Virus genome (UHGV): UHGV-1446736 | From: a virus | Direction: 5' to 3' (one strand) | DNA length: 26,779 bases | Part shown: one piece after another, positions 1 to 26,779 of the stretch | Layout: each line of letters starts with the position of its first letter | How positions within the stretch are numbered: position 1 is the first letter of the stretch | Position numbers and translations under genes: made by a program | Notes under the pieces: generated by a model | Databases searched by the model: none | What the model was told of the DNA's origin: nothing | What the model saw: the letters and a program-made list of their open reading frames with translations, nothing else

Positions 1-407
1 AAGCTACCCATATCAGGTATCTGATTTGCCCCTGTCCCTACATTCCTTTTAGCCGCTTCTCCCAAACCAAGGTTTTCGAGAGCCGTTTTCACCGTGCCAT
101 CCGATTTGATATCGCCAAACGGATTTTTGCGACTCAGGTATTCAACAGCAAACCCCGATCCCAGCAATTCAACAAAACCGGGCAGATCACCATTATCAAG
201 CACATCCCGTTGCGTTTTGTCACTTACAAACTGGGCCAGAGCTGCAGCAATAAAGCTGGCCTGCCGAATAACCTTATTGACTTGCGCACTGGATGCTTTC
301 CCTGCTGTAAATCCGGATAAAAGCGCAGGCAACGCTTCCCATTCCTCCTGCGACATAACATTGGCATTTTTACCCGTTGCGAATGCTTTAAAGTCATTTT
401 TTGCCAT
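1..407 (-). CDS. Tail fibre protein, N-terminal part only (gene runs off the left edge of the window)
   Basis: Hand translation of the minus strand from the ATG at 407..405 gives [49 protein letters not shown]... with no stop before position 1. The start overlaps the stop of the upstream DUF2313-like gene (TGATG). Position directly after baseplate J and the gp48-like gene is where Mu-type tails place the fibre gene. Confidence 0.5.
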
Positions 408-1087
408 CAGAGTAATACTCCCCATGCCCCTACATCAAAACCACTGATGAATTCGTTATCCATATCAAAACCAAAAAATTTTGAGCCTTCCGATGGGGTT
501 TTCACCGAAGGTGTTTCAATGCCACCCGCCCATACCCCGGCGGCTTTTACTGTGAGATACCCCTGTTTAATTGCCGCAATTAACTCACGCGATACATCTG
601 AAATATCAGTATCAGGAAAGACCCAGACCGATATCGTCATGTCCTGGTTATCGACTATCTGCATTCGCAGTCCGGATCCTGCTGTTGCCGCGTCAAGAAT
701 TGCCGGAAGCGAATCATTCCGTCCGTCCCAGTTATTAATCGCAATCTTCGCTTTAAGGATGACACGATAAGTTTCATCGCTGAGGTACATGTATCCGGAA
801 TCAGGATCGTATGGCCCCTGCCATACACCCTGATCATATCCAAGCCCGTCGGTATCCCAGCTGAAATAGACACCTGAAATAGGCTGGCTGACAACACGGC
901 TACGTCCGATCCACAATCCCAGAATGTCAAGTTGCACACCAACCGCAGAGTCAATATCAAATGCAGTAATCAGCCCTCTGGTGGCAGCCGCAACATCAAT
1001 AAGCGGCCGGGTCATCAGATCAACATGTGCAAGAAATTTAGGTTTGGTGGCGTGGTAGTTTGTGATTAGTTCGGTGTATTTGCTCAT
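407..1087 (-). CDS. Baseplate-associated tail protein (DUF2313 / Mu gp48 / YmfQ-like)
   Basis: 226-aa ORF directly downstream of the baseplate J-like gene and upstream of the fibre; size and synteny match Mu gp48 / e14 YmfQ-type proteins (recollection, not searched). Confidence 0.5.
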
Positions 1088-2283
1088 GACTCCACCGTTA
1101 TAACGATATTTTCCGGGGTACAGGACGCGGATTCGTTGTATCTGATATCAATGTTTGATGACGACAAAGCCCCCGGGGATTTCCCAATCGTCAGTTCCTG
1201 AATATCGTAATAGCGTGCATTCCCGCCACTCACCACGCCAAGATTCGCCGGTGAGTAAATGCGACTTAAAAGGACCGAATCACCAATCATCAGACTATTG
1301 ATATAGTCGGAAATAGCCTGCTGGATCTGCTGCCCTATCTGTGAGGTATAACCCGTAAAAACTTTTAATTTAATCCGGGCATAAACAGGCACATCACTGG
1401 AACGCGAGAATTTGATTACATGGGGATTGCCGTATTTATCCGGAACCGTAACGAATGTTGTACCGTGAGTGGCTGTCCCCTGGCCTTTATTCCCTCTGAT
1501 AGCCTGAGCAATATCCGTCACATCACCGCCATCCACAATTACAGCAACAGAGTGTGGCGGTAACCCGTTACCGTCCTCCGAACCATTATCGTTTTCATAG
1601 AGTTTGTGGCGGGTTACACCGGTAACATTAGAAACAGCACCATCCAGTGCTTCAAATGGGGTTATTGATGGCAACGCAACACTTTGCGACTGTCGGATAC
1701 GTAACTCCGCATCAGTTTCTGCCGGAGTGCCCACAGTAGCCGCAGCAGGATTGGTTACCGAAACCCAGCCACGGGTTGGCGTATTAATTTCAGTGATAGT
1801 TCCATCCAGCGCCGCCACTGCACCACTGACAGAACATGTTGCGGTCGCCATCACTGTACCATCCACGCCGACCACCACTGAAGCAGGCAAACGCCATATC
1901 ACATTATTACTGTCTTTCACGCTGCCATTAATGATGGTTGTTCCGGCAGTTCCTGTAAGAAGCAAATCAACCGTAGAGTTCGTCGCACCTTTACGTGAAA
2001 TACCATTTATTTTCACGTTACTGGTCAGTGCAGCCCCATAGCCGGTTGCCGGTGAAAAACAGTTGTAGACAGTTATCGCAGTATTATTGGCATCATGAAT
2101 CGCCAGCGCCATCAGAGCCACCATCTGGCCGTCTTTGCTGTCCGGTTCGAGGTAGGCATCACTGCCATAAATCTGCTGAAAATAGCTAATCAGGGTGCTG
2201 AGTATCGTCTGATAATCAGGCGCACTGATCCCCTCCGCGGTTACCTTTGCAGATAAACCGAGAGAATCAAGGTTCAGAGCCAT
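1084..2283 (-). CDS. Baseplate J-like protein (Mu gp47 / P2 gpJ family)
   Basis: 399-aa ORF; position and size in the contractile-tail baseplate module; ATGA-type overlaps with both neighbours. Confidence 0.6.
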   Translation of the reverse strand: MALNLDSLGLSAKVTAEGISAPDYQTILSTLISYFQQIYGSDAYLEPDSKDGQMVALMALAIHDANNTAITVYNCFSPATGYGAALTSNVKINGISRKGATNSTVDLLLTGTAGTTIINGSVKDSNNVIWRLPASVVVGVDGTVMATATCSVSGAVAALDGTITEINTPTRGWVSVTNPAAATVGTPAETDAELRIRQSQSVALPSITPFEALDGAVSNVTGVTRHKLYENDNGSEDGNGLPPHSVAVIVDGGDVTDIAQAIRGNKGQGTATHGTTFVTVPDKYGNPHVIKFSRSSDVPVYARIKLKVFTGYTSQIGQQIQQAISDYINSLMIGDSVLLSRIYSPANLGVVSGGNARYYDIQELTIGKSPGALSSSNIDIRYNESASCTPENIVITVES

Positions 2284-2636
2284 TACGCCTCCGATGTAAC
2301 AGTCGTTATTCCATAAAGAGTGTCGATTTCAGCGGAAAACATGACACGTCGGGTCGTGGTATCCACCGTCGTATTGAAAGAGAGGATTGATTTAACGCCC
2401 CGCGTTTCGAGGATGCGCTTACGGATCGCCAGGTTGTAGGTTTCCGGCTTCTGCTTACCGAGTACGGACTGGATCCACGGAGTCCCTTCGGTGGTGTCTA
2501 GAAACCATTGCCCATACCACAATTCAAATCGCGTTTTTACCGCCTGCGCCACGGCCTCCGGTGAGTTAATCAGCCAGGTATCATCACCGCTGCCAAAGGT
2601 GTAATCGCCATCGGCGTCTTCACGTCTGTATCGCAT
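2283..2636 (-). CDS. Small baseplate protein (Mu gp46 / gpW-like)
   Basis: 117-aa ORF between the spike and baseplate J genes, translationally coupled to both. Confidence 0.45.
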   Translation of the reverse strand: MRYRREDADGDYTFGSGDDTWLINSPEAVAQAVKTRFELWYGQWFLDTTEGTPWIQSVLGKQKPETYNLAIRKRILETRGVKSILSFNTTVDTTTRRVMFSAEIDTLYGITTVTSEA

Positions 2637-3388
2637 CAGTTTACTCCGTCGGTATTGCTTCCACCGCGCTGAACACCACCATGAGTGTGCGTATCATCGA
2701 TTAGCTTGCCGTTAGCCTTCACGCTACCCAAAAACTCAACAGCACCAGTGATTTTTGAAGCCACACCAGAAACAACAGACCCCACCATGCCCCCCATCCA
2801 GGTTAACAGGCCATGAATGGTTACTTTCTCAGAAAAATCAGCCAGAGGGGCAACCACATCAAGCCCCCCCGGAGCGACAATTTTAATTTTCCTGGTATCA
2901 GGATTAAGCTCAAAATAGGTGCTGCCGTCGTCACTACGCAACTGTGTGGCACTGGTATTAATACCGCTAATCTTCCTTGCCTGCGACTGGGGACCGACAA
3001 TACAAAACGCATCCGATAAATCATGCATTCTGTCATCGACCGGCTCCTGTATCCCGCCACTCTGCCACCAGAAATCAATACAACGATCGGCAAAAATCAC
3101 CAAACATTCATCACCGGCTTTAGCTGGGAACGTTAGCGTACATCCTCCGCCGCGTGGGAATACCACTGGCACATCCACCAGCAATGGGTAATTTTTGGTA
3201 ATGCGGTTGCCGTCATTATCCTTTTCAACCGAACGGATAGCAGGCTGCACAACTGCCGTCACCGCATCAGGATCGAATGACTGAATAATGCCAGGCAAGG
3301 CGACACGGATCTGGTTCTTTGTTGTTTCCCGTTCAGATTTGAATGTTTCGGCAAGGTCGCCGCTGCGGGTCTGGTCAGATACTGCCAT
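2636..3388 (-). CDS. Baseplate central spike protein (P2 gpV / Mu gp45-like)
   Basis: 250-aa ORF with a C-terminal HTHGG (His-x-His) stretch like the apex motif of gpV-type spikes; a GGAG ribosome-binding site lies about 9 nt before the ATG at 3388. Confidence 0.5.
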   Translation of the reverse strand: MAVSDQTRSGDLAETFKSERETTKNQIRVALPGIIQSFDPDAVTAVVQPAIRSVEKDNDGNRITKNYPLLVDVPVVFPRGGGCTLTFPAKAGDECLVIFADRCIDFWWQSGGIQEPVDDRMHDLSDAFCIVGPQSQARKISGINTSATQLRSDDGSTYFELNPDTRKIKIVAPGGLDVVAPLADFSEKVTIHGLLTWMGGMVGSVVSGVASKITGAVEFLGSVKANGKLIDDTHTHGGVQRGGSNTDGVN

Positions 3389-3404
3389 TTAGTAGGCTCC
3401 AGAA

Positions 3405-3432
3405 AGCAAAAAACCCGCCGGATGGCGGGTTC
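3405..3432 (-). terminator. Rho-independent terminator closing the cargo island
   Basis: Plus strand reads aaaaaa-cccgcc-ggat-ggcggg-tt; on the minus-strand RNA this is a 6-bp GC stem with a 4-nt loop followed by UUUUUU. It lies 20-45 nt downstream of the 123-aa gene stop at 3451. Confidence 0.65.
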
Positions 3433-3450
3433 GTGGTAAATAGTGACTTT

Positions 3451-3822
3451 TTATGAAATCCGTTTAAAAAAATGCTGCGCGGTTAATAATGATTCCCTGG
3501 CAACGTCAGCATTTATCTTGGAGTCAGATAAGCGATAGTCGGCTTCATTCCGCGCTTGTCTCATTTGGCGGAGATCGTATGCAAGTATTTTTAATCTTGC
3601 AGGAGGTATTTCTTCCTTAGGTATGCCCATCCTACCTTGCATGTAGTTGATTAAATTAGCATGGTGATTATGTTCTACAGAGGGGACATGCTTCAGAGCC
3701 TCGCCAGCACGATGAAACATAGCATAGTAGGCTCGCGATACGGCATTACGATAACCAACTTCTTCGTCCAGAGTTAAACAATGTTCACTTGAACGCAAAA
3801 AATCAAAACTCTGAATAGTCAT
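3451..3822 (-). CDS. Hypothetical 123-aa protein, second gene of the AT-rich two-gene cassette (possibly a HEPN-like helical domain, speculative)
   Basis: ATG at 3822 preceded by AAGGA; it overlaps the last 20 nt of the upstream 258-aa gene; AT-rich codon usage unlike the flanking tail genes. Segments AYYAMFHRAGEAL and RQARNEADY loosely recall HEPN-type proteins, but this is unverified. Confidence 0.6.
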   Translation of the reverse strand: MTIQSFDFLRSSEHCLTLDEEVGYRNAVSRAYYAMFHRAGEALKHVPSVEHNHHANLINYMQGRMGIPKEEIPPARLKILAYDLRQMRQARNEADYRLSDSKINADVARESLLTAQHFFKRIS

Positions 3823-4579
3823 AAGTTTCCTTCGTATGGGACTCCCTTAAAACCGAGAAACGAGCAGTCATTTCACAGTCGTCTAACCTTGACTCAGAAC
3901 ATATCCTTTCAGCCAAATCAAAATTCATCAAAACGATATCTTCCGGAGTAGCTTTCTCCACTTGCACGAGATAATCACCGCCCATAGAGCTGAAAATTCC
4001 CAAGCTACCGGGAATAAGTTTACGTTCTTCAAGGATCGAATGAGTGATGTCCCCAAGCAATCTAAACTGCTCAGGTGTACAAACTTTTGCCTCGTAACAT
4101 CCTTTAACACCATCGATAAGCTCACGCATATAGGCTTCAGCTCCGTACTTGTCATCGTTTTCTGACAGTAAACGACAGTGCCATTCCATGTATTTCTGGA
4201 TTGCCGCTAGGTCACCAACCCGATAAGATTCCGCGGCAGCAAGCATAGTCAACATTTTCCCGCCAAACGAATCAGCAAGTTGATAAATAATTTCATGTAA
4301 CTGGCGGTAGTGATGTCGTTTGAAAAGGAAAGCAGCGAAATTCTTTGCAATAGTGATGTTGCCCATTTTCAGATGCTTATGAAAATGTTCATAGGCTAGA
4401 TCATCTTCACCATTTAAAGCATAAGCAAAACCAACCGCGCTAACATCGTTGCCTTCAGTGCTGGATGAATAATTGCGTAAAACGTAACGATAAGTGAACT
4501 CATCTATCGAAGCATTTTCTTCAAGCATCGCCCCGAACTGGATAACATAGTTACTGGATGCTTTAGCTGGTGTAGCCAT
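3803..4579 (-). CDS. Hypothetical 258-aa protein, first gene of the AT-rich two-gene cassette
   Basis: The ORF track starts at 4603 on a TTG; the first ATG is at 4579 (MATPAKASSNYV...) with AAGGA 5 nt upstream. No signal peptide or motif I recognise; AT-rich. Confidence 0.6.
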   Translation of the reverse strand: MATPAKASSNYVIQFGAMLEENASIDEFTYRYVLRNYSSSTEGNDVSAVGFAYALNGEDDLAYEHFHKHLKMGNITIAKNFAAFLFKRHHYRQLHEIIYQLADSFGGKMLTMLAAAESYRVGDLAAIQKYMEWHCRLLSENDDKYGAEAYMRELIDGVKGCYEAKVCTPEQFRLLGDITHSILEERKLIPGSLGIFSSMGGDYLVQVEKATPEDIVLMNFDLAERICSESRLDDCEMTARFSVLRESHTKETYDYSEF

Positions 4580-4624
4580 AATAATCCTTAACCCCAGAAT
4601 CAACTGCCTGAAATTGATGTCAGA

Positions 4625-4660
4625 AATGGATTATAGCTTTACTGATTAACCTTTTTACAC
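4625..4660 (-). promoter_or_regulatory. Candidate sigma70 promoter for the two-gene cassette
   Basis: A perfect TATAAT on the minus strand (plus 4630-4635) about 45 nt upstream of the 258-aa gene ATG; the -35 region (TGTAAA-like) is weak. Confidence 0.25.
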
Positions 4661-4971
4661 GGGAAAGACCCGATGATTTTCGGCGCATCCATGCTGTTCT
4701 GCAGCAGCTGGACGTTCAGGAAAGCTTTTCCGTTACGTTTCACAAACTCAAAGCCGTAATTGTTACCATCACGGGAAGGCATCAGGCCCATGTCCATTTT
4801 CATGTTTGAATAGTCACCATCTTTTCCCAGAAATTTTATCTTCTGTGATGTGACAGTTTCACCGTTAATAACAGTCATTCCGTCACCGGTCATCGTGTAG
4901 TTGCCGCACTGAATTGCAGCCATCGCCGGAGCAGTAACCATCATAACTAACGCCAAACATAACCGTTTCAT
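4639..4971 (-). CDS. Small secreted/periplasmic protein of unknown function (signal peptide)
   Basis: ATG at 4971 (MKRLCLALVMMVTAPAMAA...) gives a classic signal peptide with an AxA cleavage site; the mature protein is about 90 aa with two Cys. An AGAGGG ribosome-binding site precedes it and its start overlaps the hub gene stop (TAATG). Confidence 0.55.
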   Translation of the reverse strand: MKRLCLALVMMVTAPAMAAIQCGNYTMTGDGMTVINGETVTSQKIKFLGKDGDYSNMKMDMGLMPSRDGNNYGFEFVKRNGKAFLNVQLLQNSMDAPKIIGSFPCKKVNQ

Positions 4972-6035
4972 TAAAGCCCTCTTTCCCTCGCTGATGAGGA
5001 AACAAGATCCGCCGCACCACGCGCTTCGCACATCATATCCATGTACCACGCCTGGCCCCTTGTATCGCCAGTGTACATAATCCCGCGCACAATATAAACG
5101 CCATCCGTTGCGATGCTGGCAGGCTGCGATGTGGTGCCGCTTAGCGTAATATTTCCGTCCGTGTTCTGGTCGGTGATCTGCCCACCGGCCATCGCGATAT
5201 CGTTGTTCGACAACGCGGTGCGATATACAGAAGCCTGATCCAGCTGAATGAGCCCGTTAACCCGGATGTTCGGATTAATGAGCGCACGGACGTTTACGCC
5301 GTTACCGATGGTCTGCTGCGGCATGCCAATAAGCCCGGTAGCACTGTTGAGCACAATCGCTTCGTGAACATATTCGTTATTCGCCACCATCTGGCGTTGA
5401 CCATCCACGAATTGCCATGTTGCGCCACATTGCCCGGCTACGTTATCCATAAGATGCCGCGTCATGCCAAAGAGCACCCGCCCCCGGGGGAATACAGTCG
5501 CAGGCATTTCAGGCGTCAGGCCTTCGGTCGCGCCTTTGGCTTCAAAGTCTTTCATCAGCGCACGGTTTACATCAGCGACCGTGTAACCGGCAGCCAGCGT
5601 CTGTGAGGTTATACTGGTGGCAAAAGCCAGATCAGTATCTGCTGCCTGAATCAGGACGTAGGTATCAACCGGACTGTCTTTTCCTGTGACCGAGTAGCGA
5701 ATTTCACCGCTGAAAATCAGTCCGTAGTTGCGGCCATCTCTCTGGCCCACGTCCGCCGCGTCAACTTCCCGCACGGTCCCTACGTCGCTTGCTGACACCT
5801 CCGGCGCGATACCGTCGTAACCGGCAATCAGACGCACTTTCGAAAATTCCTGCCCGGTGATTCGGTTCACAGTATCTGCCGAGAGGTTATAAATTTTGAT
5901 AGTCCCTACCCGGGACGCGCTGCTGATGTTGAACCAGTCGATCGTAAAGGTGACTTTGAAATCACTTAGCTCAATTCCCTGACCGTTCCCGTCCACAAGC
6001 TGCAGCTCGAAATGTCTCATCCAGTTCTGTGACAT
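4971..6035 (-). CDS. Baseplate hub-like tail protein (Mu gpP / P2 gpD-like)
   Basis: 354-aa ORF placed after the tape measure and two small tail genes and before the spike, as expected for a hub protein; assignment by synteny. Confidence 0.45.
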   Translation of the reverse strand: MSQNWMRHFELQLVDGNGQGIELSDFKVTFTIDWFNISSASRVGTIKIYNLSADTVNRITGQEFSKVRLIAGYDGIAPEVSASDVGTVREVDAADVGQRDGRNYGLIFSGEIRYSVTGKDSPVDTYVLIQAADTDLAFATSITSQTLAAGYTVADVNRALMKDFEAKGATEGLTPEMPATVFPRGRVLFGMTRHLMDNVAGQCGATWQFVDGQRQMVANNEYVHEAIVLNSATGLIGMPQQTIGNGVNVRALINPNIRVNGLIQLDQASVYRTALSNNDIAMAGGQITDQNTDGNITLSGTTSQPASIATDGVYIVRGIMYTGDTRGQAWYMDMMCEARGAADLVSSSARERGL

Positions 6036-6037
6036 GC

Positions 6038-6340
6038 TTACTCCGTTGATACCAGTAAATGACTGCGGCCGCCCAGATCAGTTTTCGTGGGATAATCCTG
6101 TGTGTTGTCATCGCAGACCACCACCAGCTTAAAACCAAGCCCCATACAGGCGTACTGCGCCAGCAAGTCAGCACCAGTGACGAGAGGAATACCGGAGATT
6201 ACCGGCTCCCCTCTGTCGTTCTGCAGGTCCATAATCCAGTAAAGATCGCGCCATATGATGCTAATCCGCCAGGTGACACCCCCCAGGACGATGCTGAACT
6301 GCTGATTGTCCGCTGTCAGCGGAATTTCCTGAATTGTCAT
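6038..6340 (-). CDS. Hypothetical tail protein (100 aa)
   Basis: Tightly packed ORF within the tail operon between the tape measure and hub genes. Confidence 0.4.
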   Translation of the reverse strand: MTIQEIPLTADNQQFSIVLGGVTWRISIIWRDLYWIMDLQNDRGEPVISGIPLVTGADLLAQYACMGLGFKLVVVCDDNTQDYPTKTDLGGRSHLLVSTE

Positions 6341-6927
6341 TATCCGCCTCCCAGTAATGACGCCACGTTACCCGTGATGCTTTTCAGCAGTGAAGTATCT
6401 GGAGGCTTTGTGGTTTTGTTGCCGCTGTTCTGTACCGCCGACGTGCTGGCCCCTTCCTTCATGTTGGTTTTATCAGCAACGGTGATCTGCTGTGTCCGGG
6501 AGATAAGGACCTCCCTCAGGGTGAGGACGGCGGACAGGACGTTTTCGGTTGTCTTGTCCGTCGTCACTTCCAGCGCCCGGATCAACATGTTGCTGTACAG
6601 CCGTTTACCGGTTACCACATCGAAGGGGATACGGCTTTCCTGCAGATCCAGTAGCTCCTGATACGTCTGCTGAGGACTCAGGCCGAGCAGGCTGGTAGCC
6701 GTCAGATTACTGGCAAAATCCAGCAATGCGCCGCCACCGGCGAAACCAACCTCCATCACCACTTCTGACGGTTTTTTATAGGCATGATCAGCGACAGCGG
6801 CCCCGACCTCTACCGGATGCTCTGTTATTTCAAGCATATCTGTATGCTTCTCTGAAATAACAACACTGGGAACAATCATTCCTATTTTTCTGCTCTGCTG
6901 ATGAAAAAGTGTAGAGAGAATATCCAC
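6340..6927 (-). CDS. Hypothetical tail protein (195 aa)
   Basis: ORF immediately downstream of the tape measure gene, ATGA-coupled to its neighbours. Confidence 0.4.
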   Translation of the reverse strand: MDILSTLFHQQSRKIGMIVPSVVISEKHTDMLEITEHPVEVGAAVADHAYKKPSEVVMEVGFAGGGALLDFASNLTATSLLGLSPQQTYQELLDLQESRIPFDVVTGKRLYSNMLIRALEVTTDKTTENVLSAVLTLREVLISRTQQITVADKTNMKEGASTSAVQNSGNKTTKPPDTSLLKSITGNVASLLGGG

Positions 6928-8915
6928 TAACCCACCCTCACCTGATTACTTCGCATGACCTGAGCATTTGCAGACTGTTGCCGACGTGCAACCTCATTAC
7001 CGACAGCGTGCGGATCTCCGCCACCGTAAATGTGGTAAGTATTTTGCTGGTTAACCTCTGTCATTTTGCCACTAATTCCCGCCACGGCAGCCTTATTAAT
7101 CAGCTCTCGAGAATAGATATTTCTTCCATTTTCATGCTGGATAATGCTGCTCATCAATGCTGACATGGTTTGCGGATCGCTCATATTCAGGGCAGCCCGG
7201 GGATCCACTCCCAGTCGTTGCGATACAGCCCTGATATACGCAGTTGTGTTGTTATTATCAGACGCAGGTGCCCAGGTAGAGATAATTTTCTCCACACTGT
7301 TTATTCCCCGTCCGGCGTACAGCATTAACTGACGAGCAAGAGCTCGTAATCCATCAAAAGCAGTTTCAAATCTGGCAAATCGCCCGCCCGGGCGTTCAAG
7401 AGAAGCCCCTGCCTGACCAGCAAAATTAAGGTTTCCCGGATTGTTATTCCGTTCTCCTCGTTTCGTAGCCTGTGCATATTGTTCCGGCTCATCATCACCA
7501 AACCAGCCGCGTACCGTCCGGCCCACACTGCGGGGATCGAATCCCCAGTGCTCTTTAATCCAGTCGGCAGTACTGTTAGCGCTGTCTGTAACCATCGGCA
7601 TCGCTGACGGATTTTCGCTGCCCTGATTAAGTATCTGTTTGCCGATGCTGACGGCATCAGCCCAGCGGCCATCTTTGATAGCGTTGAGCAGGTCGGCGAT
7701 CATGTTCAGCATTTTGCTGAATTCGCCCATCTGGTCGATGAAGTTGCTGAAATCCCACTTCAGGGACCATGATTTGGGGTCAATATTGAGCAGTTTCGCC
7801 AGCGCTTTCGCCAGTTCATTAACAGACCCTTTCAGGTCACGAACCATCTTCAGCGCGGCATCGACCTCCGGCTTCCACTTGCCCCAGTCAATCAGGCTGT
7901 CGCCGCCTTCCTTCCAGGTCTGATAGTCCTCCCACAGAAGGGCAATCCCCGCCGCCAGCGCGGTAATGAGGCCAATCGGCGACATCCAGAACGTACTGTT
8001 CAGAATGCGCAGCGCAATCGTCAGCGCGCCAAACAGCGAGATGAGCTCCCGCGTTTGCTTATCCAGCGATTGCCACCAGGTGATGAGGCCTGATGTTCCT
8101 TCAATCAGTCTGAAGAACAGCCGCCCGATAATATCCCCGAGCGCCAGAATGCCTTTTATGGCTTTCGTCAGGGTCTGCTCGATACGCGGGAAGTTGTCCA
8201 GGATATGGCGGCGCAGAGTGTCCAGCGAACCCGCAAGCCCACCCGCAAGATTAGAGCCGATTTTGTCACGGGCCATGCCTGCCATCGCGCCAAACTCACG
8301 CAGGGAGGTCATAAATTTGTTGGAGCTTCTGGCCGCCTCGTCAGCATTGAAGCCGATAGCTTTCGCCATTGCGCTGTACTGCCCGGAGAAACCACCCACA
8401 CCCCGGCGCATCGCCATAAGGGTATTTTCGTCAATGCCCAGCATCTGCGCATACTGGTTAGCCCGGTAATACGGCATGCCGCTGAGCTTCTGTCCTACAC
8501 CTGTAAAAATAGCGGCCATGTCACGCATGTTACCGCTGGCATCCCGTGTCTGTACCCCCAGACGATTCAGAAATCCCTCAGCCCCGGGGTTATTACGGAT
8601 AAAACGGGCAAGGCTCTCCAGTGACCCGCGCGCAGCGTCCACGCTGCCGCCAACCTGCGAAACCGCATAGCCAATAGACTGAATTCCCTGGACTGTCGCG
8701 CCGGTGCGCTGTGACGCCCAGTAAAGATTATCCAGACCAGAGGCGATCTTAGCCGTGAAGGCCACCACGGACAGCGCAGCTCCTTCAACAGCCAGCCCCA
8801 TTTTGATGACATTTGCAGTTGTACCGGCGAGGACAGAACCGAACTTTTTCGCTCCTGCATCATCCACACTGAAGCCAAGCGAGACGAGGAAATCTTTAAT
8901 AGTTTCAGCGTTCAT
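6927..8915 (-). CDS. Tail tape measure protein
   Basis: Long ORF (about 660 aa) with Ala/Gly-rich helical N-terminal part and a hydrophobic central stretch (LISLFGALTIALRILNSTFWMSPIGLITALAAGIALLW), downstream of the tail chaperone. The probable start is the ATG at 8915 (MNAETIKDF) with GAGAGG upstream; the track start at 8936 is a TTG. Confidence 0.75.
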   Translation of the reverse strand: MNAETIKDFLVSLGFSVDDAGAKKFGSVLAGTTANVIKMGLAVEGAALSVVAFTAKIASGLDNLYWASQRTGATVQGIQSIGYAVSQVGGSVDAARGSLESLARFIRNNPGAEGFLNRLGVQTRDASGNMRDMAAIFTGVGQKLSGMPYYRANQYAQMLGIDENTLMAMRRGVGGFSGQYSAMAKAIGFNADEAARSSNKFMTSLREFGAMAGMARDKIGSNLAGGLAGSLDTLRRHILDNFPRIEQTLTKAIKGILALGDIIGRLFFRLIEGTSGLITWWQSLDKQTRELISLFGALTIALRILNSTFWMSPIGLITALAAGIALLWEDYQTWKEGGDSLIDWGKWKPEVDAALKMVRDLKGSVNELAKALAKLLNIDPKSWSLKWDFSNFIDQMGEFSKMLNMIADLLNAIKDGRWADAVSIGKQILNQGSENPSAMPMVTDSANSTADWIKEHWGFDPRSVGRTVRGWFGDDEPEQYAQATKRGERNNNPGNLNFAGQAGASLERPGGRFARFETAFDGLRALARQLMLYAGRGINSVEKIISTWAPASDNNNTTAYIRAVSQRLGVDPRAALNMSDPQTMSALMSSIIQHENGRNIYSRELINKAAVAGISGKMTEVNQQNTYHIYGGGDPHAVGNEVARRQQSANAQVMRSNQVRVG

Positions 8916-9092
8916 TATCCTCTCTCCATTTCTCAATGCGCCGCTGGTTATCCGCTTTTACCGCCAGATGGTCATTCAAGAGAGCAATGTCGTACAAATC
9001 GACAGAGCCATCTTTAAGTGCTGTATAAGGAATTAACCCGGCGTCAACCGGATTGAGAAGGTAGGACAGCCCGTCCGGCAGGCTGTTAAACG

Positions 9093-9545
9093 TCAGCCCT
9101 GTTGCAGGCTCTGCGTCGTGCTGGTAAGGGGTGTAGGCAAAAAATTTCCCAGCGAATCGGCGACCACCCGCGCCACCAGATGAAGCATGACCAGCAGGTC
9201 AATATCATCAAACATCAGTTCGCCCCGGGTAAATACCGGCACCCATCCGTCCATATGACGCCGCGACACCACCGCAAGACAGGGATGAATAATCGCATCG
9301 GTGTCATCTTCGGTCAGGGAAGACAGTTCCTCAGCGATACGCGGGAGCATGGTTTCAAACACCGGTTTTAACTGCTCGAATTTCACGGTGTCGATTTTGC
9401 CGTCAGCAGGCAAACGGGAGCGAATGCTCCCGAAATCTGACATCATTCCCGCCAGTACCGGCAGAAGTTTGCGGGTCACTTTCAGCTGGTCAAAAACGCT
9501 GAGTTTTGCCACGCGATATTTCACGCCTTTGATTTCGAATTCCAT
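9093..9545 (-). CDS. Tail assembly chaperone (gpG-like)
   Basis: 150-aa acidic ORF between the tube and tape measure genes, the conserved chaperone position. Confidence 0.5.
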   Translation of the reverse strand: MEFEIKGVKYRVAKLSVFDQLKVTRKLLPVLAGMMSDFGSIRSRLPADGKIDTVKFEQLKPVFETMLPRIAEELSSLTEDDTDAIIHPCLAVVSRRHMDGWVPVFTRGELMFDDIDLLVMLHLVARVVADSLGNFLPTPLTSTTQSLQQG

Positions 9546-9548
9546 GTA

Positions 9549-9989
9549 TTAAAACTCCCCGAGAACCTGGTCAATCTTGCCGCAGTCAAACACCCACGGC
9601 ATCGTATTACCGGTTTTAGCGTTGGCGTTATCCGGTTGTTTCTGGAACGCAACACTGCGTGCTGTGATGATGTCGCCGCTGACCTTGTTGCGGATCACGA
9701 TAACGTTATTCCCCCATGTGGCAGAAGACTGGCTCTGTGCGTTATACGCCAGCGACAATTTTTTATTTGTCGGTGATGTCTTCAGAAGGTTAACGGTAAT
9801 CGTCCCGCTTTTATCTGCATGGAGGCTGTGCATCACTTCACCATCAGCACCGATGGTCATGGTGTTTTTAGGACCGCCCATCGCAACCACAATCCCCTCT
9901 TCAGAACTTGCCGAACCGTACCCGAGGTCAATCGAACCGGTCGGCCCGGTCAGCGTCGCAGTGACATCCATAAAAGAATAGGTAGACAT
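9549..9989 (-). CDS. Tail tube protein
   Basis: 146-aa ORF immediately downstream of the sheath gene; size and position typical of contractile-tail tube proteins. Confidence 0.6.
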   Translation of the reverse strand: MSTYSFMDVTATLTGPTGSIDLGYGSASSEEGIVVAMGGPKNTMTIGADGEVMHSLHADKSGTITVNLLKTSPTNKKLSLAYNAQSQSSATWGNNVIVIRNKVSGDIITARSVAFQKQPDNANAKTGNTMPWVFDCGKIDQVLGEF

Positions 9990-9999
9990 TCACTTCCCC

Positions 10000-11145
10000 T
10001 TAGCGAACAACGTTAATCTGTACGTCAGCGTAATGAACCGCGCCTGCAAGTTTTATTGCAGCCTGAATCACCGGAGCCTTACGGGCTTCACGTTCTGATT
10101 GTGCCTGTTCATCCAGCGGCTGGGCGTATACGTAATAACCTTTGGGCAGCGTGTCACCTGATGACAACTGACCAAGGTCGCCCCCGTTCCATACGCCCGG
10201 AGCAATCAGTCCATTCTGAACGGCCTGATCCAGTGATTTTTCAACATTTGATAACAGTCGGGTAATACCGGCTTCAGTCTGGGGAACTTTCGTGGTGCTG
10301 GTATAAAGCAGGTTATAGAGGTTGGTCTGCACATAATTCTGTAACCAGTCCAAGCCGTGGCGTTCATCAAAGAAATCGCCGTTAGCCATCACTCCCTGCT
10401 GGAGGATAGCCGTATCATTCTGGTAGTACACAAATACATTGCAGTTTTTTGCATCAAGTGCCGATGCCTGGCTGACTGTCAGTGTTTCATACCCGACACC
10501 CGGCTCCTGCTTAAACTTGAGCGTAATCGCGGTATTACTGCCATTGAAATTAACCGTGAATGCCCGGCCAAATGCAGATAACGCAGCGTATTTATTACCC
10601 GATGAATACTGAATAAAACTGCGTGAATATCCGGCGGTTTTCAGTTTTGATGCCAAATCATCTCTGGATGCAGTCTGCAGGCATTTCTCATCGCTTGTCG
10701 TAATCGCCAGAATACGGCTTACAGAAGAGGATTCGATCGCCGCAGCCACTTTCAGCCAGTCTGCATCCGGAATATCTGCATCGTCTGCAATCCCCAGCCC
10801 ATACCATGAAGTATAATCAAGCATGGCATTCACAGCCTGCTCCAGCGTCTCAGGCGTGGCCTGTTCGCTGTCTCCCTTCGTTTTCACCCAACGACCAACA
10901 AAAACCTCCTGAGGTTTCGGTGATTGTGAGAAAAACACCTGCGCAGCCTTATATTCTGGTGATTCCACGCCAAAATCTTTTCCAATATCTTCCGCGGCAG
11001 AATAACGGCGAATGCGCTCACTTACCGGAATGATTGTGGACGGGCCGAGAATGAGTAATGCACCAAAATTTCGCCCTGATGCTGCACGCGGCGACATGAT
11101 CACATCAACATTAACAACGTTTGATACAGGCAAGCCCTGTTCCAT
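10000..11145 (-). CDS. Tail sheath protein
   Basis: 381-aa ORF preceding the tube gene; size and order (sheath, tube, chaperone, tape measure) match Mu/PBSX-like contractile tails. Confidence 0.65.
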
Positions 11146-11148
11146 AGC

Positions 11149-11712
11149 TTAATCTCCGAAAAAGATTACTGGTGCTTCCACCAGCGATTTAATACCGTAC
11201 TCGCGCACAACCTTCCGGCGCAGACGCACCGTCATATCGTAGCGGCGGACCCATTGCTGATTAATAAGTTCAGGGAAGGGAATCAGACCTGTGTAATCGC
11301 CAAGAGACAGCCCCAGCGCATTCAGTGCTGCATTGTTCTGCGGCACAGATATACCGTCACGAAACCGGGACGCATACACCATCCCCGCCGGTCCATAAAA
11401 CGAAGCCATACACTCAATCGTTTCATGCCGCCAGAGCTGAGAGCCATCATCGGTCTGTCTGGTGAATGCCGGACTGTCATCACCTGACCATCCGATAACC
11501 CCAAACGCACACCAGTTCGTTTCAACCGGTAGCAGTGGCGGCTGCTCTTTCTGCCAGCGCGGGCGAACCATCCCGGCAGACAGACCGGAAACGTTACGCA
11601 TCCACTGGCTTAACAGCCTGTCGAGCGCTTCGTCATAATCCGGATCGCCACTGGTTGGTATCAGCCATCCGCGCTCTGTGCTGGTGTTATTGCTCAACCG
11701 GAATTCCCCCAT
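11149..11712 (-). CDS. Hypothetical virion protein (tail completion / head-tail joining region)
   Basis: ORF in the head-tail joining block; the start is uncertain (track start 11757, an internal Met at 11712 reduces the overlap with the upstream gene). Confidence 0.35.
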   Translation of the reverse strand: MGEFRLSNNTSTERGWLIPTSGDPDYDEALDRLLSQWMRNVSGLSAGMVRPRWQKEQPPLLPVETNWCAFGVIGWSGDDSPAFTRQTDDGSQLWRHETIECMASFYGPAGMVYASRFRDGISVPQNNAALNALGLSLGDYTGLIPFPELINQQWVRRYDMTVRLRRKVVREYGIKSLVEAPVIFFGD

Positions 11713-12076
11713 CAAACGGCAGCAACTCACAATGCGCCTGAACGAATCCGGCACCATAAGCTGTATACGGGTCGACGAAGGTCACACGATAATCACGGCC
11801 CTGATACGTCACGATATCGGCATCACGGCCAGTCTGTCCCTGCGTCAGTCGCGCAGTCGTCACAATCAGAATTGCACCACTGATTACCTGCCCGGCCTGC
11901 ATACGGCGGTTTTCCAGAGAGCGATCAACAGTTACGACTCCGGCAAACTGTTTTTTAACTTCGCTGTCGCTGCCGATCCCGTCCTCATCCACCGTTTGCA
12001 CTCGGCGTGTTACCCACAAATTGAAGTCGCAAAAATCGGGGTCAAAAAGCACATCTGTTACATCAAGAGTCGGCAT
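11687..12076 (-). CDS. Hypothetical virion protein (129 aa)
   Basis: Compact ORF coupled to neighbours between the capsid and sheath genes. Confidence 0.35.
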   Translation of the reverse strand: MPTLDVTDVLFDPDFCDFNLWVTRRVQTVDEDGIGSDSEVKKQFAGVVTVDRSLENRRMQAGQVISGAILIVTTARLTQGQTGRDADIVTYQGRDYRVTFVDPYTAYGAGFVQAHCELLPFDGGIPVEQ

Positions 12077-12617
12077 CTTTATCCCTCACTACATGGGTAA
12101 TCGCTCTGCGATATTGCCCGGTGTCAATTAATGGTTTCGCCAGATCGGTTCCGGGAGATTCGCCAGCAGCACGCCGGGCAAGTTCCAGTGTTGCTCCCTT
12201 GCGCCCCCGACGAGCCCGGGCTTCAACAGTACTGTCAGCAAGCGGCGTAAAGCCGGTAATGGTCATGTAACGCCTGACACCATTAGCGGCCAGCGTTCCG
12301 GCACGGTTGAGTGCGCTTTCCGCTCCCGCAGCATTACCATCAAGTGCAGCCTGCGCCGCGGCTTTAAGCTGCGGCACCGTCAGCTCTTCTGCCGATTTAA
12401 CGCCGGGGACCAGGTGAGGTCGTGGCGGGATGTTCTGCTCTGGTGAGCCGTATTCGTTGAGGTAACCGATGCCCGCATTACCAAACGGAACATCATCCCG
12501 TTCGCTGTCTTCCGAAGGGATGCCGACCAGCACATCTTTTTTGGTTAACGACCTGAGCGCATCCAGAATGGCCTTAGCGTTATCCACCCTCGTTGTTACA
12601 CCGCTTTTGAAACTCAT
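12063..12617 (-). CDS. Putative head completion / virion morphogenesis protein (184 aa)
   Basis: Position after the capsid gene and connector-like gene; no motif-based support. Confidence 0.35.
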
Positions 12618-13021
12618 AGCTGGCGACCACCTGCACCGAACATCGTGATCAACTGATAAAATTCAGCGCCATATCGGGTGTTATTCCAGAAACCTGCATC
12701 AGGATTCAGCGTCGCGCTGGTGTCATAACTGACGCTTACCTTATCCACGGACTTTGAGGACTGAACACCATTGGTTGAACCGCCCGGCCCGCCAGCCAGC
12801 ATCGCCCGGCTGTCTGCCGCCCAGAGCGTCATGTAGTGTGCAACGAACAATCCGGCAAAGTACGGAAACAACTTTTTGCCGGTGACGTTTTCGCTCAGCA
12901 GTTCATCGGCCAGATTCAGACGAAACTGGATTTGCGCTTCGGGATATTTGGCAAGGTCAGCAAACTGCGGGAAGTCGCGGCGAAAATCACTTACCGCTGG
13001 CAGACTTTGATTCTTTGGCAT
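12614..13021 (-). CDS. Putative head-tail connector protein (DUF4054-like)
   Basis: 135-aa ORF in the gene block following the major capsid gene; assignment by synteny and vague family recollection. Confidence 0.35.
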
Positions 13022-13208
13022 TTTTTACCTCGTTACGCGCGTCTGTGGCTTTGCCAACGGATACTTCCGCGTGCGCACGAGTGAACCAGTGCGTGGCAAC
13101 GTCTTCCTCCACAGCATGACGGCCTTTAACAAACTCGCGCCGCGAACCGTCGGGAAGCGTGAGCACAAACGGGGTATGTACGTGTATTACTGCATTATTT
13201 TTTGCCAT
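12987..13208 (-). CDS. Small hypothetical protein (73 aa)
   Basis: Short ORF between the major capsid gene and connector genes on the coding strand; could be a real small head protein or spurious. Confidence 0.3.
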
Positions 13209-13249
13209 CAGGTCATCCTTAATGGCCCCGCCAGGGGGCCATATGGCTG

Positions 13250-14191
13250 TTAAATGCCATCAACGTACGAAATGGTTTCTTTGTACACTGGCTCGACTGC
13301 ACCCAGCTTGCCGTAGTAAGTGACGATCTGATACAGACCGCGATACTGCACCGGCACGCTCTGAAGCGGAACCAGCGGGTAGCGGACGTATTTTTTATCG
13401 TTGGTGTACGCAACCATGCGATCCTTATTCCCCACACCACGGCCTTTCAGCCATTTAACCGCGCGGATATTCAGCGGAACACCGTTCTGGTGATAGCTGA
13501 TGGTGTTGGTCTGAAGGTACGTCAACAGGGACTGGTTACCCGCAGAAGAAACGATGATGCTGGACAACAGAGCAAACTGCTCAGGCGGGATCAGCAAATC
13601 ACGCGGAACCACAGAGTAACCAGAAGCGGCCCACGCATCAGACAGCACCTGGTTAATGCTTGCGCGGATTTCGTCCGGTGTTGAGGTTGCCCACGTTTTG
13701 GCAGCGTTGTTGACAGGCACGCCGTCCAGGGTAACAAGACCTTTCAGGTTTAACGCTGAATCGCCAACATACACCTGTTCATCGTTATCCATCTGCCATT
13801 TCAGTTGCATCCCGTCATACTTCTGCGTATCGATCGGGCGTCCGACCTGCTGAGCAGCCTGCAATTCTATGACCGTCCAGCCAAGTTCCATCCCCCACAG
13901 GTTCAGCGGGTTACCGGATTTGCCAATATCCACATTTACGCCAGCAATAGCGGTTGAGTCTTTGCCTACCCAGTTTTTGCCATTCGGATTTGCACCAGTA
14001 CCCGCAGCGGCGAAGCTGGTATTCGTCCAGCTGGAAATGTCATCTGCGATAGAGACATCTTCACGCAACTGAATATCGCGGGTCCAGGTGTACCCCACCA
14101 GTGGCAGGTTCAGCGTCTGGTCGAGTCGCTCCAGCTCCCCGATGAGAAAGGCACCAGAGCTGTCAACGGTTGCCTGATCAAAAGTAATCAT
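13250..14191 (-). CDS. Major capsid protein
   Basis: 313-aa ORF downstream of the scaffold/protease and small head protein genes; size and position typical of the major capsid gene in PBSX/Mu-like head modules. Confidence 0.6.
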   Translation of the reverse strand: MITFDQATVDSSGAFLIGELERLDQTLNLPLVGYTWTRDIQLREDVSIADDISSWTNTSFAAAGTGANPNGKNWVGKDSTAIAGVNVDIGKSGNPLNLWGMELGWTVIELQAAQQVGRPIDTQKYDGMQLKWQMDNDEQVYVGDSALNLKGLVTLDGVPVNNAAKTWATSTPDEIRASINQVLSDAWAASGYSVVPRDLLIPPEQFALLSSIIVSSAGNQSLLTYLQTNTISYHQNGVPLNIRAVKWLKGRGVGNKDRMVAYTNDKKYVRYPLVPLQSVPVQYRGLYQIVTYYGKLGAVEPVYKETISYVDGI

Positions 14192-14202
14192 TCGTCTGTT
14201 CC

Positions 14203-14709
14203 TTAAATCTTCCAGGAAATTTCTGCATTGCCGTCAGCATCACCGGCACCTGTGAATTCAGCGTTGGTCAGCGCCACGTTTTTGCCACTGACTGACGTGG
14301 ACATGAATCCACCCAGCGGCACTTTGATGGATTCATCAGTGGAGACGACAACGTATACCGGGTCGCCTTTTTTGATGGTGCTGGCATCAAAATCAGAACC
14401 GAGATTAACGGTCACGTAGCCACGCTTCATGGCGTCGCCCGGGAAGTTCTTGCCACTCCCCACCTGGCGAACCATGTCCGGCTGCGAAGTGGTCGGATAA
14501 GGGCGCACGTAGATCCCCTTCACCTTGTCTGCGGTATCACCATCTGCCAGCGGCACGAAAAAACCGTCATCATCGTATTTACCAGCCAGCCCATAGGCAG
14601 CGAAGGCGTTATCGGATTTAAGGACCACCGGTTCGACGGTTAAGTCCTGCGGGCGAGAGACAGCCCCGGCAATGCCAACAGGCATCCGGTACAGAAATAC
14701 ATTATTCAT
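14203..14709 (-). CDS. Head structural protein (possible decoration/scaffold-associated, DUF2190-like)
   Basis: 168-aa ORF between the XkdF-like gene and the capsid gene. Confidence 0.4.
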   Translation of the reverse strand: MNNVFLYRMPVGIAGAVSRPQDLTVEPVVLKSDNAFAAYGLAGKYDDDGFFVPLADGDTADKVKGIYVRPYPTTSQPDMVRQVGSGKNFPGDAMKRGYVTVNLGSDFDASTIKKGDPVYVVVSTDESIKVPLGGFMSTSVSGKNVALTNAEFTGAGDADGNAEISWKI

Positions 14710-14712
14710 TTT

Positions 14713-15933
14713 TTACCCTTTACGGTTTGCCCAGAATTCAGCGTTTTGTTTGTTCAGGGAAGCGATACTGGTCATGCCCATGTTTGGGCGCTGTGCATCG
14801 CCGGTGGTGGCGCGGGTGTTTCGCCCTTTGGCAATCTCAGACACGGCATTAAACGCCATGTCGACCGATTGTTTCGGTAATTTGCGGATATCCGCATCAC
14901 CGACTATCTGGCGAACCAGCGTTTTGTCAGCAGAAGCCAGAACCTCGCGTTTGAACGCGGTCGGTTTCATCTTACGGCTCAGATCGATACCCGGAACGAT
15001 AACTTCGGCACGCCAGGCTGAGTCACCAGTAATCGTGGTTTCCTCTTCATCGTCCTCGCCGTCACCGGTCGGATTATCGTCAGGCTTATTGTCGTTATCG
15101 CCCGTCGCATTTCCTTCCAGCTTAGCCAGCAGGGCTTTCAGTAATGTTTTGAGGTCATCATCACTGTCGCCGGTTGGACCTCCGCCCATCTCTGGTGCTT
15201 TGTCCGGTAGCGGTTGCTGCGGGGACAGGTTGATGTTGAGATTAACGCCCTGCGGCAAATCCCCCTCATCTCCTGTAACCGATGCGGGAGCCGACTCCAC
15301 CAGTTCGTTCATGGTGTCAGCGTCACCCGTTTTGATGGCCGTGCGCATGCGGGTCCACCAGCTTTTCTTTTGATTTGCCATTGTGTCTCTGTCTCCAATT
15401 GCACAACGATTTCCGGCTCTACCTTTAGGGACAAGAGCCACATGGTTTCCGGTAATATCGACCTGCTCGGCTTTACCTGGCTCGGTCTGCTCATACTCCG
15501 CGTCATAGCCGCACGACACTTCGCGCAGGCCATCTTCGATAAGCTGAATGGCGCTTTCGTCTTTAACGATAAGGTCAGCCAGCATCAAATCAGACTGCTC
15601 ACCCGTCCCGCGCCGGACATTCTGAAGGTGCCCGACAGCAAGCTCTTTCCAGTTCTCGGGATTTACCAGCCGCACATTCCCGTTTTCATCTTCAGGATGC
15701 AGAATCGTGATGCTCATCCCTTCGAATGAGGCAAGCGTGGCCGGATGGAATACCTGCTCAGGAGAACGCGTGACGACTATTTCACCGAACTTATCGGGTT
15801 TCAGTTTTGGCAGGTCATCAGCGCCATAGAGCTGCTTACCTGTTCGTCCTATCGGCACGTCTTTGCACAGCAACGAGCCGTCAGCCAGCTGATAGCGGGT
15901 TTCCCCCAGCCGGGTATTGAAAAAATATTTCAT
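14713..15933 (-). CDS. Putative prohead scaffold/protease (DUF2213, XkdF-like)
   Basis: 406-aa ORF with a highly acidic, low-complexity C-terminal half (GDSDDDL, DGEDDEEETT), downstream of the portal and Mu-F-like genes. Confidence 0.55.
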   Translation of the reverse strand: MKYFFNTRLGETRYQLADGSLLCKDVPIGRTGKQLYGADDLPKLKPDKFGEIVVTRSPEQVFHPATLASFEGMSITILHPEDENGNVRLVNPENWKELAVGHLQNVRRGTGEQSDLMLADLIVKDESAIQLIEDGLREVSCGYDAEYEQTEPGKAEQVDITGNHVALVPKGRAGNRCAIGDRDTMANQKKSWWTRMRTAIKTGDADTMNELVESAPASVTGDEGDLPQGVNLNINLSPQQPLPDKAPEMGGGPTGDSDDDLKTLLKALLAKLEGNATGDNDNKPDDNPTGDGEDDEEETTITGDSAWRAEVIVPGIDLSRKMKPTAFKREVLASADKTLVRQIVGDADIRKLPKQSVDMAFNAVSEIAKGRNTRATTGDAQRPNMGMTSIASLNKQNAEFWANRKG

Positions 15934-15947
15934 GTGTTACCTGCGAT

Positions 15948-16721
15948 TCAGGCGGGATAAGAATGGGAGGTGGGAAAAACGATTTCTTTATAACAGCGAC
16001 AATTCGGGAGCTCGCCAGCGTGACCGGTCATGCCATCAAGCGTTGGAGGTTTGCCCCATTCGACAAATTTACCTTCCATTTCCCGATGAGAATGCCTGAC
16101 GTCACCATCTTCGGCTGTACGCCAGATATAACCATTCGAACCAATTGACAGCGCACGCGCCTGATCCAGCGCGCCGGTTGCACGTCCAAGTTCAGTACGG
16201 GCAATCAGGTCAGCTCTGGACTTTGCTATATCACCCGATGCGGCTATTTCTTTAGCAAAATCTTCCGCTCTCCCACCGGTCACAACAGCTTCTGTCGCCC
16301 GATTCTGGATGTCGTACACCCTGTCAGCCGCCTCGAGGGGGAGCGATTTGATGTACTTGACCTGTTCGGCGATGATGGATTGCATCACCTGGCCCACAGG
16401 AGCGCTTTCCACAAGATTGCGGAGCTCGCGACTGATGTTCTTGCTGTGTTGCCGCCAAACTTTCTCGTTCTGCCGGGTTAGGTCCGCAGTAAAGTTTTCC
16501 GCGACCTTTGTCGCCCAGGGGGTGATGATTTTACTGTAGCGTTCCAGCGCCTCAATAATTTCCGTGATACTGTCATTTGAACCATCGTAGTGACCATTGA
16601 CGATGTCTCCGACCGCCCGCGCTATCCTGCGTAGGCTGGTTCGATAGCGGATTTCCGCCTGACGGTTCCTGCGGTTCGTCATCAGGTTCGCCGATGCCGG
16701 GCGGCGCTTCATCTTCGGCAT
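15948..16721 (-). CDS. Head morphogenesis protein (Mu gpF / SPP1 gp7-like)
   Basis: ORF following the portal gene, the conserved position for this family. The track start overlaps the portal 3' end by about 149 nt, so the true start is probably internal and undetermined. Confidence 0.5.
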   Translation of the reverse strand: MPKMKRRPASANLMTNRRNRQAEIRYRTSLRRIARAVGDIVNGHYDGSNDSITEIIEALERYSKIITPWATKVAENFTADLTRQNEKVWRQHSKNISRELRNLVESAPVGQVMQSIIAEQVKYIKSLPLEAADRVYDIQNRATEAVVTGGRAEDFAKEIAASGDIAKSRADLIARTELGRATGALDQARALSIGSNGYIWRTAEDGDVRHSHREMEGKFVEWGKPPTLDGMTGHAGELPNCRCYKEIVFPTSHSYPA

Positions 16722-18039
16722 TCTCGATGTCCTCGTCGGTAATGGATGCCCCGATGCCGGTTACGTCAGAATTTTCGCGCAAATCAGTCATAGCGGCTTT
16801 CAGTGTCATCAGACCATCACCCAGCGCCGTACTGATTGCGTTGGTGGTGTTTAACGCCACCGTTGAGCGATCGACATCAGACATTTGCCAGAGCGGGTTA
16901 AACTCAAACGTGAAATCATCCGGGAGCGGCTTGCCAAGTTCCGAACGATGCATGATGTCCAGTATCCGACGCACCGGAAGACGTAAACGCCTCTCCTGCA
17001 ACGAACTGATGCGGTCGTAATAGTTGGCAAGGTCTGCATCACCGGTAGAAAATCCTTTCGGGGACTGTCCGAACAACCGCACCAGTGGGATACCAACAGC
17101 GCCACTAATCTGTTCTGCAAACTGTGATAGGATGTCATCCAGACCACTGAAGCTGTACTGATGCGTTTCAAACTTATCCCGCGAGTCCATGAGCGTCATG
17201 CCTTCATTGCTCTGGAACTGTCGAATCAGGTCGATATTCTTCAGCAACGCTTCATACGCAGGACCACCAAGTGCGATAAGCTCGCGTAGCTTCTCCACGC
17301 TGTAGGTACGCAAATGCGCTTTGTAGACCAGCTGCGCCGCGCCGACAGTAGCGCTGTCGAACGCGGTAAGACGATCCCAGATACGCTCTACAACCGACAT
17401 TCCCCATTCGTTCTCGGTCATCTTCTGCTGAAATGGCAGCGTGACGCCATCAAAGCGAATCAGTCGACTGTGATGAATGCGCCAGGCAGGAATTCCCGTT
17501 GCTGTGGTCACCACATCGTAAAACTCAGGTTTACCCAGGTCCGGCCCCATATCTTTAATGCGGCGGGTCAGTACCGGGTCAATCATCCAGCGGTCGAGCG
17601 GGAGAATCCCCTTAAACTTGCCCTTACCGATGGTTTCGGGTCGCAGCGGGGTCATTGGTGCCTGCCCCTCAATCATGATGAAACCCACCGCGCCGCCGTA
17701 GAGGCGCGACCATTTCAGCACGTCATTCAGCGCATCCCAGATTTGCAACTCATCCAGTTGTGATTCGAGAATGCCGCGATCTTTTGCATCAATTTCCGAA
17801 GTGATGCGAATGCCTTTGCGGGTCATATCATCCGGGATAGCATCGACCGCTTCGCCGATAATCCAGGACGAACGATAGGACCATTCCACCAGCATGCGGT
17901 TACGACTGGTGAAATTAGCCCGGTAGGTGGATGCTGAGTGCTGGTTAGGTGTCTGCATCCCTACGCGGGCAATAAAATTCTCATAACCATCGGCTGTGGC
18001 CTGCGCAGTTCGCCGCAGGGCTTGTTTGTTTCGTGCCAT
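16573..18039 (-). CDS. Portal protein
   Basis: 488-aa ORF immediately downstream of the large terminase gene with an acidic C-terminal tail. Confidence 0.75.
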   Translation of the reverse strand: MARNKQALRRTAQATADGYENFIARVGMQTPNQHSASTYRANFTSRNRMLVEWSYRSSWIIGEAVDAIPDDMTRKGIRITSEIDAKDRGILESQLDELQIWDALNDVLKWSRLYGGAVGFIMIEGQAPMTPLRPETIGKGKFKGILPLDRWMIDPVLTRRIKDMGPDLGKPEFYDVVTTATGIPAWRIHHSRLIRFDGVTLPFQQKMTENEWGMSVVERIWDRLTAFDSATVGAAQLVYKAHLRTYSVEKLRELIALGGPAYEALLKNIDLIRQFQSNEGMTLMDSRDKFETHQYSFSGLDDILSQFAEQISGAVGIPLVRLFGQSPKGFSTGDADLANYYDRISSLQERRLRLPVRRILDIMHRSELGKPLPDDFTFEFNPLWQMSDVDRSTVALNTTNAISTALGDGLMTLKAAMTDLRENSDVTGIGASITDEDIENAEDEAPPGIGEPDDEPQEPSGGNPLSNQPTQDSAGGRRHRQWSLRWFK

Positions 18040-19661
18040 CAGGCCTGTCTCCCTAGCAACTCCCAGATGTTCAGGGCTGAATTCATTGGGGCATAGTTGA
18101 TCATCACCGAGTCGGCAAGGTTTGGCGACCGGGTTCCATCAGGCTGTTTATCAATAACGATTTTTCCCACACCATTAATGGAATAGGTCGGCTGCGAAAG
18201 CTCGATGATGAGTTTATCTTTGAGTGCCATGCTACTGCTGATTGAGATGATTTCGTCCGGGTTGTAAGCCATACCTTCAACCACGGCGCGCCAGGTATTC
18301 TGAAAAAGTTTACGTAACCGCCACCAGCTCTGGGCTTTGGCGTTAGCGAAGAAGTCCTTGTTCAGACGTGCGGCTTGCCCGTTGTCCCCGCGAACAGCTT
18401 CATCATCCGGATCAAATACCGCGCCACTACCTCGAAACGGTGTGGCGAGTATTGACGGTCGACGCGCAGCGTTACGCAGTTCGTTGATAGCGCGTGCATC
18501 GCCGCGAACGCCAGCGCCCAGTCCGTCCTCGTCAAAGCGAAACTCTTCGAGGTTATCCTGTTCGCAAAAGCCGAAAACCTTCTCGACGGACTGATAAATG
18601 TCGCTGCCCACACCGGACCATTCCCGCACATTTTCCAGGAGGAAGCCATGACGGGTGGAAAAGGCATTTTTGTCCCTGCCTTCGTCGGCGACATCCATCG
18701 CGCCAAGTCGTTTGCCTGTTGGCTGGATACCCAGTTTGATATGCGCATCAACGGCAGCCTGTACCCATTCGGATGGAATCAGGACGCCTTCCGCTGATGC
18801 GCTGTAGTTCAGATCAAGTTCCTGTGCCACCACCACCGGATTATCGATTTTCTCGCATTCCCTGCGATACCACTCTTCATCCTTGCGAGGATCATCCCGC
18901 CAGTGGAATGTGAATACCGGTATCTTCCCGCCATGACGCTTCTGAGCGAACGGGTTAGCCATGCCGTTAACTGAACTCAGGTCGATACGGCAACGCGTCG
19001 TTTGTGACAACGCCGCATCAATCAGCAGAGGACGCTGAAGGAATGCAGCCTCATCAACCAGATAAAGCGTGGTACGGTCACCACGACCAATATTATCGCC
19101 AGCCTCGCCTTTGATAACGGCACCAGTTTCAGGAAACTCAACACGCATATATGGCGCGTGCTTCTTCTCACTCCACGAACCGCGAAACTCTACAGGTAGC
19201 GTTTCCACGAACTTGCGCGCCTTCCAGAACAATGCTTTCGGGTCACCGGTGCTGTCGACGTATTCCTCTTTACGGGAGCCAAAACCGATAACCATTTCTT
19301 TGTTGAAGAGACAAAGCGAGCATGCCAGTCCGATCGCGGTCCAACTGAGCCCCATTTCACGGGATTTTTCGGTAATACCATTCTCCCGATTGCTCCAGCG
19401 TTCCATAATCCAGTGGATCCACTCCTCCTGCTTAGGGAAGAGTAAAAACGGAATGGTCACCGGCAGGCCATAATCAATATTACGCGGGTCCGATGTCATG
19501 CCCCAGTCGATGATGAACTGAGCCGGATTGGTTCGGTAAAACTGTTTTAGTGCAGGCAATATTTCAGGATTCTGGCGAATGCGCTGTAGGCGTTCCATCC
19601 GCCATTCAAAAACCATCTGGTAATCAGGATGTTTAAAATCGAAGGGGAATGGTAACGGCAT
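18039..19661 (-). CDS. Terminase large subunit
   Basis: 540-aa ORF after the small terminase gene; contains a Walker-B-like hydrophobic stretch ending in DE ([11 protein letters not shown]) and a C-terminal nuclease-type region; ATG confirmed at 19661. Confidence 0.85.
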
Positions 19662-19663
19662 AC

Positions 19664-20215
19664 TTAGCCCATCATTTTTCTATACGCTTCTGCAACCTGC
19701 TCCGGCGTTAAGTTGGTAATTTCTGTTCTGACTGGTCCTCCGTCAGCACCAGTCACTTCATTTTTGACATTGTCTTTAAACGCCTGAACAGAAACATGAC
19801 GCCCGAGCAACTCAAGGTTTTTAACCTTATCAGGCCATTTGATTTTCTTCAGAAGTGCGGCGCTATCTGCGGATGCCATCTCCACGACATCCATTCCTGA
19901 TAACGTTGTGCGCCATACCTTAGGCCAGTCTTTAATGGGTTTTAGCTCACCGTTTTGCAGGAGAATGTCAAGCACATCCATCTGGTCGATTTCAATAAGG
20001 CGATTAAGTACATATTCTGCATTAATACCAACAAGATCATTGCGTTGCGCTTTCAGTTCGGCGATTCTTAACTTGATGTCAGGTTTTGACAGGTTTTCGG
20101 ATGCGGTACGGTTGGCTGTTTTTGCGCTGTACCCCGCCCGAATAGCCGCTTGCGTGGCGTTTAAATCGATGAGGTACTCGCGACAGAACATCTCTTGCTT
20201 GTCTGTGAGTGCCAT
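19664..20215 (-). CDS. Terminase small subunit (P27/Terminase_2-like)
   Basis: 183-aa ORF starting [30 protein letters not shown], the N-terminal signature of this small-terminase family; ATG confirmed at 20215. Confidence 0.8.
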
Positions 20216-20235
20216 TTTTTCTCAAAGGTGAATTT

Positions 20236-20667
20236 ATGAGCTCATTAACGTTTATCGGATTGTCACAGTTACTTTCTAGGAAAGGTGAGTTATTACAGCA
20301 AAATACGAATGATTTATTAGAACGTGTTAACACCGCATGGAATAACAAACGAGACCTTAATAAGCAAATTTCCATAGAGCTAAATGATGGAGAGCTTGAG
20401 GTTTCAATTCCACAGCTACGCTTTAAGTGTTTTACAGAAAGTAAGCTTTCACTTCACGAAGGCTCATTAATTGGGGTTATTACTTTTTACACATCGCGAG
20501 ATGGAAAAAAACAGGAGTTTCATAAAATTTTTCTTGATTGGAACAATTGCATGCATTTTGGGGCGCTTGACTCAACAGCTCCAATAGACATCGACTATAC
20601 CGAAGATGTTGAGTATCTCTTTATGAACGCTCTAATCGATTCTGCTTATCGAAATAATTTAATCTAA
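20236..20667 (+). CDS. Orphan plus-strand moron gene, hypothetical 143-aa protein
   Basis: The only convincing plus-strand gene in the window: ATG at 20236 with AAGGTG 5 nt upstream, markedly AT-rich, no signal peptide or transmembrane segment, no motif I recognise. It sits between terS and the lysis cassette, where lambda carries bor. Confidence 0.6.
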   Translation: MSSLTFIGLSQLLSRKGELLQQNTNDLLERVNTAWNNKRDLNKQISIELNDGELEVSIPQLRFKCFTESKLSLHEGSLIGVITFYTSRDGKKQEFHKIFLDWNNCMHFGALDSTAPIDIDYTEDVEYLFMNALIDSAYRNNLI

Positions 20668-21109
20668 TTGATGTTGGTGGTGAACTTTTGCCACCCAGTT
20701 AATCACTCTTAGCAGGATATAAGCCATTGTCGAGACCACTCATTGAATGGTCTCTGCAATAACCGATGTCTTTCCATCAGTCCGCCACCACAAAGAATCT
20801 TTTTTGCCATAAGGCAGGAGGTTCATCTTTCAGTGGCTGCCAGTGTTATTTCCCCACTTACTGGCTTGGGTTGTTTCGCTGTACTGCCGTAACTGGTTGC
20901 CCAGAATAAATTCCGGTTTCATTATCAAGCCCACCCGTAGATAGGCTTTGTAATTAACTGGCTCTTATCTCAACGCAGCCCCTTACCGCGCGCCAGATGC
21001 TCAACTTCAAGCATCAGCAATGAGATGTTTAATCTGGATTCACTCCAGAAGTGATCACCACCCTGTCTACAGAGCCAGATGTGAAGGATGATGAGTAAAA
21101 TTATCGCTA

Positions 21110-21547
21110 TCATCGAAGGCATTGCGTCCTGATGTATTCCTGCAAGTAGTTAACCTGCGCGGTTATCCTGTCGATTCCACTTTGGAGACGGTAATAATTG
21201 AGTTCAGCATCTGCTGTAAGTCTTGGGATTTCTCCATCGCCCATGCTGCTGGCTCCGGTCGTTGACTTTGCACAGGTGGCGGCGACTTGCAGGCGCTTAC
21301 GCCCAGCAGAAACATCAGCACGGAGGCTTTCGATAGTCGCGTTAGCATCAGCAAGCTCCTTTGTGTATCTGGCGTCGAGTTCTGCTACATCACGTTGACG
21401 CTTCTGCATATCAGCGATGATGGATGTGGCTTTATTGCGCTGCTCTTTGTAGGTCATGGCGTTATCACGGTAATGATTAACAGCCCATGACAGGCAGACG
21501 ATGATGCAGATAACCAGAGCGGAGATAATCGCGGTTACTCTACTCAT
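21110..21547 (-). CDS. Rz: Rz inner-membrane spanin (i-spanin)
   Basis: N-terminus [29 protein letters not shown] matches lambda Rz as I recall it; the ATG overlaps the endolysin stop (ATGA). Confidence 0.85.
21163..21348 (-). CDS. Rz1: Rz1 outer-membrane lipoprotein spanin (o-spanin), embedded in Rz in the +1 frame
   Basis: ORF wholly inside Rz in a different frame; ATG at 21348 gives [20 protein letters not shown] with a lipobox (LLGVSAC) followed by a Pro-rich mature part ([11 protein letters not shown]). Confidence 0.75.
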
Positions 21548-22041
21548 TGTTGCCCCCACAAACAGACTTCACGCTCAATCTCACGGCGAGTCATCAGCCC
21601 TTTCCATTGCTTACCGCCAGCGTATGTCCAGCGCCGTAGCTGATCACATGCGCCTTTGATATCGCCCTGGTTTATTTTGCGAAGAAGCGTCGATGTTCTG
21701 AAATTTCCAGCACCAACGTTGTAAACGAACGAGTAAAGAGCGCCGCGCGTTGTTTCCGGTATATCGACTTTGATGTACGGGTTAATTTGTCTGGCGACAG
21801 TGGCAAGGTCTTTATTCAGGAGGGCTTTGCATTCTGCTTCGGTATACGTTTTACCGAGCATAATGTCTTTTCCGGTATGCCCGTAACATACAGTCCATAC
21901 GCCAACAATATCTTTATATGGTATGTAGCTGACACCTTCCAGACCATCGTCACCACTCGGACCAGTGATAAGCACAGACGCTATGGCAACAGCCCCACCA
22001 CCAATAGCAGCTGCAACAGCCTTGCGTAATGATGGCGACAT
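21544..22041 (-). CDS. R: SAR endolysin (signal-anchor-release lysozyme, phage 21 R-like)
   Basis: 165 aa; N-terminal Gly/Ala-rich weak transmembrane segment ([20 protein letters not shown]) followed by a T4-lysozyme-like catalytic region; closely matches phage 21 R as I recall it. Confidence 0.88.
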
Positions 22042-22256
22042 TATTCACCTCTCGCAGCCTTACGCTTGTCTTCTCTGATTTTGAAGTACAGATTTGTCAG
22101 ATAAGTCAGGAATCCCAGAACCAGACTTCCCAGCACACCAATTGCAGCCCACTGTGACGGACTGACCTGATCCAACCACTGTAAAAACCAGTATCCCGCA
22201 CTACCCGCGGATGTTCCGTAGGCAATGCCAGTAGAGATTTTGTCCATTGATTTCAT
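22041..22256 (-). CDS. S: Class II pinholin with dual-start motif (phage 21 S21-like)
   Basis: 71 aa beginning [10 protein letters not shown]..., with ATGs confirmed at 22256 and 22247 (Met1 and Met4), two transmembrane segments and a charged C-terminus; matches S21. Confidence 0.88.
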
Positions 22257-22374
22257 AGCAACGCCTCCGCAAGTAACGGATTGCGTAGTTCTTATATTGG
22301 GAAGGGGAAAAAAGAAGGCCGCGGCATAACTATCACTGATGAGTTCAGGATAGCCAGTGGCTACGGCTCAGTTA

Positions 22375-22450
22375 TGGTGCTGGTTAACGGACTTGAACCG
22401 CTACCCATTCGCTTACAAGGCGACTGCTCTACCATTGGAGCTAAACCAGC
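22375..22450 (-). tRNA. tRNA-Thr (anticodon UGU), 76 nt with encoded CCA
   Basis: Minus-strand sequence GCTGGTT-TA-GCTC-CAATGGTA-GAGC-A-GTCGC-CTTGTAA-GCGAA-TGGGT-AGCGG-TTCAAGT-CCGTT-AACCAGC-A-CCA folds as a cloverleaf: 7-bp acceptor stem, 4-bp D stem with GG in the loop, anticodon loop with U33 and A37, canonical T-loop. Resembles E. coli tRNA-Thr. Confidence 0.65.
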
Positions 22451-22455
22451 ATATT

Positions 22456-22530
22456 TGGCGGGACAGCGTGGACTCGAACCACGATAAGAAGGTTAACAGC
22501 CTTCCGTAATGACCTTTATACGACTGACCC
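22456..22530 (-). tRNA. tRNA-Asn (anticodon GUU), 75 nt with encoded CCA
   Basis: Minus-strand sequence GGGTCAG-TC-GTAT-AAAGGTCA-TTAC-G-GAAGG-CTGTTAA-CCTTC-TTAT-CGTGG-TTCGAGT-CCACG-CTGTCCC-G-CCA: perfect anticodon and T stems, T-loop identical to E. coli tRNA-Asn, but one T:T mismatch in the acceptor stem and one in the D stem. Confidence 0.5.
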
Positions 22531-22533
22531 AAA

Positions 22534-22575
22534 TAAAAAAAGCCACCGTTGCAACTTAAGAGTCACTAACGGCAG
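22534..22575 (-). terminator. Candidate tR'-like terminator downstream of the late promoter
   Basis: Minus strand reads CCGTT...(17 nt)...AACGGTGGC followed by TTTTTTTATTT; the stem is weak and the loop long, so strength is uncertain. Confidence 0.3.
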
Positions 22576-22618
22576 CTTATGCCAATAGTGTTGCTCATTT
22601 GCTCAATGATGTCAACAC
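22576..22618 (-). promoter_or_regulatory. Candidate Q-dependent late promoter (pR'-like) with qut region
   Basis: A consensus TTGACA -35 hexamer lies 7 nt after the Q stop codon on the minus strand; the -10 is not canonical (CACTAT/ACTATT about 19-20 nt downstream). Location right after Q matches lambdoid late-promoter architecture. Confidence 0.3.
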
Positions 22619-22621
22619 GTT

Positions 22622-23110
22622 CTATGCTACATGTTTAATTTTCTCTACACGTTTCCGATTTTTAAACGCACTATCCAGAACCGGGTAAATCATAAACAAC
22701 GAGGCATTAAGGATTTCGTCAACTTCCCGTCGACAGGTTGCGAGCGATGGTTTTTGAATGCGCCCGCCGCCACGGCATAACATCTTGCGAGGTCTTGCGA
22801 CGCGATGATAGTAAGATGCAATGGCGTGCTTGGAAGAGCCATGAGCGTAGTAGCTGAGGAGGATTCCAAAGGCTTTCTTGTCAATGTACATGACGGAATC
22901 GACGACCTGAGAAATCAACATTCCATCATCATCATTACACATTGGCCTTGTCATAACTCTTCCCGGCTCTACGCTCTCCATGAACTTCGCTATTACGCTG
23001 CTCATGCGCTTTTCCAGACGACCTGAATAAACCCATGCGCCCCACAGTTCAAGCCAGCCATTCAGCCACTCATGCTGTTCTTTGGTGAGGTTTAGTTCTC
23101 TTATGCCCAC
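22622..23110 (-). CDS. Q: Late-gene antitermination protein Q (non-lambda allele)
   Basis: 162-aa ORF between ninI and the late promoter/lysis genes; GTG start at 23110 with GGGAGAAGG ribosome-binding site, overlapping the ninI 3' end by 10 nt; Cys-containing region ([10 protein letters not shown]) as in Q-family antiterminators. Confidence 0.7.
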
Positions 23111-23772
23111 GCGCCTTCTCCCTGTACCTGAATCAATGTGAGATTTCCGCAGAATACTGCCCCAGTATCGATATACATCTGGTTGGCAAATTTGAGTGGT
23201 TTCACTGCTGGCGTATGACCAAAGATAAACGTGTCCGCGCCTTTAATTTCTTTAACGATCCCGTCTTGTGAGTTGCTGATTCGTTCGCGGTTCCAGATTA
23301 CCTGCTGATGATCAACTGGCTTTCCAAATTCGTATTCGTCACAAGGATAATCGGCGTGGCAGATGACATATTTTTTACCTTTGCTCACCAGTTCGATGAT
23401 TAACGGAAGTTCTTCTGCTTTATGGGCAAGAGCTTTAGCCAGAATTTCTTTGTCGTAATCGAGATTAAAGAACCAGCCACCGCCATTAAGCAGCCAGTGA
23501 TTAACGTTTCCACGCTCTGATAAGCCATCAATCATCATTTGCTCATGGTTTCCACGTACAGCTCTGAACCAGGGGAATGTGATTAATTCCAGGCATTCAA
23601 CGTTCTCTGCACCACGATCAACCAAATCGCCCACCGAGATAAGCAGGTCTTTTTTGTTGTCGAATCCAATCGTATCCAGTTTGTTCATCAGGTTCGTGTA
23701 GCATCCGTGCAGATCGCCAACTACCCAAATATTTCGGTATTTGCTGCCATCAATTCTTTCGTAGATATTCAT
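23101..23772 (-). CDS. ninI: Ser/Thr protein phosphatase NinI
   Basis: 223 aa with calcineurin-like metallophosphatase motifs (GDLHG, GDLVDRG, GNHE); near-identical to lambda NinI as I recall it. Confidence 0.9.
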
Positions 23773-24380
23773 GCAGCCTCACTTCTGCTGTTTCGCAGTT
23801 TTTTAAGTTTCTGTTGATACTCCGCCTTGATGGCCCTGCACTCTTCGACAGTCCAGCGATGGCGGTTATGGTTTGATTCGATTTCGTCTACTGCTTCCTG
23901 CCCGATGCGGTTAATCAGTTCGACGCGATACGGAACGAGATTTCCGCTTTTATGTTGGTTGCACACCACGCATTGCTTGTGAATATTGCGTTCATCAAAT
24001 CGGAGTTGAGGCGCCGCAGCAGTTGTCCGGTAATGCCCGGCATCCCACTGAGCAGACGTGAGCGTTCCGCACGAGATACATGGTAAGTCGCGGTCTCTTT
24101 CTCTGATGAAGGCGTTTACGGCTTGTTGGGCTTGTTTAATCCAGTAACTGCGGGGCTTTAAGGCGAGTTTTCGAATCTTAAGTTTATCTTTCTGTTTCTG
24201 CTCCTCTCGTCGTCGTTTCTTCTCTGCTGCCTTTTCCGCTTTTTCGCGTTCTTTGCTTCGTCGTTCGAGTGCTATCTTGGTTCCACACTCTGGAGAGCAC
24301 CACCACTGATTGGCGAATGCAGGGTGAAACCATTCCCGACATTCATCGTTTTTACATCGTCTTCGCGCTGGTTTAGCCAT
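23769..24380 (-). CDS. ninG: NinG recombination-associated protein
   Basis: 203 aa beginning [20 protein letters not shown] with Cys clusters and a Lys/Arg/Glu-rich segment, matching lambda NinG. Confidence 0.88.
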
Positions 24381-24543
24381 CGTCTTCTTCCTCGTGCATC
24401 GAGCTATTCGGATCGCTCATCAGTTCTGCGCAGCAGTGCTCACACACGTGAACTTCCAGCACATGCAGCTTCTGACCGCAATTAGCGCACGTTAAAGCCC
24501 GCTCGACGCTTTCTTGTTCGTAACTTCGATTTGGGTCAATCAC
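24373..24543 (-). CDS. ninF: NinF
   Basis: Small Cys-rich protein ([20 protein letters not shown]) matching lambda NinF; the proposed start is the GTG at 24543 with GAGGA upstream and GTGA overlap with the ninE stop. The track start at 24585 is also a GTG, so the true start is uncertain. Confidence 0.65.
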
Positions 24544-24722
24544 CTTGTATTCCTCGCACGATGTCTTAGCCACCGGATATCCCACAGGTGAGCCGTGTAG
24601 TTGAAGGTTTTTACGTCAGATTCTTTTGGGATTGGCTTGCGTTTATTTCTGGAGCGTTTCGTTGGAAGGTATTTGCAGTTTTCGCAGATTATGTCGGTGA
24701 TGCTTCGTCGCTGTCGTCTCAT
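24540..24722 (-). CDS. ninE: NinE
   Basis: 60-aa product [29 protein letters not shown]... matching lambda NinE; ATG at 24722 overlaps the methyltransferase stop (ATGA). Confidence 0.8.
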
Positions 24723-25246
24723 TCTGCCCTCCTGACGCCCTGCCCGATCGCCATCAATGCCGCTTTGGATACGGTAGTAAACATCCGTCGAGGACTGATG
24801 AACGGTCGCCAAATCAGCAGCATGGAACCTTTGCTGTTTCCCTTCTTCTCCAGCCCTGTCGATGGTTCGATAAAATTAATCCGTCCATCAGTAATGATGC
24901 GAACTTCGTCAATACTCTCCAGAGCCTTGCTGAACCATCCGACAGACATATCCTCTGGCACAAGCATCACTATCGTCTGTCGCTGTTGTATGCACTGCTC
25001 AGCGGCTTTTTCCACCCACGGCCTGATATTGCTGTACGGTGGGTTATTCCAGATTGCACCGTGGCTTATCCACTCAGAATTTAGCGCGTCGTCGGCCTCA
25101 GTTAACCAGTGAGCGCACAGAGCATTTTTGTCGCTCGCTGCCGAATCCAGCCAGAATCCAAACTCAATATCCAGTGCATCAAAAAGCCAAAGCGGCGTTT
25201 GCCAGCAGTCCTTGTCGTGTGCTGGCGTCTTTGATTTGATAGTCAT
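24719..25246 (-). CDS. Phage-type DNA N6-adenine methyltransferase (Dam-like)
   Basis: 175 aa from the ATG at 25246 ([25 protein letters not shown]...) with the catalytic NPPY motif (WNNPPYSN); start overlaps the ninB stop (ATGA). It occupies the place of lambda ninC/ninD. Confidence 0.8.
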
Positions 25247-25683
25247 GCAGCCCGATCTCCCCATCGCGCTTTCCATTCGAGAGCCAGTCGCGCTTCGTCT
25301 GACCACTTAACGCCACGCTCTGTACCGAATGCCTGTATAAGCTCTAATAGCTCCGCAAATTCGTTTACACGCATCCTGCTGGTTGACTGGCCTATTACCA
25401 CAAAGCCATTCCCGGCAAGGTTAGGAACAACGTCCTGCTGCTTTAATGCTGCTGTAAAAACGCACTTCCAGCTTTCTGCATCCAGCCAGCGACCATGCCA
25501 TTCAACCTGACGAGAGACGTCACCAAGGCAAGCCCAAAGCTTTCGATTCTGGTCTAAGCTGCGGTTGCGTTCCTGAATGGTTACTACGATTGGTTTGGTT
25601 GGGTCTGGAAGGATTTGCTGTACTGCGTGAATAGCGTTCTGCTGATGTGCTGGAGATCGAATTTCAAAGGTTAGTTTTTTCAT
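25243..25683 (-). CDS. ninB: NinB (Orf family recombination mediator)
   Basis: 146 aa from the ATG at 25683 (MKKLTFEIRSPAHQQNAIHAVQQILPD...), essentially the lambda NinB sequence; the track start at 25701 is a TTG. Confidence 0.9.
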   Translation of the reverse strand: MKKLTFEIRSPAHQQNAIHAVQQILPDPTKPIVVTIQERNRSLDQNRKLWACLGDVSRQVEWHGRWLDAESWKCVFTAALKQQDVVPNLAGNGFVVIGQSTSRMRVNEFAELLELIQAFGTERGVKWSDEARLALEWKARWGDRAA

Positions 25684-25699
25684 GACTTCCCTCTCCCCC

Positions 25700-25733
25700 A
25701 AATAAAAAGGCCTGCGATTACCAGCAGGCCTGT
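25700..25733 (-). terminator. Rho-independent terminator between ren and ninB (tR2-like)
   Basis: Plus strand reads aaaaa-ggcctgc-gattacca-gcaggcc-tgtt; on the minus-strand RNA this is a 7-bp GC-rich stem followed by UUUUUAUU. Position matches lambda tR2 in the nin region. Confidence 0.6.
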
Positions 25734-25756
25734 TATTAGCTCAGTGATGTAGATGG

Positions 25757-26047
25757 TCATCTTTTAACTCCATATACCGCCAATACCCGTTTCATCGCGG
25801 CACTCTGGCGACACTCCTTAAAAATCAGGTTCGTGCTCATCTTTCCTTCCCGTTCTTCCTTGGTAGCAAACCGGTAATACACCGTTCGCCAGACCTTACC
25901 TTCGATAACCAGAAGACCTGCCCGTGCTATTTTAGCCGCGGCCTGATTTATGCTGGTTACTGTTGCGCCTGTTAGCGCGGCAACGTCCGGCGCACAGAAG
26001 TTATTATGCGTCCCCAGGTAATGAATAATTGCCTCTTTGCCCGTCAT
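25757..26047 (-). CDS. ren: Ren (protection from Rex exclusion)
   Basis: 96 aa beginning MTGKEAIIHYLGTHNNFCAPDVAALTGATV, matching lambda Ren; start overlaps the P stop (ATGA). Confidence 0.85.
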   Translation of the reverse strand: MTGKEAIIHYLGTHNNFCAPDVAALTGATVTSINQAAAKIARAGLLVIEGKVWRTVYYRFATKEEREGKMSTNLIFKECRQSAAMKRVLAVYGVKR

Positions 26048-26745
26048 ACACTTGCTCCTTTCAGTCCGAACTTAGCTTTGAGTTCTGCGATCTTCGCCAG
26101 AGCCTGTGCACGATTTAGAGGTCTACCGCCCATGACAGGAAGTTGTTTTACTGGTTCAGGGATCGCCTCACCACGGTTAATTCTCGCAGTCATATGGACA
26201 AGCTCATCTGCGGCCTTACGGCGTAATTCCGCATCAGTAAGCGCATTGGCCCGCATGTTCTGATACAGGTTGGTAACCAGCCAGTAGTGCGCGTTTGATT
26301 TCCACGGATAAGACTCCGCATCCGGATACAGGCCTCGCTTCCGGCAATACTCGTAAACCATATCAACCAGCTCGCTGACGTTTGGCAGTCCGGCGATAAC
26401 GGATGCTTCTTCCCGGCACCATGCAACAAACTGCCCGGGTGATGGCAGAAATGGTCGATTCTGCCGACGGGCTACGCGCATTCCTGCGTTAACCTGTTCC
26501 ATTGTGGTGATCCCGTTTTCCCGGAAAGCCAGAACCCACTGGCGGCGGATTTCGTTCAGTTCGTTCTGGTCACGGTTAGCCAGGCTCGCCGGGAAAGTTG
26601 CCAGTAACTGGCTGAACACACCGTTGATGATCTGCGCTACCTGCTGTACCTGCGGCTTTTCGTCGTACTGTTCCGGCATGTTGTTGGCGATCCGACGCAT
26701 CTGCTCACGGTCAAAATTAACCATCTGTGCGGCGATGTTTTTCAT
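26044..26745 (-). CDS. P: Replication protein P (DnaB helicase loader)
   Basis: 233 aa beginning MKNIAAQMVNFDREQMRRIANNMPEQYDEKPQVQQVAQ, essentially the lambda P sequence as I recall it. Confidence 0.9.
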   Translation of the reverse strand: MKNIAAQMVNFDREQMRRIANNMPEQYDEKPQVQQVAQIINGVFSQLLATFPASLANRDQNELNEIRRQWVLAFRENGITTMEQVNAGMRVARRQNRPFLPSPGQFVAWCREEASVIAGLPNVSELVDMVYEYCRKRGLYPDAESYPWKSNAHYWLVTNLYQNMRANALTDAELRRKAADELVHMTARINRGEAIPEPVKQLPVMGGRPLNRAQALAKIAELKAKFGLKGASV

Positions 26746-26779
26746 AAATCCACCCCGTAAATCCAGTCAGTGTTTGTCA
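26742..26779 (-). CDS. O: Replication initiator O, 3' end only (gene runs off the right edge)
   Basis: Minus-strand frame entering from the window edge reads ...TNTDWIYGVDL-stop, with the TGA overlapping the P start codon (ATGA); matches my recollection of the lambda O C-terminus. Confidence 0.5.
   Translation of the reverse strand, partial: TNTDWIYGVDL

What the first reader, a model, noticed from the sequence alone, without database searches (positions are those of the whole stretch)
3405..4971. AT-rich cargo island of three unknown genes inserted between the baseplate hub and spike genes
Hub and spike genes are normally adjacent in Mu/P2-type tails. Here about 1.5 kb of visibly AT-rich DNA sits between them, carrying a secreted small protein (4639-4971), then a 258-aa and a 123-aa protein whose reading frames overlap by 20 nt (3803-3822), each with its own AAGGA ribosome-binding site, a candidate TATAAT promoter upstream and a strong intrinsic terminator downstream. 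I recognise none of the three proteins; the 123-aa protein has helical segments loosely reminiscent of HEPN-type nuclease domains. A coupled large-plus-small gene pair carried as autonomous cargo in a prophage is the architecture expected of toxin-antitoxin, abortive-infection or superinfection-exclusion systems, so this is my best candidate for an undescribed system.
Basis: partly seen in the sequence, partly recalled or inferred. Interest (0 to 1): 0.85.

Follow-up and report, generated by a model that had tools for sequence, protein, structure and literature searches.

The report
Mobile HEPN toxin-like pair in prophage
An E. coli prophage carries, in a swap-prone slot between two tail genes, a mobile pair of overlapping genes (a repeat-helix protein plus a small HEPN RNase-like protein) that looks like an untested, uncatalogued toxin-antitoxin or anti-phage module.

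Summary
The sequence features are real, but the unit is two genes, not three. The window is a SEN34/STY1063-like myovirus prophage of E. coli SCU-301. Compared with relatives carrying other cargo, homology breaks at window 3432 and about 4648. The small secreted gene (4639-4971) and the terminator (3411-3432) are therefore conserved backbone.

The swapped cassette holds only the 258-aa and 123-aa genes, which overlap by 20 nt.
- **258-aa protein:** a TPR-like helical repeat plus a small alpha/beta domain. It has no conserved polar residue and belongs to no catalogued family.

The two genes travel together. In 38 of 39 phage loci fetched through the HEPN gene, a 258-family gene lies directly upstream. 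The pair occurs in several unrelated phage tail modules and on a Vibrio plasmid, and a likely pair sits on an Acinetobacter plasmid.

The most likely reading is a toxin-antitoxin-like abortive-infection module in which a TPR-like partner replaces the usual MNT nucleotidyltransferase. Function is untested. I rate it a new variant of a known kind.

The parts
3803..4579 (-). Upstream gene of the pair: a 258-aa protein with TPR-like helical repeats (about residues 1-165) and a C-terminal alpha-beta-beta-alpha-beta domain (about 169-243). Proposed antitoxin, regulator or sensor.
3451..3822 (-). Downstream gene of the pair: a 123-aa HEPN-domain protein of the AF0298/UPF0332 (HEPN-T) type. Proposed RNase toxin or effector.
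3803..3822 (-). 20-nt overlap between the stop region of the 258-aa gene and the start of the HEPN gene, suggesting translational coupling.
   Evidence: Sequence. Overlap or abutment of -26 to +1 nt in 54 of 56 unique pair sequences.
4580..4648 (-). Cassette-specific leader containing TATAAT (4635-4630) and the AAGGA ribosome-binding site. Left edge of the swapped DNA.
   Evidence: Sequence. Homology breakpoints at 4645-4650. No promoter reported by the scan. Other alleles carry better sigma-70-like sites, such as TTGACT-18-TAAAAT and TTGACG-18-TAGAAT.
3411..3432 (-). Intrinsic-terminator hairpin followed by a T run. Right edge of the swapped DNA, and conserved in relatives that carry other cargo.
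   Evidence: Homology with relatives resumes at 3430-3432.
4639..4971 (-). 110-aa signal-peptide protein of the STY1065/STY2022 family. This is a conserved backbone gene flanking the slot, not part of the cassette.
   Evidence: Matches phrog_3443 at 3.3e-53. Present next to the hub in E. coli, Serratia and Salmonella-type relatives. RefSeq name. GC3 of 0.54. Its start overlaps the hub stop codon.
4971..6035 (-). Baseplate hub gene (upstream backbone flank).
   Evidence: PF22759 at E = 3.4e-5. Annotated 'baseplate hub' in the SEN34 and YP3 records.
2636..3388 (-). Membrane-puncturing spike gene (downstream backbone flank).
   Evidence: Spike N-terminal domain at 1.6e-43 and Apex motif. RefSeq annotation.

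Best explanation
Window 3432-4648 is a mobile two-gene cassette (a moron) sitting in a recombination hotspot of a SEN34-like prophage, between a conserved small secreted-protein gene and the spike gene.

The downstream gene encodes an AF0298/UPF0332-type HEPN protein. I infer that it is a metal-independent RNase whose active site uses the clade's alternative histidine (H54) together with R91, D95 and Y96, probably across a dimer.

The upstream gene is translationally coupled to it and encodes a fast-evolving, non-enzymatic TPR-like protein. I infer that this protein binds the HEPN protein and holds it inactive, taking the place that the MNT nucleotidyltransferase antitoxin has in classical MNT-HEPN modules.

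During infection by another phage, the partner would be either titrated by a phage protein or lost. The freed HEPN would then cut RNA and stop growth, giving abortive infection that protects the lysogen population.

**Shown here:** cassette boundaries, mobility, obligate pairing, HEPN fold and motif, TPR-like fold, and absence of an NTase.

**Inferred:** RNase activity, toxicity, neutralisation by the partner, the trigger, and the defence phenotype.
For: - **Mobility and hotspot.** Only 3 of 353 E. coli genomes with this prophage type carry this allele. In 61 sampled relatives the slot ranges from 330 to 1370 bp. It holds at least 8 diverged pair alleles (28 loci) or unrelated cargo. Breakpoints are sharp, at 3432 and about 4648. 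The pair's GC3 is foreign to the backbone.
- **Other contexts.** The same pair sits in lambda-like TMP-gpM and gpK-gpI slots and in a lysis-terminase slot. It is also in Klebsiella phage ST405-OXA48phi1.3 and on a Vibrio plasmid, with a likely counterpart on an Acinetobacter plasmid.
- **Obligate pairing.** 38 of 39 loci fetched by HEPN homology, down to 29% identity, have a 258-family gene directly upstream. Of 93 HEPN-bearing loci in all, 89 also have one. Two of the four exceptions are contig-edge truncations, one is a short remnant and one is a weak hit. The gene junction is -26 to +1 nt in 54 of 56 unique pairs.
- **Co-divergence.** Pairwise identities of the two genes correlate (Spearman 0.66).
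- **HEPN membership.** The invariant polar set matches the alternative active site that Anantharaman et al. 2013 proposed for AF0298-like HEPN-T and AbiV (PMC3710099).
- **Partner looks like a binder.** It has no invariant polar residue. Its median pairwise identity is 19%, against 33% for the HEPN.
- **Precedents.** MNT-HEPN modules place the antitoxin 5' of the HEPN gene (PMC3710099). AbiV is a HEPN RNase toxin-antitoxin and abortive-infection system whose closest solved structures include AF0298. HepS is a prophage HEPN abortive-infection protein.
Against: - No experiment bears on it.
- The canonical Rx4-6H histidine is absent: Y96 sits at that position, preceded by D95. RNase activity has not, to my knowledge, been shown for an AF0298-type HEPN with this substitution, so the protein could be catalytically dead.
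- The window's protein scores below Pfam's HEPN threshold.
- The promoter in this allele is weak, so expression in the lysogen is unproven.
- The cassette has the same orientation as the late tail operon, so it may be expressed mainly during lytic growth.
- The partner's role as inhibitor rather than activator or effector is argued from gene order and analogy only.
- Plasmid carriage is equally compatible with a pure addiction module.
Confidence: 0.5

Rival explanations
1. A selfish toxin-antitoxin (addiction) module with no role in phage defence. The HEPN toxin and TPR-like antitoxin only stabilise the prophage or plasmid that carries them, through post-segregational killing.
For: It is present on mobilizable plasmids. 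One is a 10-kb Acinetobacter plasmid, where the HEPN homologue follows a 258-aa TPR-annotated gene. Another is a Vibrio plasmid, where the pair lies next to a recombinase and Tn3. It has the same gene order and coupling as type II toxin-antitoxin pairs.
Against: At least 8 strongly diverged alleles compete for one prophage slot alongside other small accessory cargo. The partner evolves fast. Both fit an arms race better than simple addiction. A single-copy integrated prophage gains little from post-segregational killing.
Confidence: 0.15
2. A phage-benefit or counter-defence function used during lytic growth. The pair would be transcribed with the tail operon and act on host RNA, or block a host immune system. 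For example, the HEPN-like protein might mimic or titrate host HEPN or MNT components.
For: It has the same orientation as the late genes and sits inside tail modules in at least four phage architectures. The promoter in this allele is weak. The canonical catalytic histidine is missing.
Against: A terminator and cassette-specific leaders with sigma-70-like promoters in other alleles suggest independent expression. Ten invariant residues, eight of them polar or aromatic, argue for an active site rather than a decoy. The pair also occurs on plasmids with no lytic cycle.
Confidence: 0.12
3. A non-enzymatic binding pair. The HEPN domain would be catalytically inactive and, with the TPR-like protein, would bind nucleic acid or a protein of incoming phages. 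That would give exclusion or assembly interference without RNA cleavage.
For: The canonical Rx4-6H motif is not met. Anantharaman et al. note that HEPN domains lacking the motif can be RNA-binding only. TPR folds are protein-binding scaffolds.
Against: That paper predicts inactivity for HEPN domains lacking any conserved charged or polar residues. This family keeps E21, R25, R30, H37, H54, R91, D95 and Y96 invariant from 29% to 100% identity, in the positions proposed for the alternative site.
Confidence: 0.1
4. Conserved baseplate or tail-assembly components that belong between hub and spike.
For: Position inside the baseplate gene block.
Against: The pair is replaced by unrelated genes or nearly nothing (331 bp) in close relatives whose spike is 89-99% identical. 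It is present in siphoviruses, in non-tail slots and on plasmids. It has a HEPN fold.
Confidence: 0.02

Closest known systems
MNT-HEPN toxin-antitoxin modules (type II/VII; PADLOC candidate PDC-M05; HEPN-T/PF05168 clade, e.g. AF0298)
   Same: - It is a small stand-alone HEPN-T protein with the clade's signature: D in place of the motif histidine and an alternative histidine between helices 2 and 3.
- The partner gene is 5' and coupled to it, and the module is mobile.
- 2 of 19 family members weakly hit PDC-M05B.
   Different: - There is no nucleotidyltransferase. The partner is a 258-aa TPR-like protein with no NTase motif and no conserved acidic residues, so neutralisation by AMPylation is not available.
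- The hosts are enterobacterial prophages and plasmids, not the archaea and thermophiles where MNT-HEPN is most common.
AbiV (Lactococcus HEPN RNase, type III toxin-antitoxin abortive-infection system)
   Same: - It is a HEPN protein used for abortive infection.
- The closest solved structures to AbiV are AF0298, TT1696 and sacsin HEPN, the same neighbours as here.
- Anantharaman et al. grouped AbiV with AF0298-like proteins because of the alternative histidine.
   Different: - AbiV is 201 aa and uses R91...H97. Its antitoxin is an RNA.
- Here the partner is a protein, and no repeat or RNA family was found.
HepS (Gifsy-1) and Tha (S. aureus), prophage-encoded HEPN abortive-infection proteins triggered by tail proteins
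   Same: They are prophage-borne HEPN effectors in accessory slots. They give defence that must spare the carrier phage.
   Different: - Both are single proteins with a canonical Rx4-6H motif and no partner gene.
- There is no sequence relation to the pair. Nothing here shows what the trigger is.
HEPN families reported in operons with TPR or Sel1 repeat proteins (LA2681, AbiU2; Anantharaman et al. 2013, Table 1)
   Same: The architectural theme is the same: a HEPN gene next to a helical-repeat protein gene.
   Different: - Those HEPN families keep the canonical Rx4-6H motif and are different clades.
- Pfam finds only PF05168 for this family. None of those operons has been characterised either.
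P2/P4 prophage defence hotspots (old/tin, Z/fun; Rousset et al. 2022)
   Same: A fixed slot in a temperate phage, flanked by conserved genes, in which diverse small accessory and defence cassettes are exchanged.
   Different: This is a different phage lineage (SEN34/STY1063-like) and a different slot (small secreted gene to spike). I found no description of this hotspot.

Membership tests
HEPN superfamily | Four-to-five-helix up-and-down bundle superimposable on solved HEPN domains | tested here: met
HEPN superfamily | Canonical Rx4-6H catalytic motif at the end of helix 3 | tested here: not met
   The sequence is R91-N-E-A-D95-Y96. No histidine lies 4-6 residues after R91 in any of 41 unique homologues.
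HEPN-T clade, AF0298/UPF0332-like (PF05168) | [quoted passage not shown] 2013) | tested here: met
   D95 and H54 are invariant. H54 lies in the segment between helix 21-42 and helix 74-96 of the model. The criterion comes from PMC3710099.
HEPN-T clade, AF0298/UPF0332-like (PF05168) | Significant sequence-profile match | tested here: inconclusive
   The window protein scores 19.3 bits against the Pfam cut-off of 22. Only 4 of 19 diverse members hit PF05168 at E <= 0.01. However, a profile of the family hits PDB HEPN proteins 9xbd (1.2e-10) and AF0298 (1.1e-7).
HEPN superfamily | Metal-independent endoribonuclease activity | not testable with these tools
   Needs purified protein and RNA cleavage assays.
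MNT-HEPN toxin-antitoxin module (PDC-M05) | Minimal nucleotidyltransferase (MNT) gene adjacent, usually 5', to the HEPN gene | tested here: not met
   The upstream protein has no NTase hit in Pfam, NCBIfam or PADLOC. It has a TPR-like fold. It has no conserved acidic residues.
MNT-HEPN toxin-antitoxin module (PDC-M05) | Partner gene 5' of, and coupled to, the HEPN gene | tested here: met
   20-nt overlap here. The junction is -26 to +1 nt in 54 of 56 unique pairs.
Toxin-antitoxin system (general) | One product toxic when expressed alone and neutralised by the other | not testable with these tools
   Needs inducible expression of each gene alone and of both together.
TPR repeat proteins (for the 258-aa partner) | Tandem helix-turn-helix repeats forming a superhelix, with a Pfam TPR match | tested here: inconclusive
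Catalogued anti-phage systems (PADLOC-DB v2.0.0) | Both proteins match the models of one system | tested here: not met
   The partner gives only scattered single chance-level hits. The HEPN gives weak HEPN_IX hits (8 of 19, best 1.6e-4) and PDC-M05B hits (2 of 19).
AbiV | About 200-aa HEPN with R91-x5-H97 and an upstream RNA antitoxin | tested here: not met
Phage moron or accessory cassette | Absent from close relatives, deviant composition, own terminator and promoter | tested here: inconclusive
   - Absent or replaced in relatives: met.
- Deviant composition: met.
- Terminator: present, but it belongs to the shared flank.
- Promoter: only TATAAT with a poor -35 in this allele, with better candidates in other alleles.

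The most novel reading that the evidence does not exclude
The TPR-like protein is a fast-evolving sensor for tail or baseplate proteins of competing phages, and it releases an unconventional HEPN RNase with an H54/R91/D95/Y96 site. The cassette would sit inside tail-gene modules in at least four unrelated phage architectures so that it stays genetically linked to the carrier's own non-triggering tail alleles. That would be a built-in self-tolerance arrangement. It would also be the first demonstrated activity for the histidine-less AF0298-type HEPN site.
Probability: 0.12. Interest if true: 0.8.

Novelty: new variant of a known kind. Interest (0 to 1): 0.55.

Why it matters
HEPN RNases are recurrent effectors of bacterial immunity and of toxin-antitoxin systems. 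The AF0298/UPF0332 branch lacks the canonical histidine and has, to my knowledge, no demonstrated activity.

This branch is found here in a strictly conserved, mobile pair with a non-enzymatic TPR-like partner in place of the MNT nucleotidyltransferase. The pair has diversified into many alleles that compete for one prophage slot. That gives a compact (1.2 kb), easily cloned candidate for three questions:
- Is the alternative HEPN site catalytic?
- How does a HEPN toxin get controlled without AMPylation?
- What do these prophages defend against?

It also defines a previously undescribed cargo hotspot, from the small secreted gene to the spike gene, in a prophage lineage found in 353 of 5426 complete E. 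coli genomes.

Tried and rejected
- **Single-sequence family scans.** Pfam, NCBIfam and PADLOC gave nothing for the 258-aa protein and only a sub-threshold HEPN hit for the 123-aa protein.
- **PDB sequence search with the 258-aa protein.** No hit.
- **DefensePredictor validated systems.** Its DS-28 is also a HEPN plus roughly 250-aa pair. However, it has the opposite gene order, a canonical RNSVAH motif and unrelated sequences. None of our accessions or sequence motifs occur in its supplement.
- **HepS.** The single-gene HEPN cargo of relatives has no PDB sequence match, so it is not detectably HepS.
- **Type III (RNA) antitoxin.** No tandem repeats and no Rfam family above threshold.
- **Genome-contig scan with the family alignment.** It returned only two Serratia loci, because the peptide patterns were narrow.
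- **Foldseek against afdb50.** The library was unavailable.
- **Domain-wise conservation of the partner.** It was nearly flat, with a modest peak at residues 212-243, so it does not separate a 'sensor' half from a 'binding' half.
- **Literature searches.** Searches for UPF0332, COG1895, the accession numbers and the PDB codes found nothing on this pair.
Full report
**Where the window comes from.** The 3.5 kb around the finding is 100% identical to the chromosome of E. coli SCU-301, NZ_CP051751.1. It lies in the tail module of a SEN34/STY1063-like myovirus prophage. All genes here are on the minus strand. In order they are:
- tape measure (6927-8936)
- Dit-like protein (6340-6927)
- plug (6038-6340)
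- hub (4971-6035)
- a 110-aa gene (4639-4971)
- a 258-aa gene (3803-4579)
- a 123-aa gene (3451-3822)
- spike (2636-3388)
- sheath initiator, baseplate J and DUF2612

**Checking the observation.**
- The three ORFs and the 20-nt overlap (3803-3822) are there, as are the AAGGA-type ribosome-binding sites.
- A TATAAT hexamer lies at 4635-4630.
- A terminator hairpin lies at 3432-3411, followed by a T run. It folds at -18.3 kcal/mol, z = -2.97.
- The stretch has 42.8% GC against 50.7% for the window, and it is essentially the lowest-GC stretch of its size.
- The promoter is the weak point. The best -35 matches 3 of 6 positions, and the scan did not report the site.

**The unit is two genes, not three.** Eight relatives carrying different cargo lose homology at window 3430-3432 and regain it at 4645-4650. 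The terminator and the 110-aa gene are therefore conserved flanks.
- The 110-aa gene occurs next to the hub in all relatives examined, including Serratia.
- Its start overlaps the hub stop codon (TAATG).
- Its GC3 is 0.54. The pair has 0.36-0.39 and the hub 0.61.
- Newer RefSeq annotation names it 'STY1065/STY2022 family phage-derived protein'.

The swapped cassette is about 1.2 kb and contains only the overlapping pair and its leader.

**A cargo hotspot.** Related DNA occurs in 353 of 5426 complete E. coli genomes. Only 3 of them cover at least 80% of the query, meaning they carry this allele.

I sampled 61 IMG/VR contigs whose spike is 89-100% identical to the window's. This is the best-scoring subset, so it is not an unbiased census. 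In that sample the DNA between the small secreted gene and the spike ranges from 331 to 1373 bp.
- Twenty-eight contigs carry a version of the pair, in at least eight sequence clusters.
- The rest carry unrelated small cargo:
  - a single 147-170-aa protein with an RNNLFH (Rx4H) motif
  - several membrane proteins, one with a weak PycTM hit
  - a secreted 121-aa protein
  - a 192+138-aa pair
  - zinc-ribbon proteins on the opposite strand

This rules out a structural role for the pair and shows that the slot is a site of frequent cassette exchange.

**The pair is an obligate, mobile module.**
- E. coli BH100N carries an allele that is 32% and 37% identical in the two proteins, at the same position. 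Its HEPN gene is not annotated in RefSeq.
- I fetched 39 viral loci through homology to the 123-aa protein alone, down to 29% identity. In 38 of them a member of the 258-aa family is the adjacent upstream gene.
- Of 93 HEPN-bearing loci in all, 89 also have a 258-family gene. Two of the four exceptions are contig-edge truncations, one is a short remnant and one is a weak hit to a different HEPN.
- In 54 of 56 unique pair sequences the HEPN start lies -26 to +1 nt from the partner's stop codon.
- Many loci are not in the hub-spike context:
  - lambda-like siphoviruses, between the tape measure and gpM, between gpK and gpI, or before the tape measure
  - between the lysis genes and the HNH/terminase genes
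  - near replication genes
  - Klebsiella phage ST405-OXA48phi1.3
- A Vibrio parahaemolyticus plasmid carries a pair that matches both family profiles.
- A 10-kb mobilizable Acinetobacter plasmid carries a HEPN homologue preceded by a 258-aa 'tetratricopeptide repeat protein'. That protein did not reach the family profile at E <= 0.01.

**The 123-aa protein.**
- Alone it scores just under Pfam's HEPN threshold, 19.3 against 22 bits.
- The AF2 model is confident (pLDDT 92.5).
- A profile of 19 diverse family members hits the PDB HEPN proteins 9xbd (1.2e-10) and AF0298 (1.1e-7).
- The canonical Rx4-6H motif is not met. The sequence reads R91-N-E-A-D95-Y96.
- Across 41 unique homologues, E21, R25, R30, Y32, Y33, H37, H54, R91, D95 and Y96 are invariant. 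Nearly the same set holds when the plasmid sequences are added.

This pattern matches what Anantharaman et al. (PMC3710099) described for the AF0298-like HEPN-T clade and for AbiV. In those proteins D replaces the motif histidine. A second, strongly conserved histidine in the insert between helices 2 and 3 is proposed to form an alternative active site with the arginine. H54 lies in that insert in the model. I could not measure the H54-R91 distance because model coordinates are not exposed.

**The 258-aa protein.**
- It has no hit in Pfam, NCBIfam, PADLOC or PDB sequences.
- It belongs to phrog_17809, function unknown.
- An exhaustive HMMER search of 1.84 billion representatives found only 66 clusters. 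The full-length ones are about 250-290 aa, and none carries an extra domain.
- Source names are 'hypothetical protein' or occasionally 'tetratricopeptide repeat protein'.
- The AF2 model (pLDDT 91) has helical repeats over about residues 1-165 and a C-terminal alpha-beta-beta-alpha-beta domain.
- Across 46 unique members no polar residue is invariant. Median pairwise identity is 19%, against 33% for the HEPN partners of the same loci. The HEPN is the more conserved protein in 98% of locus pairs, and the two sets of distances correlate (rho 0.66).

This is the profile of a binding protein rather than an enzyme, and specifically not of a nucleotidyltransferase.

**How it most likely works.** HEPN-T proteins of this kind normally sit downstream of an MNT nucleotidyltransferase antitoxin. 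That arrangement is PADLOC's candidate PDC-M05, which two family members weakly match.

Here a TPR-like protein occupies the MNT position, with the same 5' placement and tight coupling. I infer three things:
- the HEPN is the toxin or effector, an RNase using the alternative site
- the TPR-like protein is its stoichiometric inhibitor and probably the sensing element
- infection by another phage frees the HEPN, giving abortive infection

Precedents for HEPN effectors in prophage or abortive-infection settings are AbiV, HepS/RemAIN and Tha. AbiV is an RNase toxin whose nearest solved structures include AF0298. HepS, RemAIN and Tha appear.

The evidence for independent expression is partial. Other alleles carry sigma-70-like promoters in their own leaders, such as TTGACT-18-TAAAAT and TTGACG-18-TAGAAT. 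This allele has only a TATAAT.

None of the functional steps is shown. Toxicity, neutralisation, RNase activity, the trigger and the defence phenotype are all inference.

**Rivals.**
- A pure addiction module fits the plasmid copies, but not the allele diversity at a single prophage slot.
- A lytic-cycle or counter-defence role fits the orientation and the weak promoter.
- A catalytically dead binding pair fits the missing histidine. It is hard to reconcile with ten invariant residues, eight of them polar or aromatic.
- A structural role is excluded.

**Novelty.** I found no catalogued system matching both proteins. No paper in the searchable library mentions these accessions. The DefensePredictor supplements contain no matching sequence. 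Its DS-28 is a different HEPN pair.

The kind of system, a HEPN-based toxin-antitoxin or abortive-infection module in a prophage hotspot, is well known. The partner family, the absence of MNT and the hotspot itself appear to be undescribed. I therefore rate it a new variant of a known kind and a good experimental candidate, but not a categorical surprise.

Noticed in passing
L004 1850-2362 (-) (phage vB_EcoM-606R2); also the L093, L126 and L139 inserts: In the same hub-spike slot, some relatives carry a single 147-170-aa protein with a canonical HEPN-like RNNLFH (Rx4H) motif instead of the pair. It has no PADLOC hit and no PDB sequence match. The slot therefore hosts at least two unrelated HEPN-type cargos.
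   Followed up: partly
L089 and L070 inserts (IMG/VR relatives), 176-184-aa ORF plus 57-59-aa ORF: Another cargo class in the slot is a multi-pass membrane protein with a weak PADLOC PycTM hit (E = 9e-4), followed by a small acidic protein.
   Followed up: partly
window 4639-4971 (-): The 110-aa signal-peptide protein (STY1065/STY2022 family, phrog_3443) is translationally coupled to the hub gene and conserved across E. coli, Salmonella-type and Serratia relatives. A secreted protein embedded in a baseplate operon has no obvious role; it might be an exclusion factor or a periplasm-acting tail accessory.
   Followed up: partly
window 3411-3432 (-): A strong intrinsic terminator sits in the middle of the tail operon, just before the spike gene. 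It is conserved in relatives whatever cargo they carry. Late transcription would have to read through it or restart after it.
   Followed up: no
L003 1849-2244 (-) (E. coli BH100N); L141 1089-1531 (-); L144 4752-5147 (+) (Klebsiella phage ST405-OXA48phi1.3): The HEPN partner gene is left unannotated in several RefSeq genomes and is split into two short ORFs in a GenBank phage record, although an intact 131-aa ORF is present in BH100N (L003) and the Klebsiella phage (L144). L141 was checked only for the annotation gap.
   Followed up: yes
window 20200-21100: There is a second low-GC patch (37-41% GC) between the terminase small subunit gene (19664-20215, minus) and the spanin and endolysin genes. 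It holds an opposite-strand 152-aa ORF (20209-20667, plus) with no Pfam or PHROG match. This is probably another accessory slot, and it is the same type of position where a pair homologue sits in locus L043.
   Followed up: partly
L004 2694-3113 and 3120-3758 (-): The hub gene of phage vB_EcoM-606R2 is split into two ORFs (139 aa and 212 aa). This could be a frameshift, a sequencing error or a pseudogene.
   Followed up: no
PDB 9xbd and 9xbc: The closest solved sequences are two entries of one HEPN protein that, over the aligned stretch shown, differ only at the tyrosine of the R-N-x-S-D-Y motif (Y to F). The depositors evidently consider that tyrosine, equivalent to the invariant Y96 here, functionally important. 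No paper was found.
   Followed up: partly

Follow-up and report, generated by a model that had tools for sequence, protein, structure and literature searches.

A conserved predicted terminator at the spike-side border of a cargo slot in the tail operon of contractile-tailed lambdoid phages

[quoted passage not shown] In phage P22, the "ant moron" sits just 5' of the tailspike gene (PMC2629481), and in the defence hotspots of P2 and P4 (PMC9122126) conserved flanks surround highly variable, small accessory or defence cassettes. Transcriptomes of Salmonella prophages have been reported by Owen et al. (PMC7067206) for ST64B and others, a set outside which the prophage analyzed here falls. Here we describe a slot for accessory genes between the baseplate hub and the central spike genes of a lambdoid prophage, bordered on the spike side by a predicted intrinsic terminator.

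The slot resembles the lambdoid morons (HK97 gene 15, lambda lom and bor; PMC3594210) in several respects. In both cases extra genes are found in a Q-dependent late operon, between two conserved tail genes and with a base composition unlike that of the flanks; both have a factor-independent terminator at the 3' end, and the presumed purpose of both is expression from the prophage without switching on the late genes. The HK97 moron, however, belongs to a siphovirus, where the tail chaperone gene is on one side of it and the tape-measure gene on the other, whereas the slot described here lies between hub and spike of a contractile tail. Like the P22 region, it is hypervariable, belongs to the late operon, is located just upstream of the gene for a host-contacting tail protein, and is the sole such site in the morphogenetic cluster, so placed that late transcription must cross it. 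P22 is nevertheless a podovirus, and its region has its own repressors and an antisense RNA, while we detected no such regulatory genes here; conversely, a conserved terminator beside the downstream Shine-Dalgarno sequence is not a described feature of P22, but is present in our locus. The P2 and P4 hotspots likewise have conserved flanks around variable cassettes, but they belong to another phage family and another genomic position, and in our case only a minority of the cargos match known defence families.

The window (the whole stretch of DNA that was analyzed, 26,779 nucleotides) is a lambdoid prophage, and the genes around the terminator are all on the minus strand. The terminator hairpin (3432..3411, minus strand) has 9 bp, six of them G-C pairs, and a 4-nt loop; from the hairpin to the spike start, the minus-strand sequence (5' to 3') is GAACCCGCC-AUCC-GGCGGGUUU-UUUGCUUUCU-GGAG-N8-AUG. 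The U-tract (3401..3413, minus) consists of T6 (3413..3408) and then GCTTTCT (3407..3401), and the first three T's of the T6 form the last stem pairs of the hairpin. Directly after the terminator tail comes the Shine-Dalgarno sequence of the spike gene, GGAG (3400..3397, minus), and the spike ATG is at 3388. On the upstream side, the hairpin is separated from the stop codon of the preceding ORF (3451-3453) by 18 nt, non-coding and on the same strand. A preliminary description of this DNA had placed a hairpin with U6 at 3405-3432, at about 18 nt from the spike start. Its coordinates and description are correct; the strand, which it did not state, is the minus strand, and we measured 19 nt between the last T of the T6 and the ATG. 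Terminator prediction and folding energy, two of the checks that it had proposed, both bear it out, since the site ranked first in both consensus scans of the window for terminator-like sites and the hairpin by itself has a computed folding energy of -15.5 kcal/mol. By its stem, its U-run and its non-coding sense position, the site is thus confirmed as a predicted Rho-independent (intrinsic) terminator of the canonical type.

Folded in a 56-nt context, the site reached -18.3 kcal/mol (z = -2.9), and 1 of 200 shuffled sequences was equally stable. The loose consensus scan returned 19 terminator-like sites in the window against 10.9 expected. These single-sequence statistics are only moderate, and the strong case against chance is the comparative one given below. 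On the minus strand within the late operon, this hairpin is the only site to combine a strong stem with a true T-run, and it is the sole canonical terminator in the approximately 22 kb of late operon inside the window. The hairpin is unidirectional, because the 3' flank on the plus strand is UUCGUGG, without a U-run. A scan of the whole window with Rfam at gathering thresholds recovered two tRNAs only, with no match at the terminator site. The hairpin core, CCCGCCN4GGCGGG, occurs once in the window (0.09 copies expected), and a dispersed element of the REP type was rejected on this ground.

The order of genes on the minus strand is that of a lambdoid phage. Replication and nin genes are followed by a Q-like gene, a 365-nt gap, and the holin, endolysin and Rz genes; then come terminase, portal, capsid, sheath, tape-measure and hub genes, three small genes and the spike, past which lie the wedge, baseplate-J and DUF2612 genes. 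The Q-like late antiterminator gene (22622..23110, minus) was recognized by its match to phrog_943, "anti-termination protein Q-like" (4.9e-90). Directly after it we found a promoter-like, pR'-like TTGACA (22615..22610, minus), whose -10 assignment is uncertain, and a tR'-like hairpin with U7 (22576..22535, minus; -20.2 kcal/mol). The succession of a Q-like gene, a promoter-like site, a strong terminator and a long co-oriented late operon is the same as in the Q/pR'/tR' system of lambda, and, as in that system, the late operon contains a further terminator. The two differ in that the gene here is Q-like by its match to phrog_943, and in that two tRNA genes, tRNA-Asn(GTT) and tRNA-Thr(TGT) (22375-22530, minus), separate the tR'-like terminator from the holin gene, the first of the lysis genes. 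In the annotation of a relative, phage SEN34 (genus Brunovirus), the lambdoid layout is the same, Q included. No promoter-like site was found on the coding strand from the terminator to the end of the window; given also the gap of only 19 nt, the spike, wedge, baseplate-J and later genes would therefore need readthrough. The preliminary description had left the choice between readthrough and an internal promoter, and it is the former that our search favors.

Two other features of the operons were observed. Between Rz and the small terminase gene, the late operon has a gap of 894 nt (20216-21109) with a plus-strand ORF of 152 aa (20209-20667) that had no PHROG match and a minus-strand ORF of 50 aa (phrog_11822); the gap may represent a further accessory insertion, on the opposite strand. 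At 25708-25731 on the minus strand there is a second terminator-like hairpin, also strong (8 bp, six G-C pairs), with a T-run. It separates the Ren-like from the NinB gene in the early right operon, the position of a terminator of the lambda tR2 type.

The comparison covered 164 loci that encode a spike homologue; a one-genome-per-species collection and IMG/VR supplied 80 each, and the other four came from phage records. In 146 of the loci both the end of the hub gene and the start of the spike gene could be placed. The gap between the two genes exceeded 100 nt, and thus held cargo, in 130 loci, and 126 of these had a hairpin with a T-run at most 30 nt from the spike ATG; the cargo-bearing loci without it were L003, L048, L136 and L140. 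Among the nine loci with a gap of 25-100 nt (empty slots), six had such a terminator, and among the seven in which the hub and spike genes overlap there was none. We also scanned the sense strand of the 69 analyzable loci from the one-genome-per-species collection, at approximately 9.7 kb per locus, with a strict definition of a terminator (a stem of 6 bp or more, four or more G-C pairs, and six T's in seven positions). The scan found 71 terminators, 53 of which end 8-32 nt before the spike ATG, while every other 250-nt bin holds two at most.

We aligned 56 distinct terminator sites, whose spike proteins are 46-100% identical. In the T-run, three T columns are invariant and another four reach at least 90% conservation; in the GGAG, the same holds for the outer two G's (invariant) and for the inner G and A (at least 90%), whereas the loop and the 5' flank vary freely. 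Paired cells make up 87.7% of the stem, which shows double changes from C-G to U-A (three times), from G-C to A-U (once) and from C-G to G-C (once). Covariation is only modestly above that of shuffled alignments, because the stem is mostly conserved in sequence. Both the position and the structure of the predicted terminator are, then, conserved among Enterobacterales, even where spike identity falls to 46%. The hairpin might also have arisen by chance and have no function, as its moderate single-sequence statistics (the z-score and the loose scan) would allow; this position-specific conservation across genera and at such low spike identity effectively refutes that reading, whose probability we consider negligible.

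Individual loci showed variations on this arrangement. The locus of Yersinia artesiana (L032) has a tandem pair of intrinsic terminators, 110 nt upstream of the spike ATG. A conserved motif, CCTGAYATTTGATCAGTAA, lies within the approximately 20 nt directly 5' of the terminator in six loci from different genera (L123, L020, L029, L065, L076 and L142); a small conserved ORF may end there, or the motif may form a second hairpin (CTGAT...ATCAG). In Yersinia phage YP3 (L003), one of the loci without the terminator, about 120 bp of the intergenic region next to the spike gene are present as a direct repeat, the two copies (3329-3446 and 4251-4369) flanking a single cargo gene of 266 aa, as if this gene had been inserted with a duplication of the target.

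The same comparison bears on a role of the hairpin in RNA stability or translation, in which it would either shield processed upstream mRNA at its 3' end or leave the Shine-Dalgarno sequence of the spike gene accessible, termination being incidental. The distance from the end of the stem to the ATG is short and constant in the relatives (13-25 nt), the Shine-Dalgarno sequence always comes next, and the element is present in six loci that have no cargo, as such a role would have it. The most conserved part, however, is the T-run of six to eight T's, which a terminator needs and a stabilizing hairpin does not; the composition of the stem is typical of strong terminators; and the element is missing where hub and spike are translationally coupled. 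We therefore consider this role highly improbable.

The region upstream of the terminator is hypervariable. The flanks of the slot are shared with 317 of 5426 complete E. coli genomes (approximately 6%), and the homology to them ends at the stop codon of the 110-aa secreted-protein gene, the first gene of the slot, and restarts exactly with the first hairpin base. The cargo of the window is found in only 3 of the 317 flank-sharing genomes. Over the 1.9 kb that were compared, the window is identical to E. coli SCU-301 (NZ_CP051751). Across the 130 cargo-bearing loci, we counted about 59 gene architectures and 77 protein clusters, most clusters having no family match. The GC content of the window's cargo (3450-4650) is 39-44%, against 50-56% in the hub and spike flanks. 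Among the cargos recognized in other loci are the defence protein PD-Lambda-1 (PADLOC, 2.8e-82), a toxin of the YafO family (2.9e-17) whose partner is encoded upstream, a membrane protein with DUF2335, and proteins that resemble lipoproteins in their N-terminal sequences, and those of some loci gave a weak PycTM-like match; in a PADLOC search of slot representatives, most were without a match, the cargo of the window included. The genes upstream of the terminator had been taken for cargo in the preliminary description, and their low GC, their absence or replacement in relatives and the defence and toxin genes found in the same slot elsewhere agree with this. As in morons, the position is variable, the GC content is deviant and a terminator stands at the 3' end, although here it belongs to the backbone and is not specific to the cassette. 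We found no description of a hotspot at the hub-spike position in the literature, of which our coverage was incomplete, and this is a weak sign of novelty; what may be new is to recognize in the hub-spike junction of this tail family a widespread cargo hotspot with a conserved terminator at its border.

Another reading is that the hairpin and the 3' end of the secreted-protein gene are mainly targets, by short homology or site-specifically, for the exchange of cassettes between prophages. The homology breakpoints coincide exactly with the first hairpin base and with the secreted-protein stop codon, and a single backbone carries many cargos. Moreover, in two loci (L007 and L121) the place of the secreted-protein gene is taken by another first gene, while its last 55-65 nt or so (…GCGCCGA[G/A]AATCATCG…TGTAAAAAAGTGGCTG…TGA) remain downstream of the replacement; these persisting 3' remnants suggest recurrent recombination inside a short conserved segment. 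Against this reading, no recombinase gene is associated with the slot, ordinary homologous recombination would also leave breakpoints at the edges of conserved sequence, and the conserved U-tract is left unexplained. As the main function of the hairpin we regard recombination as very unlikely; it is in any case compatible with a terminator and does not exclude one.

We next consider whether the terminator belongs to the cargo or to the phage. The same stem with the loop ACCC, the commonest loop, was found with at least 11 different cargo architectures, and loops also differ inside a single architecture; the idea that variants of the terminator travel together with particular cargos was rejected for these two reasons. 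The loops ATCC and GGAT, an apparent "flip", occur in different cargo contexts and were taken as coincidence. Since an identical stem is found under many cargos, the terminator is best assigned to the phage backbone, on the spike side of the slot. Six of the empty slots (L039, L041, L059, L071, L079 and L081) retain it, in hub-spike gaps of 38-86 nt that hold little beyond the terminator and the Shine-Dalgarno sequence; the terminator is therefore not merely that of the cargo, and it may have a role without any cargo. One of the six, the Salmonella locus L059, has no close phage record, the only match being SEN34 with 73% identity over one third of the query. In these two respects our locus departs from the morons: the terminator does not arrive with each moron but is a shared backbone element for dozens of unrelated cargos, and it is retained when the slot is empty.

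In a rough neighbor-joining tree of the spike proteins, cargo and terminator are found in all clades, the empty and overlapping states are nested, and the six terminator-bearing empty slots are spread over at least four separate clades. The nested states point to repeated loss of cargo, although the direction of change in the slot is not provable from the tree because phages are mosaic.

The empty slots, together with the P22 precedent, also suggest a reading of the hairpin as an attenuator of the late operon. It would then terminate a fraction of the transcripts from the late promoter and so set the ratio of upstream products (head, sheath, tube and hub) to downstream ones (spike, wedge and fibre), analogously to the effect proposed for the P22 "ant moron" on the level of tailspike. 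Both the persistence of the terminator in six empty slots from at least four clades and its fixed spacing to the Shine-Dalgarno sequence of the spike gene fit such a function. But Q-type antitermination normally overrides terminators of this kind, the seven loci with overlapping hub and spike genes and no terminator indicate that the tail does not need one, and there is no obvious stoichiometric ground for making fewer wedge and fibre than hub products. We therefore think attenuation unlikely.

The genes on the two sides of the terminator were characterized individually. The first gene past it (2636..3388, minus) encodes the central spike, of 250 aa, which matches the Pfam spike N-terminal domain (1.6e-43), has in addition a GpV apex motif, and is named "membrane-puncturing spike protein" in RefSeq. 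The conserved left flank of the slot is the baseplate hub gene (4971..6035, minus; phrog_196, 4.6e-89), with a sub-threshold match to Pfam E217_GP41. Its stop codon overlaps the start of the gene for a 110-aa protein (TAATG), which forms the left border of the variable region. This gene (4639..4971, minus; phrog_3443, 3.3e-53) codes for a conserved, presumably secreted protein with a predicted signal peptide, and is the first gene of the slot in 105 loci. The protein has two conserved Cys residues; it could be an exclusion factor, or else a periplasmic protein that is expressed late.

The two remaining genes are the cargo proper, and searches of PADLOC and Pfam for its function were essentially negative. 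The first encodes a protein of 256 aa (3803..4573, minus; phrog_17809, 1.1e-85) in which a domain of TPR-like helical repeats is followed by a small alpha/beta domain at the C-terminus (AF2 model, pLDDT 91.5); ten homologues were found in all, and a search of PDB structures gave weak, generic TPR matches only. The last cargo gene (3451..3822, minus; phrog_5176, 6.6e-35) encodes a HEPN-like protein of 123 aa. Its score with the Pfam HEPN model was 19.3 bits, under the cut-off of 22, the nearest PDB chains were of the HEPN/UPF0332 type with E about 0.1, and the HEPN motif Rx4-6H has the form R-NEAD-Y. Across 37 loci (e.g., L008, L061, L141 and L063), the HEPN-like gene is always preceded by a gene of approximately 243-266 aa. 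These partners form four clusters that have no reliable sequence similarity to one another (hhalign probability 28% and 1.4%). Compared with PADLOC 2023, the pair had no convincing match, the one marginal hit being HEPN_IX with the HEPN-like protein (E = 0.052).

Two sites from which the cargo could be transcribed were noted. A candidate promoter read from the sequence, TGTAAA-18-TATAAT (4659..4630, minus), with a perfect -10 and a weak -35 element, is located where the secreted-protein gene has its stop codon and precedes the 256-aa gene, and related HEPN cassettes have TTGAC(G/T)-17/18-xAxAAT at the matching position. A second promoter-like site, GTGAAA-18-TAAAAT (4833..4862, minus; 9/12 matches), lies inside the secreted-protein gene, and sites of this type are no commoner than expected by chance. 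When intergenic regions preceding variable cargo genes were tested for an enrichment of promoters, only 2 of 38 exceeded 95% of the shuffled sequences, which is not significant overall. In some relatives, the cargo gene overlaps the conserved gene upstream, leaving no space for a promoter of its own.

Putting these observations together, we consider it probable that the intrinsic terminator closes a moron slot as an insulator and that Q-modified polymerase reads through it, and this combination of moron and antitermination appears to us the best explanation of the locus. It is also the reading of the preliminary description, every part of which agrees with our computations. The terminator would be a conserved backbone element of contractile-tailed lambdoid phages (SEN34/Brunovirus-like) and would mark the downstream border of an accessory ("moron") slot between the baseplate hub and the central spike. 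In the lysogen, unmodified polymerase, entering from cargo promoters or from upstream, would transcribe the TPR-like and HEPN-like cargo and halt at the hairpin and U-tract, so that the spike, baseplate and tail-fibre genes would stay silent. Upon induction, Q-modified polymerase from the late promoter would pass the terminator, as it would pass tR', and proceed through the entire late operon. A terminator that stops transcription in the lysogen but is passed by Q-modified polymerase would thus make the junction safe for independently expressed cargo. Termination in vivo, expression of the cargo from its own promoter and Q-dependent readthrough are all proposed here on the basis of sequence.

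The terminator itself is a standard element in standard use, the insulation of morons in an antiterminated late operon, and it changes no concept. Its practical value is as a landmark, since a hairpin, a T-run and GGAG before a recognizable spike gene indicate the 3' edge of the cargo slot, which we also found in many other Enterobacterales besides E. coli. The landmark is nearly invariant and the cargo is mostly uncharacterized, so that candidate defence, toxin and exclusion genes can be mined cheaply. How well a strong terminator is overridden by Q-modified polymerase could also be measured conveniently in this natural system. A further-reaching interpretation, which we regard as possible but doubtful, is that the terminator is an ancient, selectively maintained insulator that has itself created the hotspot, and that the slot is an undescribed reservoir of accessory and defence genes. 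An example from this reservoir would be the recurrent pair of a HEPN-like protein and a fast-diverging partner of about 250 aa (TPR-like in the window), absent from PADLOC 2023, and the hub-spike junction would be the only place in the tail module that tolerates independently transcribed cargo.

Follow-up and report, generated by a model that had tools for sequence, protein, structure and literature searches.

HEPN-domain RNases are recurrent effectors in bacterial immunity and in toxin-antitoxin systems. As described by Anantharaman et al. (2013; PMC3710099), the AF0298-like members of the HEPN-T group typically lack the His of the Rx4-6H motif and retain its Arg, with an Asp in place of the His in several cases. 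They have a second strongly conserved His in the insert that separates core helices 2 and 3, and this residue might provide an alternative active site. The HepT toxin of the type VII HepT/MntA systems belongs to the DUF86 branch, carries a true RxxxxH motif, and is neutralized by MntA through oligoAMPylation of a neighboring Tyr (PMC7641770, PMC11586414, PMC13000451). In Staphylococcus aureus prophages, the HEPN protein Tha is a tail-activated defense of the lysogen, and it has to be kept silent while the prophage itself goes through lytic growth (PMC11087260). P2-like phages and P4-like satellites have a fixed backbone position at which small cassettes are swapped, toxin- and HEPN-containing ones included (Rousset et al., 2022; PMC9122126). 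In addition, DS-28 (working name 'ANEX') of DefensePredictor is a validated two-gene HEPN defense of E. coli for which phage protection was shown (PMC13092281).

Here we describe a two-gene cassette from the window, by which we mean the whole stretch of viral DNA that was analyzed (26,779 nucleotides; UHGV virus genome UHGV-1446736). The smaller gene encodes a 123-aa HEPN-domain protein, and the larger one a 258-aa partner with a TPR-like helical array. Public databases already contain the HEPN annotation. The new findings are that pairing with a TPR protein is conserved and that the pair recurs as prophage cargo; a literature search for TPR-HEPN pairs of the window's kind found no paper describing them.

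Results

The 123-aa protein is a HEPN domain of the AF0298/UPF0332-like branch

A sequence-only reading of this DNA had described a 123-aa ORF at positions 3451-3822 as a predicted helical protein with a possible HEPN-like fold, to be checked by a Pfam search and by structure prediction and comparison. The ORF was found as described. It lies on the minus strand, which that reading had not given, and the two strings quoted from its product are present in the translation, SRAYYAMFHRAGEAL as residues 29-43 and LRQMRQARNEADY as residues 84-96. A chance ORF is excluded by a match to PHROG 5176 (E 6.6e-35), by 15 homologs with 59-97% identity and 51 invariant alignment columns, and by a RefSeq CDS call (WP_096938443.1). 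In E. coli SCU-301, to which the window is 100% identical, RefSeq also calls the HEPN and partner genes, each at the coordinates found here. The features discussed below are collected in Table 1.

When the Pfam search was run, PF05168 (HEPN) aligned to nearly the full length of the protein (residues 7-120, profile positions 10-112 of 117) with an E-value of 1.3e-3 and 19.3 bits, which is under the gathering threshold of 22 bits. PF05168 was matched at about E 1e-3 by 3 of 10 diverse family members. A profile built from the close family matched AF0298 (UPF0332, PDB 2hsb) with an E-value of 6.5e-4. It also matched two recent PDB entries named 'HEPN domain-containing protein', 9xbd and 9xbc, which have the elements SRAYYAMFY ... 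H ... RNRSDY in common. With a profile of ten divergent members, 139 proteins were retrieved, the lower-ranked of which are named 'UPF0332 family' or 'HEPN domain-containing' or carry a precomputed PF05168 assignment. The signature pattern [VIA]SR[AS]YY..[YF]H likewise led to UPF0332-type HEPN loci in bacteria and archaea. Database names point the same way: IMG labels the exact protein 'UPF0332 family', and RefSeq uses 'HEPN domain-containing protein' for an allele with 99.6% DNA identity. PGAP naming is uneven at this level of DNA identity, with the TL20 and OZ282453 alleles called 'HEPN domain-containing protein' and the SCU-301 allele 'hypothetical protein'; this inconsistency arises because the profile score is borderline.

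The predicted helical character was borne out by the AlphaFold2 model (pLDDT 91.4, pTM 0.86), which has five helices (residues 5-18, 21-42, 53-62, 74-96 and 105-122) and contains a four-helix up-and-down core bundle that can be superposed on solved HEPN domains. Structure comparison returned HEPN proteins as the nearest folds. Below the top match came TT1696 (11.4), ST0689 (10.6) and the sacsin HEPN domain (10.5), then Dfer_2879 and SsR10, with the toxin LsoA (9.4), Roquin, the HepT toxin SO_3166 (8.9) and TTHA0636 further down and Csm6/Csx1 also among the fold matches. Foldseek placed the same proteins in its top ranks. Because the sequence profiles and the structure model agree with HEPN proteins, what had been offered as a possible HEPN-like fold is a genuine one, and it belongs to the AF0298/UPF0332-like branch of PF05168 'HEPN-T'.

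Table 1. Coordinates of the features discussed, in the window unless another locus is named.
Feature	Position	Strand	Basis or remark
123-aa HEPN-domain protein gene (AF0298/UPF0332-like HEPN-T clade)	3451..3822	-	ATG start, ORF listing
R91-N-E-A-D95-Y96 codons, non-canonical counterpart of Rx4-6H	3535..3552	-	codons read on DNA
His53-His54 codons, candidate alternative catalytic His is H54	3661..3666	-	codons read on DNA
S29-R-A-Y-Y-A-M-F-H37 codons, family helix-2 signature	3712..3738	-	invariant S29, R30, Y32, Y33, H37
Alleles with uneven PGAP names	L002 2652-3023 vs L001 4152-4523
258-aa partner gene	3806..4579	-	ATG start, AAGGA Shine-Dalgarno, start as in RefSeq
TPR-like helical array, partner residues 5-163	4091-4567	-
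Small alpha-beta-beta-alpha-beta domain, partner residues 169-243	3851-4075	-
17-nt overlap, partner 3' end and HEPN start	3806..3822	-	ORF coordinates
Variable cargo segment (moron-like cassette), lower GC	~3433..4647	.	flanks conserved, cargo variable
Intrinsic-terminator-like hairpin, 9-bp stem, T-run	3411..3432	-	directly 3' of HEPN stop, before spike gene
TATAAT hexamer, perfect, candidate -10	4630..4635	-	50 nt upstream of partner ATG, inside cargo
Membrane-puncturing spike protein, backbone gene downstream of slot	2636..3388	-	RefSeq; Pfam spike N-terminal and Apex domains in homologous loci
110-aa backbone protein, function unassigned (PHROG 3443), upstream of slot	4639..4971	-	ORF listing, RefSeq

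A non-canonical motif accompanied by ten invariant polar residues

The helix formed by residues 74-96 ends in R91-N-E-A-D95-Y96 and thus lacks a canonical Rx4-6H motif. The sequence-only reading had been right to remark that this motif is missing: Tyr96 fills the position of the His. Every family member has Tyr there, and the Arg and the polar residue that follows it are retained. Conservation was assessed on 33 distinct HEPN-partner pairs drawn from 41 loci, a set within which identity to the window HEPN protein drops to about 28%. Ten residues (E21, R25, S29, R30, Y32, Y33, H37, R91, D95 and Y96) are conserved in 100% of these pairs, and H54 is conserved in 97%. H54 aligns with a His of AF0298 and of 9xbd, in both of which the motif R-x-E-x-D-Y recurs. 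In the AlphaFold2 model, H53 and H54 stand at the start of the additional helix (53-62) that separates helices 21-42 and 74-96. The protein therefore shows the hallmarks of AF0298-like/UPF0332 HEPNs, with the Arg retained, the motif His lost and another conserved His contributed by the insert after helix 2, and its motif variant is the one already described for AF0298-like HEPNs. R25, S29, Y33 and H37 follow one another at i+4 spacing on a single helix, as do R91 and D95, and from the secondary structure we infer that these residues line one face.

The chains 9xbd_A and 9xbc_A are a 125-aa UPF0332-type HEPN protein in two forms that differ at the motif Tyr (RNRSDY versus RNRSDF). This difference suggests that the residue equivalent to Y96 is being probed by others; a literature search for the paper behind the two entries found none. 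Searches of the literature on UPF0332/COG2250 function turned up only comparative-genomics papers. Structures exist for AF0298-like (R..DY) HEPNs, but to our knowledge no RNase or other activity has been assigned to any of them.

The loss of the canonical His raises the alternative that the HEPN protein is non-catalytic and binds a nucleotide, a small ligand or RNA, so that the pair would work through binding or regulation, and the TPR protein would provide its functional scaffold. A ligand-binding role has been proposed for the sacsin HEPN and the KNTase C-domain, and we know of no demonstration of RNase activity for the closest structures, namely AF0298, TT1696, ST0689 and the sacsin HEPN. 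Non-catalytic HEPNs are also allowed for by Anantharaman et al. (PMC3710099). However, the same authors keep such a reading for HEPNs without conserved polar residues and propose an alternative active site for the AF0298-like clade, and the invariance of ten polar residues at about 28% identity, arranged at i+4 on helix faces, looks like active-site constraint. A specific ligand pocket would yield equal conservation, and we consider a non-catalytic role unlikely.

The HEPN gene is strictly linked to a gene for a TPR protein

The HEPN gene lies directly downstream of the partner gene in all 40 complete loci that hold the partner. In Proteobacteria these loci are cargo sites of prophages and one site in a chromosome, and a single further locus is from Vagococcus. 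In the window the two genes overlap by 17 nt, an arrangement that makes their translational coupling possible, and in nearly all other pairs the junction is overlapping or abutting, mostly through overlapping stop and start codons. Each of six look-ups anchored on the partner (P0028, P0031, P0047, P0060, P0075 and P0088), with identity to the window partner down to about 17%, found a HEPN homolog directly downstream. A genome scan with the HEPN signature yielded 80 loci, and a TPR partner is immediately upstream in 22 of them. The hosts are Proteus, Morganella, Xenorhabdus, Citrobacter, Raoultella, Shewanella, Thorsellia, Massilia, Caballeronia, Aquitalea, Methylococcales, Gallionellaceae, Magnetococcales, Pseudomonadales and one Vagococcus. 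The contexts vary: the pair occupies the baseplate slot in related prophages, adjoins Arc/antirepressor (Ant) genes in other phages, sits between lysis and terminase genes in lambdoid prophages, and adjoins proBA in a chromosome. TPR-HEPN is a conserved, horizontally mobile two-gene cassette in which linkage is strict. Its gene order, with the small effector 3' of the partner, parallels that of the MNT-HEPN pairs recovered in the same scan.

The cassette is rare, being present in 3 of 5,426 complete E. coli genomes. The commonest allele (the P0136 type), which occurs on many contigs in the large collection, was found by DNA in just 2 of those 5,426 genomes, and L014 DNA had no match among E. 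coli genomes. Deposited phage genomes gave only two weak protein matches, so the TPR-HEPN family is essentially known from prophages.

Several loci at the edges of this distribution deserve mention. On a Serratia marcescens contig (L007 6713-7135), the source annotation misses the HEPN gene 3' of the partner; an intact 140-aa HEPN ORF is present there and includes the full 132-aa P0010. Gaps in gene calling can therefore hide the pairing. The Firmicute Vagococcus sp. WN89Y has a TPR-HEPN pair (L021 3265-4378) that matches the family profiles with E-values of 2e-51 for the partner and 2e-25 for the HEPN protein, meaning either that the module crossed phyla or that the contig is contaminated. 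In Planctomycetes, Bacillota, Burkholderiales and other groups (L025-L095), HEPN genes of the related UPF0332 type follow ORFs of about 105-260 aa that are neither MNT nor TPR proteins and had no match in Pfam. Several of these upstream ORFs end in a helix, a 'DPE'-containing strand, a second strand and a helix, which recalls the C-terminal domain of the TPR partner. The presence of that domain in other HEPN partners, such as the Planctomycetes proteins of about 105 aa, was considered and dropped as unsupported, as the domain HMM found nothing significant outside the TPR family except two ORFs that are short or truncated. There may be several partner types of the HEPN-T clade that have yet to be described.

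The partner evolves fast and is not a nucleotidyltransferase

The model of the 258-aa partner (pLDDT 90.1) consists of a ten-helix array followed by an alpha/beta domain. The protein matches PHROG 17809 (E 1.3e-86), for which no function is assigned, and has no match in Pfam, NCBIfam or PADLOC. An exhaustive profile search recovered only 66 partner clusters at 50% identity, nearly all of 250-260 aa. The assignment to the TPR class comes from the tandem helical repeats together with matches to TPR Pfam models in up to 7 of 53 family members, and PGAP names a divergent allele 'tetratricopeptide repeat protein'. The alignment of the 53 members is without any conserved stretch, which fits fast evolution of the partner. 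Across the 33 pairs, only one partner column, N80, reaches conservation of at least 85%, and it does so at 88%.

An MNT nucleotidyltransferase was considered as the identity of the partner and ruled out, since no NTase Pfam match, motif or fold was found. In the same scan, about 11 other loci had genuine MNTs with the GSxxRGxxxxxSDxD motif upstream of a related HEPN gene, showing that the test was able to detect them. Pfam, NCBIfam and the model were also inspected for a DNA-binding domain typical of type II antitoxins (HTH, RHH or AbrB), and none was found in the partner.

The cassette occupies a cargo slot between hub and spike genes

Regulation in the host prophage is lambda-like, with a Q antiterminator, whereas its myovirus tail is SEN34-like; the prophage adjoins torS. 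Two tRNA genes, tRNA-Thr(TGT) and tRNA-Asn(GTT), are carried at 22375-22530 on the minus strand between the Q antiterminator and holin genes. In this lambdoid/SEN34-like E. coli prophage, the cassette is located between the baseplate-hub and spike genes. The 110-aa PHROG 3443 protein encoded upstream of the slot has a signal-peptide-like N-terminus (MKRLCLALVMMVTAPAMAA), which would make it an exported product of a baseplate operon.

The flanks of the cassette occur in 317 of 5,426 complete E. coli genomes; 314 of the 317 matched in the flanks only, and 3 carry the cassette. Alternative cargo in the slot includes a YafO toxin with a 190-aa protein, DUF4282, DUF2335, STY1065/STY2022, an HMG-box protein and unannotated or hypothetical pairs, with insert sizes of about 0.9 to 1.9 kb in the E. 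coli genomes compared. The cargo has a GC content of 0.42-0.43 versus 0.49-0.57 for the flanks. The variability of the slot is thus directly visible, and the hub-spike junction is a cargo hotspot. Three very divergent TPR-HEPN alleles occupy this one position, which suggests long-term diversification of the module at a single place in the phage. The two besides that of the window, from other E. coli prophages (L096 3553-4717 from E. coli JNE23-001 and L097-L100 4231-5381), have HEPN proteins about 28-33% identical to the window HEPN protein and the motifs R-C-D-A-D-Y and R-K-K-A-D-Y.

A GC-rich hairpin (AACCCGCC-ATCC-GGCGGGTTTTTT, then a T-run) marks the downstream edge of the slot. It is invariant whether the slot holds the HEPN cassette, YafO or a divergent TPR-HEPN pair (L002, L003, L096), and its 5' edge is the exact point at which different cargo types cease to match one another. 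The hairpin may insulate the late operon from moron transcription and serve as a recombination boundary of the hotspot. Conserved flanks, unrelated replacements, distinct GC content and a boundary hairpin together identify the segment as moron-like variable cargo, and the only sign of a promoter is the TATAAT hexamer. A sigma-70 scan of the cassette gave no convincing promoter; the hexamer went unreported by this consensus scan because its -35 element is poor. The cassette lies inside the Q-dependent late operon and on that operon's strand, and from this placement its expression could be confined to late in the phage's own cycle.

The location between hub and spike genes might be taken to indicate that the pair has an accessory role in baseplate structure or assembly, such as chaperoning the spike or the hub. 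We find this barely credible. Unrelated genes replace the slot content in 314 of the 317 related prophages, the pair recurs at a distance from tail genes in lambdoid and siphovirus-like settings and also in a chromosome, and we know of no structural role for the HEPN fold in virions.

Another possibility is that the phage itself uses the pair late in infection as a counter-defense or take-over module that would degrade host or competitor RNA or signaling nucleotides, expressed from the Q-dependent late transcript. The cassette's place inside the late operon on the same strand and the lack of a strong independent promoter in the scan are in keeping with such a use, and some HEPN domains cleave cyclic oligoadenylates, with Csm6/Csx1 among the fold matches here. 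The pair, however, is also found outside phage late operons, at the proBA chromosomal site and in Arc/Ant moron regions, and the cassette is in just 3 of 317 slots. As most related prophages are without it, the cassette is dispensable for the phage cycle, and a late phage function of this kind appears improbable.

The slot data bear on a third alternative as well, a plain addiction toxin-antitoxin pair acting as a prophage stabilizer or selfish cargo with no anti-phage role. Two overlapping genes with the small effector downstream, the mobility of the pair, and the YafO-toxin pair in the same slot of other strains are all consistent with it. On the other hand, the large, fast-diverging TPR partner resembles a protein-recognition module rather than a labile antitoxin, and many highly divergent alleles in one slot suggest diversifying selection, as in defense systems. 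Toxin-antitoxin and abortive-infection roles overlap, and we judge pure addiction to be unlikely.

Discussion

Proposed function of the TPR-HEPN pair

We favor the reading that the TPR-HEPN pair is a toxin-antitoxin-like or abortive-infection type module, with the HEPN protein as the effector and the TPR protein as its inhibitor and/or sensor, and give it a probability of about 0.5. Under this reading the HEPN protein would be toxic, would act as an RNase and would be inhibited by its partner, and the pair would serve in defense. The HEPN protein would be the effector, probably an RNase that works as a dimer, and its putative active site would consist of R91, D95 and Y96 with His54, plus E21, R25 and R30. 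The fast-evolving TPR protein would replace the MNT antitoxin by binding the HEPN protein and keeping it inactive. It would also act as the sensor, such that its occupation or loss during infection by another phage would release the effector. The pairing of an enzyme-like HEPN protein, with its ten invariant polar residues, and a near-unconserved, binder-like partner supports this division into effector and inhibitor or sensor. A gene order like that of toxin modules and the occurrence of a YafO toxin pair in this slot elsewhere complete the picture.

Several findings count against the toxin-antitoxin/abortive-infection reading. The canonical His is absent, PF05168 scored under its cutoff, and the partner has no DNA-binding domain of the type II kind. 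In addition, there is no convincing promoter, the cassette sits in a Q-dependent late operon, and it is rare (3 of 5,426 genomes). Neither protein matched an NCBIfam toxin or antitoxin model. PADLOC v2 likewise returned no significant defense model for either one; for the HEPN protein it gave only HEPN_IX (the retron IX effector) with an E-value of 0.052 over 40 residues, and this match was treated as noise. A narrower version of the favored reading, which we put forward tentatively, is that TPR-HEPN pairs form an undescribed prophage-borne abortive-infection family in which the TPR protein would sense an incoming phage protein and the HEPN protein would cleave RNA by means of the R..D-Y motif and the His.

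The cassette offers a compact two-gene example from E. coli in which ten invariant polar residues are candidates for an alternative active site and a TPR protein takes the place of the nucleotidyltransferase antitoxin. If the pair proves toxic or protective, it will add a defense or toxin-antitoxin family outside the coverage of PADLOC v2, provide a handle on the chemistry of non-canonical HEPNs, and single out the junction between hub and spike genes in SEN34-like tail modules as a place to mine for further cargo. Should the abortive-infection reading be true, this would be the first activity for the large AF0298/UPF0332 branch of HEPNs, and it would mean that this branch can exchange the MNT antitoxin for a protein-sensing partner. 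If the pair is inert, the cassette is still a correctly annotated HEPN-domain moron.

Comparison with known systems

Archaeal and many bacterial members of the AF0298/UPF0332/COG2250 group follow a gene for an MNT of about 110 aa with the motif GSxxRGxxxxxSDxD, whereas the upstream gene in the window, and in 22 of the 80 loci scanned, encodes a TPR protein of about 255 aa with neither the motif nor the fold of an NTase. The same difference separates the pair from the type VII HEPN-MNT systems. No minimal nucleotidyltransferase with a G[SG]x9-13Dx[DE] motif is adjacent to the HEPN gene, and the His of the HEPN motif is absent, with Tyr in its position. Any neutralization must therefore differ from that in type VII and would presumably operate by binding; since the defining MNT partner is lacking, filing the pair under type VII would be unsuitable. 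Of the features of type II toxin-antitoxin modules, the overlapping two-gene layout is seen here, and no DNA-binding domain was found in the partner.

The E. coli defense DS-28 resembles the window cassette in combining a small HEPN protein with an uncharacterized partner of about 252 aa. Identity with DS-28 was rejected, given its opposite gene order, its 163-aa HEPN protein with a canonical R-N-S-V-A-H motif, and a partner that is unlike ours by inspection. The supplements of PMC13092281, in the part accessible to us, were searched for accessions of the TPR-HEPN family, and none was found.

At the level of the slot, the closest parallel is with the hotspots of P2-like phages and P4-like satellites, where unrelated small cassettes also replace one another at one position in a temperate-phage backbone. 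The slot described here differs in its lambdoid/SEN34-like lineage, its hub-spike position and its hairpin boundary.

At the level of the module, the anti-phage HEPN RNase toxin-antitoxin pairs of E. coli, RnlA-RnlB and LsoA-LsoB, resemble the window HEPN protein in fold only. RnlA and LsoA exceed 340 aa, consist of several domains and carry a canonical motif, their genes lie 5' of that for a small labile antitoxin, and no TPR protein is involved. Tha offers a functional analogy at the level of the superfamily, as it too is a HEPN cassette inside a prophage. It differs in being a single 301-aa protein with a canonical R-x4-H motif, encoded in the cI operon of prophages whose hosts belong to another phylum, and in having a separate antisense inhibitor, Ith, and no TPR partner. 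By analogy, then, the TPR-HEPN pair would be most like RnlAB/LsoAB or Tha in concept.

Follow-up and report, generated by a model that had tools for sequence, protein, structure and literature searches.

A predicted periplasmic protein encoded at the baseplate hub junction of SEN34-like prophages: an accessory gene with a possible role in phage exclusion

The hub-spike region of a SEN34-like prophage

The window, by which we mean the whole stretch of DNA analysed (26,779 nucleotides of UHGV virus genome UHGV-1446736), is a SEN34-like prophage whose tail module is of the type found in SEN34-like (Brunovirus) temperate myoviruses. The region considered here matches the chromosome of E. coli SCU-301 at 100% identity, and the copy of the small protein described below is likewise 100% identical there. 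Parts of the region were found in 353 of 5,426 complete E. coli genomes, and members of the small-protein family in about 350 of the same 5,426. SEN34 itself was described as combining lambda-like regulatory genes with a contractile tail (PMC5261728), and the type III effector gene sopE is carried on SEN34-like prophages in nearly all Salmonella Paratyphi B PG1 isolates (PMC11632088).

The genes of the region lie on the minus strand, in the order tape measure, Dit-like protein, plug (Pam3_gp18), baseplate hub, small gene, a 266-aa ORF, a HEPN-like 123-aa ORF, a hairpin, baseplate spike, a 117-aa ORF, baseplate J, and a DUF2612 wedge protein. The hub gene (4971..6035, minus strand, 354 aa) matches phrog_196, 'baseplate hub', with E=5e-89, and gives a weak Pfam E217_GP41 match. 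The spike gene (2636..3388, minus strand, 250 aa), which carries the Pfam spike N-terminal domain (E=1.6e-43) and a GpV Apex motif, forms the downstream border of the hub-spike insertion site, and the 117-aa ORF that follows it is named 'contractile injection system sheath initiator' in the annotation of a close relative. The annotation of ON470579 (Escherichia phage vB_EcoM-606R2, locus L001) presents the hub as two ORFs, at 2937-3575 and 3582-4001; tblastn aligned all 354 hub residues at 99% identity to 2937-4001 of this locus, and the split is probably a sequencing or annotation problem.

The small gene occupies 4639..4971 on the minus strand, with its stop codon at 4639-4641, and encodes a predicted exported protein of 110 aa that belongs to PHROG 3443. 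Its full translation is MKRLCLALVMMVTAPAMAAIQCGNYTMTGDGMTVINGETVTSQKIKFLGKDGDYSNMKMDMGLMPSRDGNNYGFEFVKRNGKAFLNVQLLQNSMDAPKIIGSFPCKKVNQ, which begins with MKRLCLALVMMVTAPAMAAIQCG and ends with FPCKKVNQ before the stop. The mechanical ORF list also contains a longer version of the gene, starting with GTG (4639-5049), but this is a mechanical extension, and the conserved protein starts at the ATG at 4971-4969. As originally predicted, this start overlaps the stop of the hub gene. The coupling junction, read from the sequence at 4969..4989 (minus strand), contains the hub stop codon TAA (4973-4971) and the small-gene ATG sharing one base, in the arrangement TAATG (4973-4969). A Shine-Dalgarno-like AGAGGG is located at 4982-4977, 5 nt before the ATG, and a second element of this kind, GAGGG, at 4989-4985, both within the final hub codons.

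When the upstream DNA was scanned for promoters, no sigma-70-like site was found for the small gene on its own strand, and promoter-like sites in the region were no commoner than in shuffled sequence. The sole strong terminator-like hairpin of the region (3432-3411, minus strand) follows the HEPN-like cargo gene. Neither a promoter nor a terminator of its own was detected, and the small gene most likely rides on the late tail transcript. One weak promoter-like site (GTGAAA-18-TAAAAT, 4833-4862, minus strand) lies inside the small gene and points to the cargo ORFs; it could drive the cargo apart from the late operon, although sites like it occur at the frequency of shuffled sequence.

Between the small gene and the spike lies a variable cargo slot (3411..4603, minus strand), which holds two ORFs and the intrinsic-terminator-like hairpin, and which is context rather than part of the small gene. 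The 266-aa cargo ORF (3803-4603, minus strand) belongs to phrog_17809 and has a very weak match to the TPR-containing PilW model. The 123-aa ORF (3451-3822, minus strand), which overlaps it, belongs to phrog_5176, and its match to Pfam HEPN (E=1e-3) is below the cut-off. Diverged pairs, of 243-272 aa and 126-154 aa (HEPN), occupy the same slot in L005, L009, L044, L064 and L101, and the pair is a candidate, from sequence, for a two-gene defence or toxin-antitoxin module missing from PADLOC. The slot is hypervariable: about 50 different contents were found among 108 loci, more than 12 kinds when only loci with a small gene matching that of the window at 95% identity or above are counted, and different PHROGs in each sequenced phage. 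Other contents included a T5orf172-like protein (judged by eye) and further exported proteins. In 7 loci nothing occupies the slot, and only 28-73 nt separate the small gene from the spike gene, in the order hub-small-spike. Since the position of the small gene is constant and the content behind it changes so freely, we regard it as a fixed gene that opens a cargo hotspot without itself belonging to the cargo.

Two other parts of the prophage bear on what follows. The tape measure gene (6927-8936, minus strand) has the RefSeq name 'lytic transglycosylase'; no Pfam SLT match was found in the window's tape measure, whereas the relatives in L127 and L128 do carry SLT. The C-terminal part of the window's protein contains the motif ERNNNPGNLNF, and in L008 and L009 tape-measure identity, elsewhere about 91%, is down to 57-66% at the end, so that this C-terminus seems, on sequence comparison, to have been swapped between relatives. 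The lysis genes, a GH24 phage lysozyme (21544-22041) and an Rz-type spanin (21110-21559), both on the minus strand, are located 16 kb from the small gene.

Family, conserved position and accessory status of the small gene

The small protein matches phrog_3443 with E=3.3e-53, its residues 3-109 aligning to profile positions 6-114 of 115. A 99%-identical orthologue, WP_000824896, has the RefSeq name 'STY1065/STY2022 family phage-derived protein', a name taken from two S. Typhi CT18 prophage genes, and both of these prophages carry the family. Members are also present in many prophages of Klebsiella, Salmonella, Yersinia, Photorhabdus and Serratia. An indexed search returned 410 family clusters at 90% identity, all in Enterobacterales, and an exhaustive search only 48 clusters at 50% identity, so that the family is narrow. 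The small gene is real, given the 410 clusters, the PHROG match, and a dN/dS of 0.01-0.06 for the mature part of the protein within the window's allele type, a value denoting very strong purifying selection. Profile searches of Pfam, NCBIfam and PADLOC (threshold for PADLOC, E<=0.1) with the small protein and its distant relatives returned nothing, and a profile search of PDB sequences with the small protein gave 0 matches at E<=10. Our literature search on STY1065/STY2022, on SEN34 and on tail-module exclusion proteins found no work on the family.

Conservation of position was evaluated in 165 loci with a family member, which were collected from annotated phages, GTDB genomes, IMG/VR (the best 80 of 349 loci) and assembly look-ups. 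The loci were scanned with alignment A1 and single proteins, as the wide alignment A2 was too diverse. In 151 of the 162 loci with enough upstream DNA, the 3' end of a hub gene was located no more than 54 nt upstream of the small gene, with a median distance of 6 nt between HMM envelope ends in these 151. The distance from hub stop to small-gene start was -11 to +5 nt in most related loci, typically as a TAATG or ATGA overlap, and the overlapping arrangement is retained in relatives down to ∼35% identity. In three loci beyond these 151, a 292-aa lipoprotein-fusion version likewise adjoins the hub. Such a 292-aa version, on a metagenome contig (L127, 6001-6879), starts right after the hub stop and has a lipoprotein signal (LSGC), an unassigned N-terminal domain of 200 residues and the barrel at its C-terminus.

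Outgroup phages lack the gene. Hub homologues were found in 134 phage records, and only 20 of the 134 have the small protein, all of them with a hub at least 50% identical to that of the window. In Providencia PSTCR3 and Bordetella IFTN9, whose hubs are 38% and 33% identical, respectively, the end of the hub gene directly overlaps the spike gene, with no small gene present; in Burkholderia BgManors32, which also lacks it, only an opposite-strand ORF lies between hub and spike. Since these outgroup phages share the baseplate gene order and lack the gene, the same baseplate assembles without the small protein. The proposed search for relatives among baseplate assembly proteins was run, and profile, PDB-sequence and structure searches returned no match to any baseplate or structural family. 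Outgroup absence, together with the signal peptide and cysteine pair described below, makes a virion or assembly role unlikely. It is a well-supported reading of these comparisons that the small gene is an add-on of the lineage, a non-structural accessory that has been kept welded to the hub gene.

This accessory differs from a classic moron in the Juhala/Hendrix sense, which is defined by its own promoter and terminator (PMC3594210), since the small gene has neither. It is absent from close collinear relatives (PSTCR3, IFTN9 and BgManors32), as expected of a moron, yet it is constant within the enterobacterial lineage. Its base composition was originally described as AT-rich in codon usage, like the adjacent cargo, and this description holds in part. 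Overall GC is indeed low in the small gene (0.447, compared with 0.545 in the hub and 0.417-0.419 in the two cargo ORFs), but its GC3 of 0.541 fits the tail genes (0.465-0.634; hub, 0.611) and not the cargo (0.355-0.397). Because GC3 is within the tail-gene range, the low GC must come from codon positions 1 and 2, and appears as an effect of the many K, N, M, F and I residues in the protein. Small-gene GC is below hub GC in most related loci, and low GC is therefore a property of the family rather than a sign of recent import.

Predicted export and fold, and exchange of the small gene

The first 18 codons (4918..4971, minus strand; MKRLCLALVMMVTAPAMA) are predicted to encode a signal peptide that is not of the lipoprotein type. 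K2 and R3 are followed by a 12-residue hydrophobic core (LCLALVMMVTAP) and by AMA, with predicted cleavage between AMA and the next A. The remaining 92 aa (4642..4917, minus strand) contain exactly two cysteines, C22 (4906-4908) and C105 (4657-4659), and C5 is the cysteine of the signal peptide. The original description of a periplasmic protein of about 90 mature residues with two cysteines was thus physically correct, the Sec-like N-terminus being a prediction. We examined export in relatives with a heuristic based on hydropathy and K/R charge at the N-terminus; 87 of 92 unique relatives passed for hydrophobic core and K/R, and the five that failed are start-codon or contig-end artefacts. C22 and C105 are invariant across the family, including members at ∼30% identity. 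At the first mature cysteine the lipobox [LVI][ASTVI][GAS]C was not found, the sequence being A-I-Q-C; Q precedes the conserved cysteine in 69 of 89 relatives, and it is this residue before C22 that breaks the lipobox. That the protein is Sec-exported, soluble and periplasmic is well supported as a prediction from the N-terminus, and the invariant cysteine pair with the AXA cleavage motif points to oxidative folding outside the cytoplasm.

A model of the mature domain built with a 48-sequence alignment was all-beta, with pLDDT 90.8 and pTM 0.79. Seven strands of at least 3 residues were called, the best structural matches were 8-stranded barrels, and the mature part is predicted from the model to be an 8-stranded up-and-down beta-barrel. 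Because the invariant C22 and C105 fall in the first and last strands of the modelled barrel, we infer that they may form a periplasmic disulfide closing it. The structure search found no specific structural relative. Avidins and the PliC/MliC/PhiA lysozyme inhibitors share only the fold class with the small protein, at 4-12% identity, and the likeness to lysozyme inhibitors is one of shared topology only, since PliC/MliC-type matches score below avidins and designed barrels. The small protein matched neither Pfam MliC nor any immunity family. Avidin-type biotin binding was considered separately and rejected, as the small protein has no Trp.

The dN/dS of the mature part equals that of the hub or lies below it, and in several lineages dN of the mature part is 3-5 times below that of the adjacent hub. 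The signal peptide changes faster, with a dN 5-8 times as high as in the mature part. The 119 unique mature sequences of the family fall into 38 types at 80% identity. These allele types are, as far as alignments can tell, exchanged by recombination with breakpoints in the 3' end of the hub gene. In L013, the hub is 69-85% identical to that of the window, while the last 44 hub residues are 98% and the small gene 86% identical; conversely, the hubs in L008 and L019 are 95-100% identical, with 81-88% identity in the last 44 residues and 62-63% in the small gene. The final ∼15 hub residues (after CEAR) change together with the small-gene allele type, and the pairing of hub-tail and small-gene types is almost one-to-one (20 tail types and 21 small-gene types). 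Such pairing is no proof of functional pairing, because the two are physically adjacent and linkage can explain it.

Partners elsewhere in the tail module were also considered. Co-variation of the small gene with the body of the hub was rejected, as the hubs of L008, L017 and L023 are 96-100% identical up to residue 310 and their small genes 62-64%. Co-variation with the spike was rejected from L009, where the small gene is 99% identical and the spike 67%, and tracking of the tape-measure C-terminus was ruled out from the same locus, where the tape-measure end is 66% identical. Inhibition of a lytic-transglycosylase domain of the tape measure was rejected as unsupported, there being no Pfam SLT match in the window's tape measure.

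Two loci contain arrays of the gene, and none was found in the window or in the 163 others; other loci with multiple hits are single genes broken by IS elements or frameshifts. In Serratia aquatilis (L033, NZ_CP173186, 5440-10328), seven intact or nearly intact paralogues and one frameshifted copy extend from hub to spike, together with an IS transposase (8307-9515, minus strand). The C-terminal halves of these paralogues are nearly identical and the N-terminal halves differ, a pattern that suggests gene conversion combined with diversification. In Pseudescherichia vulneris (L037, NZ_BBMZ01000043, 15-2849), we found four tandem cassettes, each consisting of a hub C-terminal fragment of ∼65 residues and a diverged small gene, the second small gene being truncated; this repeat was assembled on a short contig of only 5.8 kb. 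In the downstream cassettes the start overlaps the fragment stop in two of three; in the other, 10 nt lie between them and the small gene is truncated.

Copies were also found apart from prophages. Two Mixta genomes (L125, 6001-6327, and L130, 5001-5357), one of them of Mixta calida, each carry a stand-alone copy between yciY and yciI, next to tonB, with no phage genes nearby; at this site E. coli K-12 has kch. The two Mixta copies are 58% identical, although the cls proteins encoded alongside belong to a single cluster at 90%. The stand-alone copy is present on 166 Mixta calida contigs and appears to be fixed in this species. Relatives of the Mixta subtype are still located after the hub in Cronobacter and Phytobacter prophages, and Erwinia typographi has one family copy in an island near an hcp gene. 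In the literature searched, neither the arrays of hub-fragment cassettes nor the Mixta copies have been described.

Possible roles and comparison with known systems

The reading we rank first, at a probability of roughly 40%, is that the small protein is produced along with the tail proteins as a soluble binder in the periplasm and keeps related contractile-tailed phages from entering. Under this model, ribosomes finishing the hub would re-initiate on the small gene, so that its product, as is expected of the hub, would appear late and at a low level. Sec would export the precursor, with cleavage after AMA, and DsbA would link C22 with C105, so that a disulfide would hold the first strand of the barrel to the last. 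This 10-kDa protein would then bind a target in the cell envelope, either the incoming tail tip or an envelope component that the tip needs, and related contractile-tailed phages would be stopped at some periplasmic stage of delivering their genome. Both the infected cell and cells retaining the gene would gain protection against superinfection.

Several observations place exclusion ahead of the other readings. The gene is accessory, it exists in many exchangeable allele types and in arrays, host chromosomes capture stand-alone copies that diverge fast, and it heads a hotspot of the defence type (∼50 cargo sets, including the HEPN pairs). There are also precedents for envelope proteins of this kind encoded among tail genes, in HK97 gp15 (PMC3594210) and T5 Llp (PMC9586334). 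The reading is weakened by the lack of a promoter of its own, by the very strong purifying selection within types, and by the rarity of arrays. Of the original suggestion of a lysogenic-conversion or exclusion factor rather than a virion part, the denial of a virion role is supported, as outgroups lack the gene, and exclusion is plausible; classic lysogenic conversion is argued against because no promoter for the small gene was found.

A different explanation, which we consider rather unlikely, is that the protein is a lytic-cycle helper for the phage itself, acting in the periplasm of the producing cell without protecting lysogens. It might tune the envelope or the timing of lysis, or stop virions from firing into sibling cells or debris, as in the 'lytic conversion' of T5 Llp. 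The missing promoter is consistent with such a role, as are the start/stop overlap with a late structural gene, which is kept in nearly all loci, the place of the small gene inside the operon in the 7 hub-small-spike loci with an empty slot, and purifying selection as strong as that on the hub; Llp has, moreover, been called a lytic conversion protein (PMC9586334). Against it, the stand-alone Mixta copies without phage genes imply a use for the protein apart from any lytic cycle, outgroup phages have the same tail but no such gene, and the lysis genes are 16 kb away.

If usefulness to the host is taken as the starting point, the protein might instead be a lysogenic-conversion factor whose benefit has nothing to do with phages, such as a ligand binder or an immunity-like inhibitor of a toxin or enzyme acting in the periplasm (for example, a type VI effector, a bacteriocin or a muramidase). 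We judge this improbable. The lysozyme inhibitors among the structural matches reflect topology only and rank below avidins and designed barrels, neither Pfam MliC nor any immunity family was matched, and the hcp neighbourhood is a single case. A general immunity gene would also not be expected to show a near-obligate link to one tail-gene junction (151 of 162 loci).

A more elaborate form of exclusion would make the variable C-terminal tail of the hub and the barrel a cognate pair, in which the barrel would recognise the matching incoming tail tip in the periplasm and jam it, and so provide a polymorphic self/non-self exclusion system; new cassettes would arrive through recombination within the conserved 3' end of the hub gene, and those they displace would persist as arrays. 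We regard this scheme as highly doubtful. Least credible of all is a part in baseplate assembly or as a minor component of the virion, with the hydrophobic N-terminus being a membrane anchor or insertion segment rather than a cleaved signal: the gene's fixed hub-spike position, coupling to the hub and strong conservation would fit, but the invariant cysteine pair and AXA motif point to folding outside the cytoplasm, outgroup phages with the same baseplate genes lack the gene, no structural protein is homologous to it, and multi-copy arrays and stand-alone chromosomal copies would make no sense for a stoichiometric part.

Should the small protein indeed block genome delivery from the periplasm, it would represent a new soluble type of exclusion factor against contractile tails, a variant of the envelope-located exclusion proteins that is barrel-shaped, coupled to the hub and exchanged as cassettes, and it would bear on phage-therapy host range in Enterobacterales. 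Were it a lytic helper, the product of a tail operon would be sent to the periplasm, which would be unusual. The small gene also marks the start of a very active hub-spike cargo hotspot, which is useful for finding new defence genes.

The closest known likeness is to the PHROG 3443 (STY1065/STY2022) family itself, with which the small protein shares its length, signal peptide, cysteine pair and position behind the hub; this family has no Pfam entry and no solved structure. Among proteins of established function, T4 Spackle is a periplasmic inhibitor of the gp5 tail lysozyme, a protein of ∼10 kDa whose signal peptide is cleaved off and which counters, in the periplasm, the tail tip of a superinfecting myovirus. 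Spackle, however, is helical and targets the lysozyme domain, whereas in the 250-aa spike of the window an N-terminal spike domain and an apex motif were all that was recognised. The arrays recall the orphan toxin-tip/immunity cassettes that are kept downstream of cdiA or rhs genes. The P. vulneris locus is alike in repeating, four times, a 3' fragment of a large upstream gene with a small gene, the small genes being diverged, and the final residues of the hub likewise change with small-gene type. In contrast to those cassettes, the repeated hub fragment is a conserved structural C-terminus and not a toxin domain, and among the 165 loci there is only this one such locus, along with the one plain array in S. 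aquatilis.

HK97 gp15 is a superinfection exclusion moron located inside a tail operon, with bacterial homologues outside prophages (PMC3594210). It is an inner-membrane protein of the YebO family that the prophage expresses from a gene with a promoter and terminator of its own (PMC3594210), whereas the small protein is a predicted soluble exported barrel, coupled to the hub without a promoter of its own, and the two have no sequence similarity. They are nevertheless alike in being small, envelope-located (by prediction in the present case), accessory, encoded within tail genes and absent from related phages, and the action of gp15 depends on features of the incoming tail (PMC3594210). T5 Llp is a periplasmic exclusion protein whose gene is next to the receptor-binding gene (PMC9586334). 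Llp and Cor are lipid-anchored Cys+1 lipoproteins encoded beside the receptor-binding protein gene, and bind FhuA (PMC9586334); the small protein differs in having no lipobox and in being encoded next to the hub rather than the fibre genes. Of the known systems, Llp and Cor nonetheless offer a likeness in being small and periplasm-facing, with an intramolecular disulfide, a tail-gene neighbour, expression during lytic growth, and a block that is exerted from the periplasmic side (PMC9586334).

Follow-up and report, generated by a model that had tools for sequence, protein, structure and literature searches.

The open reading frame (ORF) at positions 20236-20667 on the plus strand of virus genome UHGV-1446736, of which we analysed a stretch of 26,779 nucleotides (the window), is a real protein-coding gene under purifying selection. 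We count it as real because pairwise dN/dS among close alleles is only 0.12-0.18 (at dS of 0.45-0.74) and because the length of the product is kept at 143-152 amino acids (aa) in relatives with an identity to the window protein down to 19%. Judging from sequence comparisons, the gene represents an undescribed family rather than an orphan. Its surroundings suggest that it would be the cargo of a compact moron cassette, in a slot that is exchangeable through recombination and that has the lysis genes on one side and the gene encoding the small terminase subunit (terS) on the other, on the strand opposite to the Q-dependent late operon.

The gene and its neighborhood

The features of the window on which the argument rests are the following:

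19664-20215, minus strand: terS, small terminase subunit (Pfam Terminase_2, E 7e-40; PHROG 51, E 1e-51)
20126-20215, minus strand: codons 1-30 of terS, which flank the cassette on its left and whose nucleotide sequence is conserved even at the wobble positions
20216-20235, no strand assigned: putative bidirectional translation-initiation spacer of 20 nt, with AGGTG (plus strand) at 20226-20230 and the purine-rich GAGAAAAA (minus strand) before the ATG of terS
20236-20667, plus strand: the ORF, with its ATG at 20236, 143 codons and a stop codon (RefSeq WP_000097127.1, hypothetical protein)
20676-20695, plus strand: hairpin predicted by RNAfold, 9 nt past the stop codon, GGTGGTGA-ACTT-TTGCCACC, with eight pairs including two G-U pairs
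20714-21122, minus strand: right flank, with a ca. 98% identical counterpart in the prophages of about 2,600 E. coli genomes

The original prediction, which was made from the bare sequence, had described a gene starting 20 bp from a divergent terS and preceded by a good ribosome-binding site. Both statements are accurate: the first base of terS is 20215 on the minus strand, which leaves a gap of exactly 20 nt (20216-20235), and the AGGTG motif is positioned 5 nt upstream of the ATG. A longer ORF, starting with GTG at 20209, was ruled out as the true start; the homologues all begin at the methionine equivalent to the ATG of the ORF, and in all of them this residue is preceded by a GGAG-type Shine-Dalgarno sequence. 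The gene had also been described as strongly AT-rich, and indeed its GC content is 35.9%, compared to 46.4% for terS and ca. 52-55% for the structural genes. This applies to the alleles in general, which have a GC content of 36-43% vs. 47-54% for their flanks, a pattern that is the same in 18 IMG/VR loci.

The stretch from 20100 to 21150, the part that was compared, matches a lambda-like prophage of E. coli SCU-301 with 100% identity. RefSeq annotates no other plus-strand coding sequence on this prophage across the range of the window, in agreement with the claim that the gene is the only one on its strand, and the remaining identified genes of the window are all on the minus strand, so that the gene is, as stated, antisense to the late operon. 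These minus-strand genes comprise Q (Pfam Phage_antitermQ), two tRNAs, a P21-type holin (P21 holin S), endolysin (Phage_lysozyme), Rz (Phage_lysis), terS, terL, portal, and head and tail genes. TerS is the divergent neighbor of the ORF and the first packaging gene in the Q-dependent late operon. The gene order is thus that of a noncontiguous operon, in which the minus-strand series Q, holin, endolysin, and Rz is separated from terS, terL, and portal, likewise on the minus strand, by the plus-strand ORF.

The right flank consists of ca. 250 nt without an annotated gene (20714-20969) and an ORF of 50 aa (20970-21122; phrog_11822, WP_001139681.1) that overlaps the end of Rz (21110-21559). To reach terS, the late transcript must traverse this flank and the antisense of the cargo gene. 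The flank is conserved among the prophages of the roughly 2,600 E. coli genomes despite their differing packaging modules.

Some further observations concern the rest of the prophage. Embedded in Rz is an ORF of 63 aa (21163-21354, minus strand) that has features typical of an Rz1 o-spanin, namely a proline-rich stretch and a lipoprotein-type signal (LLGVSAC); it is absent from the annotation of the matching RefSeq record. Genes for tRNA-Thr (TGT) and tRNA-Asn (GTT) are found between the Q and holin genes (22375-22530, minus strand), i.e., at the head of the late transcript; Rfam detected nothing beyond these two tRNAs. The prophage of SCU-301 (locus L041) has an early region of the lambda type (cI, cro, cII, O, P, ren, nin, Q, sieB, ral, gam, bet, and exo) and a structural module of the contractile-tail type (baseplate J/gp47, DUF3383, DUF2612, spike, and a DUF1073 portal), a mosaic that is typical of lambdoid myoviruses.

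Relatives and predicted fold of the protein

The designation of the gene as an orphan had to be abandoned. Relatives of the protein occur in Escherichia, Klebsiella, Citrobacter, Enterobacter, Kosakonia, Pantoea, and Cronobacter phage ES2. Among 5.8 billion proteins, 15 homologues of the same length with 68-99% identity were detected, in Enterobacter, Citrobacter, and Klebsiella. With an HMMER profile, 21 proteins were retrieved from 1.84 billion representatives at E ≤0.001, of which ca. 17 are full-length; the other matches are repetitive false hits or fragments. Profile searching of these representatives provided ca. 15 extra clusters of proteins of 143-148 aa with 20-36% identity, and the members from Kosakonia and Pantoea were found through a second profile search. 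The window protein (the first row in alignments A1-A4) shares with the family homology over its full length, a size of 143-152 aa, and a C-terminal SA..(K)LI(S) motif.

The member from Cronobacter phage ES2 (AEM24710.1; locus L030, 2046-2480), a protein of 144 aa, was detected solely via terS synteny, and comparison using hhalign results in a probability of 99.9% (E 3e-32). Like the window gene, it starts 20 nt from a divergent terS, but the two proteins are just 19% identical. Its GenBank name, “transcriptional regulator,” was not adopted; no DNA-binding or other domain is detectable in any member of the family and the label is probably unfounded. Within E. coli the gene is carried by 7 out of 5,426 complete genomes, all with at least 99.8% identity and all of human or animal origin. 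A scan of the genomes of GTDB species representatives provided no relative, and tblastn with the window protein and with the abundant allele P0018 gave no match in 50,697 phage records.

The prediction of a soluble 143-aa protein without a recognizable motif was confirmed. Pfam, PHROGs, NCBIfam, and PADLOC returned nothing for it, and signal and membrane segments are absent. Also for the 21-32 members of the family examined no match was obtained in the domain libraries Pfam, PHROGs, and NCBIfam, while searches of PDB sequences with single-sequence and profile queries produced only chance-level matches for the window protein and the family members. PADLOC-DB 2.0 gave no consistent match to a defense model, only matches of single members at E 0.003 or weaker. 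We call the family undescribed because it has no match above chance among PDB sequences and none to the models of Pfam, PHROGs, NCBIfam, or PADLOC. No homology to a structural or packaging protein, which would be at odds with a cargo gene, emerged either; the lone match, to a PHROG annotated as “virion structural protein,” has E = 0.02 across 50 residues and is regarded as noise.

An AlphaFold2 model based on an alignment of 31 sequences has a pLDDT of 91.4 and a pTM of 0.86, and all five models reach a pLDDT of at least 88. It supersedes an earlier model from 16 sequences, which was unreliable (pLDDT 47-61 in four of the five models). The predicted fold comprises a long N-terminal helix (residues 6-37), a six-stranded antiparallel sheet (46-108), and a C-terminal helix (125-139), so that the protein would be a small, acidic alpha/beta protein shaped as a sandwich of helix, six-stranded sheet, and helix. 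The family members have pI values of 4.7-5.9, that of the window protein being ca. 5. The N-terminus, MSSLTFIGLSQLLSRKGE, forms a long amphipathic helix in this confident model and contains no lipobox cysteine. Both length and predicted fold are conserved between alleles of 19-25% identity.

Residues M1, L20, P59, F63, F84, A137, and I143 are invariant or nearly so in the whole family. The conserved positions are nearly all hydrophobic and a catalytic constellation is absent. The nearest folds, although the matches are weak, are those of frataxin/CyaY and of CesT-type chaperones of type III secretion, both of which are protein-binding scaffolds. The frataxin/CyaY fold is an alpha-beta sandwich in which two terminal helices are packed on an antiparallel sheet; membership of this family in terms of sequence profiles was not found, since none of the 21-32 members has a Pfam or PDB sequence match to it. 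Because the conserved residues do not form a catalytic constellation and the nearest folds are protein-binding scaffolds, the product would act through binding of a partner protein rather than through catalysis. The lack of signal and membrane segments points to the cytoplasm as its predicted location.

Among viral models, Foldseek identified a single significant match, a protein of 151 aa from Burkholderia phage Mana (BFVD A0A873WDE3; E 1e-5, TM 0.76). It is probably CPT_Mana_015, with which it was equated on the basis of its length alone. It has no sequence similarity to the family (hhalign probability 0.4%). In phage Mana, which is P2-like, CPT_Mana_015 (locus L037, 9269-9724) separates the tail completion genes from gpV and is followed by an annotated terminator. 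It is an inserted gene, located on the same strand as the late genes.

The slot beside terS

The cassette measures ca. 490 bp and consists of the 20-nt leader, the gene, and the hairpin. Its edges are apparent from blastn comparisons. On the left, similarity stops at 20216-20223, at the ATG of terS, and on the right the similarity of the Klebsiella and Citrobacter alleles stops at ca. 20705, just past the hairpin, while that of the sibling prophages picks up again at 20714-20765. The hairpin of the window allele is not followed by a run of T; GC-rich hairpins after the stop codon are present in almost all alleles, and those of loci L004, L007, L033, and L056 do possess a T-run.

The comparison with related prophages at this junction, which had been proposed as a check, revealed other cargo in the slot. 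Sibling prophages of E. coli with a terS 5' end that is 94-97% identical and with the same Rz-side flank carry unrelated genes on the plus strand, at 24-26 nt from terS:

Locus L025, 2641-2877, same antisense slot and orientation: hypothetical protein of 78 aa
Locus L026, 2606-2932: hypothetical protein of 108 aa, with an annotated start that overlaps terS
Locus L027, 2643-3109: a pair of genes encoding YodC/DUF2158 and DUF6953 proteins

The possibility that these are truncated relatives of the family was rejected upon comparison. All are small, uncharacterized proteins, and they would share any promoter that serves the slot.

The cargo also varies independently of terS. Citrobacter loci L011 and L019 have near-identical TerS N-termini, whereas their alleles are 84 and 29% identical, respectively, to the window protein, and across the loci terS shows an overall identity of 58-69% vs. 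19-100% for the cargo. Co-evolution with terS was, consequently, rejected, as alleles and terS types assort independently. Lambdoid morons, as defined by Hendrix, Juhala and co-workers, are patchily distributed among siblings, deviate in base composition, and have compact boundaries. The window cassette resembles them in its absence from close siblings, its AT-richness, its compact edges, and the hairpin after the stop codon; it is present patchily, or replaced, beside the same flanks and has a deviating base composition. It differs from them in that its leader of 20 nt has no space for a promoter of its own.

The position of the gene is highly regular. In nearly every member of the family it is the first gene divergent from a terS of the Terminase_2 type, with a product beginning with MALTDKQ, and it separates the packaging genes of a lambdoid prophage from the lysis cassette. 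All 18 IMG/VR loci have 20-21 nt between the gene and the start of terS, and so do Citrobacter, Klebsiella, and metagenomic loci, including those with alleles that are just 25-36% identical; in Pantoea, where the gene lies directly between Rz and terS, the distance is 25 nt. To judge from its sequence, the spacer would hold two opposed Shine-Dalgarno sequences, one for each strand, and a good Shine-Dalgarno sequence precedes the gene in every allele. The constant spacing of 20-21 nt requires no functional coupling to terS, since this is about the minimum for two opposed ribosome-binding sites.

In some loci a remnant of terS accompanies the gene. In Klebsiella (loci L008 and L010; 7777-7980) an N-terminal terS fragment of 204 nt (67 codons ending in a stop) adjoins an intact family member, and a working long-form terS of 334 aa is located 3 kb away. 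It looks as if the packaging module was replaced here, with the cargo and the former start of terS staying behind. In Citrobacter koseri the gene is preceded by a 59-nt remnant from the start of terS, which shares 95% identity with positions 20158-20216 of the window, and the real terS is 671 nt away, beyond another plus-strand gene. At this locus (L035) a run of 15 C (ca. 6967-7000) is present between the remnant and the Shine-Dalgarno sequence of the homologue that starts at 7001, a homopolymer that could cause phase-variable expression. In Kosakonia a degenerate 30-mer resembling the terS start (23 out of 30 positions, by eye) occurs exactly 20 nt upstream of the gene. The distant member P0024 (23% identity) is located outside the late operon, among small genes on the opposite strand near Abi_2 or PemK-type genes.

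The 5' end of terS itself is conserved to an unusual degree. Among identical residues, the fraction of identical codons is 0.58-0.96 for codons 1-30 vs. 0.35-0.62 for codons 31-75. This conservation spans Escherichia, Klebsiella, Citrobacter, Cronobacter, and Pantoea, while the rest of terS has a protein identity of ca. 60%. The conserved element could be a promoter or 5' untranslated region (UTR) for the cargo of the slot, a pac site, or a linker for recombination.

The first of these options touches on the question where transcription of the gene starts. The original prediction stated that the promoter must lie inside terS, and this follows by elimination, since the cassette leader of just 20 nt before the ATG leaves no room for one. 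A sigma-70-like site to go with this was, however, not found within 300 nt. A consensus scanner detected none over 19600-21200, and hexamer scans with spacers of 15-19 nt and an extended -10 revealed none that is conserved within 300 nt upstream in 14 loci. Inspection of the terS 5' end by eye showed no sigma-E, sigma-54, or sigma-28 motifs. A perfect TTGACA at 20086-20091 was considered as a -35 element and dismissed; it is not accompanied by a usable -10 and is conserved in only part of the alleles. As no sigma-70-like promoter was found, independent transcription of the gene is something that we infer rather than observe.

Comparison with known systems and weighing of explanations

The original prediction drew attention to bor of phage lambda, and this comparison holds for both position and orientation: bor follows directly after Rz at the lysis-packaging junction, on the strand opposite to the late genes. 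Bor is the classical prophage-expressed moron at this junction and encodes a secreted lipoprotein of the outer membrane. The window protein, which possesses no signal peptide, lipobox, or Bor Pfam match, is unrelated to it. More generally, lambdoid prophages are known to carry cargo expressed during lysogeny at their lysis-packaging junction, such as bor, the LT-II toxins, and the Tai defense.

For the Tai defense the arrangement has been studied in phage phi80, in which taiEcA (orf63) is an antisense gene that interrupts the Q-dependent late operon, at a moron locus “upstream of the packaging module” (PMC11364771). TaiEcA is made in the lysogen, lowered by expression of Q, and blocks the tail assembly of other lambdoid phages; the layout has been termed a noncontiguous operon, and atiEcA is the anti-defense partner (PMC11364771). 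A parallel reciprocal antisense logic has been described for tha/ith of Staphylococcus aureus phage 80alpha (PMC11087260). The window gene shares with taiEcA that it stands alone as an antisense gene in a lambdoid prophage, with the lysis genes on one side and the packaging module on the other. It differs in that its divergent neighbor is terS itself and in the size of its product (143 aa vs. 204 aa for TaiEcA). Membership of the Tai group, which also includes Tai proteins of Pectobacterium PICIs, was rejected with TaiEcA as the one protein compared, as hhalign of TaiEcA against the family profile results in a probability of 0.4%. A small late-strand partner comparable to ati was not found consistently across the contexts examined.

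We consider it probable that the gene is an independently expressed accessory cargo gene. The suggestion of a prophage cargo gene thus survives, in so far as the gene is accessory at this junction and siblings carry other cargo in the same slot; it is the orphan status that does not. Our complete explanation goes further and we assign it a probability of roughly 55%. The gene, as the cargo of the cassette, would have a transcript of its own, which would be initiated at a weak or non-consensus promoter within the conserved 5' end of terS and would be made chiefly in the lysogen. Once the phage has entered lytic growth, the convergent late transcription would damp expression of the gene, in a noncontiguous-operon layout as for phi80 taiEcA. 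Its product would bind another protein, and its most likely role would be in phage-phage conflict, where it would protect the lysogen from other phages. This role is judged most likely because of the combination of the architecture of the locus, the turnover of alleles, and the binder-like fold; the Abi_2 or PemK-type neighbors of P0024 also count in favor of the explanation as a whole. Anti-phage defense as the specific function seems plausible but less likely than not; no PADLOC model matches and a consistent partner such as atiEcA is missing. An own transcription unit has against it that no sigma-70-like promoter was found within 300 nt and that the hairpin of the window allele has no T-run, and the tight linkage to the terS start could reflect a function that is tied to terS.

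This last point leads to a different explanation, in which the gene is coupled to terS and is a regulator instead of cargo: its mRNA, which would need to begin within terS, would be antisense to the terS initiation region, or its protein would silence or tune terminase or packaging. It would account for the gap of 20-21 nt in all 18 IMG/VR loci (20-25 nt elsewhere beside terS) with alleles down to 19% identity, for the wobble-position conservation of terS codons 1-30, and for the 5' remnants that persist where the functional terS has a different location or belongs to a different type (204 nt in Klebsiella, 59 nt in C. koseri, 23/30 positions in Kosakonia). However, homologous exchange at a conserved linker would also leave such remnants, and two opposed Shine-Dalgarno sequences would set nearly the same minimum gap. 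Moreover, unrelated genes occupy the same slot in sibling prophages at 24-26 nt from terS, phages such as phiES15 and vB_EcoM-683R1 have a related terS and no divergent gene at that place, and the alleles do not co-vary with terS. We regard coupling to terS as unlikely. Somewhat more improbable is a counter-defense protein (anti-restriction or anti-immune) that is made early after infection or induction and inhibits a defense of the host. A small acidic protein without catalytic residues and with extreme allele divergence between otherwise similar phages would fit such a role, but the fold matches are weak, lambdoid genes of this kind normally reside in early operons (ral and gam of this prophage are early-region genes and lie to the right of the window), and strong late transcription would be just the condition under which a gene antisense to the late operon is silenced.

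Much less probable again is a conversion factor for host fitness or virulence in the manner of Bor or Lom, with the cell surface or the environment of the host as its site of action. The gene shares position and orientation with lambda bor and its seven E. coli carriers are of human or animal source, but its product lacks a signal peptide, lipobox, or membrane helix, starts with a long amphipathic helix in the confident model, has no Bor Pfam match, and has a predicted location in the cytoplasm. At the far end of the scale, we deem it most improbable that the ORF is decaying or unexpressed and without function, its AT-rich DNA mattering only as DNA, e.g., as bent DNA flanking a pac site. That no promoter was found, that the adjacent terS 5' end is conserved as DNA, and that all alleles are AT-rich would be in line with this, but such an ORF would not be expected to show strong purifying selection (dN/dS 0.12-0.18), to keep its length and predicted fold at 19-25% identity, and to have a good Shine-Dalgarno sequence in every allele.

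Returning to the cargo cassette, a more specific version can be formulated, which is speculative and in our view improbable as a whole, although less so than any of these alternatives. The first 60-90 nt of terS would form a conserved, non-consensus outward promoter or 5' UTR for the cargo of the slot, and the 143-aa family would be a new single-protein prophage immunity factor that binds a virion-assembly or packaging component (e.g., TerS) of superinfecting phages or satellites and that is off during late transcription of its own phage. If true, such an outward promoter or 5' UTR would account for the terS-start remnants that accompany the cassette.

What is new here is the gene family; the kind of locus, an antisense moron slot at the lysis-packaging junction, is already known. 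To this known locus our analysis adds a cleanly delimited, exchangeable cassette and an uncharacterized family with a confident predicted fold. The slot poses the question of how a cargo gene at 20 nt from terS is transcribed, given the conserved terS 5' end, the two-way spacer, and the lack of a visible promoter. The extreme divergence of alleles beside near-identical flanks is a pattern that is frequent in genes involved in phage-phage or phage-host conflict, and the gene, being small and easily cloned, is a candidate for screens of defense, counter-defense, or control of packaging.

Follow-up and report, generated by a model that had tools for sequence, protein, structure and literature searches.

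The window analysed in this work, the whole stretch of 26,779 nucleotides from the virus genome UHGV-1446736, was found by ARAGORN to contain exactly two tRNA genes, one for tRNA-Thr(UGU) and one for tRNA-Asn(GUU) (Table 1). Both lie between the Q antiterminator gene and the lysis genes (21110–22256), on a strand common to all of them, in a late operon with the order Q21, late promoter pR′ with its Q-binding element (QBE), terminator tR′, tRNA-Asn, tRNA-Thr, S21 pinholin, SAR endolysin, and Rz. S21 is the first protein-coding late gene after the tRNAs. The original prediction, made from the letters of the DNA, had placed such a pair with encoded CCA ends downstream of the late promoter, in the gap separating Q from the lysis genes. 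This location was confirmed, and can be given more exactly as directly after tR′; the "coding strand" to which the genes had been assigned is the one shared with Q and the lysis genes, that is, the minus strand of the window.

Table 1. Coordinates of the tRNA genes and of the neighbouring late operon features in the window.
Feature	Position	Strand	Basis and remarks
Q antiterminator Q21, 162 aa	22622–23110	minus	Pfam PF06530 Phage_antitermQ, E 8.8e-25
Late promoter pR′, phage 21 type	22580–22615	minus	Transferred from phage 21 annotation by pairwise alignment
pR′ −35 hexamer TTGACA	22610–22615	minus	Phage 21 annotation
pR′ Q-binding element ATTGAGCA/AATGAGCA, between −35 and −10	22592–22607	minus	Phage 21 annotation
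pR′ −10 element	22587–22592	minus	Phage 21 annotation
pR′ transcription start	22580	minus	Phage 21 annotation
Sigma-dependent pause element	22573–22579	minus	Phage 21 annotation citing PMID 1704887, PMID 31663818
Intrinsic terminator tR′ (with pause element, 22531–22579)	hairpin 22540–22578, U-run 22531–22539	minus	Phage 21 annotation
tRNA-Asn(GUU)	22456–22530	minus	75 nt; ARAGORN (as gtt) and Rfam
tRNA-Thr(UGU)	22375–22450	minus	76 nt; ARAGORN (as tgt) and Rfam
Conserved 3′ tail of the cassette	22308–22374	minus	Hairpin 22318–22367, then CUUCUUUUUU at 22308–22317 (21-type context)
S21 class II holin (pinholin/antiholin)	22041–22256	minus	Pfam PF04971 "Bacteriophage P21 holin S", E 1.4e-35; phage 21 annotation
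Endolysin (SAR)	21544–22041	minus	Pfam PF00959, E 7e-47; phage 21 annotation
Rz spanin with embedded Rz1 frame	21110–21559	minus	PF03245, E 2e-35; phage 21 i-/o-spanins

A late operon leader of the phage 21 type

The DNA of the Q21 interval, including the 3′ end of the gene, is 98% identical to that of phage 21, where the gene is annotated as an antiterminator. The pR′ stretch differs from that of phage 21 by a single mismatch at 22583, a position flanked by the −10 element and the transcription start; the sequences of the pause element and of tR′ are identical in both, so that promoter, QBE, pause element, and terminator are essentially the same as in the experimentally characterised phage 21 region. 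The RNA of tR′ folds with −20.2 kcal/mol (z −6.1; none of 200 shuffled sequences folded as well), its hairpin is followed by a U-run, and its 3′ limit is the first base of tRNA-Asn. Since this terminator is strong and ends where the first tRNA begins, expression of the tRNAs should require Q read-through, which has reportedly been shown for phage 21 in literature cited in the phage 21 record. The tRNAs would thus be made only once Q21 has loaded on RNA polymerase at pR′ and read through tR′, at the onset of late gene expression, and RNase P together with 3′ processing would then cut both of them out of the late mRNA leader.

No separate tRNA promoter was found: a sigma-70 scan of positions 22000–23200 returned one weak site within Q, at the level of shuffled sequences, and this is a weak negative because the scan also missed the real pR′ and tR′. 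The paper on the BTP1 prophage, consulted for evidence of expression, makes no mention of tRNAs.

Downstream of tRNA-Thr, the 3′ tail of the cassette forms a further hairpin (−23.4 kcal/mol, z −4.1). The tail is kept in HK446 and BTP1 up to ...GCGGCCTTCT; beyond this point each sequence continues into a holin module of its own. The mosaic right edge of the cassette lies near 22313.

Both genes encode intact tRNAs

ARAGORN and Rfam agreed on both genes. With the RF00005 model, tRNA-Thr scored 61.5 bits (E 2.9e-11) and tRNA-Asn 55.3 bits (E 1.4e-9), each over the full model (positions 1–71 of 71) and well above the gathering score of 29. The encoded CCA is present in both, following the discriminator base (A73-CCA in Thr, G73-CCA in Asn). 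The anticodon loops, CUUGUAA in Thr and CUGUUAA in Asn, consist of 7 nt with U33 and a purine at position 37, and the T-arms, GGUUCAAGUCC and GGUUCGAGUCC, carry T-loops of the GGUUCRAnUCC type. The D-loop of tRNA-Thr is unusual (CAAUGGUA), and the variable loop of tRNA-Asn is of 4 nt. Positions 36–41 read U-A-A-G-C-G in tRNA-Thr and U-A-A-C-C-U in tRNA-Asn. In tRNA-Asn, cmscan marked two non-canonical pairs, U4·U69 in the acceptor stem and U13·U22 in the D-stem; the first of these is the T:T mismatch that had been noticed earlier, and it is real.

In E. coli, ThrRS recognises G1:C72, C2:G71, G35, and U36, and AsnRS recognises G34, U35, U36, and G73. Read from the sequence, all of these are present in the respective tRNAs of the window, as is A73 in tRNA-Thr. 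Relatives of both genes also showed paired changes in the stems. Within the tRNA-Thr family, six pairs were altered on both sides, 96.4% of cells were paired, and the covariation score was reached by none of 500 shuffles; slid controls gave zero or one two-sided pair. Three pairs were altered on both sides in the tRNA-Asn family, and all slid controls gave none. Both tRNA genes are thus intact, are under structural constraint, and carry what AsnRS and ThrRS need for recognition, and it is almost certain that they are genuine and functional genes gated by Q, whose products are expected to be expressed and charged.

The cassette is widespread among lambdoid and P22-like phages

Lambdoid and P22-like phages share a standard Asn(GUU)-Thr(UGU) cassette, and the pair is an instance of it, set here in a late operon of the phage 21 type. 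Phage 21, HK446, and BTP1 have the same two tRNAs with 100% identity, and the cassette tRNA genes are already annotated in phage 21, Sf6, SfI, BTP1, and many E. coli prophages. Because it is annotated in so many records, and because both tRNAs were discussed in the phage SfI paper in 2013, the feature is already known; as a genome feature, the cassette is ordinary. A 351-nt interval matched in 977 of 5,426 complete E. coli genomes. By best match, a tRNA-Thr at least 99% identical was found in the 34 phage records listed, among which lambda, HK97, and HK542 do not appear.

A close counterpart is the late region of phage 21 (OL657228.1), with 99% mean column identity to the window from the 3′ end of Q to the start of the holin gene. 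Promoter, QBE, pause element, terminator, and gene order are shared; a few point changes separate the two, some in the flanks, such as that at 22583, and some within the 3′ tail. Unlike that of phage 21, the structural module of the window resembles the myovirus vB_EcoM-606R2. The recombination region of the prophage lies outside the window. HK446 matches the window without a difference in tRNA-Thr (76 of 76 positions), in the tRNA-Asn upstream of it, and in the 3′ tail, but its cassette is set among lambda-type genes and signals, with Q, pR′, and tR′ before it and the holin gene after it. The identical cassette occurs with differing Q, holin, and structural modules.

The slot, which the original prediction had likened to that of Shiga-toxin phages, is one in which other lambdoid phages do carry tRNAs. 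Klebsiella prophages have an Asn-Phe-Thr-Arg array that, as in the window, comes after the antiterminator or the late terminator and ahead of the late genes; their Asn and Thr genes are homologous to those described here (91–95% identical), with Phe(GAA) and Arg(UCU) inserted. In Stx phages, the corresponding slot is occupied by ileX/ileZ-arg tRNAs, and a Stx2-linked ileX gene is cited in the SfI paper.

An Asn-Thr pairing also recurs in unrelated phages. In the P1-like phage RCS47, Asn(GUU) is located upstream of, and adjacent to, Thr(UGU), and in N4 it is located upstream of Thr(UGU) within one cluster (Asn-Ser-Thr..Pro); in neither is the genomic context a Q-gated late leader. The Thr gene of the window shares 81% identity with that of RCS47 and 87% with that of N4, and C31-G39 is common to all. 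The Asn and Thr genes of these two phages differ in their distance from the window. The RCS47 and N4 Asn genes belong to another lineage, 58–62% identical to the window gene and 91% to each other, and, unlike the window gene, do not have the U4·U69 mismatch. The RCS47 tRNA-Asn carries the host-like U-A-A-U-C-A motif in full.

Codon supply accounts for the pair only in part

The supplementation of codons that are rare in the host had been proposed as a role for these tRNAs. We compared codon usage in the ORFs of the window with that of 42 MG1655 genes. ACA was used 12.0 times per 1000 codons in the window and 5.4 times in the host sample (OR 2.2, p 1e-7). The lysis genes have 23.6 ACA codons per 1000, and the AT-rich ORF at 20209–20667 has 19.9. 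A similar ACA bias (17.3 versus 7.1) was reported in the SfI paper. The proposal therefore holds for Thr to the extent that ACA is enriched 2.2-fold, and on this ground codon supply may matter as much as counter-defence, discussed below. However, ACA ranks only eighth among the enriched codons, and no tRNA is present in the window for the seven that exceed it (AGG, 6.4-fold; AGA, 4.9-fold; CGA; CGG; AUA, 2.8-fold; GGA; and UCA). For Asn the proposal fares worse: AAC is not enriched (OR 1.05), AAU is enriched 1.65-fold, and Asn codons overall only 1.28-fold. E. coli itself has four asn tRNA genes. Codon usage was likewise considered by the SfI authors to leave the Asn tRNA unexplained. Codon supply thus explains the tRNA pair only partly.

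It could still be argued that the pair serves codon supplementation alone, by speeding up translation of late or cargo genes rich in ACA (and AAU/AAC), with no role in defence. In its favour, the Klebsiella arrays add Arg(UCU), a reader of rare AGA. The tRNAs of Stx phages differ from the pair described here in that they read the rare codons AUA and AGA/AGG, which fits codon supply. In addition to the codon ranking, what weighs against this explanation is an assay with the nuclease OLD, in which additional E. coli tRNA-Thr(UGU) had no effect on plating whereas the phage version restored it (preprint, bioRxiv 10.64898/2026.07.10.737580); as only the phage tRNA rescued, its sequence matters and dose alone is insufficient. 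We therefore regard codon supplementation on its own as unlikely, though not far-fetched.

Processing, integration, and decay

The tRNAs may instead act mainly as punctuation for RNA processing, with RNase P and 3′ cuts removing the pR′ leader and setting the 5′ end or the stability of the late mRNA, and decoding being incidental. Their position, with the terminator leader immediately on one side and the first late gene on the other, would suit such a role, as would the strong conserved hairpin after tRNA-Thr, which travels with the cassette. Yet the family shows full conservation of the anticodon loops and of the elements that specify aminoacylation, the stems covary like those of working tRNAs, the tRNA had a biological effect when given in trans, and lambda, HK97, and HK542, which were not among the phages listed with the tRNA-Thr, are viable. 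This explanation seems very improbable.

For HK446, the authors of the OLD preprint (bioRxiv 10.64898/2026.07.10.737580) raised the possibility that phage tRNAs make up for a host tRNA gene that the prophage interrupts when it integrates. Many temperate phages do enter tRNA genes, SfI for instance integrating into thrW. The cassette is nevertheless located between Q and holin genes, far from any att site; since tR′ gates it, little expression is to be expected in a lysogen; its association with varied Q, holin, and structural modules indicates that it is not tied to one integration module; and it carries Thr(UGU) and Asn(GUU), whereas thrW, the SfI site, encodes Thr(CGU). The integration site of phage 21, icd, is no tRNA gene at all. 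On the grounds of position, gating, and anticodons, we rejected this possibility as scarcely credible.

The reading of tRNA-Asn as a decaying pseudo-tRNA that hitch-hikes beside a functional Thr gene was rejected as well. It draws on the U4·U69 and U13·U22 mismatches, on a minimum-free-energy fold not much better than those of shuffled sequences (z −1.7), and on phage ST64T, whose gene in the Thr position is non-canonical, so that decay is possible in this cassette. However, U4·U69 is kept in four of the five distinct Asn family sequences and replaced by U·G in the fifth (Oslo), and it persists in Klebsiella relatives while pairs 6:67, 7:66, and 28:42 change on both sides; the gene scores far above the Rfam threshold, is 100% conserved across phages of E. 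coli, Shigella, and Salmonella, and retains an intact anticodon loop, T-loop, G73, and CCA; and the weak z-score is shared by tRNA-Thr (−1.7) and normal for single tRNAs. Because the mismatch persists while neighbouring pairs covary, it can be taken, from the family sequences, as a genuine property of this tRNA and not as decay; partial decay, which the original prediction had allowed for, has only the slightest probability.

A proposed role in counter-defence

The cassette is of interest because of a puzzle: small temperate phages retain precisely these two tRNAs. The reason was already being asked for Asn in 2013, and a concrete answer that can be tested is now at hand. The PARIS nuclease AriB has three main targets in the host, Lys(UUU), Thr(UGU), and Asn(GUU), which it cuts between positions 40 and 41 within U36-A-A-U39-C40. 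Thr(UGU) is additionally depleted by P2 OLD, with cuts after nt 27–29 (preprint, bioRxiv 10.64898/2026.07.10.737580), and is a secondary target of HepS of Gifsy-1. The anticodons in the window thus match the targets of P2 OLD, AriB, and HepS (Thr) and of AriB (Asn). These data suggest that replacement of tRNAs attacked by defence nucleases is currently a better explanation than codon supply. We consider it somewhat probable (roughly 0.55) that the main benefit of the cassette is to provide presumably nuclease-resistant substitutes for host tRNAs cut by rival mobile elements, such as P2 with OLD and P4-like satellites with PARIS AriB. The phage tRNAs keep the anticodon loop but differ from the host tRNAs in the D-loop and the anticodon stem, the parts at which recognition and cutting by these nucleases take place, so that the ACA and AAY codons of late proteins would still be decoded. 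The recurrence of the Asn-Thr pairing in the unrelated phages RCS47 and N4 also speaks for this role. Added decoding capacity for ACA, which is used twice as often by the phage as by the host, would then be a secondary benefit.

Support comes from HK446. Expression of its tRNA-Thr(UGU), identical to that of the window, returned plating of the OLD-sensitive phages HK97, HK542, and Bas34 to near wild-type levels (bioRxiv 10.64898/2026.07.10.737580). In that work, the tRNA was expressed from a plasmid and not from the native late operon, and direct stability under OLD was shown for a Bas32 tRNA and not for that of HK446. Moreover, the HK446 tRNA-Thr alone neither rescued lambda nor relieved OLD toxicity in recB cells, the escape of HK446 itself from OLD was mapped to the anti-OLD protein Oad2, which this phage encodes, and OLD also depletes Gly(UCC), fMet, Val(UAC), and Pro(UGG) (bioRxiv 10.64898/2026.07.10.737580). 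For the one PARIS system that has been studied (B185), a resistant tRNA-Lys(UUU) is required for neutralisation. A full tRNA set against PARIS or OLD is not present in the window, which has no tRNA for Lys(UUU), Gly(UCC), fMet, Val(UAC), or Pro(UGG).

At the positions concerned, both tRNAs differ from their host counterparts. The window tRNA-Thr has A16, G39, and G41 (U16, U39, and A41 in host thrU), and the OLD cut region at nt 27–29 reads GUC instead of ACU; tRNA-Asn has A16, C39, and U41 (U16, U39, and C41 in host asnT). Cleavage by AriB is abolished by a change of U39 to A, inhibited by A41 to C, and impaired by U16 to C, determinants that were mapped on tRNA-Lys only and not on Thr or Asn. 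Phage T5, whose Lys, Thr, and Asn tRNAs neutralise PARIS, has A39, G39, and G39 in these. Its Thr and Asn tRNAs have the same anticodons as those of the window, likewise replace the host U39, and have a base other than U at position 16. They are only 61–64% identical to the window tRNAs, which indicates separate genes; T5 also supplies the Lys(UUU) that the window lacks, and its tRNAs belong to an array of about 24 with its own promoters and no Q-gated terminator.

The absence of U39 was rejected as proof of AriB resistance. Eight of nine such phage tRNAs are without U39, which is not statistically unusual (chance probability about 0.2, by a rough estimate); bases other than U39 are common among tRNAs, and the RCS47 tRNA-Asn carries the complete sensitive motif. 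Nor is escape predicted from an enzyme that cuts within the loop, such as HepS, since the anticodon loops are identical to those of the host. The Asn and Thr tRNAs of temperate phages are not discussed in the PARIS papers or in the eLife paper on tRNA evasion.

Further selective agents are possible. Colicin E5 cuts tRNAs with Q34, including Asn, and the CdiA-CT toxin of EC869 cuts the acceptor stem of tRNA-Gln and tRNA-Asn.

A more specific proposal, which we put forward tentatively and hold to be possible rather than probable, is that the Asn-Thr tandem is a module dedicated to counter-defence against OLD-family TOPRIM tRNases, with tRNA-Asn as an AriB-resistant replacement. The enzymes concerned would be P2 OLD, AriB, and their relatives, deployed by P2 prophages and P4-like satellites against temperate enterobacterial phages. 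The tandem would form a mosaic unit of about 230 bp swapped among lambdoid and P22-like phages, with a parallel pair in P1-like and N4-like phages, and the traits of tRNA-Asn, namely its body similar to tRNA-Gly(UCC), the conserved U4·U69, C39, and the lack of U16, might then be functional. If tRNA-Asn is also nuclease-resistant, the cassette would be a compact and naturally mobile anti-defence module, and this would help to predict the compatibility of prophages and to choose or engineer temperate phages that escape tRNase-based immunity. On this proposal, HK446, described as a phage with a single tRNA, would carry both members of the module.

tRNA Genes and Late-Operon Context

Exactly two tRNA genes, for Thr (UGU) and Asn (GUU), were called by ARAGORN in the 26,779-nt window, at precisely the positions of the original prediction, and both matched the Rfam tRNA model over its full length, the gathering score of which is 29; no further hit anywhere in the window came up to an Rfam threshold. 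The 3′ CCA was, as predicted, encoded in both genes, and the acceptor-stem mismatch proposed for tRNA-Asn is real (U4·U69), a D-stem U13·U22 being also present.

Features of the late-control and lysis region around the tRNA cassette
Feature	Position	Strand	Basis
Q antiterminator	22622-23110	minus	PF06530
pR′ −35	22610-22615	minus	phage 21 annotation transfer
Q-binding element	22592-22607	minus	phage 21 annotation transfer
−10 element	22587-22592	minus	phage 21 annotation transfer
Transcription start	22580	minus	phage 21 annotation transfer
Sigma-dependent pause element	22573-22579	minus	phage 21 annotation transfer
Terminator tR′	22531-22578	minus	phage 21 annotation transfer
tRNA-Asn (GUU)	22456-22530	minus	ARAGORN; Rfam, 55.3 bits, E 1.4e-9
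tRNA-Thr (UGU)	22375-22450	minus	ARAGORN; Rfam, 61.5 bits, E 2.9e-11
Tail hairpin	22318-22367	minus	−23.4 kcal/mol, z −4.1
Class II holin, phage 21 type	22041-22256	minus	PF04971
Lysozyme	21544-22041	minus	
Rz	21110-21559	minus	

The genes around the tRNAs all lie on the minus strand. From the 3′ end of Q to the holin start, the mean column identity with the annotated phage 21 genome was 99%, with both tRNAs identical, and the promoter and terminator positions were carried over from the phage 21 annotation through this alignment. The tR′ RNA hairpin (−20.2 kcal/mol, z −6.1) was matched in folding by none of 200 shuffles, and the U-run that follows it stops at the first base of tRNA-Asn. Since tR′ abuts tRNA-Asn and a crude promoter scan found no other promoter-like site upstream of the tRNAs, these would be the first products once Q-modified polymerase passes tR′, a step deduced from this layout and from the established behaviour of phage 21. 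We consider both to be, almost certainly, genuine and functional Q-gated tRNA genes.

Functional Constraint on Both tRNAs

Covariation was examined with diverged members from SfI, Oslo, a bat-faeces siphovirus, three Klebsiella phages, N4, and P1-like RCS47, by counting pairs on the cloverleaf, with shuffles and slid alignments as controls. In tRNA-Thr, 96.4% of cells were paired and six pairs were altered on both sides; the covariation score was reached by 0 of 500 shuffles, and the slid controls gave 0–1 double-changed pairs. Three pairs of tRNA-Asn (6:67, 7:66, and 28:42) were altered on both sides, against none in all slid controls, and U4·U69 was kept in four of five distinct sequences, the fifth (Oslo) having U·G. 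Because the mismatch is kept while these three pairs change on both sides, it is a tolerated or selected feature and no sign of decay, and the earlier suggestion of a partly decayed tRNA-Asn was rejected. Salmonella phage Oslo (L017, 221-295), with G69 for U69, is the sole family member found with this pair closed.

No variation across the family is seen in the anticodon loops, T-loops, or discriminators. The E. coli identity elements for ThrRS (G1:C72, C2:G71, G35, and U36) and AsnRS (G34, U35, U36, and G73) are all present in the window tRNA-Thr and tRNA-Asn, respectively.

Distribution of the Cassette

Matches to the 351-nt interval occur in 92 phage records and in 977 of the 5,426 complete E. 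coli genomes, with tRNA-Thr and tRNA-Asn as the routine annotation of the two genes. An identical tRNA-Thr is present in phage 21, Sf6, SfI, BTP1, HK446, mEp506, Bas106, and many Salmonella P22-like phages. The 2013 description of SfI reported 'two tRNA genes in tandem' downstream of Q, also in Sf6, ST64T, PS3, and phage 21. The cassette is thus already known as a genome feature and, judged by sequence identity, is the Asn-Thr cassette of phage 21, Sf6, and HK446.

Joint alignment of the window, HK446, and BTP1 placed the left edge of the shared sequence within the T-run of the upstream late terminator, whichever its type (21 in the window and BTP1, lambda in HK446), and the right edge about 62 nt past tRNA-Thr, near 22313, from where the holin modules differ. 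These edges mark the cassette as a mosaic unit. A strong hairpin in the shared tail travels with it; where the context is of 21 type, CUUCUUUUUU comes after it, within 22308-22367, and the pair resembles either another intrinsic terminator or a stabiliser of the 3′ end, while HK446 and BTP1 have other sequence in place of the tail U-run. The structural half of the window (56-19846) has 97.4% identity to myovirus phages of the vB_EcoM-606R2 type, and phage 21-type sequence makes up the late-control and lysis region. The prophage is therefore a mosaic joining a contractile-tail morphogenesis module to lambdoid regulation, a combination already described in SfI and SfV.

As the original prediction had pointed out for Stx phages, the cassette lies in a slot where tRNA clusters sit; Klebsiella prophages use the same slot, retaining the homologous Asn and Thr genes with Phe and Arg(UCU) inserted. 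We observed Asn-Phe-Thr-Arg(UCU) in three Klebsiella phages (L012, L014, and L015), Asn-Phe-Thr in the bat-faeces siphovirus Flyfo Tbat2_3 (L006), Asn-Ser-Thr..Pro in N4 (L011), and Asn-Thr in P1-like RCS47 (L007), so the two specificities recur across unrelated phage types. In these arrangements, the Asn...Thr pair behaves as an expandable array.

Proposed Replacement of Cleaved Host tRNAs

The main selective benefit of the cassette may be the replacement of host tRNAs cut by tRNases, a reading to which we assign a probability of about 0.55 from comparison with published nuclease targets. P2 OLD is reported to be a tRNase that cuts after nt 27–29, with depletion of Thr(UGU), Gly(UCC), fMet, Val(UAC), and Pro(UGG) (bioRxiv 10.64898/2026.07.10.737580, July 2026 preprint, hereafter the OLD preprint). 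Viral Thr(UGU), including that of lambdoid HK446, restored plating of OLD-sensitive HK97, HK542, and Bas34, whereas E. coli Thr(UGU) gave no such rescue (OLD preprint). The window tRNA-Thr is identical to that of HK446 at 76 of 76 positions, so that the exact sequence tested against OLD is present in the window. The rescue data come from plasmid expression; HK446 Thr alone neither rescued lambda nor relieved recB toxicity, and mapping traced the escape of HK446 itself to the protein Oad2, the authors hedging on the role of the tRNA (OLD preprint). HK446 is said there to encode 'a single' Thr(UGU); in locus L010 of HK446 (NC_019714.1), we found tRNA genes at 1421-1495 and 1501-1576, neither annotated in the GenBank record. 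Thr(UGU) is also cut, as a secondary target, by HepS of the Gifsy-1 prophage.

PARIS AriB cleaves host Lys(UUU), Thr(UGU), and Asn(GUU) at nt 40/41, beside the U36-A-A-U39 motif that they share. With tRNA-Lys as substrate, cleavage is abolished by U39 to A, inhibited by A41 to C, and impaired by U16 to C. T5 encodes its own versions of exactly these three tRNAs, with A39 in Lys and G39 in both Thr and Asn, and together they neutralise PARIS. In a position-numbered alignment, host thrU has A27-C-U-G-A31, U39-C-A41, and U16, against G27-U-C-G-C31, G39-C-G41, and A16 in the window tRNA-Thr, and host asnT has U39-C-C41 and U16, against C39-C-U41 and A16 in the window tRNA-Asn. C31-G39 replaces the host A31-U39 in all phage Thr(UGU) examined (window family, T5, N4, and P1-like); the Asn of P1-like RCS47 carries the complete sensitive-type motif U-A-A-U-C-A. 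The AriB determinants come from tRNA-Lys only. Non-U39 in the window tRNAs is consistent with AriB resistance but is no evidence by itself, because non-U at 39 is common among tRNAs. The cassette would act in the manner of the anti-PARIS tRNAs of T5, although the genes are different (61–64% identity), and it falls short of the full target set for neutralising PARIS or OLD; the PARIS system studied also requires a resistant Lys(UUU), which is absent from the window. The SfI authors had found no explanation for tRNA-Asn in 2013; the corresponding host tRNA is now recognised as a PARIS target.

Codon Supply as a Possible Benefit

Pure codon supply is unlikely to be the main benefit, and the rare-codon role first suggested gains only partial support. 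When 37 window ORFs were compared with 42 annotated MG1655 genes, ACA was indeed enriched (12.0 versus 5.4 per 1000; OR 2.2, p 1e-7), with peaks in the lysis genes and in the AT-rich ORF 20209-20667, but it ranked only eighth, behind AGG, AGA, CGA, CGG, AUA, GGA, and UCA, none of which is served by the cassette, and AAC was flat (OR 1.05), with AAU enriched 1.65-fold and Asn overall 1.28-fold. A partial benefit for tRNA-Thr is plausible, and codon supply is a poor account of tRNA-Asn. Readings other than tRNA replacement and codon supply were given small weights.

ORF 20209-20667 has a GC content of 0.357 (0.51 for the whole window) and lies on the opposite (plus) strand, flanked by the small terminase gene and Rz, within 20216-21109. 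Its 152-aa product had no Pfam match; no other ORF in the window uses AAU as much (53 per 1000), and ACA stands at 19.9 per 1000. We regard the ORF as a probable moron or cargo gene; at this site, the otherwise identical prophage of E. coli SCU-171 has other genes (YodC family, DUF6953, and S1 peptidase).

Variation Within the tRNA Family

The tRNA-Thr D-loop of the lambdoid family, CAAUGGUA, is invariant in seven aligned sequences and has C where cmscan aligns the near-universal A14; in Thr(UGU) of N4, of the P1-like phage, and of the host, this loop is the canonical AGU(U/A)GGUA. D-loop positions 16-17 are a proposed contact of the second AriB monomer.

In ST64T (NC_004348.1; L005), tRNA-Asn is identical to that of the window, and the gene at the Thr position (about 1581-1652) is non-canonical, with tRNA-like acceptor, D, and T arms, an anticodon arm CCUUC-CUAA-GAAGG with a shortened loop without UGU, and no ARAGORN call. 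Either this copy has decayed or it encodes a tRNA-like RNA that serves another role.

The body of the window tRNA-Asn has 69% identity to E. coli tRNA-Gly(UCC) glyT, versus 62% to host tRNA-Asn, with a near-identical U8-C9 and D-arm, UCGUAUAAnGGnnAUUAC. This hints at an origin from a Gly-type tRNA via anticodon and discriminator switching; Gly(UCC) is itself among the P2 OLD targets (OLD preprint).
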